A stretch of DNA of 64,000 nucleotides from Octopus sinensis. Its lineage: Eukaryota. The stretch spans positions 14,570,001 to 14,634,000 of the forward strand of contig NC_043021.1 of NCBI RefSeq assembly GCF_006345805.1, given 5' to 3'. The notes under the pieces were generated by a model, which made no database searches, was not told the DNA's origin, and saw only the letters and a program-made list of their open reading frames with translations. This document shows, one piece after another, positions 1 to 64,000 of the stretch. Position numbers and translations under genes: made by a program. Every line of letters starts with the position of its first letter. Within the stretch, counting starts at the first letter, position 1.

Positions 1-191
1 AGGTATTAGTTGTTAGGGTATTTAGCTCATAATTGTAGGGTCATGAGTTCAGTATCCAGTGGCATCTTGTCTCCCTGAGCAGTGCCCCTTATTTCACATT
101 GCTCTAGTCCACTCCGCTGGCAAAAACGAGTAGTGCCTGTAATTCAAAGGGCCAGCCTTTTCATATTCTGTGTCATGCTAAATCTCCTTGA

Positions 192-592
192 GAACTACAT
201 TAAGGGTATGCATGTCTGTGGAGCGCTCAGCCACTTGCACATAAATTTCATAAGCAGGCTGTTCCATTGACCGGATCAACTCGAACAATCATTGTCATAA
301 CCAACAGAGTGGCATATATATTATAGACACCAGAACATTAAGAGTATGTATGTCTGTGGAGCACTCAGCCACTTGCACATTAATTTCACAAACAGGCTGT
401 TCCATTAATCGGATCAACTGGAACCCCCATTGTCATAACCGACAGAGTGGCATATATATTATAGACACCAGAACATTAAGAGTATGTATGTCTGTGGAGC
501 ACTCAGCCACTTGCACATTAATTTCACAAGCAGGCTGTTCCATTGATCCGATCAACTGGAACAATGATTGTCATAACCGATGGCGTATCAGT
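192..592 (-). repeat. Three tandem ~139 bp copies of a SINE 3' tail fragment
   Basis: The motif TCTGTGGAGC(A/G)CTCAGCCACTTGCAC recurs with a 139 bp period. It is the reverse complement of the tail of the SINE at 9873-10254. Confidence 0.75.
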
Positions 593-1303
593 ATTGCTTC
601 CGTCACCGAACGAAATATGGCAACAATCTACTGGTGAACGACAGTTGTCACCCTGTGGCTTTTGACATATCTGGGGACAAATGACAAAGAAGGTTCTACT
701 TTATTTCTCCTTTTAGCTTCATTAGTCTCCCGCATTAGTCAGGTGATACTTCGGAGAGTACCTGGTCGTTTCCAGCACTTTGGTCTCTCAAAGGACCTTT
801 TTCAAAAAGTTTATGATGGGCAACATCAGTTTCCCTTGACACCATGTATGAATAACGGATAGTGTGCATGCCCCTTTTTTCTTGTCCCTTTATTTATTGG
901 TTTCTTGGATTTTAAAATTTTATTTTATTTTTTTAAATTTTTTTATTTCTTTTTTTATTCATATATTTTATTGGGATGGCCATTTACTTGCTGTTTCTGT
1001 TTTTGTAACACATGTACTTTCTCACGGAATTGTAACACTGCATTTACATCTGAACTATTACTTGCTTTTATTCTCAAACTAAAAGTTCATAAAATATGAA
1101 TCTATGCCTGTTAGCCCTTTAATATCATCTATAAATAGGTGAGCCAGTAGACAGCTGAGGTCGAACAGTGAGAGCGTTAGTCTCATTATTGATCCTGTGT
1201 TGGAGTATTGGATTGTTTTTGTATGAACCAATTATAATAAGATAACCAACTCTTGTTACATTGCTTACTTGTTTCTTTATTAGGCACAAAGGCCCGAACA
1301 TAG

Positions 1304-4300
1304 TAATAATGAAATTATTGTATACAGTGCTCAGGTGCACCACAACTTGTCAGAGTACATGCAGTAATGTACAAATATCTGGAAAGCGAACAATGCATGA
1401 GTCAGATACATGCTTGTGTGTGTATGGAGAAGAGAAAATCAGGTGTAGTGTTGGCGAATCTCAGAAAGCATGGAAGTTATGAAGGATGCAGTGCTCCAAC
1501 AACTAACAACTGATGCCGGCAGTTTGTTCCATGCTTCAGCAACTCTCAGCGTGAAAAAATGTTTCCTGAAGTCATGGGAGCTGTGCTGTTTTCTGACTTT
1601 GTAAATATGTCCACGGGTGTTAGATGGGTGGAGTTTGAAAAGGTGCTCAGAGTTATTGTTTGTAAGATGGTTGATAATTTTATGGGTGTCTGCCAAGTCA
1701 GCTGCCAGACGTCAGAGGTGTAGTGTTGGTGAATCTCAGAAAGCATGGAAGTTTTGAAGGATGCAGTGCTCCGACAACTAACAACTGATGCCGGCAGTTT
1801 GTTCCATGCTTCAGCAACTCTCAGCGTGAAAAAATGTTTCCTGAAGTCATGGGAGCTGTGCTGTTTTCTGACTTTGTAAATATGTCCACGGGTGTTAGAT
1901 GGGTGGAGTTTGAAAAGGTGCTCAGAGTTATTGTTTGTACGAGGGTTGATAATTTTATGGGTGTCTGCCAAGTCAGCTGCCAGACGTCAGAGGTGTAGTG
2001 TTGTGTTGGTGAATCTCAGAAAGCATGGAAGTTTTGAAGGATGCAGTGCTCCGACAACTAACAACTGATGCCGGCAGTTTGTTCCATGCTTCAGCAACTC
2101 TCAGCGTGAAAAAATGTTTCCTGAAGTCATGGGAGCTGTGTGTTTTCTGACTTTGTAAATATGTCCACGGGTGTTAGATGGGTGGAGTTTGAAAAGGTGC
2201 TTAGAGTTATTGTTTGTACGAGGGTTGATAATTTTATGGGTGTCTGCCAAGTCAGCTGCCAGACGTCAGAGGTGTAGTGTTGTTGTGAATCTCAGAAAGC
2301 ATGGAAGTTTTGAAGGATGCAGTGCTCCGACAACTAACAACTGATGCCGGCAGTTTGTTCATGCTTCAGCAACTCTCAGCGTGAAAAAATGTTTCCTGAA
2401 GTCATGGGAGCTGTGCTGTTTTTGACTTTGTAAATATGTCACGGGTGTTAGATGGGTGGAGTTTGAAAAGGTGCTCAGAGTTATTGTTTGTACGAGGGTT
2501 GATAATTTTATGGGTGTCTGCCAAGTCAGCTGCCAGACGTCAGAGGTGTGTAGTGTTGGTGAATCTCAGAAAGCATGGAAGTTTTGAAGGATGCAGTGCT
2601 CCGACAACTAACAACTGATGCCGGCAGTTTGTTCCATGCTTCAGCAACTCTCAGCGTGAAAAAATGTTTCCTGAAGTCATGGGAGCTGTGCTGTTTTCTG
2701 ACTTTGTAAATATGTCCACGGGTGTTAGATGGGTGGAGTTTGAAAAGGTGCTCAGAGTTATTGTTTGTACGAGGGTGATAATTTTATGGGTGTCTGCCAA
2801 GTCAGCTGCCAGACGTCAGAGGTGTAGTGTTGGTGAATCTCAAAAAGCATGGAAGTTTTGAAGGATGCAGTGCTCCGACAACTAACAACTGATGCCGGCA
2901 GTTTGTTCCATGCTTCAGCAACTCTCAGCGTGAAAAAATGTTTCCTGAAGTCATGGGAGCTGTGCTGTTTTCTGACTTTGTAAATATGTGTCACGGGTGT
3001 TAGATGGGTGGAGTTTGAAAAGGTGCTTAGAGTTATTGTTTGTACGAGGGTTGATAATTTTATGGGTGTCTGCCAAGTCAGCTGCCAGACGTCAGAGGTG
3101 TAGTGTTGGTGAATCTCAGAAAGCATGGAAGTTTTGAAGGATGCAGTGCTCCGACAACTAACAACTGATGCCGGCAGTTTGTTCCATGCTTCAGCAACTC
3201 TCAGCGTGAAAAAATGTTTCCTGAAGTCATGGGAGCTGTGCTGTTTTCTGACTTTGTAAATATGTCCACGGGTGTTAGATGGGTGGAGTTTGAAAAGGTG
3301 CTCAGAGTTATTGTTTGTACGAGGGTTGATAATTTTATGGGTGTCTGCCAAGTCAGCTGCCAGACGTCAGAGGTGTAGTGTTGGTGAATCTCAGAAAGCA
3401 TGGAAGTTTTGAAGGATGCAGTGCTCCGACAACTAACAACTGATGCCGGCAGTTTGTTCCATGCTTCAGCAACTCTCAGCGTGAAAAAATGTTTCCTGAA
3501 GTCATGGGAGCTGTGCTGTTTTCTGACTTTGTAAATATGTCCACGGGTGTTAGATGGGTGGAGTTTGAAAAGGTGCTCAGAGTTATTGTTTGTAAGATGG
3601 TTGATAATTTTATGGGTGTCTGCCAAGTCAGCTGCCAGACGTCAGAGGTGTAGTGTTGGTGAATCTCAGAAAGCATGGAAGTTTTGAAGGATGCAGTGCT
3701 CCGACAACTAACAACTGATGCCGGCAGTTTGTTCCATGCTTCAGCAACTCTCAGCGTGAAAAAATGTTCCTGAAGTCATGGGAGCTGTGCTGTTCTGACT
3801 TTGTAAATATGTCCACGGGTGTTAGATGGGTGGAGTTTGAAAAGGTGCTCAGAGTTATTGTTTGTACGAGGGTTGATAATTTTATGGGTGTCTGCCAAGT
3901 CAGCTGCCAGACGTCAGAGGTGTAGTGTTGGTGAATCTCAGAAAGCATGGAAGTTTTGAAGGATGCAGTGCTCCGACAACTAACAACTGATGCCGGCAGT
4001 TTGTTCCATGCTTCAGCAACTCTCAGCGTGAAAAAATGTTTCCTGAAGTCATGGGAGCTGTGCTGTTTTCTGACTTTGTAAATATGTCCAGGTGTTAGAT
4101 GGGTGGGTGGAGTTTGAAAAGGTGCTTAGAGTTATTGTTTGTACGAGGGTTGATAATTTTATGGGTGTCTGCCAAGTCAGCTGCCAGACGTCAGAGGTGT
4201 AGTGTTGGTGAATCTCAGAAAGCATGGAAGTTTTGAAGGATGCAGTGCTCCGAAACTAACAACTGATGCCGGCAGTTTGTTCCATGCTTCAGCAACTCTC

Positions 4301-5697
4301 AGCGTGAAAAAATGTTTCCTGAAGTCATGGGAGCTGTGCTGTTTTCTGACTTTGTAAATATGTCCACGGGTGTTAGATGGGTGGAGTGTGAGTTTGAAAA
4401 GGTGCTCAGAGTTATTGTTTGTACGAGGGTTGATATTTTATGGGTGTCTGCCAAGTCAGCTGCCAGACGTCAGAGAGGTGTAGTGTTGGTGAATCTCAGA
4501 AAGCATGGAAGTTTTGAAGGATGCAGTGCTCCGACAACTAACAACTGATGCGCGGCAGTTGTTCCATGCTTCAGCAACTCTCAGCGTGAAAAAATGTTTC
4601 CTGAAGTCATGGGAGCTGTGCTGTTTTCTGACTTTGTAAATATGTCCACGGGTGTTAGATGGGTGGAGTTTGAAAAGGTGCTTAGAGTTATTGTTTGTAC
4701 GAGGGTTGATAATTTTATGGGTGTCTGCCAAGTCAGCTGCCAGACGTCAGAGGTGTAGTGTTGGTGAATCTCAGAAAGCATGGAAGTTTTGAAGGATGCA
4801 GTGCTCCGACAACTAACAACTGATGCCGGCAGTTTGTTCCATGCTTCAGCAACTCTCAGCGTGAAAAAATGTTTCCTGAAGTCATGGGAGCTGTGCTGTT
4901 TTCTGACTTTGTAAATATGTCCACGGGTGTTAGATGGGTGGAGTTTGAAAAGGTGCTTAGAGTTATTGTTTGTACGAGGGTTGATAATTTTATGGGTGTC
5001 TGCCAAGTCAGCTGCCAGACGTCAGAGGTGTAGTGTTGGTGAATCTCAGAAAGCATGGAAGTTTTGAAGGATGCAGTGCTCCGACAACTAACAACTGATG
5101 CCAGCAGTTTGTTCCATGCTTCAGCAACTCTCAGCGTGAAAAAATGTTTCCTGAAGTCATGGGAGCTGTGCTGTTTTCTGACTTTGTAAATATGTCCACG
5201 GGTGTTAGATGGGTGGAGTTTGAAAAGGTGCTCAGAGTTATTGTTTGTAAGATGGTTGATAATTTTATGGGTGTCTGTCAAGTCAGCTGCCAGACGTCGG
5301 AGTTTCAATGTGTCCATACCCAGGGAAGTAAGGCGTTCAGGGTATGGCAAATGCCTGATGGAGGGTATTCTTTTGGTTGCATGTCGCTGAACGGCTTCCA
5401 GACAATTGATATCCTGGGCGAGATAGGGGTTCCAGACCGGTGATGCAAATTCCAGGTGAAGTCTTACCATAGCTATATAAAGCCGCAGATAGATAGCCAG
5501 AGAGTGGCTCACAAAGGATTTGGTGAGTGATGCCAAGACACCCTCAGCCTTCTTGACAATTTTAGCGATGTGTTTTGTCCAACGCAAATCACTGTCGACA
5601 ATAACACCGAGGTCAGCTGCCAGACATCGGAGTTTCAATGTGTCCATGCCCAGGGAAGTAAGGCATTCAGGATATGGCAAATGCCTGATGGAGGGTA
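1304..5697 (-). mobile_element. 5'-truncated CR1/L2-group LINE (RT C-terminus plus 3' UTR) with an internal tandem amplification
   Basis: The minus-strand translation contains DLGVIVDSDLRW, RLHLEFASPVWNP and FFTLRVAEAWNKL. The 3' UTR ends in TGCACCTGAGCACTGTATACAATAATTTCATTATTA, like the LINE at 56086-56155. Confidence 0.9.
1441..5295 (-). repeat. Tandem array of 14 x 275 bp units derived from the last ~90 codons of LINE ORF2
   Basis: The landmark GTCAGCTGCCAGAC recurs 14 times at ~275 bp spacing, and repeated ORFs are offset by 275 (1696/1971, 3351/3626, 4731/5006). Confidence 0.95.
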
Positions 5698-5956
5698 GGG
5701 GATGGCATGAAGACAGACAACACAAGTGGGAACATATAATGCAAAACGATGAATGAAATGTATATAATTATAAAATGAGGATGAACGTCCTACTTGAGCC
5801 CTCACTCTCAGGCGGTCACGTTTTTACTGTTCATTATCTGTTAGGTCACCAAATTTTAATAGTTTAAATCAAATTTACTGTTATATGGTTATATTTGGTA
5901 CTTTGATATATATTGTTACACACACACACGCACATTATATATTGTCACTGATGAGG

Positions 5957-6170
5957 CGCGGGCATGGCTGTGTGGTTAGGGAGCTTGCTTCCTAGCTACA
6001 TGGTTTCGAGTTCAGTCCCACTGCGTGACACTTTGGGTAGGTGTCTTCTACTATAGCCCCGAGTTGACCGAAGCTTTGTGATTGAATTCGGTAGGCAGAA
6101 GTTACTGTCATGTGTGTATATGTGCGTGTAAGTGCTTGTGCCTCTCCGAAAGTGAGAGAGGGAAATATAG
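5957..6170 (+). mobile_element. tRNA-derived SINE (family A subfamily)
   Basis: tRNA-like head GGCTGTGTGGTTAG...GGTTTCGAGTTCAGTCCC. A near-identical inverted copy lies at ~56160-56360. Confidence 0.8.
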
Positions 6171-6779
6171 CAGTTGGCGATGAGAAGTGTTCGAGACTCA
6201 CTCAAATTATTGTGAATTGTATATTTTTCGTTTATGAGAACAAAAATTTCATCTTGTTATTTATCATGGGAAAAATTGCTATCAGCCGTGGCAGAGTTGC
6301 AAAAACAATAACACAAGGTTTTACAGGTTCTCCTCAAGGAAACAGGGAAAAAAAGTTCTAACACCAACTTGGAAAAATTGCGTAAAGAATTAAAGAAAGT
6401 ATTTCCAGATGTGTTTTCAGATGAACCAGGTACATGTTTGGAAGCAAAAGTAAAATTTGAGACAAAAGAGAATGCAGTACCAATTTTTAAACCCAAAAGA
6501 AATGTGCCACGTGCAGCATTGGAACAGATAAATTTAGAGTTAGAGAGACTAGGAAAAACTGGAGTTATCCAAAAAGGGGAATATTCTAAATGGGTATCGC
6601 CAACTATGAATGTTAAGAAAAAGAATAATAAAATCAGGGTATATACTGATTTTTCTATTCGGTTAAATGAATGTCTCAAAATTTTCAGCTTTCTGCTATT
6701 TACTCCAGGGGACATATTTGCGAAATTAAAGGCAAGATATTTTCAAAATTAGATTTTTCTCTGCCATGTATCTAAAAAT

Positions 6780-7545
6780 TAGTGTGCATACAGGATAGAG
6801 TGTAAGTGCCCCGAGAGAAAAGTTGGACTTAAGAAGCATCAGATGTGGTGTGCAAGAGAGACGACTGCACTGGTATGGTCATGTGTTGCAAATGGATGAA
6901 GACAGCTGTGTGTGAAAGTGTCGAACCCTAGTAGTTGAGGGAACTTACAGAAGAGGTAAACCCAGGAAGACCTAACATGAGGTGGTGAAGCATGTCCTTC
7001 AAACATTTGGCCTCATTAAGGTAATGACAAGTGACCAAGACCTTTGGAGATATGCTGTGCTTGAGAAGACCAGGCAAGCCAAGTGAGACCATAACTGTGG
7101 CCTATGCCAGTGGTGTATTTAAGAGTACCCTTCAATCATTGGACAATAAACTTTCCTTGCAAAGACCTATTGAGGCAAGTGAAATTGCTGTCATGGCCAG
7201 TGACAGTACCGCCTGATTGGCACCCGTGCAAGTGTAACATTAAAAGCACCATTCGAGCGTCATCATTGCCAGGGTCGCTGACTGGCTCCCATGCTGGTGG
7301 CACATAAAAAGCACCATTTGAACATAGCTGATGCCAGTACTGCCTGACTGGCCCTCATGCCGGTGGCACGTAAAGGCATCCACTACACTCTCAGAGTGGT
7401 TGGCATTAGGAAGGGCGTCCAGCTGTAGAAACTTAGCCAGATTAGATTGGAGACTTGTGCAGACATCTAGTTCACCAGTCCTCAGTCAAACTGTCCAACC
7501 CATGCCAGCATGGAAGGTAGACGTTAAACGATGATGGTGATGAAT
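6780..7545 (+). mobile_element. RTE-clade LINE 3' end with 3' UTR and (GAT)n tail
   Basis: Translates as LREKLDLRSIRCGVQERRLHWYGHVLQMDEDS...RGKPRKT. It ends in CATGCCAGCATGGAAGGTAGACGTTAAACGATGATG, a tail shared with many short copies in the window. Confidence 0.8.
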
Positions 7546-7722
7546 GCTCTAAATACCTAACAGGTTACCATTTGGCTTAAAAATCACACCAGTATGTGTA
7601 TATATACACACACATACATACATATACATATATATATATATATACACACACATACATACATACATCATCATCATCATCATCATTTAGCGTCCGCTTTCCA
7701 TGCTAGCATGGGTTGGACGGTT

Positions 7723-7770
<48 letters not shown>

Positions 7771-7844
7771 TATACATATACATATATATATACACACACA
7801 CATATATATATATACACACATACATATATATATATATATGTTCA

Positions 7845-7999
7845 ATGGGCTTCTTTCAGTTTCCATCTACCATATCCACTCACAAGGCTTTGGTCGGCCC
7901 ATGGCTATAGTAGAAGACACTTGACCAAGGTGCCACGCAGTGGGACTGAACCCAGAACCATGTGGTTGGTAAGCAAGCTACTTACCACACAGCCACTCC
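7845..7999 (-). mobile_element. tRNA-derived SINE family A
   Basis: Matches the other copies (8810-8970, 12605-12740, 18150-18480, 36870-37260, 39260-39420, 45480-45810). Confidence 0.85.
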
Positions 8000-9303
8000 T
8001 TGGCAATTATTTATAATGTAAAATTCACCCACGGCAGAAGGTTTTTGTCTGTAAACCGATGATCAACTCCCTTTTTGATTATATTTGGCTGTAAGAAGGA
8101 CATCCCAGGACATATTCCTGATAGATTGTAGAGATGAGGAACCATTTTGTTGAACTTCAACTTCAAAATAGGATACCTCGCCCGCAAACAAGTTAAGTCA
8201 CGCAGACTGGTTATCTAGGTTAATACCTAAAAATGATGACCCGTTCAAAGAAAGAGTAATTGCATTGTTAAGAGCTGACACAGAAATACAAAGCATTTTT
8301 GTGTAACGTGATTACTGAATTGTGTGTAACCATAGAGGAAATTAAAGCCAAAATAGTGAAAGATGAGCTTCTGAATAAAATGAAAGCCATCTTGACAGAA
8401 AGTAAAGTAAATATACACAGGACTGAAAATTTAAATTTGACCTCGTGTTTTGTGTGCAGCAACATTCTAAAGAATGCAGAGAGGATTGTAGTGGTATTTA
8501 CATTGTGAAAAAAGAATTCTGAAAGAGTTTTACATTTGGGCATTCAGGTTACAACGTCAAATGTAATGCATATCTATTCACATTGTTTTGAATTAGTCAT
8601 GCATTACCTTGTAGCTTTGAGATTTTCAATGATGTGATTGTTTATTTTTAGAATGACATTGTAGGCTCGGTGTGAGAGGCTGGATGTGGCTGGGTTGCAC
8701 AGGAAACGGGTAGAATATTTGGGCCTCGTGTGGCCAGTTTGAATACTAAAGGGTTTGAAGGACCAAATCATGCACATGGACACACACACACAAACACATG
8801 TAGCTCTATAGGCACTGGCATAGCTATGTGGTAAGAAGCTTGCTTTCCAGTCACACGATTTCGGGTTCAGTCCCACTGCATGGCACCTTGAGCAAGTATA
8901 TTCTACGACAGCCTTGGGCCATCCAAAGCCTTGCAAGTGGATTTGGTAGGGAGAAACTGAAAGAAGCCCATCATTTATATACATACATACATATATATAC
9001 ATATATAGATAGATAGATACATACATACATACATACATATATATATAATATATATACATATAATAATAATATTAGGGAGTATAACTCCAAACTTACAAGG
9101 AAAAATTCAATTTAGTATTAAATCAAATTTCACAATATAGATATATAAAATATAAATTAGAGAAAAAAAACACTATTATGCAACTCAAACAATGAATTGT
9201 TTAAATTGCATAATAGTGTTTTTTTTCTCTAATTTATATTTTATATTTTGATTATTTGATTTTTCCAGTTTCAGCTCATGAGCTGTGGCCATGCTGGGGC
9301 ACC

Positions 9304-9344
<41 letters not shown>

Positions 9345-9872
9345 ATATAGATAGAAACATATATACATACATACTTACATATATATGTATTTTTTTAATG
9401 ATTTTCATTTTATTCTAGTGAATTGTGCTCATATTCTTGAGTTGTTTTTGTGTTTTTTTTTGGCACTGGATATGGTGGTCTGCATTCAATTGCTAAATAT
9501 TCCTGTTACAAGTATACCTAAGAATGACCCTGGTTATGATAAAACTAAGGAATATTCTGTTACAGTGTTTGTTTTTTCTGACTTCTGGGCTACTCCTGTG
9601 CCAGTGGCCCTGCAAGCTGATTTTGGTGTATCTACACTCTTTGGCACCAGTGAGAAATTTTCTCCAGATAAAACACAGTGAATGGCTTTCTTTATGAGTT
9701 CAAAGTGCCCCGAGTATATTTGAACTGGTAATCAACCTTGCACTTTACTGTCGGTTTTGTGTCCTATCCCTTTCTAATGCCACCTTTTGATGGGCTTCTT
9801 TCAGTTTCCATCAACCAACCAAACCCACTCACAAGGCTATGGTTAGCATGGGGCTGTAGTGGAAGATGTATG

Positions 9873-10254
9873 GAAAGCACTCCGTCGGTTACGACGACGA
9901 GGGTTCCGGTTGATCCGATCAACGGAACAGCCTGCTCATGAAATTAACGTGTAAGTGGCTGAGCACTCCACAGACACGTGCACCCTTAACGTAGTTCTCG
10001 GGGATATTCAGCGTGACACTGAGTGACAAGGCCGGCCCTTTTGAAATACAGGTACAACAGAAACAGGAAGTAAGAGTGAGAGAAAGTTGTGGTGAAAGAG
10101 TACAGAAGGGATCATCACCATCCCCTGCCGGAGCCTCGTGGAGCTTTTTAGGTGTTTTCGCTCAATAAACACTCACAACGCCCGGTCTGGGACTCGAAAC
10201 CGCGATCCTACGCCCACGAGTCCGCTGCCCTAACCACTGGGCCATTGTGCCTCC
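9873..10254 (-). mobile_element. Complete tRNA-derived SINE family B with 13 bp TSD, nested in a family A SINE
   Basis: TGGAAGATGTATG is duplicated at 9860-9872 and 10255-10267. The tRNA-like head is at the 10254 end. Confidence 0.9.
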
Positions 10255-11067
10255 TGGAAGATGTATGCCCAAGTGTCACACAACGGGATTGAACCTGAAA
10301 CCATGTAGTTGGGAAGCGATCTCCTTGACTACTGACCTCTCCCTGCAGATGACAATGATGCTGCTGTGTCAGACACTTGTCTGATATTTCTCTTTTCTTC
10401 CTAATTAACTTTACACCTGACTGGCAAACGACCTACTTGAGCAGGTATCCAAAGCATCTCATCAAAGGTGTGTGATGGTCTAATTGCTTTATAAAGCTCA
10501 ACCCCTTCATATTCTTAACGTTGCTTACAAATTATAAATGCTTACGACTTGAATATCTGGTTAGGGTAGGTAGGACCCCTCTCTCTTTCATATGTAGGTG
10601 TGTGTGTGTGTGTGCATATATCTGTATGTGTATGTTTGTAACTATGCATGTATATGTGTGTGTATATGTGTATGCATATGTATGTATGGTGTCTCTAATG
10701 TGTCTATTTAGCATAGGGTATTTTTCTCTCATGTGTGAATGTAGGTATGCATGTGTGTGTGTGTGTGTGCATGTATTTACGCATGTATATATATATGTAT
10801 GTATGCATGATGTATGTGTGTGTGTGCATGTATGTATGTATGTAGATAGTATGTATATGTATGTATTTATGTATATAACTACATATATGTGTGTATGTTT
10901 ATTTATATCTGGTGTCTCTGATGTGTCTACTTAGGGTAAGGCCTTTTTCTTTCTCATTTGTATGTGTATGTATGTATGTATACTTACATCCCTATATCCT
11001 TACCTACCTACATACATACATATGTATGTATGCATGTATTATGTACGTATGTGTGTGTGTATGTATG

Positions 11068-12135
11068 TATGAGGGGTGTTCATTAAAGATTTCCCCCGAC
11101 CCACTTCCCAAGGACTGGGATAAATGAAACTCGGCATAACTATTAGTCCTTCTCTACATAGCCACCACCAATGGTGACACACTTCTCCCATCGCTTTATG
11201 CAACTGTGAAGACCTCGTCTGTAGAAGTCAGTAGGTTGTGTCTGGAGCCAAGACTTTACCTCATAAACAAGTTCATCATCTTGGAGGAGACAGACTTTAT
11301 TTGTCAGCATGCCACGCCTCTCTGCTTTGATGGCATCCTGCAATTTCTGCTGCAGAGAAGCATAATATGTCCCATTTATTGTGGTGCCATTTGCCAGAAA
11401 AATCCAATATCACTACTCTGTGCTGGTCCCAAAAGGCTGTGAGCATCAACTTTCCTGCTGAGAGTTGGACATGAACCTTCTCTGGAAGTGATGAGTTATC
11501 ATGCTTCCATTACTTCAGCTGCACTTTAGTCTCAGGGTCATAGTGATGGACCCATGTTTCATCCTGTGTGATAAGTCTGCCTAAAAAGTCCTCATTTTCT
11601 TGGCATATTGCCTAAAGAGCCTGGGAGCAACTGACTCGTTCCTGCTTCTAAAAAGGTGTGAGCATCTGGGGAATCCACCGTGCAGACAACTTCTGCACGT
11701 GCAAATGGTCATGAATGATTTTTTTCCACGGACCCAACACTTATCTTCACTTCATGGGTTAGTTACTGAATTGTTATGTGGCAACCCTCCAAAATGATGG
11801 CTTCCACTTTATGGATGGTGTCGTCATCAATGACAGAATGTGGTCATCCAGGAATAGGAACAGTTTCCACTGATGTCCGACCATATTTGAACTGGCGATG
11901 CCAGTGCTTGACTATGTCGTATGATGGTGCATCTTCACCACAAAATGCTTTCATCTCAACGAAAGTCTCTTTTGGTGTGTGACCTTTCAAGTATAAAAAC
12001 CTGATCACTGACCTGCATTCAACTGCCTCCATCATAACACCTTAGTCCACTTCAGCAGCCAAAAAAGACAAACGAATACTAGTGGAAAGCTGCAATTTGC
12101 AATGTAACTCAGAATCTTTAGTGAGACACAACATA
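11068..12135 (-). mobile_element. Degenerate mariner transposon
   Basis: ORF fragments ECRSVIRFLYLKG...SYDIVKHWHRQFK and FYRRGLHSCIKRWEKCVTIGGGYVEK. TA followed by a TGAGGGGTGTTCATTAAAG TIR at 11068; the other TIR is decayed near 12115-12135. Confidence 0.9.
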
Positions 12136-12261
12136 AAGTTTTGTCTCACTAAAGCTCCTGAGTTTAGGCTGTCATGTTGTTATATGCTCCATCTGCTTAG
12201 GGAATGAAACTGCTACAATTTTTAATTACTATTATCTTTCTTCAATAAGAGGTGCAAACAC

Positions 12262-12468
12262 TGGCCATATCTGGCTAAAATATTTAACCTGTTTTATATT
12301 GAAACTGACCAGATCTCGCCTCTCACCTCAGCCCTACCATGTCATTCTAAAACTAAAAAATCACATCACTGAAATCTCTAAACTACAAGATAATGCATGA
12401 TTAATTCAAAACAATATAAATAAACAAACATCACATTTGACAGAATAATCTGAACACTAAAGGGTTAA
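12262..12468 (+). mobile_element. piggyBac-type MITE fragment (inverted related copy at ~8545-8757)
   Basis: Ends in AAAGGGTTAA. The internal sequence matches the reverse complement of 8560-8757. Confidence 0.55.
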
Positions 12469-13083
12469 AAGTAAAAATTTTGTAAAGGGAGTTAATGGAT
12501 GGACAGGGATGGATTGAGTTATATTGGGTTTAAGATAGAGGAATGGTATTGAAAGTTTGTTTAGCTAACTAGCTTAGATCAGGATGCATATGCACCCATA
12601 ACGACGGGCTTCTTTCAGTTTCCGTCTACCAAATCCACTCACAAGGCTTTGGTCAGCCCGAGGCTATAGTAGAGGACACTTGCCCAAGGTACCATGCAAT
12701 GGAACTGAACCTGGTACCATGTGGTTGGGAAGCAAGCTTCTTGTGCCTATTTATTTGTTTATTTACTTTTTTATATACAAACCTCTGTATACTTGAAAAT
12801 TATTCATAAGCTTACATGATTCTCTCCCCTCCCATATATCTTTTTCTCAAATACAACTAAACAAAATTGAACATGCATAATTGTGTATGTGAATGTACGT
12901 GTATATGCATATGTACATGTGTGTATGTATGTATGTATGTGTATACATGTGTGTATATATATGTATGTATGTGTGTGTATGTGTGTATGTATATATATAT
13001 ATATATATTATATATATATATACACACACATATATATATATATATACACACACATATATATATATATATATACACACACATAT

Positions 13084-13179
<96 letters not shown>

Positions 13180-13303
13180 GAGTAAACAAGAGAGACAGAG
13201 AAAGGCAGAAACAAGGAAAATGCCACTTATATTTGAACACTATACAAATATTCTTTTAAAAAAAACTTTTCTTTTAATTTTTCTAAATTTAATTATTTAA
13301 TAG

Positions 13304-13346
13304 TTACAGTTGAAAAGGTCTCAAATGACCGAAACCGGTACTGAAA
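13304..13346 (+). ncRNA. Minimal type I hammerhead ribozyme motif, U3:A8 core variant
   Basis: CAG-UUGAAAA-GGUC(UCAAAU)GACC-GAAA-CCGG-UA-CUG, with a palindromic ACCGGU stem III. Confidence 0.6.
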
Positions 13347-13431
13347 TGTTCTTTATAAAATTATTTTAGCATTTTCTATCTTGACTTGTTTTTTCATACA
13401 TATATATATATATATATATATATACATACAT

Positions 13432-13765
13432 CATGGCACTCCGTCAGTTACGACGACGAGGGTTCCAGTTGATCCAATCAACGGAACAGCCTGCTCGTGA
13501 AATTAATGTCTATGTGGCTGAGCACTCCACAGACACGTGTACCCTTAATGTAGTTCTCGGGGAGATTCAGCGTGACAAGTCTGATCCTTTGAGATACAGA
13601 TACAACAGAAGCAGGAAGAAAGAGTGATAGAAAGTTGTGGTAAAAGAGTACAGCAGGGTTCGCCACCATCCCCTGCCAGGGCCTCGTGGAGCTTTAGGTA
13701 TTTTCACTCAATAAACACTCACAACCGCGAGTCCACCACCCTAACCACTGGGCCATTGCACCTCC
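13432..13765 (-). mobile_element. SINE family B copy
   Basis: Colinear with 9873-10254, with internal deletions. Confidence 0.85.
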
Positions 13766-14413
13766 ACAAACACACACGTGTGTGTGTGTGTGTATGGGTG
13801 TACGCATGTATGTGAGTGTGTATATGTGTATATATACACAATTTAAATTAATATGTGCCTATTTGTATGGACCCGTTTGCATTCTTATAATCTATTTTCA
13901 CTGAAGTAATTCTCTCGCCGATTATAATAATTTTTACAAACGAATAAATGAAATCTGTTTGTTTTCCTTATACTGACGTAGATGTATTATGCATACACAC
14001 ATAATTAATTATGAATGTACGAAGATACTTGTGTAAACTTGTATTTATGTAGATGCGGTCTACCACTTTGTCAAACAGTATAGCCATAGTTATCTACCTT
14101 AAATGTTCAGTAAAGGAAACCAATTTTTCCATTATATGGTCATTAACAACAAATTGAACTGAAAGCTGAGCCTTTAGAACTAATATTTTTCTTCGTCATA
14201 GATATACCCTTGACCACAGCAGTGACTCTAAGAAGAAAATTTTAAAATAGGATCTTTTCACTTTGACTGGCAGATCTTAAAATATAATTTTTTTGTAACT
14301 AAACACTTTTAAACTTCGTATACTGGTAGAATGTGTCACATAAAACATATTTTTCTCTTGGTGTTCTTGAGAAAATTCTGTAGTTTGTAAGCTATTTGTT
14401 GTTAAATTTCTCG

Positions 14414-14948
14414 TTTTTCAGCAATTTCAACCAATCAATGACGTCTGTTGAGGTGAATACAATTACTGCTGTTGTTCGTCAACAAAAACAGTGACACACA
14501 CACACACACACTCGCATACATACATAGATACACATACACACAATTTCTTGTTTTTCAGCAATTTCAACCAATCAATGACGTCTGTTGAGGTGAATACAAT
14601 TACTGCTGTTGTTCGTCAACAAAAACAGTGACACACACACACACACACACTCGCGTACATACATAGATACACATACACACAATTTCTTGTTTTTCAGCAA
14701 TTTCAACCAATCAATGACGTCTGTTGAGGTGAATACAATTACTGCTGTTGTTCGTCAACAAAAACAGTGACACACACACACACTCTCGCGTACATACATA
14801 GATGCACATACACACAATTTCTTGTTTTTCAGCAATTTCAACCAATCAATGACGTCTGTTGAGGTGAATACAATTACTGCTGTTGTTCGTCAACAAAAAC
14901 AGTGACACACACACACTCGCGTACATACATAGATACACATACACACAA
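14414..14948. repeat. Four ~137 bp tandem units (repeat end plus CA microsatellite)
   Basis: TTTTTCAGCAATTTCAACCAATCAATGACGTC starts at 14414, 14551, 14690 and 14825. Confidence 0.9.
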
Positions 14949-15013
14949 ATGAAAGGTAATGACCGTGTGTGCTGTTCACTGACAAAACTTCATGGTGCAT
15001 CACCTTTGTGAAG

Positions 15014-15066
15014 TTTTGTCAGTGAACCGGTTGCGGTTTCAAGGCGACGAAAATATTTTAACAAAA
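15014..15066 (+). ncRNA. Degenerate copy of the G3:C8 hammerhead motif
   Basis: UUUUGUCA-GUGAACC-G-GUUGC(loop)GCGAC-GAAA-AUAU-UU-UAACAAAA. Same family as 34731-34780, with A9C and one stem I mismatch. Confidence 0.5.
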
Positions 15067-15224
15067 ATGAAGTTTTAATGTTGAAGTGAAACTAACGGTA
15101 TTTGTGTGTTCTTGTTTGGTTTACAATCATCTTCCACCTAGCAATTGTTTTTGTTTCAGCATATGATTGCAGATCAAGTCACTTGCTATGCAAGTACATC
15201 TCCGTAATTTTTTTTAAAATCACT

Positions 15225-16334
15225 GTGGATAAATGCCAGCAATGACCTTCTCAGGCTCTCCAATATTTTAATTTCTAAACAGAAACAATCGGGGTGCAGG
15301 GAGTGGGGTTGCAAAAAATTCATAATTTCTAAAATTTTCTTTTTTATAGCATATAAAAGTATTTATGGGCAAAATATTGAAAAGCATTAATACATGCGAG
15401 GGTGATAAAGAAAAGTGTCTTTGGATGTGCTAGAAGCAACAGCCAAATCACTCTTAAATCACTTTTCCCTCTGAAAATATTAACAATTTGAAAAAATTAT
15501 TTTGAAAAAAATGGTTTTGAAGTGCCAAAAAAAAAATTGGCCAAAATAGGTCCAGAGTGGGATGGTGAGGGAGGGAGGGGTGTAAAAAAAAAGTTTTCAA
15601 AAACATTTTTCATACAAAGATGCCACCCTCATCATTTCGAAGGCTGTGGTTTTCAAAAAATGGGGAAAAATCCCCGAAAAAATTCTTCCCACACACTTCT
15701 TTATAATTGTAATCTATGCCGTTTGAAAGAGATTTGTATAAATTTTTATTAAAAGATACCCATCCTCCTGAAAATTATGAGGGAAAAAAGTCAGATCGTG
15801 TGAATTTTCTGAAACTCCTCTCTCCACGCCCTCACAAAATTTCTTTCCCACAAATCCCTATATATTCTGAAGCCACAATATCTAAGTGGTATTTGTAGAA
15901 AATTTTGTTAAAAAGTATCCATTTTTCTGGATGTTATGAAGCAACAAAGTCAGGGGCATATACATCTGTAGCAATGCCCTTTTATTTATATGTTTTTTTT
16001 TCATTTCATGTTTATTTCATTCATTTTTTGCAATGTTCTCTTTCACACACACACCGCAAAGCTTACAGATGGGCTGCTGAACTGAAATCTCAATGTTGTT
16101 TTGAGGGGAAGGTAAATTTTAACAAACTGCTTCTCCCTCTGTTGTTGGACTACCGTGATGTTTGTTTACAAAAGAGAGATTATGTCTGTGATAAAATAAA
16201 GAAAGAAATATTTACTAAGCAAGTGAGCAATAATTAGATGTAAAATATAAAGATTATCAGAAATGGGAATCAAAGATGAAAATAATATCAAGGGGCTAGC
16301 AGAAAAACTGCCCGGAGGGCAGTCTTTCTGCTAG
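15225..16334 (+). mobile_element. ~1.1 kb dispersed repeat ending in an 18 bp hairpin and CTAG (Helitron-like end)
   Basis: Colinear reverse-complement copy at ~49173-50285. Terminal hairpin at 16296-16334. Confidence 0.6.
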
Positions 16335-16760
16335 TACACATTAATGTATTTGCACATATATATGTGTGGATGTATGTATATATGTAAGTATATGCCTGTA
16401 TGTATGTATGTATATATATATATATATGGATGTACAAGATACATATATATGTGTGTGTGTACGTGTACACATGCGTACTTGCATATATAAAAATTTTCAT
16501 AACTTTATTTATACCTTATAAATGAATATTCCATTCTTTTATTAATTATAAACTTACCTCATTTACATTTAAATTTTCTCTATTTAATTTATTCATTTAT
16601 TGTTCTAATTATATTTACCAACTATATCGTATCTCCAGTCAACTTGTAAACCCCTCGCTTGAACATATAACAATACAAAAACCAATGACAAACCATATCA
16701 TTCAGTCTGCTATAATGAATCTATAAAAACACAAAACATCCAAGGGCTTTTTTTTTTCTA

Positions 16761-16796
16761 TATTTCTGATGAAGAGCTCCACTTGAAACGTGAAAT
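16761..16796 (+). ncRNA. Hammerhead-like motif with canonical CUGAUGA but decayed stem II and G at the cleavage site
   Basis: AUUU-CUGAUGA-AGAGCUCCACUU-GAAA-CG-UG-AAAU. Confidence 0.4.
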
Positions 16797-16895
16797 CCTC
16801 TTTCTTCTTTTTCCTTTCCTGAGCATCCAATAACACTGTACTTATTCCACATCTTCGCGTTGTTGTTTTTTCTTGCTTGTTCATGTTTGGATTGA

Positions 16896-16937
<42 letters not shown>

Positions 16938-17272
16938 ATAATATGAGGGAATATTATTTCAAACTTATATAAACTTATTATAAGATATGTTTTATTTTAT
17001 ATCTAATCTTTCTGTAATATGTAATTTTTCTAAATGGTATAATTTCAGTTTTCATTATTGAATTGATATAAGATGGGTTTTTTTCTAATATATATATATA
17101 TATATTATATATATATATAATATATATATATATATGGATCAGGCAGTTTGATTCAAACTCCTTGGTACTCTGAGTTTTAAGCATGTTGCTAGTCATCAGC
17201 CATCAGGAGTCTCCTCATACATAGAACCCCTAGTAAATGTGTTGAGTGTCCTTTCATTTGTCTACTAACTTG

Positions 17273-17329
<57 letters not shown>

Positions 17330-17736
17330 ATGTGGATGAATTATATACATAAAATATATTAAATATATCAACTGTAATAGTTTGGTTATTAAATACAAAA
17401 TATATGTATATACATGCAAAACAAAAAAAGGCAAACGGTGGAGTCTTTCAGATGATGAGTTTTAAGTATTTATATTAATAACTCCAACTCACACAGAACA
17501 CAAGGAGTAGAGAAAATTAGAGGAGTAGAAGCAAGGTGTTATAAGTTCAACAGCTGTTTCTGGGTGCTCAGATCCATAATAATGTTGGTTGATGTAGTCC
17601 ATCACAATATGCAGCTGTAATGGATACAATCAACACTGGATAAGACGAGCCTCCATAATCAGGTTAGAGAAGATCTCACATTTCAGATCCTGTGTGGAGG
17701 GGAGTAGCTTAGTGGTTAAGGAGTTACACTCTAGAT

Positions 17737-17955
17737 CAGTGGTTTTCAACCAGGGTTCCGCGGAACCTTAGGCTTCCGCCAGTACAGTCCAGGGGTTCCG
17801 CAAGAAGTTACAAAACTGCTAAAATCGGCAGTAATTTTTAATTCTCCTGTGCAGATATGTGTGCATAAGACTATTAAATTATTGCACAGGGGTTCCTCGA
17901 GCCAGTGGACTGTTTCCTTGGGGTTCCGCTCCAGCAAAAAGTTTGAAAAGCACTG
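17737..17955. mobile_element. hAT (Charlie-type) MITE with 8 bp TSD, inserted in a SINE tRNA head
   Basis: TIRs CAGTGGTTTTCAA and TTGAAAAGCACTG. TSD CTCTAGAT at 17729-17736 and 17956-17963. Confidence 0.9.
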
Positions 17956-18562
17956 CTCTAGATTATAAGATTATATTTTTGATTCCTGGACCGGGTGATA
18001 TGTCGTGTTCATGTTGCTCCAGTCCACTCAGCTGGCAAAACTGAGTAATTGTGCTATGGGTCAGTGTCCCATCCAGAAGGTGCGGTCTATATATGCCACA
18101 GAATATCGCCCTGGAAGAACCTTTGCTCCTGTTGATATATAAATATAAAGGCGCAGGAGTGGCTGTGTGGTAAGAAGTTTGATTTCCAACCACATGGTTC
18201 CAGGTTCAGTTCCACTGCGTGGCACCTTGGGCAAGTGTCTTCTACTATAGCCTCGGGCCGACCAAAGCCTTGTGAGTGGTTTTGGTAGACGGAAACTGAA
18301 AGAAGCCCGTCGTATATGTGTGTTTGTGTTTGTCCCCCCCCACCGTTGCTTGACAACTGATGCTGGTGTGACTGTCTCCAACGTAACGTAGCTGTTCGGC
18401 AATACAGACCAATGGAATAAGTACTAGGCTTACAATGAATGTCCTGGTATCTATTTGTTCGGCTAAAAGCGGTGCTCCAGGATGGCCGCAGTCAAATGAA
18501 TGAAACAAAAGAAAATATATATATATATATGTTTATTGGTGCCTTGTACCATTTAGCTACCT

Positions 18563-18603
<41 letters not shown>

Positions 18604-18606
<3 letters not shown>

Positions 18607-19000
18607 GAGGCGCAATGGCCCAATGGTTAGGGCAGCAGACTCGCGGTTGTAGAATCGTGGTTTCGATTCCCAGAGTGTTTATTGAGCGAAAACAACTAAA
18701 GCTCCACGAGGCTTCGGCAGGGGTGGTGGCGATCCCTGCTGTACTCTTTCGCCACAACTTTCTCTCACTCTTTCTTCTGTTGGCCTGCTCGCTTAGCCAG
18801 CGGGGTGGTGTCATTTGAAGACTAAAACAGTGCAAAGCGCATTGTGACCAGCGATGTTTAGCAACATCTGATAGCCTGGTCGGTCATGGTGATGGTGGTG
18901 ATATATATATATCATCACCATCACCATGACCGACCAGGCTATCAGATGTTGCTAGACATCGCTGGTCACAATGCGCTTTGCACTGTTTTAGTCTTCAAAT
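18604..19000 (+). mobile_element. SINE family B variant whose 3' tail is duplicated as a 188 bp palindrome
   Basis: tRNA head at 18604. Region 18813-18906 is the reverse complement of 18907-19000 with 2 mismatches. Confidence 0.85.
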
Positions 19001-19369
19001 ATATATATATATATATAATATATATATATATATATACACACATATATTTATATTTAGTTATATATTTATATTTATATTTAGTTAAGTCTATGTCCGGTCA
19101 TAGAGTGACCAATGGTTTTGCATCCATTAAAGGGCTTAGCCCTATGGATGTCTCAACAGACTAACGGGTGAAGACCATATAATTCTTCAAACCCCGCAGA
19201 TACAAATCCATTACAGCCAGTTTATGAGTAAACATGGAATAAAGTATCTGGTTCAGCAAGGATGGATTATCTCCCTTCGACCAGTCAATATGGACAAAAA
19301 CAAAAACAAAAATCGAATGGAAAACTACCCTTAGGTTTCTTTTAGTTTCTATACACACATGTGCACATA

Positions 19370-19573
19370 TACGAGAGCGTGCTGAAAAGTTCCTGGCTTT
19401 GAGTAAAAGAAAATACAGGAGGATCAGTTAATTATGATCTTATTCAATATATTTCCCTCTCAGATTCACACAGTTTTTGCAGCAGTCGTTCGGTTTTTCT
19501 AAGCCCTGTAAAAGAAATCGGAATGTTTTCCGCAATACCCTTAAAGCCACCAACTTGGCAGTACCCTCTCGTA
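19370..19573. mobile_element. mariner-derived MITE with TA TSD
   Basis: Imperfect TIRs TACGAGAGCGTGCTGAAAAGTTCCTGGCTTT and AAAGCCACCAACTTGGCAGTACCCTCTCGTA. Confidence 0.8.
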
Positions 19574-19611
19574 CATACGTATGTATGTGCATATATACGT
19601 ATGTGCATACA

Positions 19612-19651
<40 letters not shown>

Positions 19652-19699
19652 TATACATACATATGCATATACCATACAGACAGCAAGAGGGAAATTTGC

Positions 19700-22468
19700 T
19701 AGTTGTCAAATATATATTTCTTTACTGCCCACAAGGGGCCAAACGTTAGAGGGGACAAACAAGGACCGACAAAGGGATTAAGTCGATTACATCGACCCCA
19801 GTTGGAAACTGGTACTTTATTTATTGACCCCGAAAGGATGAAAGGCAAAGTCGACCTCGGCAGAATTTGAACTCAGAACGTAACGACAGACGAAATACGG
19901 CTACGCATTTCACTCGGCATGCTAACGTTTCTTATTTCTTTATTGCCCACAAGGGGCTAAACACAGAGGGGACAAACAAGGACAGACAAAGGGATTAAGT
20001 CGATTACATCGACCCCAGTTGGAAACTGGTACTTTATTTATTGACCCCGAAAGGACGAAAGGCAAAGTCGACCTCGGCGGAATTTGAACTCAGAACGTAA
20101 CGACAGACGAAATACGGCTACACATTTCGCCCGGCGTGCTAACGTTTCTGCCAGCTCGCCGCCTTTAATATAGCCTATTAATGAGCTTTGTTATTTAAAT
20201 GTACATAACAATGTTTGTCCTTTTTAAACATATATGTCACAACAATATCTAACTATTCATTTAGTCTTTTAAATAATGTCATTCAGATGTCAGACACTCT
20301 GCACTGTTTCACACATGTATTTCTAATCTAACCTCGAGAGCTATAATGCACAGCACACTGTACCATGAGGTTTGGCTTCCATTTCCCGAAAATCACTTAC
20401 CACCAGTTCATTCTTTGTGTAGATATTTTAATAGCGAAAGGCGGCGAGCTGGCAAAAACGTTTGTACACCGAACGAAATGCTGAGTAGTATTTCATCTCC
20501 TGTTATGTTCTAAGTTCAAATCCTGCCGAGGGCGACTTTGCCTTTTATCTTTTCGGGGTCAATAAATTAAGTACCGGTTGCATACTGAGGCTGATCTAAT
20601 CGACTGGTCCCCTCCCCCAAAATTTCGGGCTTTGTGCCTAGAGTAGAAAAGATATATTATTGGTGAAAGGTGGCGAGATGGCAGAAATGTTAGCACGCCG
20701 GGCGAAATGCTTAGCGGTATTTCATCTGCTGCTATGTTCTGAGTTCAAATTCCGCCGAGGTCGACTTTGCCCTTCATCCTTTCGGGGTCGATTAAATAAG
20801 TACCAGTTATGCACTGGGGTCGATATAATCGACTTAATCTGTTTGTCTGTCCTTGTTTGTCCCCTCTGTCTTTAGCCCCTTGTGGGTAATAAAGAAATAG
20901 GTATTTCCTCCGCTGTTATGTTCTAAGTTCAAATTCCGCCAAGGGCGACTTTGCCCTTTATCCTTTCGGGGTCAATTAATTCAGTACCAGTTGCGTACTG
21001 AGGCCGATCTAATCCACTGGCCCTCTCCTCCAAAATTTCGGGCCTTGTGCCTAGAGTAGAAAGGATATATTGTCGGCAAACACTTTTCTTTTGAAGTAAA
21101 CTTAACAGAAATTTTCACAAATGCCAAGCTTAGGTGATCGAATAAGGGTTGGGATCAATGAAATAGGGACGAGTCAAGCACTGGGGTTGATGTAATTGAC
21201 TGACCTCCTCCCAATAAATTTCATGCTTTGTGCCTTAGTAAGAAGGATTGTTATAATAATTGTTATCATCTTTCAGTTTTCTTTCTGTTTCTTGCCGAGT
21301 GTCTTCCTGACACCTAGGACAGAGAAACTCACTGCATGCAATGGCAGACCATAAAAATAAAGACACCAGATTGTTCATTTACAAAGTCACATGATGGAGA
21401 AAAAGGGGAAGAGAAGGCAACAAGCTGGCAGAATTGTTAGCACGCTGGGTGTTTCGTCCGTGGTGGCAGAAACGTTAGCACGCCGGGCGAAACGCTTTGC
21501 AGTATTTCGTCTACCGTTACGTTCTGAGTTCAAATTCCGCCGAGGTCAACTTTTCCTTTCATCCTTTCGAGGTCGATAAATTAAGTACCAGTTACGCACT
21601 GGGGTCGATATAATCGACTTAATCCCCTTGTCTGTCCTTGTTTATCCCCTCTGTGTTTAGCCCCTTGTGGGTAGTAAAGAAATAGGTATTTCGTCTGGCT
21701 TTACTTTCTGAGTTCAAATTCCACTGAGGTCGACTTTGCCTTTCGTGCATTTGCAGGTCTATAAAATACGTACCAGTTGAGTATTTGGGGGAGTGGGGGG
21801 GGGGGGGGTCAATGAAATCGATTATCTCCTCTCCTAAATTTCCAGGCCTTGTGCCTATAGTAGAAGGGATTATTATTATTATTATTATTACTATTGAGTG
21901 AGAGAGCAGTTCATGCCATCAAAGTGACACTGGGGTAAAATATACGAAGCCCAATATACCCATTACGACTACCCGTCTGATAAGGGTACACCAGGCTCAT
22001 GCATCACAACCATATGTGCACGACATGGTGATCTCATATCAAGATAAACAGCACATGACCTTGCAGGTGGGGCCCAGTTAGAATTTTCTTCAGGTTGAGT
22101 AGCCCATCCCGCTCAAAAGGTCCCTGAATAAGGGTTGTTTAAGGATGTTGAAAGAACCACCCATGTTTCCAGAGGTGAATTATTCAAACCACAAAGAATC
22201 CCTCTCAACACATGGCTATGATACTCCCCCACTACTTCTGCTCGTGATCAGAGATGCACATATCATCAGCCACTAAGGGACATGCTCAACTGGTTAAGGT
22301 CAAACAACTGACAAGCAAATCTGTGGCATTGAGCAGAATATTTGCTGTAGCCCATCTTTTATACCAAGACAAAACAATGTACATGATAACACTTCCAATC
22401 AGTTAAGATCAGAAGCCATGAGAGCCACTGTCTGGTACTGCATCAGGGCATTTATACTGCATCAGGGC

Positions 22469-22507
<39 letters not shown>

Positions 22508-23230
22508 CATCATCATCATCAGGGTGGCAAACTAGCAGAATCAGTAGGGTACCAGGCAAAATGCTTAGTGGCATGTTGTCTGTCTTTACATTCTGAGTTC
22601 AAATTCCACCGAGGTCAAATTTACCTTTCATCCTTTGTGCCAATAAGTTAGGTAATACTTAAGTACTAGGGATTGACTAGGTCTCTCCCATCAAAATTTC
22701 AGGCCTTGTTCCTATTGTAGAAAGAATTATTATTATTATTTATGTTTTTATTGCCCACACGGGGGCTAAACATAGAGAGGACAAACAAGGACAGACAAAG
22801 AGATTAAATCGATTAGATCGATCCCAGTGCATAACTGGTACTTATTTAATCAGTCCCGAAAGGATGAAAGGCAAAGTCAACCTCGGCAGAATTTGAACTC
22901 AGAACATAAAGACAGACGAAATACCACTACGCATTTTGCCCGGCATGCTAACATTTCTGCCAGCTTGCCTTAATATTGTTATTATTATTACTATTATTAT
23001 TATTATTATTATTACTATTATTATTATTATTATTATTATTATCATCATTCTTATTAAAGGCGGCGAGCTGGCAGAAACAATAGCATGCCAGGCTCATCTG
23101 TCTTTACATTCTGAGTTCAAATTCCGCTGAGGTCGGCTTTGCCTTTCATCCTTAAATTAAGTACCAGTTGCGTACTGGGGTCAATCTAACCTACTGCCCA
23201 CCCTCCAAAAATTTCGGGCCTTGTGCCCTG
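19700..23230. mobile_element. Dense cluster of tRNA-derived SINEs with a shared core, including tandem partial dimers
   Basis: About 10 copies of TCTGAGTTCAAATTCC...GGTCGACTTTGCCTTTCATCC...AAGTACCAG on both strands, often ending in (ATT)n. The core resembles the Meta/MESC-type SINE domain (tentative). Confidence 0.85.
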
Positions 23231-23266
23231 AGTAGAAAAGATAATTATTATCATTATTATTATTAC

Positions 23267-23297
<31 letters not shown>

Positions 23298-23804
23298 GGG
23301 CATAAATCAATATCACAAAGTATATTTAAATTTTTTTTTTCAGAATTATGTACAAAATATTTTATGATTTTGAGTTATGTCATTGCATGTTCTGTGTTCA
23401 AATCATGCCAAGGTCAGTTGGCTTTATCTTTCATCCTTCCAATCCAATGTCAATAAGATAAATGCCAGCCAAGTACTGGAGTTAAACTAATCTGACTTAA
23501 TCCCCTATATCTACAATACCTTAAACAATGGGTGACCTTAGGCTCATGAGAGAAGCTTTTGTTGTTGTTGCTTTGGAAAGTGGGGAGAGGTAGAGAGAAA
23601 TGGCAGGGTGAGAGAGAACCAGGTAGACAGAAAGAGAATCAGAGAGGGAGGGAGGGAGAGAGAGTGAGAGTGAGAGAAAGATATGTTAAAAGAGAGACAT
23701 TAATCTCTGTATTACGTTTATACTGAAATATACTTATTTCTGTATTATCAAGACAATGGAAGAAATAAGCGCACACATACACACATGCAAACATGCACTC
23801 ACAC

Positions 23805-24530
23805 AGGGGCCAGGGCTGAAAAGTTCCTGGCTTTAAGGGTGTTGCAAAAGGCCCAGTTCGAGGCCCAACCTTCTGAGTTCAATTACAGGGCTCAGAAAAA
23901 CTGAAGGACCGCTGCAATAAGTGTGTGAATCTGAGAAGGGAATATCTATATATATAAAACTCTAGTTGTGTGAGTGTCTGTCCCCTTCGATTTAGATTCC
24001 TAACTCCTCCCACATTTTGCGGTGCAGTTTAACCAAATTCGGTTATCTTATAGTCGTGATTCATATCGAGCCCGTCTGAGTATTAGCGTGCGTCAACGAT
24101 GAGTCTACGATTTTAAAAATAATTTAACATCATTTTTTATTCCATTTTAATGCATAATTTTTCGTGTGTCGATGGCGGCGGAGTTGGCGTCCACGCTCAC
24201 AGCTGCACCTGTTTGCTTCCCCTTCTTCCCTCCCTCGTGAAGCTGTGGGGAAGGGAGTGTAAAGAAATCAACGTCGTAATGCGTTGTCAAGGGGACCAGC
24301 GTTCTTTTAGAACAACGACTTCATGGCTTGAAGACACCAAAACAGAAATGGCTAAGAAAGCCCAAATTGGCATCTATAAGGGAAGTAACTCTCTAAAAAT
24401 GCTTATATAGTTATTTCCCTTACAAACCCGAGCAACGCCAGGCAATACTGCTAGTGTTGAATAAAATCATAATTAACTGATCCTGCTGTATTTTCTTTTA
24501 CCCAAAGCCAGGAACGTATTTATGTATGTA
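23805..24530. mobile_element. mariner MITE (same family as 19370-19573) split by a Helitron
   Basis: Rejoining the flanks gives CTGAGAAGGGAATA|TGTTGAATAAAATC, matching the uninterrupted MITE. Confidence 0.75.
23945..24454 (+). mobile_element. Non-autonomous Helitron
   Basis: 5' TC and 3' CTAG ends, inserted at A|T without a TSD, with a subterminal CCCGAGCAACGCC(A)GG hairpin. Confidence 0.85.
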
Positions 24531-24544
24531 CATATGTACGTATA

Positions 24545-24960
24545 CTGTGGTTGCTCAAAGTTTGAAAGAGCGAGAATGAAGCAGGAGAGGATCAGGAGAA
24601 AGCTCAGAAAGAGCGACCCAGTAGAAAATGAAGAAGTATTGTTTTTCACGTGTGTGATTTATGGAGGGAAATGCTTGAGTCATGAGGGCCTGGTCAGCCA
24701 TCAAAGAAGCCATAGGGGAGCCACACCCTTGTAAATTATGATACGGCTATTGTTCACAGCAGACCATGCGCAACCTGTGGAAAGGTGTGCCGTTCAGTCT
24801 GGCGATTAAAAAACGTGTCAAATGACTTCATATTGTGGCACTCGTTCCTTCTGTCAGCCAGTGCAACTGCGCATTATGCAACAAAACATGCAGATCTTTG
24901 GTGTGGCTCAAGAGTCATATAAGGGCCTCACATTTCATTATCAATGACTCATTTCAATGT
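24545..24960 (+). mobile_element. RTE-type LINE C-terminal remnant with three C2H2 zinc-finger-like motifs
   Basis: FERARMKQERIRRKLRK...CVIYGGKCLSHEGLVSHQRSH; CATCGKVCRS; CALCNKTCRSLVWLKSHIRASH. Confidence 0.65.
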
Positions 24961-25134
24961 TTCTTTCTAGCAGTGGCTTCGCTCGTATATGAGAAAGCAG
25001 CCACTTTATACGGCGGCGAGCTGGCAGAAACGTTAGCACGCCGGGCGAAATGCGTAGCCGTATTTCATCTGCCGTTACGTACTGAGTTCAAATTCTGCCG
25101 AGGTCGACTTTGCTTTTCATCCTTTCGGGGTCGA

Positions 25135-25362
25135 TTAACCCTTTTGTTACCGTATTCCTGTTGAGATGCTCTGTGTTTCTTTCAATTATTTTAAATATAA
25201 CAAAGAATTTAGTAAAATAACTTGGTTATCATTCAGCTGGTGTTAGGTACATAAATTGTGACTAAAGTTTGGTGGAAGATTTTAATTCAAAACTTATGAA
25301 AACAAGGTATTTGTACCCAGAACCAGAGCCGGTTTCAGCCGGGTTGGTAACGAAAGGGTTAA
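25135..25362. mobile_element. piggyBac-type MITE with TTAA TSD inside a SINE
   Basis: TTAA-CCCTTTTGTTACC...GGTAACGAAAGGG-TTAA. The flanks rejoin to the SINE consensus GGGGTCGATTAAATAAGTACCAG. Confidence 0.9.
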
Positions 25363-25779
25363 ATAAGTACCAGTTACGCACTGGGGTCGATATAATCGAC
25401 TTAATCCGTTTGTCTGTCCTTGTTTGTCCCCTCCTGTGTGTGGCCCCTTGTGGGTAGTAAAGAAATGCACTTTATACGTATGTGTGTATACAGAAGTCAG
25501 GTAATATGTCATCTGATGATGTAAGACGATGGGTATCTTCCATTAGCTTTCAGATTGACTTGCTGCCCGAAACCCCAACTTGAACTACGAATGAGGTCAG
25601 CAGGAGTGTTACAACTGCTGAATGAAGTCTGTCTGTAGGCAGTGTTTCAACTGAGCAGGTTCATGCATAATAGGATAAAAGTATAAACAGACCAAACAAC
25701 TGACACCAGATCAGATTATATCTGTTCATAGCTGTAAACACAACAGCTCAAGTTGTTGATTGTGTTTAGATCAGAAGAA

Positions 25780-25826
<47 letters not shown>

Positions 25827-26303
25827 TATATGCACACATACATACATACATATATGTACGTACCTACATCTACATGTATATATACATGCATATATATATA
25901 TATATATAATAAAATATTAGAGAATAAATCCAAACTTACAGGGAAAAATCAGATTTAGGATTAAATCCAATTTTATAGTAAAATATATTATATTATATTA
26001 TATTAAATTAGAGATAAAACCACTATTAGGCAAATTATATATATATATGAGTACAGGACACCACAAATAGACGTAGAACTCAACGAGAAACAAAAACATA
26101 AAAACAAACACGGAAACGGACTTTTTTTAACAACCAAAAACAGAGTACAAGACAAACAATACAAGGAATATTCCCCTTCATCAGCTGTCCCTGGTTCGAC
26201 TCCATGCGTGTTTCGAGTATGCATATATTTTATTTATTAAATTATTGTATGACTGAGCGCCCTCACGTCGTTTCGTTTCTTTTCTTTTCTCCAAGTAAGT
26301 TTT

Positions 26304-26355
<52 letters not shown>

Positions 26356-26391
26356 CACACACACACAACACACACATATATATGTATATAT

Positions 26392-27030
26392 CATCATCAT
26401 CATCGTTTAACGTCCGTTTTCCATGCTAGCATGGGTTGGACGGTTCAACTGGGGTCTGAGAAAGCCAGGGGGCTGCACCAGACTCCAGTCTGATCTGGCA
26501 GTGTTTCTACAGCTGGATGCCCTTCCTAACGCCAACCACTCCATGAGTGTAGTGGGTGCTTTTTACATGCCACCGGCACAGGTGCCAGGGGAGGCTGGCA
26601 ATGGCCACAAACAGTTGGTGCTTTTTACGTGCCATATATATATGGGTTCCGTGCTGAGGGCACGTAACAAACACCATCCGAGCGTGGCCGTTCGCCAGCC
26701 TCGTCTGGCACCTGTGTCGGTGGCACATAAGAAAACACCATCCGAGCGTGGCCGTCTGCCAGCCTCGTCTGGCACCTGTGTCGGTGGCACATAAAAAACA
26801 CCATCCGATCGTGGCCGTCTGCCAGCCTCGTCTGGCACCTGTGTTGGTGGCACATAAAATCACCCACTACACTCTCGGAGTGGTTGGCGTTAGGAAGGGC
26901 ATCCAGCTGTAGAAACACTGCCAGATCTGACTGGCCTGGTGCAGCCTTCGGGCTTGCCAGACCCCAGTTGAACCGTCCAACCCATGCTAGCATGGAAAGC
27001 GGACGTTAAACGATGATGATGATGATGATG
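26392..27030. repeat. Inverted pair of RTE-tail elements with three internal 63-64 bp tandem units
   Basis: 26392-26585 is the reverse complement of ~26834-27030. ACACCATCCGA units start at 26671, 26735 and 26798. Confidence 0.85.
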
Positions 27031-27091
27031 ATATATACATGCGTGTGTGTGTTATATATGTATATGCTTAAAGATATATATGTTGTGTATG

Positions 27092-27129
<38 letters not shown>

Positions 27130-27229
27130 CTTCGTCGTTTAATGTCCATGTTCCATGCTAGCATGGGTGGGACTCTATATTTATATATATTTATATATAT
27201 GTATATGCATAAATATATACATATGTATC

Positions 27230-27273
<44 letters not shown>

Positions 27274-27279
<6 letters not shown>

Positions 27280-27725
27280 GCAATAAATAAACTGTTGTCT
27301 AAATTATGCAAAAATGAAAATAACACTGACATCTCGTTTTACCAGTTCTATTTACCAGAATTACATAAAAATATCTTGAAGTACTGAACAGTAAATTTAT
27401 TCAATAAAATCGTCATTGGCTTCAACCACAGTCCCACGCATAAAAATCGAGGAGGTTGCATCTGGGGAGTTAGTTGGCCAGATGTTTGGGGTGATGTGGT
27501 TACAGAAATTGTCTGTCAGCCATTACTGGGTTCTCCTGCTTGTGTGGCATGGTGCAGAGTCCTGCTGCCAGACATAGGGTCTTCCAGCAGCCATCCTCTT
27601 GACCCAGGGCAGCACTACCACCTCCAGGCACTTGATGTAGGACTCCATGTTGAGTCTGAGGCTATGTGGGAAGATGAATGGAGACATAACATCACTATCG
27701 CTAGTGATCATTCCAAACACCATGA
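27274..27725 (-). mobile_element. Tc1/mariner-family transposase 3' fragment
   Basis: IMVFGMITSD...YIKCLEVVVLPW...YVWQQDSAPCHTSRRTQ, then WPTNSPD. TA followed by a TIR-like end. Confidence 0.8.
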
Positions 27726-29270
27726 TGTTGGGTGACTTCAACCTCCGAAAGGTCAAATGGCCAGAAGGCCACATCCTCTCTGGGATGTCACTGCATGAAC
27801 AAAAGCATGTAAAGTCATTATTTAAACTTGCTAATAAGCTGTTCATGGAGCAAATGATACTCAGGCCAACCAGGGGTAACAACATATTGGACCTATGCAT
27901 CACAAATAATGTGGATCTTATCCATAATATAAAGGTGACACCAACGGCACACTCAGATCACAACATTGTTGAATTAACTATATGTGGTCCTGCGTGAACT
28001 GTTGGTATCTACCCTATCAGGAGGACTCAAGCTTTATCCAACCTGAATTTCCATAAGGCAAAATAGGAATCAATCTGCAAAGAGATCCACAAACGAAACC
28101 GGTCCAACATTCTGTGTATGCAAGACATTGATCTGAAACTCAGCCAGTTTACGTCAACAGTGCACGCTATATGCACTAAATATATCCCAGACAGAAAGGC
28201 GAGCACACTGTCAAACAAGATTCCCAGGGACAGAAAAATCCTCATGAGATGTAGGTCAAAGTTCTCAAAGCGGCTGAATAGGCAACCGAAGGATAGAAAG
28301 AAGTCTACCTCAACACAGACCCTCCTAGAGATTGAAAGTAAGATGACACTCTCTCATGATAGGTAAAGAGCAGAGAGAGAGAGTGAGAAGGGCTGTGGAA
28401 AGCATAAAAACAAATCCCAAAGCTTTCTATAAATTTGCAAAGGAAACAGCCACAATCTTTATATATAAAAGTCAAGTTGTGTGTTTGTCACCTGCGATTT
28501 AGATTCCTAACTACTCCCACATTTTGCGGTGCAGTTTAACCAAAACCGGGTATCTTATAGTCGTGATTCATATCGAGCCCTTCTGGGTATTAGTGCGCGT
28601 CTACGATGAGTCTACAATTTAAAAAAAAATTACCATCATTTTTTTCCATTTTAATGCATTTTTCGATATTATATAAGGGAAGTAACTCTCTAAAAATGTC
28701 TACAATGAGTCAACGATTTAAAAAAAAATTACCATCATTTTTTTTCCATTTTTAATGCATTTTTTTACTATTTTTTGGCTATAACTCTCTAAAAATGCTT
28801 ATATAGTTATTTCCCTTACAAACCCGAGCAATGCCGGGCGATACTGCTAGTACAAGATAAAATAGGACCATTGTTACTAGTGAATGACTCACTGACAGCA
28901 GACCCAGGAAGGATGAGATAATTAGTGAACAATTTAAAAGTGTCTTCACTTCACCTCTTGGACACATGCAGATAAAAAAAATCTGGCTGAATTCTTTGAT
29001 ATTACAGCTCTAAAAAAAGAGGCACCAGCCTCTTTTTTTAGAGTTGTAATATCAAATTTTAAAGCTGTAATACAGATGTAACAATGGCTATAAATGAAAT
29101 GAACTCATACTCTGCCACTGGTCCTGATGGCTTCCCAGCTATTCTCCTAAAGTCATGTAGGCAGGCTTTAATGAAACCACTTCAGATAGTTTTCCAAAGT
29201 ATTTTTGCAAGTGGTATACTTCCTAAAAAGCTGAAAGAAGGCATTATATGCCCTGTCCACAAAGGTGCCA
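27725..29270 (+). mobile_element. CR1/L2-group LINE fragment (APE endonuclease C-terminus to RT N-terminus)
   Basis: LGDFNL...PTRGNNILDLCIT...SDHNIV and SATGPDGFPAILLK...ICPVHKG. Confidence 0.85.
28456..28850 (+). mobile_element. Non-autonomous Helitron inserted in the LINE
   Basis: TC...CTAG at A|T. The flanks rejoin as ACAGCCACAA|TACAAGATAAAATAGG. Confidence 0.85.
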
Positions 29271-29334
29271 AACTGCTAAGTTACAGGGATGTAAACACAT
29301 GAACATCGGTTGTCAAGTGATGGTTGGGGGAACA

Positions 29335-29650
29335 AACGAAATTTTTGGTAAAAAAATTGCACAAGTTTGTCCTGATTAAGAGGCCTATCTCTCGTGGAAG
29401 GCATTCTCTGACATAGAATAAATAAAAATTCAGTGATTTACTGGCATCAGAATTTTGCTGGCATTTCAAATGTATTAGCAGAATGTTACCAGCATATTTC
29501 AGAGAAATATCTTTGTTTCAAACAAATATTCCCCTCAGCCACTTCTTGTAGCTTTTAAACGCAATAAAAATACAAAAGAAATATTAACCACTACCTTTAA
29601 CCCTAAGAAAGCCAGCATTTGAGTTTTCAAATGCTGTACCTTGAAAACAG
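29335..29650 (+). mobile_element. Penelope-like element fragment
   Basis: Similar to 31950-32210 (FPQPPLVAFK.NKN motif upstream of GIY-YIG). Confidence 0.65.
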
Positions 29651-31304
29651 GAGCCTCTACATTGAGCTTTAGGTAATCACAAATGAAAAAAACAAATTAG
29701 TAACTTCACTAAATTCCATTGTAGAAATTGCCTGGCAACCATGAGCTATTCAGCTAGTTCATATATATATCTTTGTATGTGTGTGTGCATGTACATATAT
29801 ATATATATATATGACTATTCATGCATTTATGTTTATATACACACTCACACCTACATATATTTTTACAAGCATTTAGTCAGTTCACTTTCTTATTCTTATT
29901 TTGTCGCATTTAGGCTACCGTTTGAATGTCTACACGCATGAGAAAGTGTGGTGGCCACTTTGACTCTGGTGTATGAATGATATACGTAAATCTATTCTTG
30001 TAACATAATCCGGTTTTATATTTAGGTCAAAAATAACTAAAGCAATCACATTGCAATAGGTAGTTATTTAATGGGAGAGGATAAATTTCAAACAAATTGA
30101 ATGCATACCTGTAAGTTTATGTATATCCATTATTTTTTTGTTTCATCATCCTCATCTTCATCACCATCATTATCATCATCATCATTATTATTACTATTAT
30201 TATTGTTGTTGTTGCTATGTACTTTACAAGCTGTGCCAAAATTTCACTGAAAGACCTGGACATTCAACTATGGGTGTCATTTATGATTAACAATGATATA
30301 TATATATATATATATACGCGAGAAAGAAGCAACAAGAATGGATAGGTTTTTAGTACAATCGTTTCATACAAGGACAGGCTTTATTAAAAGTTGCAAAAAT
30401 TACAGCATATAAACGTGTCCCATACTCATCAGCTAAAATACATGTGAGTTCTCTAGACATCCTAGTGGTTGAGGCTATACTCATGAAGTAATGTAGATAA
30501 TTAAGTAACATAAACAGATTTCCAAAGTTCATTAAAGTTCTTTAAAGATGATGTACAGTCTTATCACAGAATTTAAAAAAAGTTTTAATAGCATCACAGA
30601 GAAGGTGACCTAATCCATAGTGCACATATGAATTTCCAGAGATATGAGGAGGGATTACATACTCACAGACGACAAATTTATCCATTGTTAATCACAACGA
30701 GGTGGGTCTCAATTCCTGCTTATTAGCATTACAGAGAGGGTGAATTAATCCTTTGTATAGATGCACAATTTCCAATGGTGTAGATGTAATTTCCAGAGAA
30801 ATGAAGAGGAATTTCATATTCACAGGCGATAAATTTATCAATGGTTGAACACAATGAGGTAGGTATCAATTCTTGTTATATGATTAGGTATTTGCCACAT
30901 TAATCACATTACTGCTATTTACAAGAGGCTGTAGCTATTTAACTTTTAAAGGCTGAAGGGCTTTCTAGAGATGCAAAGAACAGAAAAGGGAAGGGAAGAG
31001 AAGAAAAGAGAGAAAATAAAGGAGGAGGGAGCAAAAAAAGGGGGGGGACTAAAAGAGAAGAGAAAAGGAAAAAGAAAATAAGAAGAAAAAGAAAAAAGAG
31101 AAAAGAGAAAGAAATATGTTTTTCTGGTACTTAATTTCTCAACAAGAATGGAAAAAGTAAACATTATAATCACCCCACATTACTGTAAACATTATAATCA
31201 CCCCACATTACTGTATTGTTAAAACAGTATAGTTTTTTTTGGTGCATCTAAGTTAGGTACCATATTCAAGTAAATTCATTTAAATTAACTTGAATCTTTA
31301 TTGC

Positions 31305-31347
<43 letters not shown>

Positions 31348-31730
31348 GTATGATTAACAATGATATATATATATATCGATAGGTGAATGAATTATCCTAT
31401 GTTTACCGTCAACATGGAAAATTCGATGAACCGATACCAGGGTAGCAAATTCACGTCAGAAACACGGTTGAAGCAACCTGTCCAAGGGTAGAAACTCTGG
31501 GTTCATGTGCAGAAATTTGTGAGTTATATATGAATAAATAAATAAATGGAGTTGAACGAAGATGCTAACAAAATTCCTAGTCATCACAATTTTTGTTTTG
31601 TCTTGTTGTTGAGAGAGGCTCCCTTTCTTTCCTGCATCTTGCACCGTTTATTCCTTTGGAATAAAACCATGTTGTCTTCGAAACATATGTCGAGAGTAAA
31701 GGAATTTTGTTAGTATCTTCGTTCAACTCC

Positions 31731-31781
<51 letters not shown>

Positions 31782-31849
31782 TAACAATGATACAATGGGA
31801 AAAGAGAGCAGTGTCTTGAGAGCTTAAAATTTTGTTAAATTTGTAATAT

Positions 31850-32510
31850 TTTCAAGGTAACCAACTTTTTTCAGGTTGACAATGCTGTGAATCACGATTA
31901 AAGGAAATCGCAAATGACATAGCTGAAATCAGTAAAGAAAGTCAAACTTCCTTGCATAATTTTAGCAGCCAATGTAAAATTTGTGATAGAATTTCTTCAG
32001 TGATTAACTGGCACCAAAATTTTGCTGGCATTTCAAATGTATTAGCGGAAAGTTACCAGCATATTTTAAAAAAATATCTTTGTTTCAAACAAATATTCCC
32101 TCAGCCACCTCTTGTAGCTTTTAAACACAATAAAAATACAGGAAAAATATTAACCGCTACCTCTAACCTTAAGAAAGCCAGCATTTGAGTTTTCGAATGC
32201 TGTACCTTGAAAAACAGCTGCAAGATGGATAAACCCTGTTCATTGTGTGACCACATGAGTCAAGTCAATTCCAACTCCATTCATAACAGAAATATTATGA
32301 TTTATATAGAAGGTGGGACGTGTAAAGATCCCCATTTGACATATGCATTGGAATGCACCAAGCACAGCTTGATTTATGTTGGTTGTACAACAGAACAATT
32401 AAAAAAAAAAGGTTCAATGGACACAGGAATAATGTTAGGCACAATAGCAGTAGTTCAACAGAACTTGGCAGGAATTTAAAATCAAACGGCTGTAATTTTG
32501 AGGAACAAAA
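31850..32510 (+). mobile_element. Penelope-like element fragment with GIY-YIG endonuclease
   Basis: PCSLCDHM...GTCKDPHLTYALECTKHSLIYVGCTTEQL...RFNGHR. Confidence 0.8.
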
Positions 32511-33854
32511 TATAATTGACTTAACCCTTTCATTACCAAACCGCCCAAAGCCGCCCGAAAAAAATTTTGGTTTATGAGACCAAACCGCCCGAATTTACCT
32601 ATTCATATTTAAATGAGAATATCAGAGCAAATCTCTTCAGTACATTCGTGAAAACACGTATTATACTTCGTAACAGTTCAACTACAGTTTTGTACAATAA
32701 TCGAAGTGTAATTTTAATTCCGTGAATTTTGAGATTTTTTTTTCCGAAATTTGTTCCTATTGTGTTTTCAAAATTTGTCATTCTGACAAAAAATGGATAC
32801 GAATTTCATTATATAGCAGCGAGTCAGAATTCGAAGGATTTTCTACTGAAGACCTTCATAAATCTAACTCTATGACTGAAAAAAAAAAGCATGTGGTATT
32901 TGATAATGAATCTGATGTTTCATTTTCCGAAAGTGAAAACAGTGAATCTGAGATCTCCGATAGCGATAAAGAAAACGAATTGGCACCTGAATGGAGTGAA
33001 AATTTAAAAACTGTTTCTTTCGGTGATTTTTCTGAAGAAACTGGACCAAGCCACAGACTTTCCCAGAAGGGTAAAGCCTTAGACTATTTCTATTTACTTT
33101 TTCGAATGAGCCTATTTGAAATCATTACGGTGAAAACAAACCGTTACGCTAAACGTAAACAAAGCGAAAGAAAGGATAGTTTGTTATTTCCCACAACCTT
33201 AAATGAAATTAAGGCCTATTTTGCCATAAATATTATTATGGGTATCAGAAAGTTACCCAGAATAACAAATTCTATCGTAAAATTTTGTTGTATACCCAAT
33301 TGAATATTAGCTAATAACCCATTTTCTATAGCGATGTTTGAACAAAATTTGAATAATTTTATATTTTGTGGAATTTACCTGTATCTACCTGTAATTAGAG
33401 TCACTTTGTGACAAAAATTATAGTATAGAATTGATTGAGAATATTTCATTAAATTATCTTCCAAAAATCAGATTAATATATCTCTTATTATAAAAGGCAG
33501 ATTTTATCTGCCTCCCTTTGGGAGTTATACAAATCTACAATATAGCATTTCTTCAATTACAATTTACCTAGCATTTTTAAGAGTACAATGCATCGCGTCA
33601 TGCCAGGTCCAGTTTTTAAAATTTAAACTCCAATTAAGCAAAATTTGCAGAAAACTCACATTCTGGTGTGTGTGTCAAATGCTTTTCTTAGTCTGGTTTA
33701 CACCACACGCAAACGCACACACACAGTGGGCAACGAATAAAATGAAGCTAATTCACTTACTGTAGTGAGTGATTCTTTCACTCTGCCTCCCACTTCCTCT
33801 TTCCACACATTGACACGCAAATATATAAATAAAATTGTAAGCTAACGTGCGTGT

Positions 33855-33891
<37 letters not shown>

Positions 33892-34003
33892 TGTGTGTGT
33901 GTGTGTGAGGGTGCGTGTGTGTGTGTGTGTGTGTGCGTGTGCGTGAGTGTGTGACAGGAAAGTTTTTTACGACGAATATAACACCTATATCCAAGTAGCA
34001 GAA

Positions 34004-34270
34004 AGATAAGACAGTAAGGTGTGATTTGAGGGAGATTTGGCTGCTATTTCTACCATGTCTAGCTGCCATGTAGGGGTCTCCCTCATAGGCTCATGCATAC
34101 ATATATACATAGATAAGACAGTAAGGTGTGATTTGGGGGAAATTTGGCTGCTATTTCTACCAGGTCTAGCTACCATGTAGAGGTCCCCCTCATTGGCTCA
34201 TATATATATACATACATAAGACAGTAAGGTGTGATTTGAGGGAGATTTGGCTGCTGTTTCTACCAGGTCT
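34004..34270. repeat. Three ~105 bp tandem units
   Basis: ATAAGACAGTAAGGTGTGATTTG recurs at 34006, 34113 and 34216. Confidence 0.85.
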
Positions 34271-34594
34271 GTTAGGCCTTCTCATGTAAACTCAAGCTTT
34301 CTCATGCCTTGAACATAAGACCAAAGTAGAGAATGTATTCTTTTATTCTTCTGCTTTTTCCAGCCATTGGTCTGTGGCCATGCTGGGGCAATGCCTTGAA
34401 GAATTGTAGTTTAATGAATCAACTCCACTTTTATTTTTGTAAGCATTGTACTTATTCTATCTGTTTCCTTTGTCAAACCACTAGGTGACAGGGATGTAAA
34501 CAAACCAACATTCGTTGTCAAGCAGTGGTGGAGGACAATCACAAGCACAGACACGCACACACACACACACACATACATGCATACACATATACAC

Positions 34595-34636
<42 letters not shown>

Positions 34637-34651
34637 GTGTGTGTATATATA

Positions 34652-34910
34652 TTGCAGCGTGGAAGGTGTTTGTAAGCCATTTAAGAAACACACAAAAACC
34701 GTTACATTCACTTCAACATTTAAATTTAACTTGCCAAAATATTTTCGTCGCTTTGAGACCGCGACCTGTTCACTGACAAAAATATCGTGCTAACAGGTCG
34801 CGGTCTCAAAGCGACGAAAATATTTTGACAAATTAAATTTAAATGTTGAAGTGAATCTAACGGTTTTTGTGTGTTTCTTAAATGGCTTATAAACACCTTC
34901 AACGCTGCAA
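34652..34910. repeat. Fold-back (119 bp arms, 21 nt loop) of a Penelope-like repeat end
   Basis: 34652-34770 is the near-perfect reverse complement of 34792-34910. Confidence 0.9.
34731..34780 (-). ncRNA. Minimal type I hammerhead ribozyme motif, G3:C8 core variant
   Basis: UUGUCA-GUGAACA-G-GUCGC(GGUCUCAAA)GCGAC-GAAA-AUAU-UU-UGGCAA. Stems I and II are fully paired and stem III (AAUAUU) is palindromic. Confidence 0.7.
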
Positions 34911-35073
34911 CTGTTTTCGTTCCAGCACACGATCTCAGATCAAGTCACTTGCTATGCAAGTACATCTCTGTAACTATATATATATTTATATATATATATA
35001 TATAGTATATTGGTAAAAACAGTAAGATAACAAAAGAAAGAAAGAGACCTCAATATTATGTAAATAGAGGAAA

Positions 35074-35464
35074 TCTTATTTATAAAAGTGAGGTTGTGTG
35101 TCTGTCTCCTACGATTTAGATTCCTAACTACTCCCACATTTTGCGGTGCAGTTTAACCAAAACCGGGTATCTTATAGTCGTGATTCATATCGAGACCGTC
35201 TGGGTATTAGCGCGCGTCTACGATGAGTCTCGATTTAAAAAAAATTTACCATCAATTTTTCCATTTTTAATCCATTTTTGACATATATAAGGGAAGTAAC
35301 TCTATAAAATTTATTATTAAATCTCAGAACGTAAAAAGCTACAGTAACACCCCTCCCCCTTTGTGGTTAGCCATATTGAGATGGCTATTATACTTTACAT
35401 CTCTAAAAATGCTTATATAATTATTTCCCTTACAAACCCGAGCAACTCCGGGCGATACTGCTAG
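35074..35464 (+). mobile_element. Non-autonomous Helitron (third copy)
   Basis: TC...CTAG at A|T, with the same termini as 23945 and 28456. Confidence 0.85.
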
Positions 35465-36132
35465 TCGATAAAAAAATAAATTATAGTTGTTTAATGAAAC
35501 CAGACTAAATTTATGACTACGTTAGAAATTAATTGAAACACATAAGGGGTGTAATTTGGTCAGAAATATAGTAACGAAAGGGTTAAATCCACCACCAAAA
35601 ATTACTGGCCTTGGTCTAAAATTTGAAATCATTATCATTATCATTAAGGCAGCTAGCAGGCAGAGTCTTTAGCATGCCCGGTAAAATGCTTCACAGTATT
35701 TCATCTATCATTACGTTCCGAGTTCAACTTCCACCAAGGTCAACTTTACCATTCATCCTTTTGGGGTTGATGAAATATGTATCAGTTGAGTACTGTGGTT
35801 GATGCAATCAACTTGTTTCTTACTCCGAAATTTCAGTACCCACACCACACACCACAACATCACACCACCCTGCACACACCAGCACTGACCACTTCACAGC
35901 AGCCACACCATCATCCACACACCTACACATGCACACTTCCACATGTCAAGATCACCGGCCCCTAACCATACACACGCCCGCACACCTTTGTTTTGGGATC
36001 ACCACTACTTTATTATCTCCCCTTCTTTCTAGCTCTTCTGTCTGACCACTTCTGTTCAACCATCGCCATGATTGACCACCAGGTACTAAAACTTTCTTTT
36101 TTTATCCTCTCTCTGTTTATTTCTCCATGTTC

Positions 36133-36168
36133 CTTTCTGTTAAAGAGTGTAGGCTCGAAACATAAAAG
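36133..36168 (+). ncRNA. Degenerate copy of the CUGUUGAA hammerhead-like motif
   Basis: CUUU-CUGUUAAA-GAGU(GUAG)GCUC-GAAA-CA-UA-AAAG. Confidence 0.4.
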
Positions 36169-36813
36169 ACTTTCTCACCTTCCCAAACGTTAAACTAATA
36201 CACCTGTTTGTTGTTTACATACCTGTTTTCTTTTTTTGTTTATTGTAAATACCAACTATATATATATATATATATATACTAGCAGTATTGCCCATCTCGT
36301 GCGCTCATGCGTTCTATGCATGCGTGAATTAAGCTAAACTTCGATGAAGTTCAATCAAAATTCAGTTATTTTGGTTTTAAAATCAAGCATTTAGTGCCCT
36401 CTATTTTTGTGCTTATGTGTTCCATTTCCTCAATAGGAAGTACATAGAAGCGTTTCATAAATTTTTGTTGATCAAATAATTGCATTGTTGACTTATTCTT
36501 TTAGATCAGTATTTCTCAACGGGGATTTCAGGGGAGAGTTTCAGGGAGTCGCTGGCGATGTATCGTGATGATAAAAAATCCGGCCTGCTAAAATTTGGTT
36601 AAAGTGATTCAAACTGCAGACTCAACTAGAAAGAACAGTCAAAAAGTCCAAACCACAGTTAAGAGCAATTTTGAAGGGAATGAAAAATAAAAACATTTAC
36701 CATGTTTTACAGCCGAACCTCACGTCTCGAACTTTAATTAGCAAATAAACTAATTTGCAAGGAGAAGTCTTCATCAGCGGATACACCAAAACATTAACAT
36801 ATAAATTAGAGAC

Positions 36814-36863
<50 letters not shown>

Positions 36864-38086
36864 TACGATGGACTTCGTTCAGTTTTTCCATCTACTAAAT
36901 CCACTCACAAGGATTTGGTCAGCCAGAGGCTATAGTAGAAGACACTTACCCAAGGTGCCATGCAGTGGGACTGAACCTGGAACCATGTGGTTGTTAAGCA
37001 AGCTACTTATTTCTTTACTGCCCACAAGGTGCTACACACAGAGGGGACAAACAAGGACACACAAAGGGATTAAGTCGATTATATCGACCCCAGTGCGTAA
37101 CTGGTACTTAGTTAATTTACCCAGAAAGGATGAAAGGCAAAGTCGACCCCGGCGGAATTTGAACTCAGAACGTAAAGACAGACAACATACCGCTAAGCAT
37201 TTCACCCGGTGTGCTAACGTTTCTGCCAGCTCACCGCCTTGCTTACCACACAGCCACTCCTGTGCCTATATATATTTGTACACCATAAATTTGTTAATCT
37301 AACTTTCTATTTATTTTTAATCTCATCTTTTAACACCCGACTCACTATCCTATGCTTTCAATCTCATTATTTATTATCAACTATTTATTTTCGGACATTT
37401 CCACCCATACCACGCAAGGTTTTATTGATTTTTTATCATAATTGTTATTTTTCTTCTTATTATTATTATTTTCTTGTATTTATCCTTTACTGTTGATGTT
37501 CACCTCCTCCTATCACCCAACTTATAACGAAAATTATGTGGGGTTTTTTTGGGTTTTTTTTCATAAATCTGCCTCCCAATCGAATGTGTCAATGCTCATT
37601 TGTTGATTTGAATTATATCGAATAATATTATACGATGTACAACCATGATTTTAGTTCAGAATTCAACACAAATATTTGACAAAAGGGAACGTGAAACTCA
37701 GAGTGACAATTTTGCGATAAATTTACACGCACACGCACATATATATAAATATAAATACATGTATATGTACATATATTTACACACTGACACACGCACACAC
37801 ATATATACACAGAACACATGTATTTGAAAAGTTTAAACGGAAGCGCTCACACACTAGTAAAAACTTCTTCCCCAAAAAGGTTAGTAACATTCTCATAAAA
37901 AGATTTCCTAACATTTTTTTTTTTTTTAAGGTATCACCTTTACATTTCAAAAACTGTCTTAATTCTCAGACTTTCAAATATATACACACATATATATATT
38001 GTATAATGGAGAAACTGTACAAAATGTTTAAATGGATGATAAGTAAAGCACCTGCACAATTTTGAGTACCTGTTATTATACGTGAA

Positions 38087-38121
<35 letters not shown>

Positions 38122-38126
38122 ATGTG

Positions 38127-38179
<53 letters not shown>

Positions 38180-38437
38180 CTCTTTTGCCTGCGTTTGCCT
38201 TTTAAGTGCTGTGGTTTTACTGAGATCTCCCTTTTAAGTAGAAAGAATAGCCATAACTCTTTGACTGCTATTTCTAAACTCGGTGTGTGGTGAGGCAAAT
38301 CGTTGCTAAACCCTTAATTACTTAGTATTACTTAAACTTTCCTCGAATGGGGCTTTTACATGCCGAAATCTACTTGGTGAAGTTAATGATTATTCCAAAT
38401 TAATTAATTTCACCCTATATTATTATCTATCTATCTA

Positions 38438-38516
<79 letters not shown>

Positions 38517-38912
38517 TTATTTTGGTATGCTCATTTTTTTTTTGTTGACAAATAAGCACACACTCCCTATATTCATTCCTCACTGGTTTGTCCTCATTCT
38601 TATTTTACCCTATGTCCATTGCCTGGGGATCTTTCGACACACGTTTGTGATCTCTGCACCAACTCTACTATCCAACATGTATCCTCATGTTCTGTTTAAG
38701 TCCATTCTGAACAGAACTGAGTGCTTTCAATAAGGTTGCCCAGCGATACTTGGCAGCTGCTCTTACGATGGCAGATTTCAGTCCTGCTTTCTGCAGCTGG
38801 TTCACCACAATGTACAGTGTCTCTTTTGTATATATATGTATATGTATATATGTATATATGTATATATATGTATATATGTATATATGTATATATATATGTA
38901 TATATGTATGTA

Positions 38913-38959
<47 letters not shown>

Positions 38960-39829
38960 GTATATATTTTATACATGAATTCTTTTACTTGTTTCAGTCA
39001 TTTGACTGTGGCCATGCTCGAGCGCCACTTCTACTTGAGCAAATCGGTCTTCCCCCCAGGACTTATTCCTTGTAAGCCTAGTACTTATTCTATCGGTCTC
39101 TTTGCCGAACCGCTAAGTTACGGGGGCGTAAACACACCAGCTTCAGTTGTGAACACAGACAAACAAGCACACACACACACACACCACACACACACACACA
39201 AATAAACACACACACATACATACATACATATATGCATACATACATATATATATATATATGCCGGGCTTCTTGCAGATTCGATCTACTAAATTCCACTTAT
39301 AAGGCTTTGGTCGGCCTGAGGCTATGGTAGAAGACACTTACCCAAGGTGCCATGCAGTGGGATTGAACCCGGAACCATGTGGTTGGTAAGCAAGCTACTT
39401 GCCACACAGCCACTCTTGCGCCTAAGTTCATAATCTGAATATTTTCACCTTTGTTTTCTCCCCATTTACCTGTATACATATATGTATATTTTCTATATCT
39501 AACCCAAACAATTTCATCTTTATATTTGCATCATTGTCTCCTGATCTAACACACCTAGAATCTGCTCATAGCCACTCCTTACCCAGTGGTTGCCAGAATC
39601 CTCAGTAGGGGTTTTTGGGTGTAAGCTCAAATTATTTGAGCACTTCTAAGTGTTTTCAATATTGAGCATCTATGGACCTCATCTGTTGACCCCCTCTCTC
39701 CCTCTCTCTCTCTCTATATATATATATAGGCATGTGTACCTATATAGGTATGTACATTTCACATCATTAGACAGTAGCTGGCATAATGAAATAGGACCTT
39801 ATTTGCATACTCCTAATGTTACCATAAAA

Positions 39830-39842
39830 GTGCATGTACATA

Positions 39843-39878
<36 letters not shown>

Positions 39879-40149
39879 TGTATGTATGTATGTATGTTGT
39901 ATGTATGTATGTGTGTGTGTGTGTGTATGTATATATATATGTATGTGTATATATATGTGTGTGTGTATGTATATGTATGTTTATATATATATAATGTATG
40001 CATATGTATATATATGATATATATATGTATATATATATATATGTATATACATATGTATATATATGTAATATATATATATATAGTATATGTATATATAATA
40101 TATATATGTATATATATTATATGTATATGTATATATATATGTATATGTT

Positions 40150-40183
<34 letters not shown>

Positions 40184-41556
40184 ATATAGTATATGTATAT
40201 ATAATATATATATATATAATATATGTATATATATATATGTATATATATATATATGTTATATATATGTATATATATATGTATATATATATGTGTATATATA
40301 TATGTATATAATATATATGTATATGTATATATATATGTATGATATGTATGTATATATATATGTATGATATGTATGTATATATATATATATATGTATGTAA
40401 TATGTATGTATATGTATATATATATGTATATATATATGTATGATATGTATATATATGTATGTATATGTATATATATGTATGTATGTATATATATGTATGT
40501 ATATGTATATATATATATATGTATGTATATGTATATATATATGTATATATATATGTATGTATATATATATGTATATATATATGTATGTATATATGTATGT
40601 ATATGTATATATATATGTATGTATATGTATATATATATGTATGTATATATGTATGTATATGTATATATATATGTATGTATATGTATATATATATGTATGT
40701 ATATGTATATATATGTATGTATATGTATATATATATATGTATGTATATGTATATATATATATGAATATATATATGTATATATATATGTATGTATATGTAT
40801 ATATATATATGAATATATATATGTATATATATGAATATATATATGTATATATATGAATATATATATGTATATATGTATATGTATATATATGTATATGTAT
40901 ATGTATCTATATGTGTGTATATGTATATATATATATATATATGTACGTATATGTATATATGTATATGTATGTATATGTATATATGTATATGTATGTTTAT
41001 ATATATGTATATGTATGTTTATATATATGTATTTGTATGTATATGTATGTTTATATATATGTATTTGTATGTATATGTATATATATGTATATGTATTTAT
41101 ATATATATATGTTTGTATATGTATATTATATATGTATGTATATGTATATATATATATGAATATGTATGTATATATGTATGTATATGTATATATATATATA
41201 TGTATATGTTTGTATATGTATATATATATAAATGTATATGTGTATATATTATATATATATGTATATATACATATATATATATAAATACATATATATATAT
41301 AAATACATATATATACACATATATATACATATATATACATATATATACATATACATACATATATATATATATGTATATATATATATATGTATGTATATAT
41401 ATGTGTATATATATATGTGTATATATATGTATTTATATATATATATATATGTATATATATGTATATATGTATAACGGGAAGGTTTACGAAAATAAGCAAA
41501 AGACGAAGGCAGGTGTATATATATGTATATATATATATGCATATACATATATATGC

Positions 41557-41596
<40 letters not shown>

Positions 41597-42157
41597 TTAG
41601 AGACAAAACCACTATTATATATATATATATGCATATGTATATATATGCATATGCATATGTATATATATGCATATGCATATGTATATATATGCATATGTAT
41701 ATATATGTATATGCATATGTATATATATGTATATGCATATGTATATATATGTGTATGCATATGTATATATATGTGTGTGTGTATGTATATATTTATATGT
41801 ATATGTGTATATATATATGTATATGTATGTATATGTATGTATATATATATGTATATGTATGGATGCCCTTCCTAACGCCAACCACTCTGGCAAACGGCCA
41901 GACTCGTCTGGTACCTGTGCCGGTGGCACGTAAAAAGCACCCACTACACTCATGGAGTTGTTGGTGTTAAGAAGGGCATCAAGCTGTAGAAACACTGCCA
42001 GATCAGACTGGGCCTGGTGCAGCCTTCTGGCTTCCCAGACCCCAGTTGAACCGTCCAACCCATGCTAGCATGGAAAGCAGACGCTAAATGATGATGATGA
42101 TGATATGTATATATATGTATGTATATATAAATTTATAGATTTGTATGTATGTGTATA

Positions 42158-42188
<31 letters not shown>

Positions 42189-42492
42189 ATTATATATATA
42201 TATCTATATATATATATATTCATCTATATATATATATATGTATACATATATGTATTTTTATATATGTATATATATATGTGTATATATATTCATCTATATA
42301 TATATGTATACATATATGTATTTTTATATATGTATATATATGTGTATATGTATATATTTATGTGTGTATATTTAACTATGTATATGTATATATGTGTGTA
42401 TATATATATATATATTTTTAAGTATATATATATATACGTATATATGTGTGTATATATATATGTGTGTGTATATATATGTGTATATGCATGTT

Positions 42493-42526
<34 letters not shown>

Positions 42527-42530
42527 CATA
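39830..42530. repeat. Very long (TA)n/(TATG)n compound microsatellite with short embedded repeat fragments
   Basis: Direct inspection. It is the source of the long Y/I/M/V/C/H/T ORFs. Confidence 0.95.
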
Positions 42531-42850
42531 CGAGGTCTTGTCAATAAATATCCAGACTGTTGCCATAGCAACTAAGCTAAAACATGCAGAGTGAAGCTGC
42601 TTGGCAAAAATTGACCTTTAACACCTCTGTGCATGCACGCTAAATTTTAACGTTCTATATCTCACCTTCGCTGTTTACGGCAGTGCTTGGAAGGAAGCTG
42701 TGTAGTGTGTGATCATCGCATTGACCTTGACAGTGAAAGTTATCGTGGCGATACCCAATGTGAGGCTTGCACAAAGCTGCAGAAAGTGTTTGGAGAGGAA
42801 TATGTGAGTGACACACAAGTGTTCAGGTGCAACGATTTGACAAGATCTGG
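42529..42850 (+). mobile_element. mariner 5' end fragment
   Basis: TACGAGGTCTTGTCAATAAATATCC TIR and CTKLQKVFGEEYVSDTQVFRC HTH-like fragment. Confidence 0.65.
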
Positions 42851-43104
42851 TAAACCTACGGATTGTACCGAGTTCCACTTTTTGCTTTGGACATGTTTTT
42901 ACAGCTTGATATTCTTCCGAACATCAATCAGCTGTAAGGGACCTGGCGGCAATGATGCTTTATTATTTCCAACAGGCAGAACGAAAATGTTGAATATGTA
43001 GAGCATTCCTCATTGGCTTCTGTGTCCTGTCCCTTTTTCTAGGACGTTTGCTTTTGGTATGAAGGAAATTTTATTATTATTTCTAGTGGATCAAAAACTA
43101 TACT

Positions 43105-43480
43105 TCTTCTTCTAACCGCTCAGTCGAAGTCGACTCTCGGTCACTCGTTGGATCAGTGTCCTCCAGTCAGTTCTATCCTGGGCCACTTCCTTCAGACTGG
43201 CTATGTCCATTCCGGTATCACTCTTGATGGTGTCAAGCCAGCGGGTTCTTGGTTGGCCTCTTCCTCTCTTGCCACTGACCATTCCGAGCATGATGTCCTT
43301 CTCCAGGGATTCTCTCTGCATAATATGACCGAGATATGCCAATCTATGCTTGGTGATCCTAGGTTCTAGCGACATTTTTGGCCTGATCTGCTTAAGAACT
43401 TCTCCATTGGTGAGCCTCACTGTCCATGGAATCCGTAAAAGTCTTCTCCAACACCAAAACTATACACGTAGCAGTATTTG
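43105..43480 (-). mobile_element. RTE (BovB-like) LINE 3' fragment upstream of GT31 copy 1
   Basis: RLAYLGHIMQRESLEKDIMLGMVSGKRGRGQPRTRWLD with an (AGA)n tail. Absent from the homologous region of copy 2. Confidence 0.85.
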
Positions 43481-43567
43481 CTTTTATATATTGTTGTTTA
43501 TTTCTCTGTTAAATTTTAAATTTAATGACCTAATTATTATTATCTTTCTATTTCAGATCTTGTAAAT

Positions 43568-44464
43568 ATGCGAATACATAAGAAAGCTATCTTAATTTTC
43601 TTTCTGTTGGCATTGTTTGGGTTTATAATCTATAGGATGTCACGTCCTTTCGATCCGACAAACCTACATCAATACAAACCTAGGTGGGGAGAGGATGAAA
43701 GGCTGAACATCGTATTTTTATTTGCTGTTAAATCTTATCCAGAAAATTATGAATTGAGGAAAGCCGTACGAGAAACATGGGGCACATATATAAACCCTAG
43801 CTCAAAGAGTAAGATATTATTTTATATGGGGCTATCTTCACGCCCTGAAGTTAACATCAAAGTTGCTGAAGAGTCCAACCATTATGAAGATATTTTCCAG
43901 GCACAATTTATCGACTCTTTTGAACGTCAGAGCCTATGTACTTTAACTGCTTTTAAGCATATCCTAGTAACATATGCTCAAATTAGATTTTTATTTAAGA
44001 TTGAAGATTCCACATTCATTAACATTCCACACCTGATACGTGTTCTGAAAAGCAATGAGTATTTACTACGTAACTTTATCATGGGCCGAATCATAAACAA
44101 TACACAACCTCAGCGAGACAAGAAGTCACCGTGGTACGTCTCAAAGGACGTATATTCACCGGATTTCTACCCAAATTACGCGCAGGGATTCGCTTATTTA
44201 TTTAGTGGGAACCTAATACAGCATTTCGTTCAAGAATCATTCAAAGTCCCTCTCCTTGGGATTGAGGACATTTTTGTAACTGGAATCTTAGCTCGGAATC
44301 TCAATGTGAATTACATACACAGCACGAAGTTTGGTATGCCAAAGGACAGTTGTGAAAACAGCCTGTATATAGCTATACCACACTTGTACACAGTCGAGGA
44401 TATGAAAAGAGTTTACATGTCCGTCGAAGTCCCAAATGAAAGGTGTGCTGAAATCAAAAGATGA
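43568..44464 (+). CDS. GT31 family beta-1,3-galactosyltransferase-like type II membrane protein, copy 1 (298 aa)
   Basis: N-terminal TM helix, then LRKAVRETWG, YEDIFQAQFIDS, FKIEDSTFIN, SPWYVS...YPNYAQG and IEDIFVTG. A splice acceptor (TTTCAG) lies 11 nt before the ATG. The exact ortholog is not assignable. Confidence 0.92.
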   Translation: MRIHKKAILIFFLLALFGFIIYRMSRPFDPTNLHQYKPRWGEDERLNIVFLFAVKSYPENYELRKAVRETWGTYINPSSKSKILFYMGLSSRPEVNIKVAEESNHYEDIFQAQFIDSFERQSLCTLTAFKHILVTYAQIRFLFKIEDSTFINIPHLIRVLKSNEYLLRNFIMGRIINNTQPQRDKKSPWYVSKDVYSPDFYPNYAQGFAYLFSGNLIQHFVQESFKVPLLGIEDIFVTGILARNLNVNYIHSTKFGMPKDSCENSLYIAIPHLYTVEDMKRVYMSVEVPNERCAEIKR

Positions 44465-45454
44465 TGGTAGAGAAAAATAAAATAAAGAGAAAAAAAAAAA
44501 ATCAACATTTAAAATGTAGCGTTTTATCTGTCTGTTCTATGTTTCAATATCTCGATTGATTTGAGAAGAAAATAGGAAATGATTCGCGAAAACTGCTAAA
44601 TGGGAGATTACTCTTTACCTTGCAACTATAACGGGCAGTTGGAGTTACGTCCCTTTATACATATCAAGTCAGAGCTTTCATCTCTTAGCTTCTCCCTCTC
44701 TTTCTTTTTCTTTCTTTCTTTCTTTCATTATCTCATCATTACTATTTGCCGATGCAGACCGTCGCTTTTTTTTTTTTTTGTCGGATTCTGCTGTGTTACA
44801 TTTTAACGAATACTAGTTTGGTCTTCCACATCACATCTTACAGAAATCAATATTTCAAATATTTCCAGATCTTTTGTGAGAAACAAAATAATCATTTTTT
44901 TTTTTTTTTTTGCGTTCATGTACGTAAGGTCGTATTATTCGATCAACAAAACCGGTTCAATTGAAATGATATCTTTTTTAGTTACGCATAAGCTACATGA
45001 AACCATTACCGACAGCATCACCATAGCAACACGTTGGCAAACACTGTGCTTAGGGTGCGAGCTAGCAAAACTGTTAGCGCGTCGAACAAAAAGCCAAGCG
45101 GCGGTTCCCTACGGTTGTTTACCTTCTGAGTTCGAATGCTAACTGGAACTTTATTGCTAGTGCTAACAAAGACATGGGATAGGACAGAAAATGGGAGCTT
45201 TGCGTCACGGAAAAGCTACATATGATCCAATCAAAAGGTAATATTTGAAACATTAGGGACAAAACATTTTCTCTCTGCATGCGTAAGCAACGATTTACAC
45301 TCTTAAATTTCAAAGAGGACCTCCCTCCATCCACCTACTTTGCTACCCTTCCAACCTGAAAATTAACTTATATGCATCATATGAACTTCGTGTACAATCC
45401 ACACATGCCCCTCATGCTGGGCTCCCTCAGCACACAAACATACGAGCATCACAT

Positions 45455-45960
45455 CTAATAATAATGAAATTATTGTATAGGTGCAGGAGTGGCTGTGTGG
45501 TAAGTAGCTTGCTTACCAACCACATGGTTCCAGGTTCAATCCCACTGCCTTGTGAGTGGATTTGGTAGACGGAAACTGAAAGAAGCCTGTCGTATATATG
45601 TATGTTCTGTGTCTGTGTTTGTCCCCCTAGCATTGCTTGACAACCGATGCTGGTGTGTTTACGTCCCCGTCACTTAGCGGTTTGGCAAAAGAGACCGATA
45701 GAATAAGTACTGGGCTTACAAAAGAATAAGTCCCGGGGTCAAGTTGCTCGACTAAAGGCGGTGCTCCAGCATGGCCGCAGCATGACTGAAACAAGTAAAA
45801 GAGTAAGAGTAAGAGAGTGCTCAGGTGCACCACAACCTGTCAAAAGTGTGTATAAAGCATATGCAGTAATGTACAAATGTCTGGAAAGTGAAGAGTGTAC
45901 GAGTCAGATACATGCTTGCGTGTGTATGGAGGGGAGAAAATCAGGTGTAGTGTAGGCGAA
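45455..45960 (-). mobile_element. Short LINE 3' tail (family of 1304-5697) interrupted by a family A SINE (45480-45810)
   Basis: TTATTGTATA|SINE|GTGCTCAGGTGCACCACAAC rejoins to the tail seen at 1310-1345. Confidence 0.8.
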
Positions 45961-46222
45961 TATATTACAAGATATGCGATATACACAAACTTGTCTTTCA
46001 ACAACTGCATAATTTTTCATTCTCATAAACCAGATTCAATGTCGAAATATGTTTTTTAAAAAAAAAGTATGTGTAAGATAATGAAATTTCACAATCATGT
46101 TTATGCATCCTAATACGACCAAGATACATAATGCAAATATACAGGTACAGGTGTGTACACATGCGTACTTTGTTTGAATGCGTGTGTGTGTATGTGTGTG
46201 TCTATCTATCTATCTATCTATC

Positions 46223-46253
<31 letters not shown>

Positions 46254-46347
46254 GTATTCTGGCCGAAATCAGATCGCCATGTTGATTCGTTAGCTACTGC
46301 ACGCATTTTTTTCTCTCCTTCTTTCTGTGTTTTTCTCTCTCTGTGTA

Positions 46348-46385
46348 TCTTTCTGTTGAAGAGCGTAGGCTCGAAACGTTAAAGA
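46348..46385 (+). ncRNA. Minimal hammerhead-like motif with CUGUUGAA core
   Basis: UCUUU-CUGUUGAA-GAGC(GUAG)GCUC-GAAA-CG-UU-AAAGA. Stems I and II are perfect and stem III (ACGU) is palindromic. Confidence 0.6.
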
Positions 46386-46484
46386 CTTGTTTTATTTATA
46401 TTTCCTGAGCGCCATACTAATACAATTGTTCGTTTGTTTTCCACCTGCCTTCGTCTTTTGTTTATTTTCATAAAGCTTCCCGTT

Positions 46485-46805
46485 ATATATATATGTATAT
46501 ATATATGTATATATATATGTATATATATGTATATATATATGTATATATATATGTATGTATATATGTATGTATATATGTATGTATATATATATGTATATAT
46601 ATATGTATGTATATATATATGTATGTATATATGTATGTATATATGTATGTATATATATATGTATGTATATATGTATGTATATATGTATGTATGTATATAT
46701 GTATGTATATATGTATGTATATATATATGTATGTATATATGTATGTATATATATATGTATATATGTATGTATATATGTATGTATATATGTATGTATATAT
46801 GTATG

Positions 46806-46836
<31 letters not shown>

Positions 46837-46851
46837 ATATATATGTATGTA

Positions 46852-46884
<33 letters not shown>

Positions 46885-46917
46885 ATATGTATGTATGTAT
46901 GTATGTATATATGTATG

Positions 46918-46965
<48 letters not shown>

Positions 46966-46967
46966 AT

Positions 46968-47017
<50 letters not shown>

Positions 47018-47030
47018 ATATATATATAAA
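46485..47030. repeat. (TA)n/(TATG)n microsatellite
   Basis: Direct inspection. Confidence 0.95.
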
Positions 47031-47109
47031 CATAGAGAATAAAATCCTTAAAATTAATTGATTTTATCAATGGCCAGCATATAAAAACCTTTTAGGTAAA
47101 ATACCTTTA

Positions 47110-47445
47110 TAGAGATATATAACTGTATTGGGTAGAACTATATTTAAGGGTAGAAAAGCTATTATGCCTTTAGGCTGAAAGAGTGTGTCGAATATGTTCT
47201 GCCACTTCAAATATTCACTCCACAATTAAATACACAGGTTGTAAGCGGGAAAGCAGTCTGTCTAAAAATTCATAAAACTGAATTGCTTTATGAATTTTTA
47301 GACTCTGCCTTCCCACTTACAACCTGTGTATTTAATCATGGAGTGAATATTTGCAGTGATAGGATGTATTCAACGCATTCCTTCAGCATAAAGGCATAAC
47401 TTTTGTACCCTTAAGTATAATTGTACCCAATACAGTTATCTCTCT
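47110..47445. repeat. Imperfect fold-back element (~165 bp arms, ~10 nt loop)
   Basis: TTAAATACACAGGTTGTAAG...CTAAAAATTCATAAA pairs with TTTATGAATTTTTAG...CTTACAACCTGTGTATTTAA. The outer arms also pair. Confidence 0.8.
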
Positions 47446-47766
47446 CTCTGTATATGAGAGAGAAAGGCACATGTATATGTTGTATATATATATATATATA
47501 TATCCATATCTATATATATCATCATCATCATCATTGTCGTCATTTAACATCTGCTTTCCATGCTAGCATGGGTTGAACGGTTTAACTGTTATCTGGCGAA
47601 CCAGATGGCTACACCAGGCTCCAGTCTTGATCTGGCGGAGTTTCTACACCTGGATGCCCTTTCTAACGCCAACCACTCCGAGAGTGTAGTGGGTGCTTTT
47701 ACATATCACCAGCACGGGGGCCAGTCAGGTGGTACTGGTAACGACCTCGCTTGAATTTTTTGTTTA

Positions 47767-47799
<33 letters not shown>

Positions 47800-47804
<5 letters not shown>

Positions 47805-48190
47805 GGATTGGACAAAATATAGGAAACACATTAAAATTTCAAACAAATTAATTTTAATATGAGGTAGGACTGCCTTTGGCAGTAATTACAGCTTAAATTC
47901 TACAAGGTATGGACTCGTACAAAGTTTGAATTGTCTCCAAAGGAATTTTTGTCCGTTCTTCAGCTAAAACAGTCTCTGGTTCTTGTAAAGATGATGGTGG
48001 AGGATATCAACTCCTTACTTGTTTTTCTAAAATGTGCCATAAATGTTCAATGATATTGAGATCTGGGGACTGTGGTGGCCAGATAAGATATTCAGCTTCA
48101 CTAGAATGTTCCTTGTGCCTTTCAGTAACAACTTTAGCTGTGTGAATTGGTGCATTATCATCCTGAAAGATTGCATTTCGGTTTTCATGG
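47800..48190 (-). mobile_element. Tc1-type transposase 3' fragment
   Basis: IFQDDNAPIHTAK...WPPQSPDLNIIEHLW, with TA and CAGGGATTGGACAAAAT at the end. Confidence 0.85.
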
Positions 48191-48545
48191 TAATTGTTTG
48201 CGACTGCCATTCACAGCATTGAACACAGCTGCATTTTGGTGTCGCATTTCAGGGTAAGTCAGAAGGTTACCTGCAATTTGGGTCTCAGCCATAAACCAGC
48301 ATGTCTTGGAATATTTACACTTGCATTCCCGAAATAAATTTCCAGAACTTACCATATAAAAATGACATTTGGAAAAATCACATTTCTTTTGTGGTTCAGT
48401 GTATACACACATGTTTAAAAGTAAAACACAAAAAACAGAAACAGGGAGTGAACAGTGAATAAGTGGGATTAGTTTGGGGCTCAGATAAAATGGAGAAAAA
48501 ATACATGTCTGGATTAATGGTTGCATACACACACAGAGATTTATA

Positions 48546-48577
<32 letters not shown>

Positions 48578-48602
48578 CATATACATACATACGTAGATAC
48601 GT

Positions 48603-49155
48603 TTAGCCGCTCTCCAGCCATCTATTTAAAACTGTATACAGCTATGGTACGACCACACTTGGAATTCGCATCATCAGTTTGGAATCCCTATCTTGCTCAG
48701 AACATTGACCTCCTGGAATCTGTCCAGAGACGTGCAACCAAACGCATACCCTCCATCAGACACCTACCATATTCTGAGCGCCTTGTTTCCCTGGGCATGG
48801 ATTCACTGAAGCTCCGGCGTCTAGCGACGGACTTGGTAAACACCCACAAGGTTATCAACCACCTCACCAACAACAACACTGAACACCTTTTTGATCTCCA
48901 TGTGTCTAACACACGTGGACATGCCTACAAAGTCAGAAAACAGCACAGCTCCCATGACTTTCGGAAACATTTTTTCACGCTCAGGGTTGCTGAAGCGTGG
49001 AATAAACTGCCCGCATCAGTTGTTGACTGCCATGACACTGCATCCTTTAAGGCCCTCATGCTTTCCGAAATCCGTCGAAACTACACCTGATTATATATAC
49101 ACTTTGGATGAGTTGTAGTGCACCTGAGCACTGTACACAATTATTATTATTATTA
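48603..49155 (+). mobile_element. 5'-truncated copy of the CR1-like LINE at 51850-56155
   Basis: Nearly identical to 55600-56150, with an (ATT)n tail. Confidence 0.9.
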
Positions 49156-49172
49156 TGCAAACATTTTATATT

Positions 49173-50285
49173 CTAGCAGAAAAACCACCCTCTAGGCGGT
49201 TTTCTGCTGGCCACTTAAAAATATTTTCACATTTGATTACCAATTTTAATAATTTTTGATATTTTACATCTAATTATTTCTTTGTATAATAGTGCTCACT
49301 TGCTTAGTAAATATTGCTTTCGTTATTTTATCACAGTCATAATGTCTCTTTTTTAAACAAACATCAAAGTAGTCCAACTACAGAGGATGAAGCAGTTTAT
49401 CAAGTTTTACCTTCCCCTCAAAGCAATATTGAGATTTCAGTTCAGCAGCTGTATATACCCTTGACTTTGTTGCTTCATAACATCCAGATAAATGGATACT
49501 TTTTAACAAAATTTTCTACAAATACCGCTTAGATATTGTGGTTTCAGAATATATAGGGATTTGTAGGAAAGAATTTTTGTGAGGGGATGGAGAGAGGAAT
49601 TTTGGAAAACTCACATGATCCAACTTTTTTACCTTCTAACTTTCAGGAAAGTTTATACAAATACCTTTTAATTGGTATAGATTATGATTATAAAGAAATT
49701 TGTTGGGAAGATTTTTTCCAAGGAGGCGGGGAGAGGAGTTTCAGTAAAATGGAGTTTCAGATCAAGAAGACAAAATAAGTTAGAACTACTCTGTCTTGAC
49801 AGGGATTTCCCCCTTTTCTTTTAAACCACTGCCTTCAAAATGATAGGTGGTGGTGGGGGAAGGGGCATCTTTGTATGAAATAGTTTTGAAAATTTTTTTT
49901 TACAACTCCCTCCCTCTTCATCTCATTCCGGAGCTATTTTGGCCAATTTTTTTTTTTGCATTTCAAAACCATGGGAGGAGCCTTTGTGCCAAAAAAAATT
50001 TTTTATCATTTTTAATATTTTCAGAGGGGAAAAGTGAGTGATTTAAGGGAGGTTTGAATACTATTTCTGGCACATCCCAAGACATCCCTCCTCATTTTTT
50101 AATCGCTCTCGCATGTATCGATGTTTTACAATATTTTTCTTCCCATAAATACATTTATATGCTATAAAAAATAAAATTTGAAAAATTACGATATTTTTGC
50201 AACCTCAGTCCCTGGCTGCAATTGTTTCTGTTTATAATTTAAAATATTGGAGAGCCTGAGAATATCATTGCTGGCATTTATCCAC
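49173..50285 (-). mobile_element. Second, inverted copy of the 1.1 kb hairpin-terminated repeat
   Basis: Reverse complement of 15225-16334, with a terminal hairpin at 49173-49210. Confidence 0.6.
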
Positions 50286-52060
50286 AGTAATTTAAATAAA
50301 GAGTTATGTAAACGATAATTCATTTCAATAGCATACTTTTCTGTTAGAACATGTTTTTCTTACACAAACACGGCTTCACTTGATTGAGGTGAGGGTAAAA
50401 ATTTAGATTACAATTTTTTTTTGTTGCTTATATTTCACCAATGGACCACGCGTGTATTACTTCAGTACCATCATTCCATAAAGTGTGTTTAACCGGAGAA
50501 AAATATTGAAAAAAACGCCAATACACATGAGAGTGAAAATGGAGGGTGGTTTGAGCTGTGTTAGAAACAACAGCCAAACGTCCCTTGAATTGTTCACCTT
50601 TTCCTCTGAAAATATTTACAACATTTTTTTTTTAACTGGAAAGGCTCCTCTCATGGCTTTTAAGTTAAAAAAAAATGGCCAAATTCAGTCTGGATAGTTA
50701 TTATTGTAAGACTTATGGGCATTCCAAACAGCTATAACAACAAAATTATTTAATTTTTTTTTTTCTTTTACAAAAATTATACCAGTATATTAAAAGATTA
50801 TCATTCAATAAATTATGTTTTTACATTACATATATAAACTGTGTGTTTTGCAAATAGCGAATTAAAACTTGAAATGGAAACTTTGAAATAGAGGGTGAGG
50901 GTTATTGCAAATGAAAATGGAATACTCCACAATCCGTCTGGATAGTTATTATTGTAATGCTTATATGTAATGCATTCCAAACAGCCATAACAAAAAAAAT
51001 CACTTCTTAATTTTTTTTACAGAAATTATACTGGTACATTAAAAAATTTTCATTCAATAAATCATTTTTACATTACGTATATAGAACAAACTGTGGGTTT
51101 ATTCTGTATAAAACTTGAAATCGAGAGTGAGAGTCTTTGCAAATGAAAACCTAATACTCTACAGTAAATGCAATGAATATTTAAATTTGCAACAAATTGG
51201 AGTTCAAAAATTCAATAAACTTCAGTAGGAAATTTCTTGGAACATGAAGTTATGAAAAACTTTCCAGATGGTCAAGCCATTAATAATTGCTTTCAATTTA
51301 GTAACTGTTACATACTTAATTAATATGCAGCTTTCTCCATTATAATATAGGTATGCTTGTATATACACACACATACATATATATATATCATGTATTATAT
51401 ATCATACATATATATATCAGTATTATATATCATGGCGACCTGGCAGCTGGAGTCTTAGAGTAGCTGTCCACCGAAGTTCCATATAATATGGGAATGAAAA
51501 AGGAAAAGGAGGAAAATACAATGTTACTAAAACAAAGACACATTCACAAGTAGACAAACAAATGGTTTGATTAAGGTATAATCAATTTGGCGAGGAAACT
51601 AAAGATAAAATATTACGACGATGACCACCACAGATCTACAATGGAAGAATTCACCACGTGTAGTTGAGGGTAAAAGAAATCGTTGAACGACAGTAAGTAC
51701 GTCCAAAATTTATAAAGCAGTGACATACATACATACATAGATACTTGTAGCACACATATATATACGTGCAGAGTGAAAATAAATCACACTATTTAATGTG
51801 ACGGACTACACTGCAAAAAAATCAAATTTCATTTCTGTTTACAAACTTTCTCCGTGTTATACGCACAAATACTTTTATGTATACACACGCAATATTTAAG
51901 AAAAAAAGGAATATACACAAAAAGAACGAAACATGTGTATATACACACACAATATTTAAGAACAAGGAATATACACAAAAAAGAACGAATCAAAAACAAA
52001 TATTTTATATTTTACTTTTATCGTATTGTTGTTCGGGAGAGAACCAAACCACAGATCGCC

Positions 52061-52429
52061 ATGGTGAAATCCATAGCGGCGTGCGATAAGACTGGTCGCT
52101 GCTCTAAAATAGAACACTGCCCAGAAAATCACACCTGTCCATCTGTACGGAACCCGAAAATACGTTCCGTAATCGCTGGGTCGAATGTGGGACATGTCTC
52201 ATTTCTGTCTGCCTCCAATGTGCCACGGACTTTCAGAAGATCCCAGGCCAAAAAAAGAGCCATCATAATGCTATGATGGATAGACTCTGGAAGATGGTTC
52301 AGCTTAAATCTTGGACTTTTCAGTGTCAGGCCTGCGTGCCTCCACAACCGACGATTGTGTCTCCCCCTGCCACTCCCGTGGAGGAGGCGGAACAGCAACA
52401 GCAGCAACAACAAAATCAACCACAACCAG

Positions 52430-52480
<51 letters not shown>

Positions 52481-53269
52481 TAGAGCAGCAGCAGCAGCAA
52501 CAACAAAATCAACCACAACCAGAGCAGCAGCAACAACAAAATCAACCACAACCAGAGCAGCAGCAACAACAACATCAACCAACAACAGCAACAACAAAAT
52601 CAACACAACCAGAGCAACAGCAGCAACAACAACAACATCAATTGACCAATGCGGTTCTTGCAGAACTGCAACAATCGATCTGTGCTTTAAAAGGGGAAGT
52701 AGCAGAATAAAAGCAACCATTCAGGTTGGACTCCACAATGAGGGGTCTTATCGGAATACTCTGCTAAAGAACCTCCCTGTACCTGTACCTCTTGTCGCAT
52801 TTAAGACCGCGGATTCTGCCACCCATGAAGTCATTGCCATTGGGGTGCCAGAAGACATGGCTGATCTTCAGGCTTTTGCTGCCAACTCAGCCAAAGACCT
52901 AGGCTGCGTTCCCCCAACGGGTGCTATCCGCCGCCTGGACGACCTGGCCCAAAACCTAGGCTCATCAAGTTGTCTTTTACGGACCCCACTGAGGCAACCT
53001 CTTACCATCTGGCCTCAGTTAAAGCTGGGCGGGAAAATCAGACCACCTTCCGAACACGCCCAGGCTTACCGTCCGATGTACGTCCGAAGCTACGTGTAGT
53101 GGCTTCCCTGAATAGGAACTCAGCTCTACAGGAAAGCTTCAGTCTTCGGGAAGATGGACAAATCTGGAGATTTGTCAAGACTGCTGAAATGTGGAAGAGA
53201 GATACCAGCTGGTCTGAGTGCTCTCTACCCACAATAACTAAAAAGACTACAGCAACTCAGGGAAACTAA
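52061..53269 (+). pseudogene. LINE ORF1 (PHD-like zinc finger, polyQ linker, coiled coil), frameshifted as assembled
   Basis: GCCATGG start at 52061. One-base shifts near 52138, 52705 and 52935 reconstruct CPIC...WVECGTCLISVCLQC...WTFQCQAC-polyQ-...PRLIKLSF. Confidence 0.75.
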
Positions 53270-53299
53270 GCCAGAACAACCTGCCATCCTCTACACACC

Positions 53300-56086
53300 A
53301 TCATAAACTGCGAGCAGGGTACAAATTGTTGTCCTTAAATGCTCGCAGTTTATGCAACAAAATATATTTGTTCAATGCCTACGTCAGAAGTGTTGACCCT
53401 GACTTCATCACTGTTACGGAAACATGGGCGCATTCCTTACTCTGTGATGGGGTTTTCAACATTACGGGGTACAACCTCTTCCGTAAGGACCGCACTACCG
53501 CCGTGGTGGTGGTGTGATGGTCTACGTTCGTTCAAATTTTTTAGTAATTCTTTGTGCCGATTTGAACGAATCACAAGAAGAAGTTTTTTTCTGTGACGTG
53601 CGTATGACCATGTCAACACTCTGCTTGGCGTTGTTTATCGTCCCCCAAGTTACCATCGGGACACACAGCTTTGCAATGTCCTCCGAGCTGCTGCCAGAAA
53701 ACAGCCACTTATGTTTTATTGCAGGCGATTTCAATCATCCTGAGATCGATTGGGAGACCTTCCATTGGCCACAGAGTGCAAACGATTTTGTTGAGCTTGT
53801 GCTGGACTCAAACTGGTCACAAGTAGTCACCTCTCCAACAAGAGGCGACAACACCTTGGACCTGCTCTTCACCACAACTCCTGAAGCGGTTATCAATTGC
53901 ACTACGGAGGAACCGCTAGGTGACTCTGATCATGCTATGATCATCGCCAATCTGGCTCTTGCGGGCAACAAAAACCTGAACCATCTCCAATCTGCTTCCT
54001 TCGATTGGAAGAGAGCAGATTGGAACCTGTACCACACTGAACTACAGCACCCAAACTGGCGTGAATTCTACAACTCTGGAGATGTGAATACTATACTCCA
54101 GAGTATCCTGGACTCAATATGGGCAGCATGTGCAGCATCAGTGCCACGTAAACAAAAAAAGAAGAACCGCCCCAAAAGGGCAATTTGGGAAACTTCAGCC
54201 GTCCGACTTGCCAGGAGGGGACGTTGGACTGCTGAACGGGAATACAGGTTGCATAAATCAGACACCAACAGGAAGAAGCGGAATAAATCCTCCAACCATC
54301 TCAAGCAAGTGACAAAAAAAGCAGTGCTTGAATTTGAACAGTGCATAGCAGCCAATCCTGACAGCAAGGTTTTCTGGAAATATGTGCACTCAAAGCAGAG
54401 ACCTCACTCTCCAGTGGCCCTCTTCGCAACCCTCACACAAACCAGATCACTGACGACCCCAAGGAATGCGCAGAACTCATTGCCGAGTGCTATGCAAACA
54501 TATTCACTGTTGAAAGTCAAAATGTACCATCTTCACCATCACTAACAGCAAACTCCATAACAACTATGGAATTTACACCTGCAATGCTGCGACGTCACCT
54601 TCAAAATAAGCGCAACTATGCCTCCCCTGGTCTCGATGGAGTTACATACCTGCTTCTCAAACGTGGCAGGCACTTCCTTTTACACCAGCTTTCTATTTTC
54701 TTCCAGTACTGTCTCAACAATGGTGCTACTCCGGAGCAGTGGAAAACTGCCAGTGTCATTCCTCTGTTCAAAAAGGGCGACCCCGCACATCACCTGTCAA
54801 CTATCGCCCAGTCAGTCTCACTAGCTGTATTGCAAAACTGATGGAATCGTGTGTCAGAGAAACACTCTGGAACTTCTGGAGCTCTCACAGTCTCATCCAA
54901 CCCTCACAATATGGATTTGTCCCTAACTCCAGCTGCAGTGACCAGCTTGTCGAGTTCCTTGAGGACATTACTCAGATTACTGACAGTGGCTCATGGGTGG
55001 ATGTTGTCTACCTTGACTTTGCTAAGGCTTTCAACTCTGTGCCACACAAAAGGCTTATGGTGAAACTCTCTGCAATGGGTGTGGGGGATGACCTTTTAAC
55101 TGGTTGAAATCCTTCATCCTCAGCCGAAAGGAGGTAGTCACAGTTCTAGGACAGCACTCTACACTATATGAGATGTCATCGGGTGTACCACAGGGATCTG
55201 TCCTTGGTCCCCTCTTGTTTGTGGCATACATTAACGACATAGATGCCAATTTAAAGAATGCCACAGTATTGAAATATGCAGACGACATCAAGCTGTACCT
55301 TGAAATCAAGAGGACAGATCCTGATGTCTACAACTCTTTCCTGCAATCAGACCTAGACACAATGCAGCAATGGATCACAGACTGGCAACTGAAACTGGCT
55401 GTGGACAAGTGTACCACCATGCATTTTGGGAGAAAAAACCCTGCGTTCACATACTCCCTCCACAACACTGATATCAAGAAATCCTCTTGCGAGCGTGACC
55501 TAGGCATCACTGTCAGCAGTGATTTGCGTTGGTCAAAGCATATCTCTAAGATTGTCAAGAAGGCCGAGGGTGTCTTGGCATCACTCAGCAGGTCTTTTGT
55601 TAGCCGCTCTCCAGCATCTATTTAAAACTGTATACAGCTATGGTACGACCACACTTGGAATTCGCATCATCAGTTTGGAACCCCTATCTTGCACAGAACA
55701 TTGATCTCCTGGAATCTGTCCAGAGACGTGCAACCAAACGCATACCCTCCATCAGACACCTACCATATTCTGAGCGCCTTGTTTCCCTGGGCATGGATTC
55801 ACTGAAGCTCCGGCGTTTGGCGACAGACTTGGTAAACACCCACAAAGTTATCAACCACCTCACCAACAACAACACTGAACACCTTTTTGATCTCCATGTG
55901 TCTAACACACGTGGACATGCCTACAAAGTCAGAAAACAATACAGCTCACATGACTTTCGGAAACATTTTTTCACGCTCAGAGTTGCTGAAGCATGGAATA
56001 AACTGCCTGCGTCAGTTGTTGACTGCCATGACACTGCATCTTTTAAGGCCCTCATGCTTTCCGAAATCCGCCGAAACTACACCTGA
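53300..56086 (+). pseudogene. LINE ORF2 (endonuclease-reverse transcriptase), frameshifted as assembled
   Basis: Overlapping ORFs 53326, 53514, 54566, 54739, 55104 and 55640 tile one APE-RT protein. Confidence 0.9.
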
Positions 56087-56849
56087 TTATATATACACTT
56101 TAGATGAGTTGTAGTGCACCTGAGCACTGTACACAATTATTATTATTATTATTATATATCCCTCTCTCTCTTTCGGAGAGGCACTGAGCAGCTATACGCA
56201 CACATACACTCACAGCAGTAACTTCCACCTACCGAATTCAATCACAAAGCTCCGGTCGGCTCGGGGCTATAGTGGAAGATACCTACCCAAAGTGCCACGC
56301 AGTGGGACTGAACCCGAAACCATGTAGCTAGGAAGCAATCTCCCTAACCACACAGCCATGCCCGATATATATATATATATATATATAAATACAAAAATAG
56401 GACAAGAAAGCACAACATCCAGACAGTTATGTGAAACAAAGAAGGGACAACAAAATATCCAGACAAATGATACAAGGAAAAGAAGGACGGATCGTTCGGA
56501 GTTTTCTATCCTCAGTCGAGTTCCAGATTATCTTTGCAATTTCGGTTGGTTATACTCGAGATTGGTCCAATCTGGCCAGCCCCAAGGTAAAAATAAGCTA
56601 AGAGCATTACATTCCTTGGCATGCTGGTGGCAGGTGAAAAGCACCCACTACACTCTTGGAGTGGTTGGAGTTAGGAAGGGCATCGAGCTGTAGAAACCTT
56701 GTCAGATCAGATTAGAGCCTGGTGCATCCTCCTGGCTTGCTAGTTCTCAGTTGAACCGTGGCAACCCATGCCAGCATGGAAAGCGGATGTTAAACAATGA
56801 TAATATATAACATCTGACTGTCTAAAGAGGCCATCGAAAAGTAACTAGT

Positions 56850-57910
56850 GGCAAATTCTCTTGAAAATGGATAGCATTTGGCTTCGTGATGGAAAGGGTC
56901 TTAGTCCTCAAGAGCATTCAATGCTGACGTGGTTGCTACATTAGGGGATGGCACACCATCTTTATCAAGAGTGTGGGCAGCTGAATTTAGGAGGGGAAGG
57001 GAGAGTCATGAAGATGGACCAAGGTCTGGATGTCCGAGGAAAACATTGATCATGTTCACCACATGCTGATGGATGACAGGCGATTGACCATAAATCAAAT
57101 AGCCATTGGCACCAGCATATGCTGTGAGAGCATTGAGAATATTCTGCAGAATGAACTTGGCATGATGAAGGTTTCTGCTTGGTGGTTGCCATGTCTTCTG
57201 ACACCAGATCAAAAGTGCACAAGGCTGATCACATCACAAGAAAATCTGACCTTGTTTGAGGCAGATTCAGCAGGTTTTCTTGAAAGTTTCTTATGCCAGG
57301 ATGGGTGTTGGCTTCATCACTTTGAACCAGAGACAAAGAGACAGTCCATGCAGTGTAATCACCCTTTCTCACCTGCTCCAAAGGTGGCCAAGATTGTTTC
57401 ATCTGCAGGGAAGGTGATAGCCTCAGTGTTTTGGGATTCAAAAGAAATTGTGTTTTTTGACTATATTGAAAAGGGCCACACCATCAGTAGAGAGTATTAT
57501 GCCAACTCGCTGAGACAGTTACAAAAAGCTATCAAGGACCAAACGTCCAGGAAAACTGACAAAAGAGGTCTTGTTTCATGAGGACAATGCACCAGTCCTT
57601 AGTTTCGATAGCTGCTGTACATGACTGTGGCTTTAAACTCGTTGATCAGCCTCTCCATTCTCCTGATTTGGTCTCATCTGACCATCATCTGTTCTCCAGG
57701 ATTGAAAAAACGCTTGGCTGAGAACCAGTATCACAGTGGTGATGACATAATATCTGCTGTTAAGGAGTTTTTTGAGCAACAGCATGCAAACTTCTTCACC
57801 AATGGAAGAAGTGAGTGGACCGTAGGGGATATGGGGGGGCTATATTGAAAAGTAAACTGCATTTGATTACAATCCACTAGAACCTATGAACTTTTCAGCT
57901 GGCCCTCATG
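56850..57910 (+). mobile_element. Degenerate mariner transposon
   Basis: DDRRLTINQIA...KVSAWWLPCLLT...GKVIASVFWDS...YYANSLRQL, with a TIR-like AACTTTTCAGCTGGCCCTCA end. Confidence 0.88.
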
Positions 57911-58653
57911 TGTGTGTGTGTGTATGTGTGTGTCCTGCATATGATTTTAAACTGCATCTGGTTGTGGGGCTCTGGTACAGCAATCCCAAGGTTTTTGAAG
58001 GTGTGTGGAATGACCTCTCAGCTGCTATTTTTTCCCGGGTCAACCCAGACCCGGAGTTGTGGAACCTGTAATTTCTTTACTCGGTATCAATATTATTCAC
58101 TTGTGGTAAGAACCAACATTGGCTTAAGGTTAATGGCTAGTTCTATATAAACCCATATGACCTAGTTCTATGTAACAAGTGTCGCATTGACCAAATGCCT
58201 TCCTTTCCCTTTCTTTCTTCCACTTTGGCTGTAGATTTGTTTTGGCTTTGAAGAAAACTTTGGGCTCTGAAAGAAGCTTTTTAGTTGATTAGTCAATATC
58301 ACTGAGCTATGAATGCACCCAAACACATATCGGAAACAGGTGTAACCCTATATTAAATAAATATATACTTATAACCTATTATTTCTGTTTATTTTATGTT
58401 CCCCTCTGTAAAAGCTTAACATCATAACTACACACTGGAATTATGGGTTTACAAATTTGACTTCTGTGATTTGGATTACCAGAAGTACAAGACTGTTCAC
58501 AAGATATTTTTGTTAGCCTGGTGTGTTTTTATCTGCAGACAGCTTAAGAAATATTTTGCCTGGGTTACTAATTCTACATATATGTATGAGTGTATGTGCA
58601 AGTGTAACTATATATGTATCAATATATATATATATATATATGTATGTGTATAT

Positions 58654-58728
<75 letters not shown>

Positions 58729-60330
58729 AGGCGCATGGCTCAGTGGTTAGGGTGTCAAGCTTACAATCGTGAGGTTGTGAGCTCGAATCCTGGACCGGGC
58801 TGCATGTTGTGTTCTTGAGCAACACACTTTATTTCACGTTGCTCCAGTTCCCTCAGCTGTACAAAGGAATTGCGACATCACAGGTGCCAAGCGCTGTATC
58901 GGCTCCTTTGCCTTTCCCTTGGATAACACTGGTGGCGTGGAGAGGGGAGGCCAGTATGCATGGGCAACTGCTGGTCTTCCATAAACAACCTTGCCCAGAC
59001 TTGTGCCTTGGAGGGTAACATTCTAGGTGCAATCCCATGGTCAGTGTCATGACCAAAGGGGGTCTCAGAATTTAGGTAAGAATGTTTGCTTCCCAACCAC
59101 ATGGTTCTAGGTTCAGTTCAAATGTGTGGCACCTTTGGCAAGTGTCTTCTCTTACGACTCCTGGCCAGGATTTGGTAGACAGAGACTGAAATAAGATCAT
59201 CATTTCCCTGTTACACTCCAACCTTTCATCATTTGATACTGGATCACCTCCTCCGATGCTTCCTGTGTTATGGCAAGACACCTGCTTCTGTCTTTCTATC
59301 TCTTTGTCACACTCTAACTTTTCATCTTCTGATACAAGTCCCCTCCTCAAACACTCCTGTCCCTCTCATAATTCCTTGTCTTGTGAGTTACTCGGTGACC
59401 CTGCCAGTGCTGGTGCCACATTAAAAGCATCCAGTCCACAGTCCACACTGTAAAGTGGTTGGCATTTGGAAGGGCATCCAGCTGTAAAAATCATATCAAA
59501 ACTAACCTCACCTATGCTGGTGCCATGTAATAAGAGCTGAATCCATTCTGTGGAGTGGTTGGTGTTAGGAAGGGCATCCAGCCGTAAAATCCCTGCCAAA
59601 AGAGCCTAGGGTAGTTTTTCTACCTGACTGGCTCCTGTCAACCATCCTATCCATGCATGAATGGAAGATGGTCATTAAACAATGATGATGATGAGATATA
59701 TATATATATATGTATATATATGCACACACATGTGCATGTATGTATGTATGTATGTATGTATGTGTGCATGTGTGTTTGTCTCCTTGTCTTGACATCAGAT
59801 GGTTGTCGTAGATGAGTGTCTCTGTCATACAAGCAGTGCCGTTTATTTCTAATATTTTGCAAGACCATATCAGGCCATGGTGAAATATTATCTTAGAAAC
59901 AGATGAAGAAGGTGAAGATGATAATAATAACGATGGTGATGTGGTTCTCTCCTGGAACAGAAATTTCTTATTTGGCTCACTTGTCCTATCATTTAAGACA
60001 GTAAAGATTTATTTGAGGAAGATTTTGCTACTATTTCTAACAGTCAGAATGGACATGTAAAACTTCCTTAATTTGAAGGAGATTTCGATTATTTCCAACA
60101 GACACAACGAAAAAGTTGAATATGTAGAGCATACCTCATTGGATTATGTGCCCTTTCCCTTTTTCTAAGGCGCTTGCTTTTGGTATGAAGGAAATTTGAC
60201 TATTATTTCTAGTGGGTCGAATCACCATACAGATATTCCCTTTTGCTTTTCTATCTTGTTGTTTGTCTTTGTTAAATTTTAAATATGATGACCTAATTTT
60301 CATTTTCTTTCTATTTCAGATCTTGTAAAT

Positions 60331-61236
60331 ATGCGAATACATAAGAAAGCTACCTTAGTTTTCATCCTGTTGGCATTGTGTGGGTTTATAGTCTACAAGA
60401 TGTCGTACTCTTTTGACCCAACAATCCTACACCAATACAAACCAATTTGGGCAGAGGATGAAAGGCTGAACGTCGTGTTCTTATTTGCTGTTAAATCTTA
60501 TCCAGAAAATTACGAATTGAGGAAAGCCATAAGGGAAACATGGGGCACATATATAAGCTCTGGCTCAAACAGTAAGATATTATTTTACATGGGGCAATCT
60601 TCACGCCCTGAAGTTAACACCAAAGTTGCTGAAGAGTCCAACCATTATGAAGATATTTTCCAGGGAGATTTTATAGACTCTTTTGAAAATCAGAGCCTGT
60701 GTACTTTAACTGCTTTTAAATATATGCTGAGAGTGTATGCTCAAATTAGATTTTTATTTAAGGTTGAAGATTCAACATTTATTAACATTCCACGCCTTAT
60801 ACGTGTTCTGAAAAACAGAAGAGAACTGCTGCATAGCTTTATCATGGGTCACATCACAAATCGTACCAAACCAGAACGAAACGAGAAGTCACCATGGTAC
60901 ATATCAGAGAACGTATATCCATCAAATTCCTACCCAGTTTACGCACAGGGAGCTGCTTATTTGCTAAGTGGGGACCTAATACAGCAGTTGGTTAGAGAAT
61001 CATTCAAAGTCCCCCTCATTTGGATTGAAGACATTTTTATAACTGGAATTTTAGCGCAGAATCTCAATGTGAATTACATACACAGTAAAAAGTTTGGTTC
61101 GCCAGAGGATAGTTGTGAAAACGGCGAGTACATAGCCATATCACGTTTGCACACAGTCGAGGCTATGAAACGCGCTTACCTAGCCATTGAAATCCCAAAT
61201 GAAAGGTGTGCTTATGGAATAAAACCCAAAAGATGA
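60331..61236 (+). CDS. GT31 family beta-1,3-galactosyltransferase-like type II membrane protein, copy 2 (301 aa)
   Basis: Same motifs as copy 1. My manual alignment gives 73 differences in 294 positions (~75% identity). The acceptor 11 nt before the ATG is the same. Confidence 0.92.
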   Translation: MRIHKKATLVFILLALCGFIVYKMSYSFDPTILHQYKPIWAEDERLNVVFLFAVKSYPENYELRKAIRETWGTYISSGSNSKILFYMGQSSRPEVNTKVAEESNHYEDIFQGDFIDSFENQSLCTLTAFKYMLRVYAQIRFLFKVEDSTFINIPRLIRVLKNRRELLHSFIMGHITNRTKPERNEKSPWYISENVYPSNSYPVYAQGAAYLLSGDLIQQLVRESFKVPLIWIEDIFITGILAQNLNVNYIHSKKFGSPEDSCENGEYIAISRLHTVEAMKRAYLAIEIPNERCAYGIKPKR

Positions 61237-61739
61237 TGACAGAGATAATTTAAATCAAGAGAAAAAAAAGAAGTTATACTGTAACGTTTTATCCGTCTAT
61301 GTTTCGACATCTTGTTTGATTTGAGAAGAAAAACTAAGAATGATTCGAGAAAACTGTTTCATGGGAGATTACTCCTTACCTTGTAAATATAATGGGCGTT
61401 TGGAGTTACGTCCCTTTATACATATCAAGCCAGAACTCTCATCTCTCAGTTTCTCTCTCTCTCTTATCATTATTGTTTGTCGACACATTTTTTTTTTGTC
61501 GAACTCTGCTGTTTTATATTAAAAAAAAAAAAACAACACTAGTTTGGTCTATCACACCACATCTTACAAAAATCAATATAACACTTTTTTTTTCCTGTTC
61601 ATGTACATACGGTCGTTAATCATCAACAAACCGGTTCAATTAAAATAATTACCACCTTTTTACCTTTTAGTTGTTTTTGTTACTCAGATGCTACACGAAA
61701 TGATTGTCAATGGTCTCGCCACCACAGCACATTGGCAAA

Positions 61740-62403
61740 TGCTGCGAGCTGGCGAAACTGATAGCGCGTCAAACAAAATGCTAAACAGCAATTCCCTTCG
61801 GGTGTTTAATTTCTGAACTTAGAGTTTGTCTATAATCCTTTAGGGTACATGATGAGCAATGGGGCTGATGCAATTGACAAGCACACTCCACACAAAATTT
61901 CGGGCCTCATACCTATAGTAAAAAAAAAAAGATTATTATTATTGAGAGGACGGGAAGCTGGGAGAATCTTTAGCATACCAGGAAAAATGCTTAGCAATAT
62001 TTCGTTTGTCTTTACGTTCTGAGTTCAAATCTCACGGGAGTCAAATTTACCTTTCGCCCTTTCAAGGTCACTAAATTAACAACCAGTTGAGCATTGGGAT
62101 AGATTTAATCGATTTCCCCCCTCCCTCAAAATTGCTGGTCTTGTACCAAAATTTGAAACCATCATCATCATCATCATCAATATTATGAAGGCGGCCAGCT
62201 GGCAGCATCATTAGCGTGCTGGATGAAATGCTTAGCAGTATTTCACCCGTCACTACATTCTGAGTTCAAATTCTGCTGAGGTCGACTTTGCTTTTATCCT
62301 TTTGGGGTTGATAAAATAAGTACCAGTTATGCACCGGAATCGATGTAATTGACTTAACCCCTTCCCCCAAATTTGAGCCCTTCTGCTTCCAGTAGAAAAG
62401 ATG

Positions 62404-62435
<32 letters not shown>

Positions 62436-62860
62436 CATTATTATTATTATTATTATTATTAGGAAGGTGGCGAGCTGGCAGAATTGTTAGCACGCCAGGC
62501 AAAATACTTTGTCTCATTTCGTCCGTCTTTAATCTTTTTGGGGTTGATAATATAAGTACCAGTTGAGAACTGGGTCGATGTAATCGAAGTATCCCCTCCC
62601 CTGAACTTGCTGGCCTTGTGCCAAAATTTGAAATCAGTGCGGCGGCAAACTGGCAGAATCATAAGCACACCGAGTGAAATGCTTAGCGGCATTTCATCAG
62701 TTTGCACATTCTGAGTTCAAATTCCGCCAGGGTCATCTTTACTTTTCATCCTTTCGGTGTTGATAAATTAAGTACCAGTGAAACACTGGGGTTAATGTAA
62801 TCAAGTAGTCCCCACCCCCAAAATTTCAGGATTATCATCATTATTATTATTAGGGTTGTG
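61740..62860 (+). mobile_element. Cluster of core-bearing SINE copies with (ATT)n tails
   Basis: Repeated TCTGAGTTCAAAT...CTTTGC.TTT.ATCC...AAGTACCAG. Confidence 0.8.
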
Positions 62861-63033
62861 GATTGACAAAATCATTGATGCGCTGGATAAAATGTTTAGC
62901 AGTTATTCTTGTGACAAGGTGGACTTTGCTGTTAATCCTTTCCGGGTTGAGAAATATAAGAATCAGCTGAACAATGGTGTCGATTATCCCTATTCTCCAT
63001 AAATTTCAGAAAAAGAGACAAAAATAGTATAAT

Positions 63034-63122
63034 CCCTCCGTAGCTCAGTCAGTAGAGCATCAGATTTTAGGGCGATAGTTAAGTTCATCAGAGGATCATG
63101 GGTTAAAGTCCTCATGCGAGTG
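63034..63122 (+). pseudogene. Degenerate tRNA-like sequence with a ~16 nt intron-like insert
   Basis: The D-arm TAGCTCAGTCAGTAGAGCATCAGA resembles tRNA-Lys(UUU). The T-arm GGGTTAAAGTCC and the acceptor stem are broken. Confidence 0.5.
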
Positions 63123-63792
63123 AAATAACTGTTTACAGGTGCAGACATAGCTGTGAGGTTAAGAAGCTACTCAATCACAGGCCTACAGGTTCCGAACCAC
63201 AGTGTAGACCCGTGATTTCCAACGTGGGGCATGGGAATATTTTGGTGGGACATGGTAATATTTTGGTGAGGCATGCACAGGGTCAATGTTTAGTATACCA
63301 GTAAGTGAAAGGGGGCATTTCGAGAATTGAGTCATTAAAAAAAAAATTCTTTACATTCCCTCTGTGGACACTGTGGTGTTAGCGGTGTTATGGGCTGTGA
63401 TGGAGCTATGTGGTGCTGGTGCAGAGGATAACAGATGAGGTGGGCAGAAGTAAGGCTTGCAGGGGCATGCGCGGGCAGGAAGCACGTGGTCAGTTCAAGC
63501 AAAGAGCGCAGAGAGACAAGACGTTTTGACTTGGTGAGAGCGACCGCTGATATAATAATAATAATGAAATTATTGTATACAGTGCTCAGGTGCACCACAA
63601 CAATTTCGCCGAGGTAAGGCCTTTTGTATTTTTCTTTCTCCCGTTATCAAATTTGTGACAACAGTTGTTTGTATTATTTCCAATAGCGATAAGTAAGATC
63701 TAAAGTGGGAATAAGATGGTTTCCTTCGATTTAGTGGTATGTGAAAAACATGTCGGTAATTTCAAATGTGCGCGCGTGTGTGTCATCATTGA

Positions 63793-63937
63793 TATAAGGT
63801 TGTCCCAAAAGTTCGTAGAAAGTCTTGGAAAATAATGGTCTTTATTTTGAGGAATAATTTTTGTTGTTTTTGTTAGTACTTGGCGAGTAAAAATTCAATT
63901 TTCGCAAGTGTTTACGAACTTTTGGGACAACCTAATA
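63793..63937. mobile_element. Tc1/mariner-type MITE with 23 bp TIRs and TA TSD
   Basis: TAAGGTTGTCCCAAAAGTTCGTA and TACGAACTTTTGGGACAACCTAA. Confidence 0.85.
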
Positions 63938-64000
63938 AAATGGTTTTTGCTGCTGAGAAGATTCACGGAATATTTTTTTGTTTCTTCTGAGCATATTTTC

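Follow-up and report, generated by a model that had tools for sequence, protein, structure and literature searches.

Two open reading frames in the 64,000-nucleotide stretch of Octopus sinensis DNA that we analysed (the window) encode GT31 proteins that lack the canonical Mn2+/UDP site, and the alignments suggest that they are probably pseudo-enzymes of an octopod lineage that bind a glycan or an active partner. An octopod B3GALT-type GT31 protein would have lost the Mn2+/nucleotide-diphosphate half of its active site and been kept in the secretory pathway as a folded, membrane-anchored protein that is non-catalytic or nearly so.

Both frames are uninterrupted, as a first-pass annotation of this DNA had claimed, and encode 298 (copy A) and 301 (copy B) amino acids. 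The other features that it had listed were also recovered: an N-terminal hydrophobic stretch as a membrane anchor in each copy (17-residue Kyte-Doolittle maxima of 2.49 and 2.24), the EDIF(V/I)TG motif in both translations, RQSLCT and NQSLCT where NLTLKT is usual, and a divergence of about 25%, the ungapped identity between the copies being 221 of 297 residues (74%). The two copies scored 116.6 and 137.1 bits with the Pfam family PF01762 (Galactosyl_T; curated cut-off of 23 bits), and one copy only matched the Fringe family, with 19.5 bits. Structure prediction gave a model of copy A with an intact fold (pLDDT 90.4) and the anchor as a helix of residues 2-25. Its best structure matches were B3GALT5 (Z 30.8, rmsd 2.1 Å over 249 residues) and then B3GNT2, that is, a GT-A fold. 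By sequence and fold, both copies are B3GALT-type GT31 proteins, and copy A is predicted to be a type II membrane protein. The octopus protein carries the database name lactosylceramide GlcNAc-transferase, B3GNT5-like.

Table 1 Features of the locus, in window positions
Feature	Position	Strand	Details
Upstream exon	29914..30110	+	single-copy, mostly 5' UTR
Duplicated unit around copy A	42962..45129	+	intron 3' end, exon, 3' flank; blastn self-comparison, alignment
Copy A terminal coding exon	43557..44464	+	acceptor AG 43555-43556; ORF 43568-44464
Copy A Q121-S-L-C124	43928..43939	+	Gln for uracil-cradling Leu, Cys for uracil-binding Lys
Copy A degenerate DxD	44003..44011	+	E146-D147-S148
Copy A P188, W189, Y204, Q206	44129..44185	+	
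Copy A xED motif	44264..44269	+	E233-D234 (catalytic base position), kept
Copy A C-His position	44378..44383	+	P271-H272
Duplicated unit around copy B	60088..61816	+	window blastn against self, alignment
Copy B terminal coding exon	60320..61236	+	acceptor AG 60318-60319; ORF 60331-61236
Copy B degenerate DxD	60766..60774	+	E146-D147-S148

The annotation had described the copies as tandem paralogs, that is, two genes. This is doubtful, because the duplicated unit, which in copy A is broken up by an insertion at 43096-43476, covers only the terminal coding exon with the end of the intron and the 3' flank. A single upstream exon (acceptor inferred at 29912-29913, which sets its putative 5' boundary; donor GTAAGT at 30111) fits both copies in frame. 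Its ATG at 30101, immediately after an in-frame stop, contributes seven residues, giving open frames of 305 (A) and 308 (B) amino acids. Searching the window with the back-translated NCBI N-terminus followed by a donor yielded only this exon (chance expectation 0.02), and no second copy of it was found in the 64,000 nucleotides. Splicing 30110 to 43557 rebuilds exactly the NCBI O. sinensis protein P0003 ('isoform X2', 305 aa), which is identical to copy A; copy B is 99% identical to P0006, 'isoform X3' of Octopus vulgaris (301 aa). NCBI numbers the isoforms of one gene by length, and these names fit one gene. Since the acceptor and the 11 bases preceding the ATG are also shared by both copies, A and B probably serve as alternative last exons of a single gene and arose by terminal-exon duplication. 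Two independent genes, with a promoter and first exon of B's own between 45.1 and 60.1 kb, are a possible but doubtful arrangement: the splice from 30110 to 60320 is predicted from sequence alone, a short non-coding first exon would escape the searches run, and the O. bimaculoides counterparts are named separately, without isoform labels.

At the DxD position, translation confirmed KIEDSTFIN in copy A and KVEDSTFIN in copy B. In HMMER alignments EDS falls exactly on DSD in B3GALT5 and on DDD in B3GNT2, so that Ser148 stands where the metal-binding third Asp (Asp3) belongs, following the residue roles described in PMC11969544 and PMC7948508. EDS is rare among relatives (0/155 background GT31 domains); x-D-S was found in seven of the 155, all inside multi-domain proteins. 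Selection had been argued from the retention of EDS, and this argument is not supported, since the motif is not invariant: orthologues read DDS, HDS or KDS (Argonauta), and position 1 drifts between E, D, H and K, with D in both other copy-A orthologues. Glu at position 1 is, moreover, also normal in active GT-A enzymes (PMC7948508). As judged from the alignment, the constant change is the replacement of the third, metal-binding Asp by Ser and not EDS as such. Asp3 was absent from all nine clade sequences (Ser in the 8 octopod rows, Lys in the distant sister P0049) but occurred in 29 of 29 single-domain relatives examined; these also all have D1, the uracil Lys, the Gly of the G-loop, the base and the C-terminal metal-binding His (C-His). 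The claim that the canonical Mn2+/UDP site is lost thus stands. Tandem GT31 proteins often contain degenerate domains: of their 125 domains with a residue in this column, 42 lack Asp3, and a dead-then-live domain pattern was seen in 14 of 29 two-domain proteins.

From the aligned residues, the loss is wider than the annotation had said, as C-His and the two Lys residues that contact pyrophosphate and uracil are gone too. The informative changes are Lys124 to Cys, Asp3 to Ser, Lys188 to Pro and the loss of C-His. The 20 closest canonical relatives all have Leu at position 121 and Lys at position 124; Gln121 was found in 8/8 clade rows compared and Cys124 in the seven octopod rows, with Arg at 124 in P0049. 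Pro188 replaces the pyrophosphate-binding Lys, and Gln206 is a new invariant residue of the G-loop. The column of Pro271 holds His in 19 of 20 relatives, nine residues past a conserved Cys (the twentieth has an insertion), and Pro, Ser or Met in the clade, by alignment and not by model distances. The neighbouring His272 occurs only in O. sinensis copy A (one of eight octopod rows); the others have Y, F, R, G or N. The B3GALT5 side chains described in PMC11969544 as holding the metal or pyrophosphate, D158, H285, K197 and Y128, correspond to octopus positions 148, 271, 188 and 118, and all four have changed, position 118 being Phe or Thr bar one Tyr. No invariant basic residue occurs in the octopod rows at these four aligned positions. 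B3GNT2 with a single mutation of either the third Asp or C-His does not rescue activity in cells, as described in PMC7948737.

These losses argue for a non-catalytic protein, because both metal ligands, the phosphate Lys and the uracil Lys have disappeared from the clade and, unlike in GT14, no invariant basic residue replaces the metal at the aligned octopod positions. Inactive GT31 domains are also known from CHPF, Cosmc and the B3GLCT N-domain. Without metal or a compensating basic residue, turnover of UDP-sugars would be impossible. The retained acceptor pocket would hold a glycan or glycoprotein, and/or the protein would pair with an active GT31, and glycan synthesis might thereby be tuned or assisted, by analogy with vertebrate CHPF, Cosmc, the B3GLCT N-domain and B3GNT8. 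The drift of motif position 1 is expected of a pseudo-enzyme, since donor positioning would no longer be needed. The protein appears to be maintained, because its frames are open, its model is well folded and the dN/dS between copies A and B was 0.45 (95% bootstrap interval 0.30-0.68, for the two copies only), in agreement with the purifying selection proposed earlier. The clade is apparently an incirrate-octopod GT31 lineage reaching the Argonautidae, with frames open down to 44-50% identity.

The sugar side of the site is kept: by aligned roles, W189 and Y204 stack the acceptor, K144 and E233 contact the donor sugar and D234 is the base. All five were jointly retained in 8/8 clade rows, which are related sequences and not independent, versus 10 of 36 other Asp3-less domains, and the acceptor positions are invariant in 4/5 cases versus 44/206 core columns. 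Motifs I (RxxIxxTW), III (aromatic/hydrophobic-x-G) and V ((E/D)DVxxG), as defined in PMC8022947, are present, with R64, R68, T70, W71, G173, E233, D234 and G239 invariant in the 8 clade rows. Motif IV, the G-loop GxxYxxS, is found in both window copies, with G207 changed to Ser in 3/8 clade rows. The nucleoside (ribose/base) contacts S56, D116 and D147 remain, and Q121 and Q206, which line the pocket and occur together in none of the 155 background domains, suggest together with these contacts that a ligand still sits there.

Such retention fits glycan binding, and it would equally fit surviving catalysis, which counts against a pseudo-enzyme, as does the presence of the base and of motif I: xED is missing from Cosmc, and motif I from both Cosmc and CHPF. 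The protein could thus still be an inverting enzyme that works through Asp234 without metal. Its donor would be a nucleotide-sugar with one phosphate (a CMP-sugar, for instance), a lipid-phosphate sugar or a glycan (transglycosylation, hydrolysis), for which no diphosphate chelation is needed, or else a diphosphate would be gripped by basic residues recruited from elsewhere, for which K55, K254 or K280 may serve. CMP-sugar transferases are metal-independent. The Lys at Asp3 and Arg124 of P0049 would be the type of change seen in metal-independent enzymes, and GT14 and bacterial GT6 lost the DxD independently and stayed active, according to PMC7185993. However, the single basic phosphate contact has become Pro, no aligned position gained a basic residue in octopods, motif position 1 and G207 vary, and the base Asp, kept in 33/40 other Asp3-less domains, may be structural. 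Our literature search found no active GT31 without DxD, and the earlier idea of a metal-independent B3GLCT has been overturned, as described in PMC13597200. We therefore regard metal-independent chemistry as unlikely and less likely than a pseudo-enzyme.

A weak residual, metal-dependent transferase resembling B3GNT8, which would gain activity by complexing with an active paralogue, is rather improbable. Mn2+ would be loosely held by E/D146, D147, Ser148, water and, in O. sinensis copy A, His272. B3GNT8, in which Gln stands in place of the first Asp and Arg in place of C-His, is 20-fold less active and not dead (PMC7948737); a B3GNT8-B3GNT2 complex appears in a reference title cited there, and water replaces C-His in several GT-A families (PMC7185993). 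Yet no third-Asp change is among those listed for B3GNT8 in PMC7948737, whereas in octopods Asp3 was lost along with C-His; two orthologues have His or Lys at position 146, and His272 is confined to one row. Improbable, too, is the combined proposal that the donor site was rebuilt without metal around the new Gln pair, with the base and both sugar subsites kept for a monophosphate, lipid-linked or glycan donor, and that one gene switches between two specificities by its last exons. Finally, a decaying duplicate or functionless pseudogene that lost the motif by drift would fit the fast evolution (a long stem branch in the tree, 85-88% identity between congeneric orthologues) and the relaxed dN/dS, but is highly improbable, as eight octopod sequences from two families contain no stop or frameshift, the interval for dN/dS does not include 1, the changes are concentrated in the donor/metal site with 26 family-conserved core positions untouched, and a spliced NCBI model exists.

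If the pair are pseudo-enzymes, they would be an independent, invertebrate, stand-alone B3GALT-type case in which the base and acceptor pocket were kept, and thus a clean natural experiment on the conversion of GT-A folds into proteins that bind glycans or partners; the B3GNT5-like name would then mislead octopus transcriptome studies. An enzyme that is still active would show that a family described as metal-dependent had found a new way to catalyse without metal; under the combined proposal, it would be the first metal-independent GT31 by our literature search, and an octopod-specific glycan linkage would be predicted. With the probable alternative-last-exon layout, the two copies should also be counted and quantified differently. 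Existing precedents limit the importance: inactive GT31 domains are already known in Cosmc (PMC7185993), CHPF (PMC13389171) and the B3GLCT N-domain, whose nucleotide site is blocked by Gln and Glu (PMC13597200), and the octopod pair adds a variant.

Among known systems, human B3GALT5 (PDB 8zwp) and B3GNT2 (6wmo, 7jhk) are structurally closest (Foldseek TM 0.75/0.84; Z 30.8 and 28.4). The octopus protein shares with them the type II anchor, motif I, the xED base, the acceptor-stacking Trp and aromatic residue, the uracil Asp and the donor-sugar Lys and Glu. It differs in that both metal ligands and the uracil Lys are lost, as are the pyrophosphate Lys and, mostly, the pyrophosphate Tyr, and in the new invariant Gln121 and Gln206, at about 25% identity. 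The top canonical single-domain relative is the cephalopod B3GALT-like P0048 (189.7 bits; 31-32% identity to the octopus pair), which has the same C-terminal cysteine pattern and keeps DDD, the uracil Lys, the pyrophosphate Lys and C-His. It was not resolved as the sister group of the octopod clade in the tree; as an intact relative kept in cephalopods, it may be the parent or partner of the pair. By eye, P0048 corresponds to B3GALT_03367 of Watasenia scintillans (PMC8022947 supplement).

B3GNT8 is likewise a B3GALT-related GT31 with an eroded donor/metal site, but low activity remains, no third-Asp loss is reported in PMC7948737, and its origin is separate, in vertebrates. The metal-independent GT-A enzymes (GT14 core 2 GlcNAc-T and xylosyltransferase; bacterial GT6) have the same fold, no DxD and a kept base. 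However, GT14 supplies Arg/Lys for the diphosphate (PMC7948508), which are absent at the aligned octopod positions, and structural similarity is far lower (Z 11-14). Cosmc (C1GALT1C1), a known ER chaperone of one client, is also a stand-alone, membrane-anchored GT31 protein without DxD, and lamprey Cosmc has QDSTF, by eye apparently at the DxD site (PMC8022947 supplement); it belongs to a Fringe-related branch and lacks the xED and motif I that the octopus protein keeps. CHPF1/CHPF2 and the B3GLCT N-domain are GT31 folds that bind no metal or UDP and help an active domain. They are multi-domain, Fringe-related and without the base motif, whereas the octopus protein consists of one B3GALT-type domain and keeps its base. 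Orthology to Cosmc or CHPF was rejected, as Z was 30.8 to B3GALT5 versus 19-21 to CHSY/CHPF chains and C1GalT1. With its base and motif I, the octopus protein is not of exactly their type, but may work like Cosmc, CHPF and the B3GLCT N-domain.

Copies A and B, two ORFs encoding GT31 (B3GALT-type) proteins, share the same residue at 221 of 297 positions, and both contain a PF01762 domain and an N-terminal membrane anchor. The first-pass annotation had described them as tandem GT31 paralogs lacking the DxD motif; translation indeed gives EDS at the codons it named in both copies, and HMMER aligns it with the DxD of B3GALT5 and B3GNT2. Copy A is identical in every residue to an NCBI Octopus sinensis protein. 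No third GT31 copy was found in the window by blastn or tblastn. The remainder looks like microsatellites and broken transposons (11 other open frames scanned with Pfam), and Rfam gave no matches in the window. The minus-strand open frame in the insertion upstream of copy A had no Pfam matches; it presumably resembles a LINE C-terminus.

Features of the window (positions in nucleotides of the window)
Feature	Position	Strand	Remarks
Tandem array	1441-5302		275-bp unit repeated 14 times with 97% matches; unit similar to the LINE 3' end at about 55800-56088
Upstream exon	29914-30110		in-frame ATG at 30101
Site coding for seven extra residues up to the splice donor	30101-30115		
DDE transposase fragment	32701-33300		PF13843
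Duplicated DNA	42962-45129 and 60088-61816		duplication limited to these stretches
Insertion	43096-43476		about 380 bp, in the intron directly upstream of copy A; not in copy B
Copy A ORF, 298 aa	43568-44464	+	uninterrupted
N-glycosylation sequon position (residue 120)	43925-43933 vs 60688-60696		copy A vs copy B
Second LINE 3' piece	48603-49156		97% identical to the LINE at 53487-56152
Glutamine-rich ORF	52273-52710		upstream of the LINE at 53487-56152
Broken LINE retrotransposon	53487-56152		located between the two GT31 copies; contains fragments of endonuclease and reverse transcriptase
DDE transposase fragment	57012-57578		PF01359
Copy B ORF, 301 aa	60331-61236	+	uninterrupted

The octopod relatives recovered were O. 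bimaculoides A and B, O. vulgaris B, two further records and a sequence from Argonauta hians (44-50% identity). In the tree, the eight octopod rows formed one group (support 99/97), which was joined with support of 99/95 by P0049, a distant, C-terminally short protein (30-35% identity) on a long branch of less certain position. Asp3, the third, metal-binding Asp of the DxD, was absent in all nine of these clade rows and present in 29/29 single-domain relatives, a background of nearest relatives and not a random GT31 sample because of the choice of rows: the 20 closest single-domain rows among the best 68 of 150 relatives plus nine named rows of another search, the other 82 and five rows of the second search being excluded for their uncertain, possibly human, origin. 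The same 29 also retain the first Asp/Glu, the uracil Lys, the G-loop Gly, the base and the C-terminal metal-ligand His (C-His). A sequencing or assembly error is ruled out, as Ser148, at the Asp3 position, also occurs in O. bimaculoides, O. vulgaris, Argonauta and the two further records.

The site loss is thus real, and its support exceeds that of the argument originally made for it, namely that retention of EDS indicates selection. Since the clade reads EDS, DDS, HDS or KDS at this site, and DVK in P0049, the Glu at position 1 is incidental, and EDS as a selected motif is ruled out. In active enzymes, position 1 is Asp or Glu and position 3 is the metal ligand (excerpts of PMC7948508). In P0049, Lys takes the place of Asp3 and Arg that of the uracil Lys; judged by these residues, this protein may be the best candidate for metal-independent activity. 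The sequon at residue 120 is present in copy B, Argonauta and P0049 and lost in all three copy-A sequences. Word-index searches for a named squid or cuttlefish orthologue returned octopod rows only, and the ESM Atlas returned generic GT31 clusters only.

The protein has been maintained. For the copy A/B pair, the only one with DNA (orthologues were compared as proteins), the Nei-Gojobori method over 294 codons gave dN 0.144 and dS 0.324, a ratio of 0.45 (bootstrap 95% 0.30-0.68). The dN/dS check proposed in the first-pass annotation therefore speaks for non-neutral evolution of this pair, which is under purifying but relaxed selection. The predicted model of copy A (pLDDT 90.4) had B3GALT5 as its top match (TM 0.75/0.84, Z 30.8, rmsd 2.1 Å over 249 residues). 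Site loss together with protein maintenance is shown for the octopod lineage, and decay of the octopus copies is highly improbable.

Comparison of the A and B proteins of O. sinensis and O. bimaculoides, four in all, shows 29 paralogue-diagnostic and no species-shared sites, so the duplication is older than the split of these species. By the same counts, protein sequences give no sign of gene conversion behind the shared Glu146. For Argonauta one sequence was found, and the tree is compatible with its branching before or after the duplication.

The NCBI copy A protein, named isoform X2, carries seven additional N-terminal residues, and the O. vulgaris B protein is named isoform X3. A single site in the window codes for these residues up to a splice donor (expected number 0.02; 2 of 100 shuffles reached one). 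Splicing from there to the acceptor at 43557 yields exactly the NCBI protein of 305 aa, and splicing the same upstream exon to 60320 yields an open frame of 308 aa; the implied introns are 13,446 and 30,209 bases long, respectively. In the window, blastn and tblastn detected the upstream exon only once. Judging from these sequences, copies A and B are quite likely alternative last exons of one gene. As five further ATGs precede the in-frame ATG of the upstream exon, upstream ORFs there could regulate translation; no additional exon 5' of this one was located.

B3GALT5 contacts (excerpts of PMC11969544) were transferred to octopus residues via the alignment and are not measured distances. The metal/phosphate side is lost (D158 to S148, H285 to P/S/M271, K197 to P188, Y128 to F/T/Y118). 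In B3GNT2, single mutation of the third Asp or the C-His left activity unrestored in cells (excerpts of PMC7948737). Copy A His272 is ruled out as a rescued metal ligand, since it is not conserved. At the uracil site, K134 is lost (C124), D126 is retained (D116) and the cradling Leu is Gln121. The ribose contacts S56 and D147 and the donor-sugar contacts K144 and E233 are retained, with position 146 free; on the acceptor side W189, Y204 and the base D234 are retained, and S215 is replaced by an invariant Gln206.

Metal-free chemistry with another type of donor would make use of this retained side, and is rather unlikely. The xED catalytic-base motif is weak proof of catalysis, because 33 of 40 other Asp3-less domains retain the base Asp too and its retention alone says little. 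Five sugar-side residues are jointly retained in 8/8 clade rows, which amount to about three independent lineages because they are related, vs 10/36 Asp3-less and 55/76 Asp3-bearing domains; these controls cut both ways. Metal-free catalysis in the lineage appears quite improbable. Weak activity of the kind attributed to B3GNT8, a weakened GT31 (excerpts of PMC7948737), is unlikely as well.

We consider it somewhat probable that copies A and B are folded, membrane-anchored GT31 pseudo-enzymes. The lineage would have given up Mn2+/UDP-sugar catalysis, and the sugar pocket and/or a dimer face would bind either a glycan or a catalytically active transferase. K65, Y74, S90 and N96 do not vary within the clade and are uncommon outside it; they map to the first two helices or their vicinity, and B3GNT2 dimerises via the corresponding helices (excerpts of PMC7948737); by analogy, we infer a possible dimer interface there. 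Cephalopods retain intact GT31 relatives (the canonical B3GALT-like protein P0048 and sequences of squid and octopus from the PMC8022947 supplement), which could be partners. An O. maya oviducal gland transcript annotated B3GNT5 is up at fertilisation and down after heat (excerpts of PMC8976471); as a lead, it has so far just the annotation name in common with the present gene, the supplement hits carrying no sequence.

We found no description of the octopod lineage in searches of the open-access literature, subscription journals and preprint supplements being outside this scope. It is apparently absent from the GT31 survey sequence table: no member occurs among 21 of its 26 cephalopod entries, and three clade strings gave no hits in the supplement, where two squid sequences read NDE at the motif (PMC8022947). 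Established inactive GT31 proteins or domains are Cosmc (PMC7185993, PMC8022947), CHPF (PMC13389171) and the B3GLCT N-domain (PMC13597200), all as given in excerpts. Many database proteins (P0023-P0088) have 2-7 tandem GT31 domains. Of 133 such domains, found in 46 proteins, the analysis used 126: 83 with Asp3, 42 without and one with a gap. Degenerate domains are thus frequent in these tandem proteins, some of which may be gene-prediction fusions. An Asp3-less first domain is followed by an intact second one in 14 of 29 two-domain proteins, a pattern reminiscent of B3GLCT. What is new in octopods is a stand-alone B3GALT-type lineage that has lost both metal ligands and kept motif I and xED, and that has two versions of a metal-site-less GT31, probably on alternative last exons.
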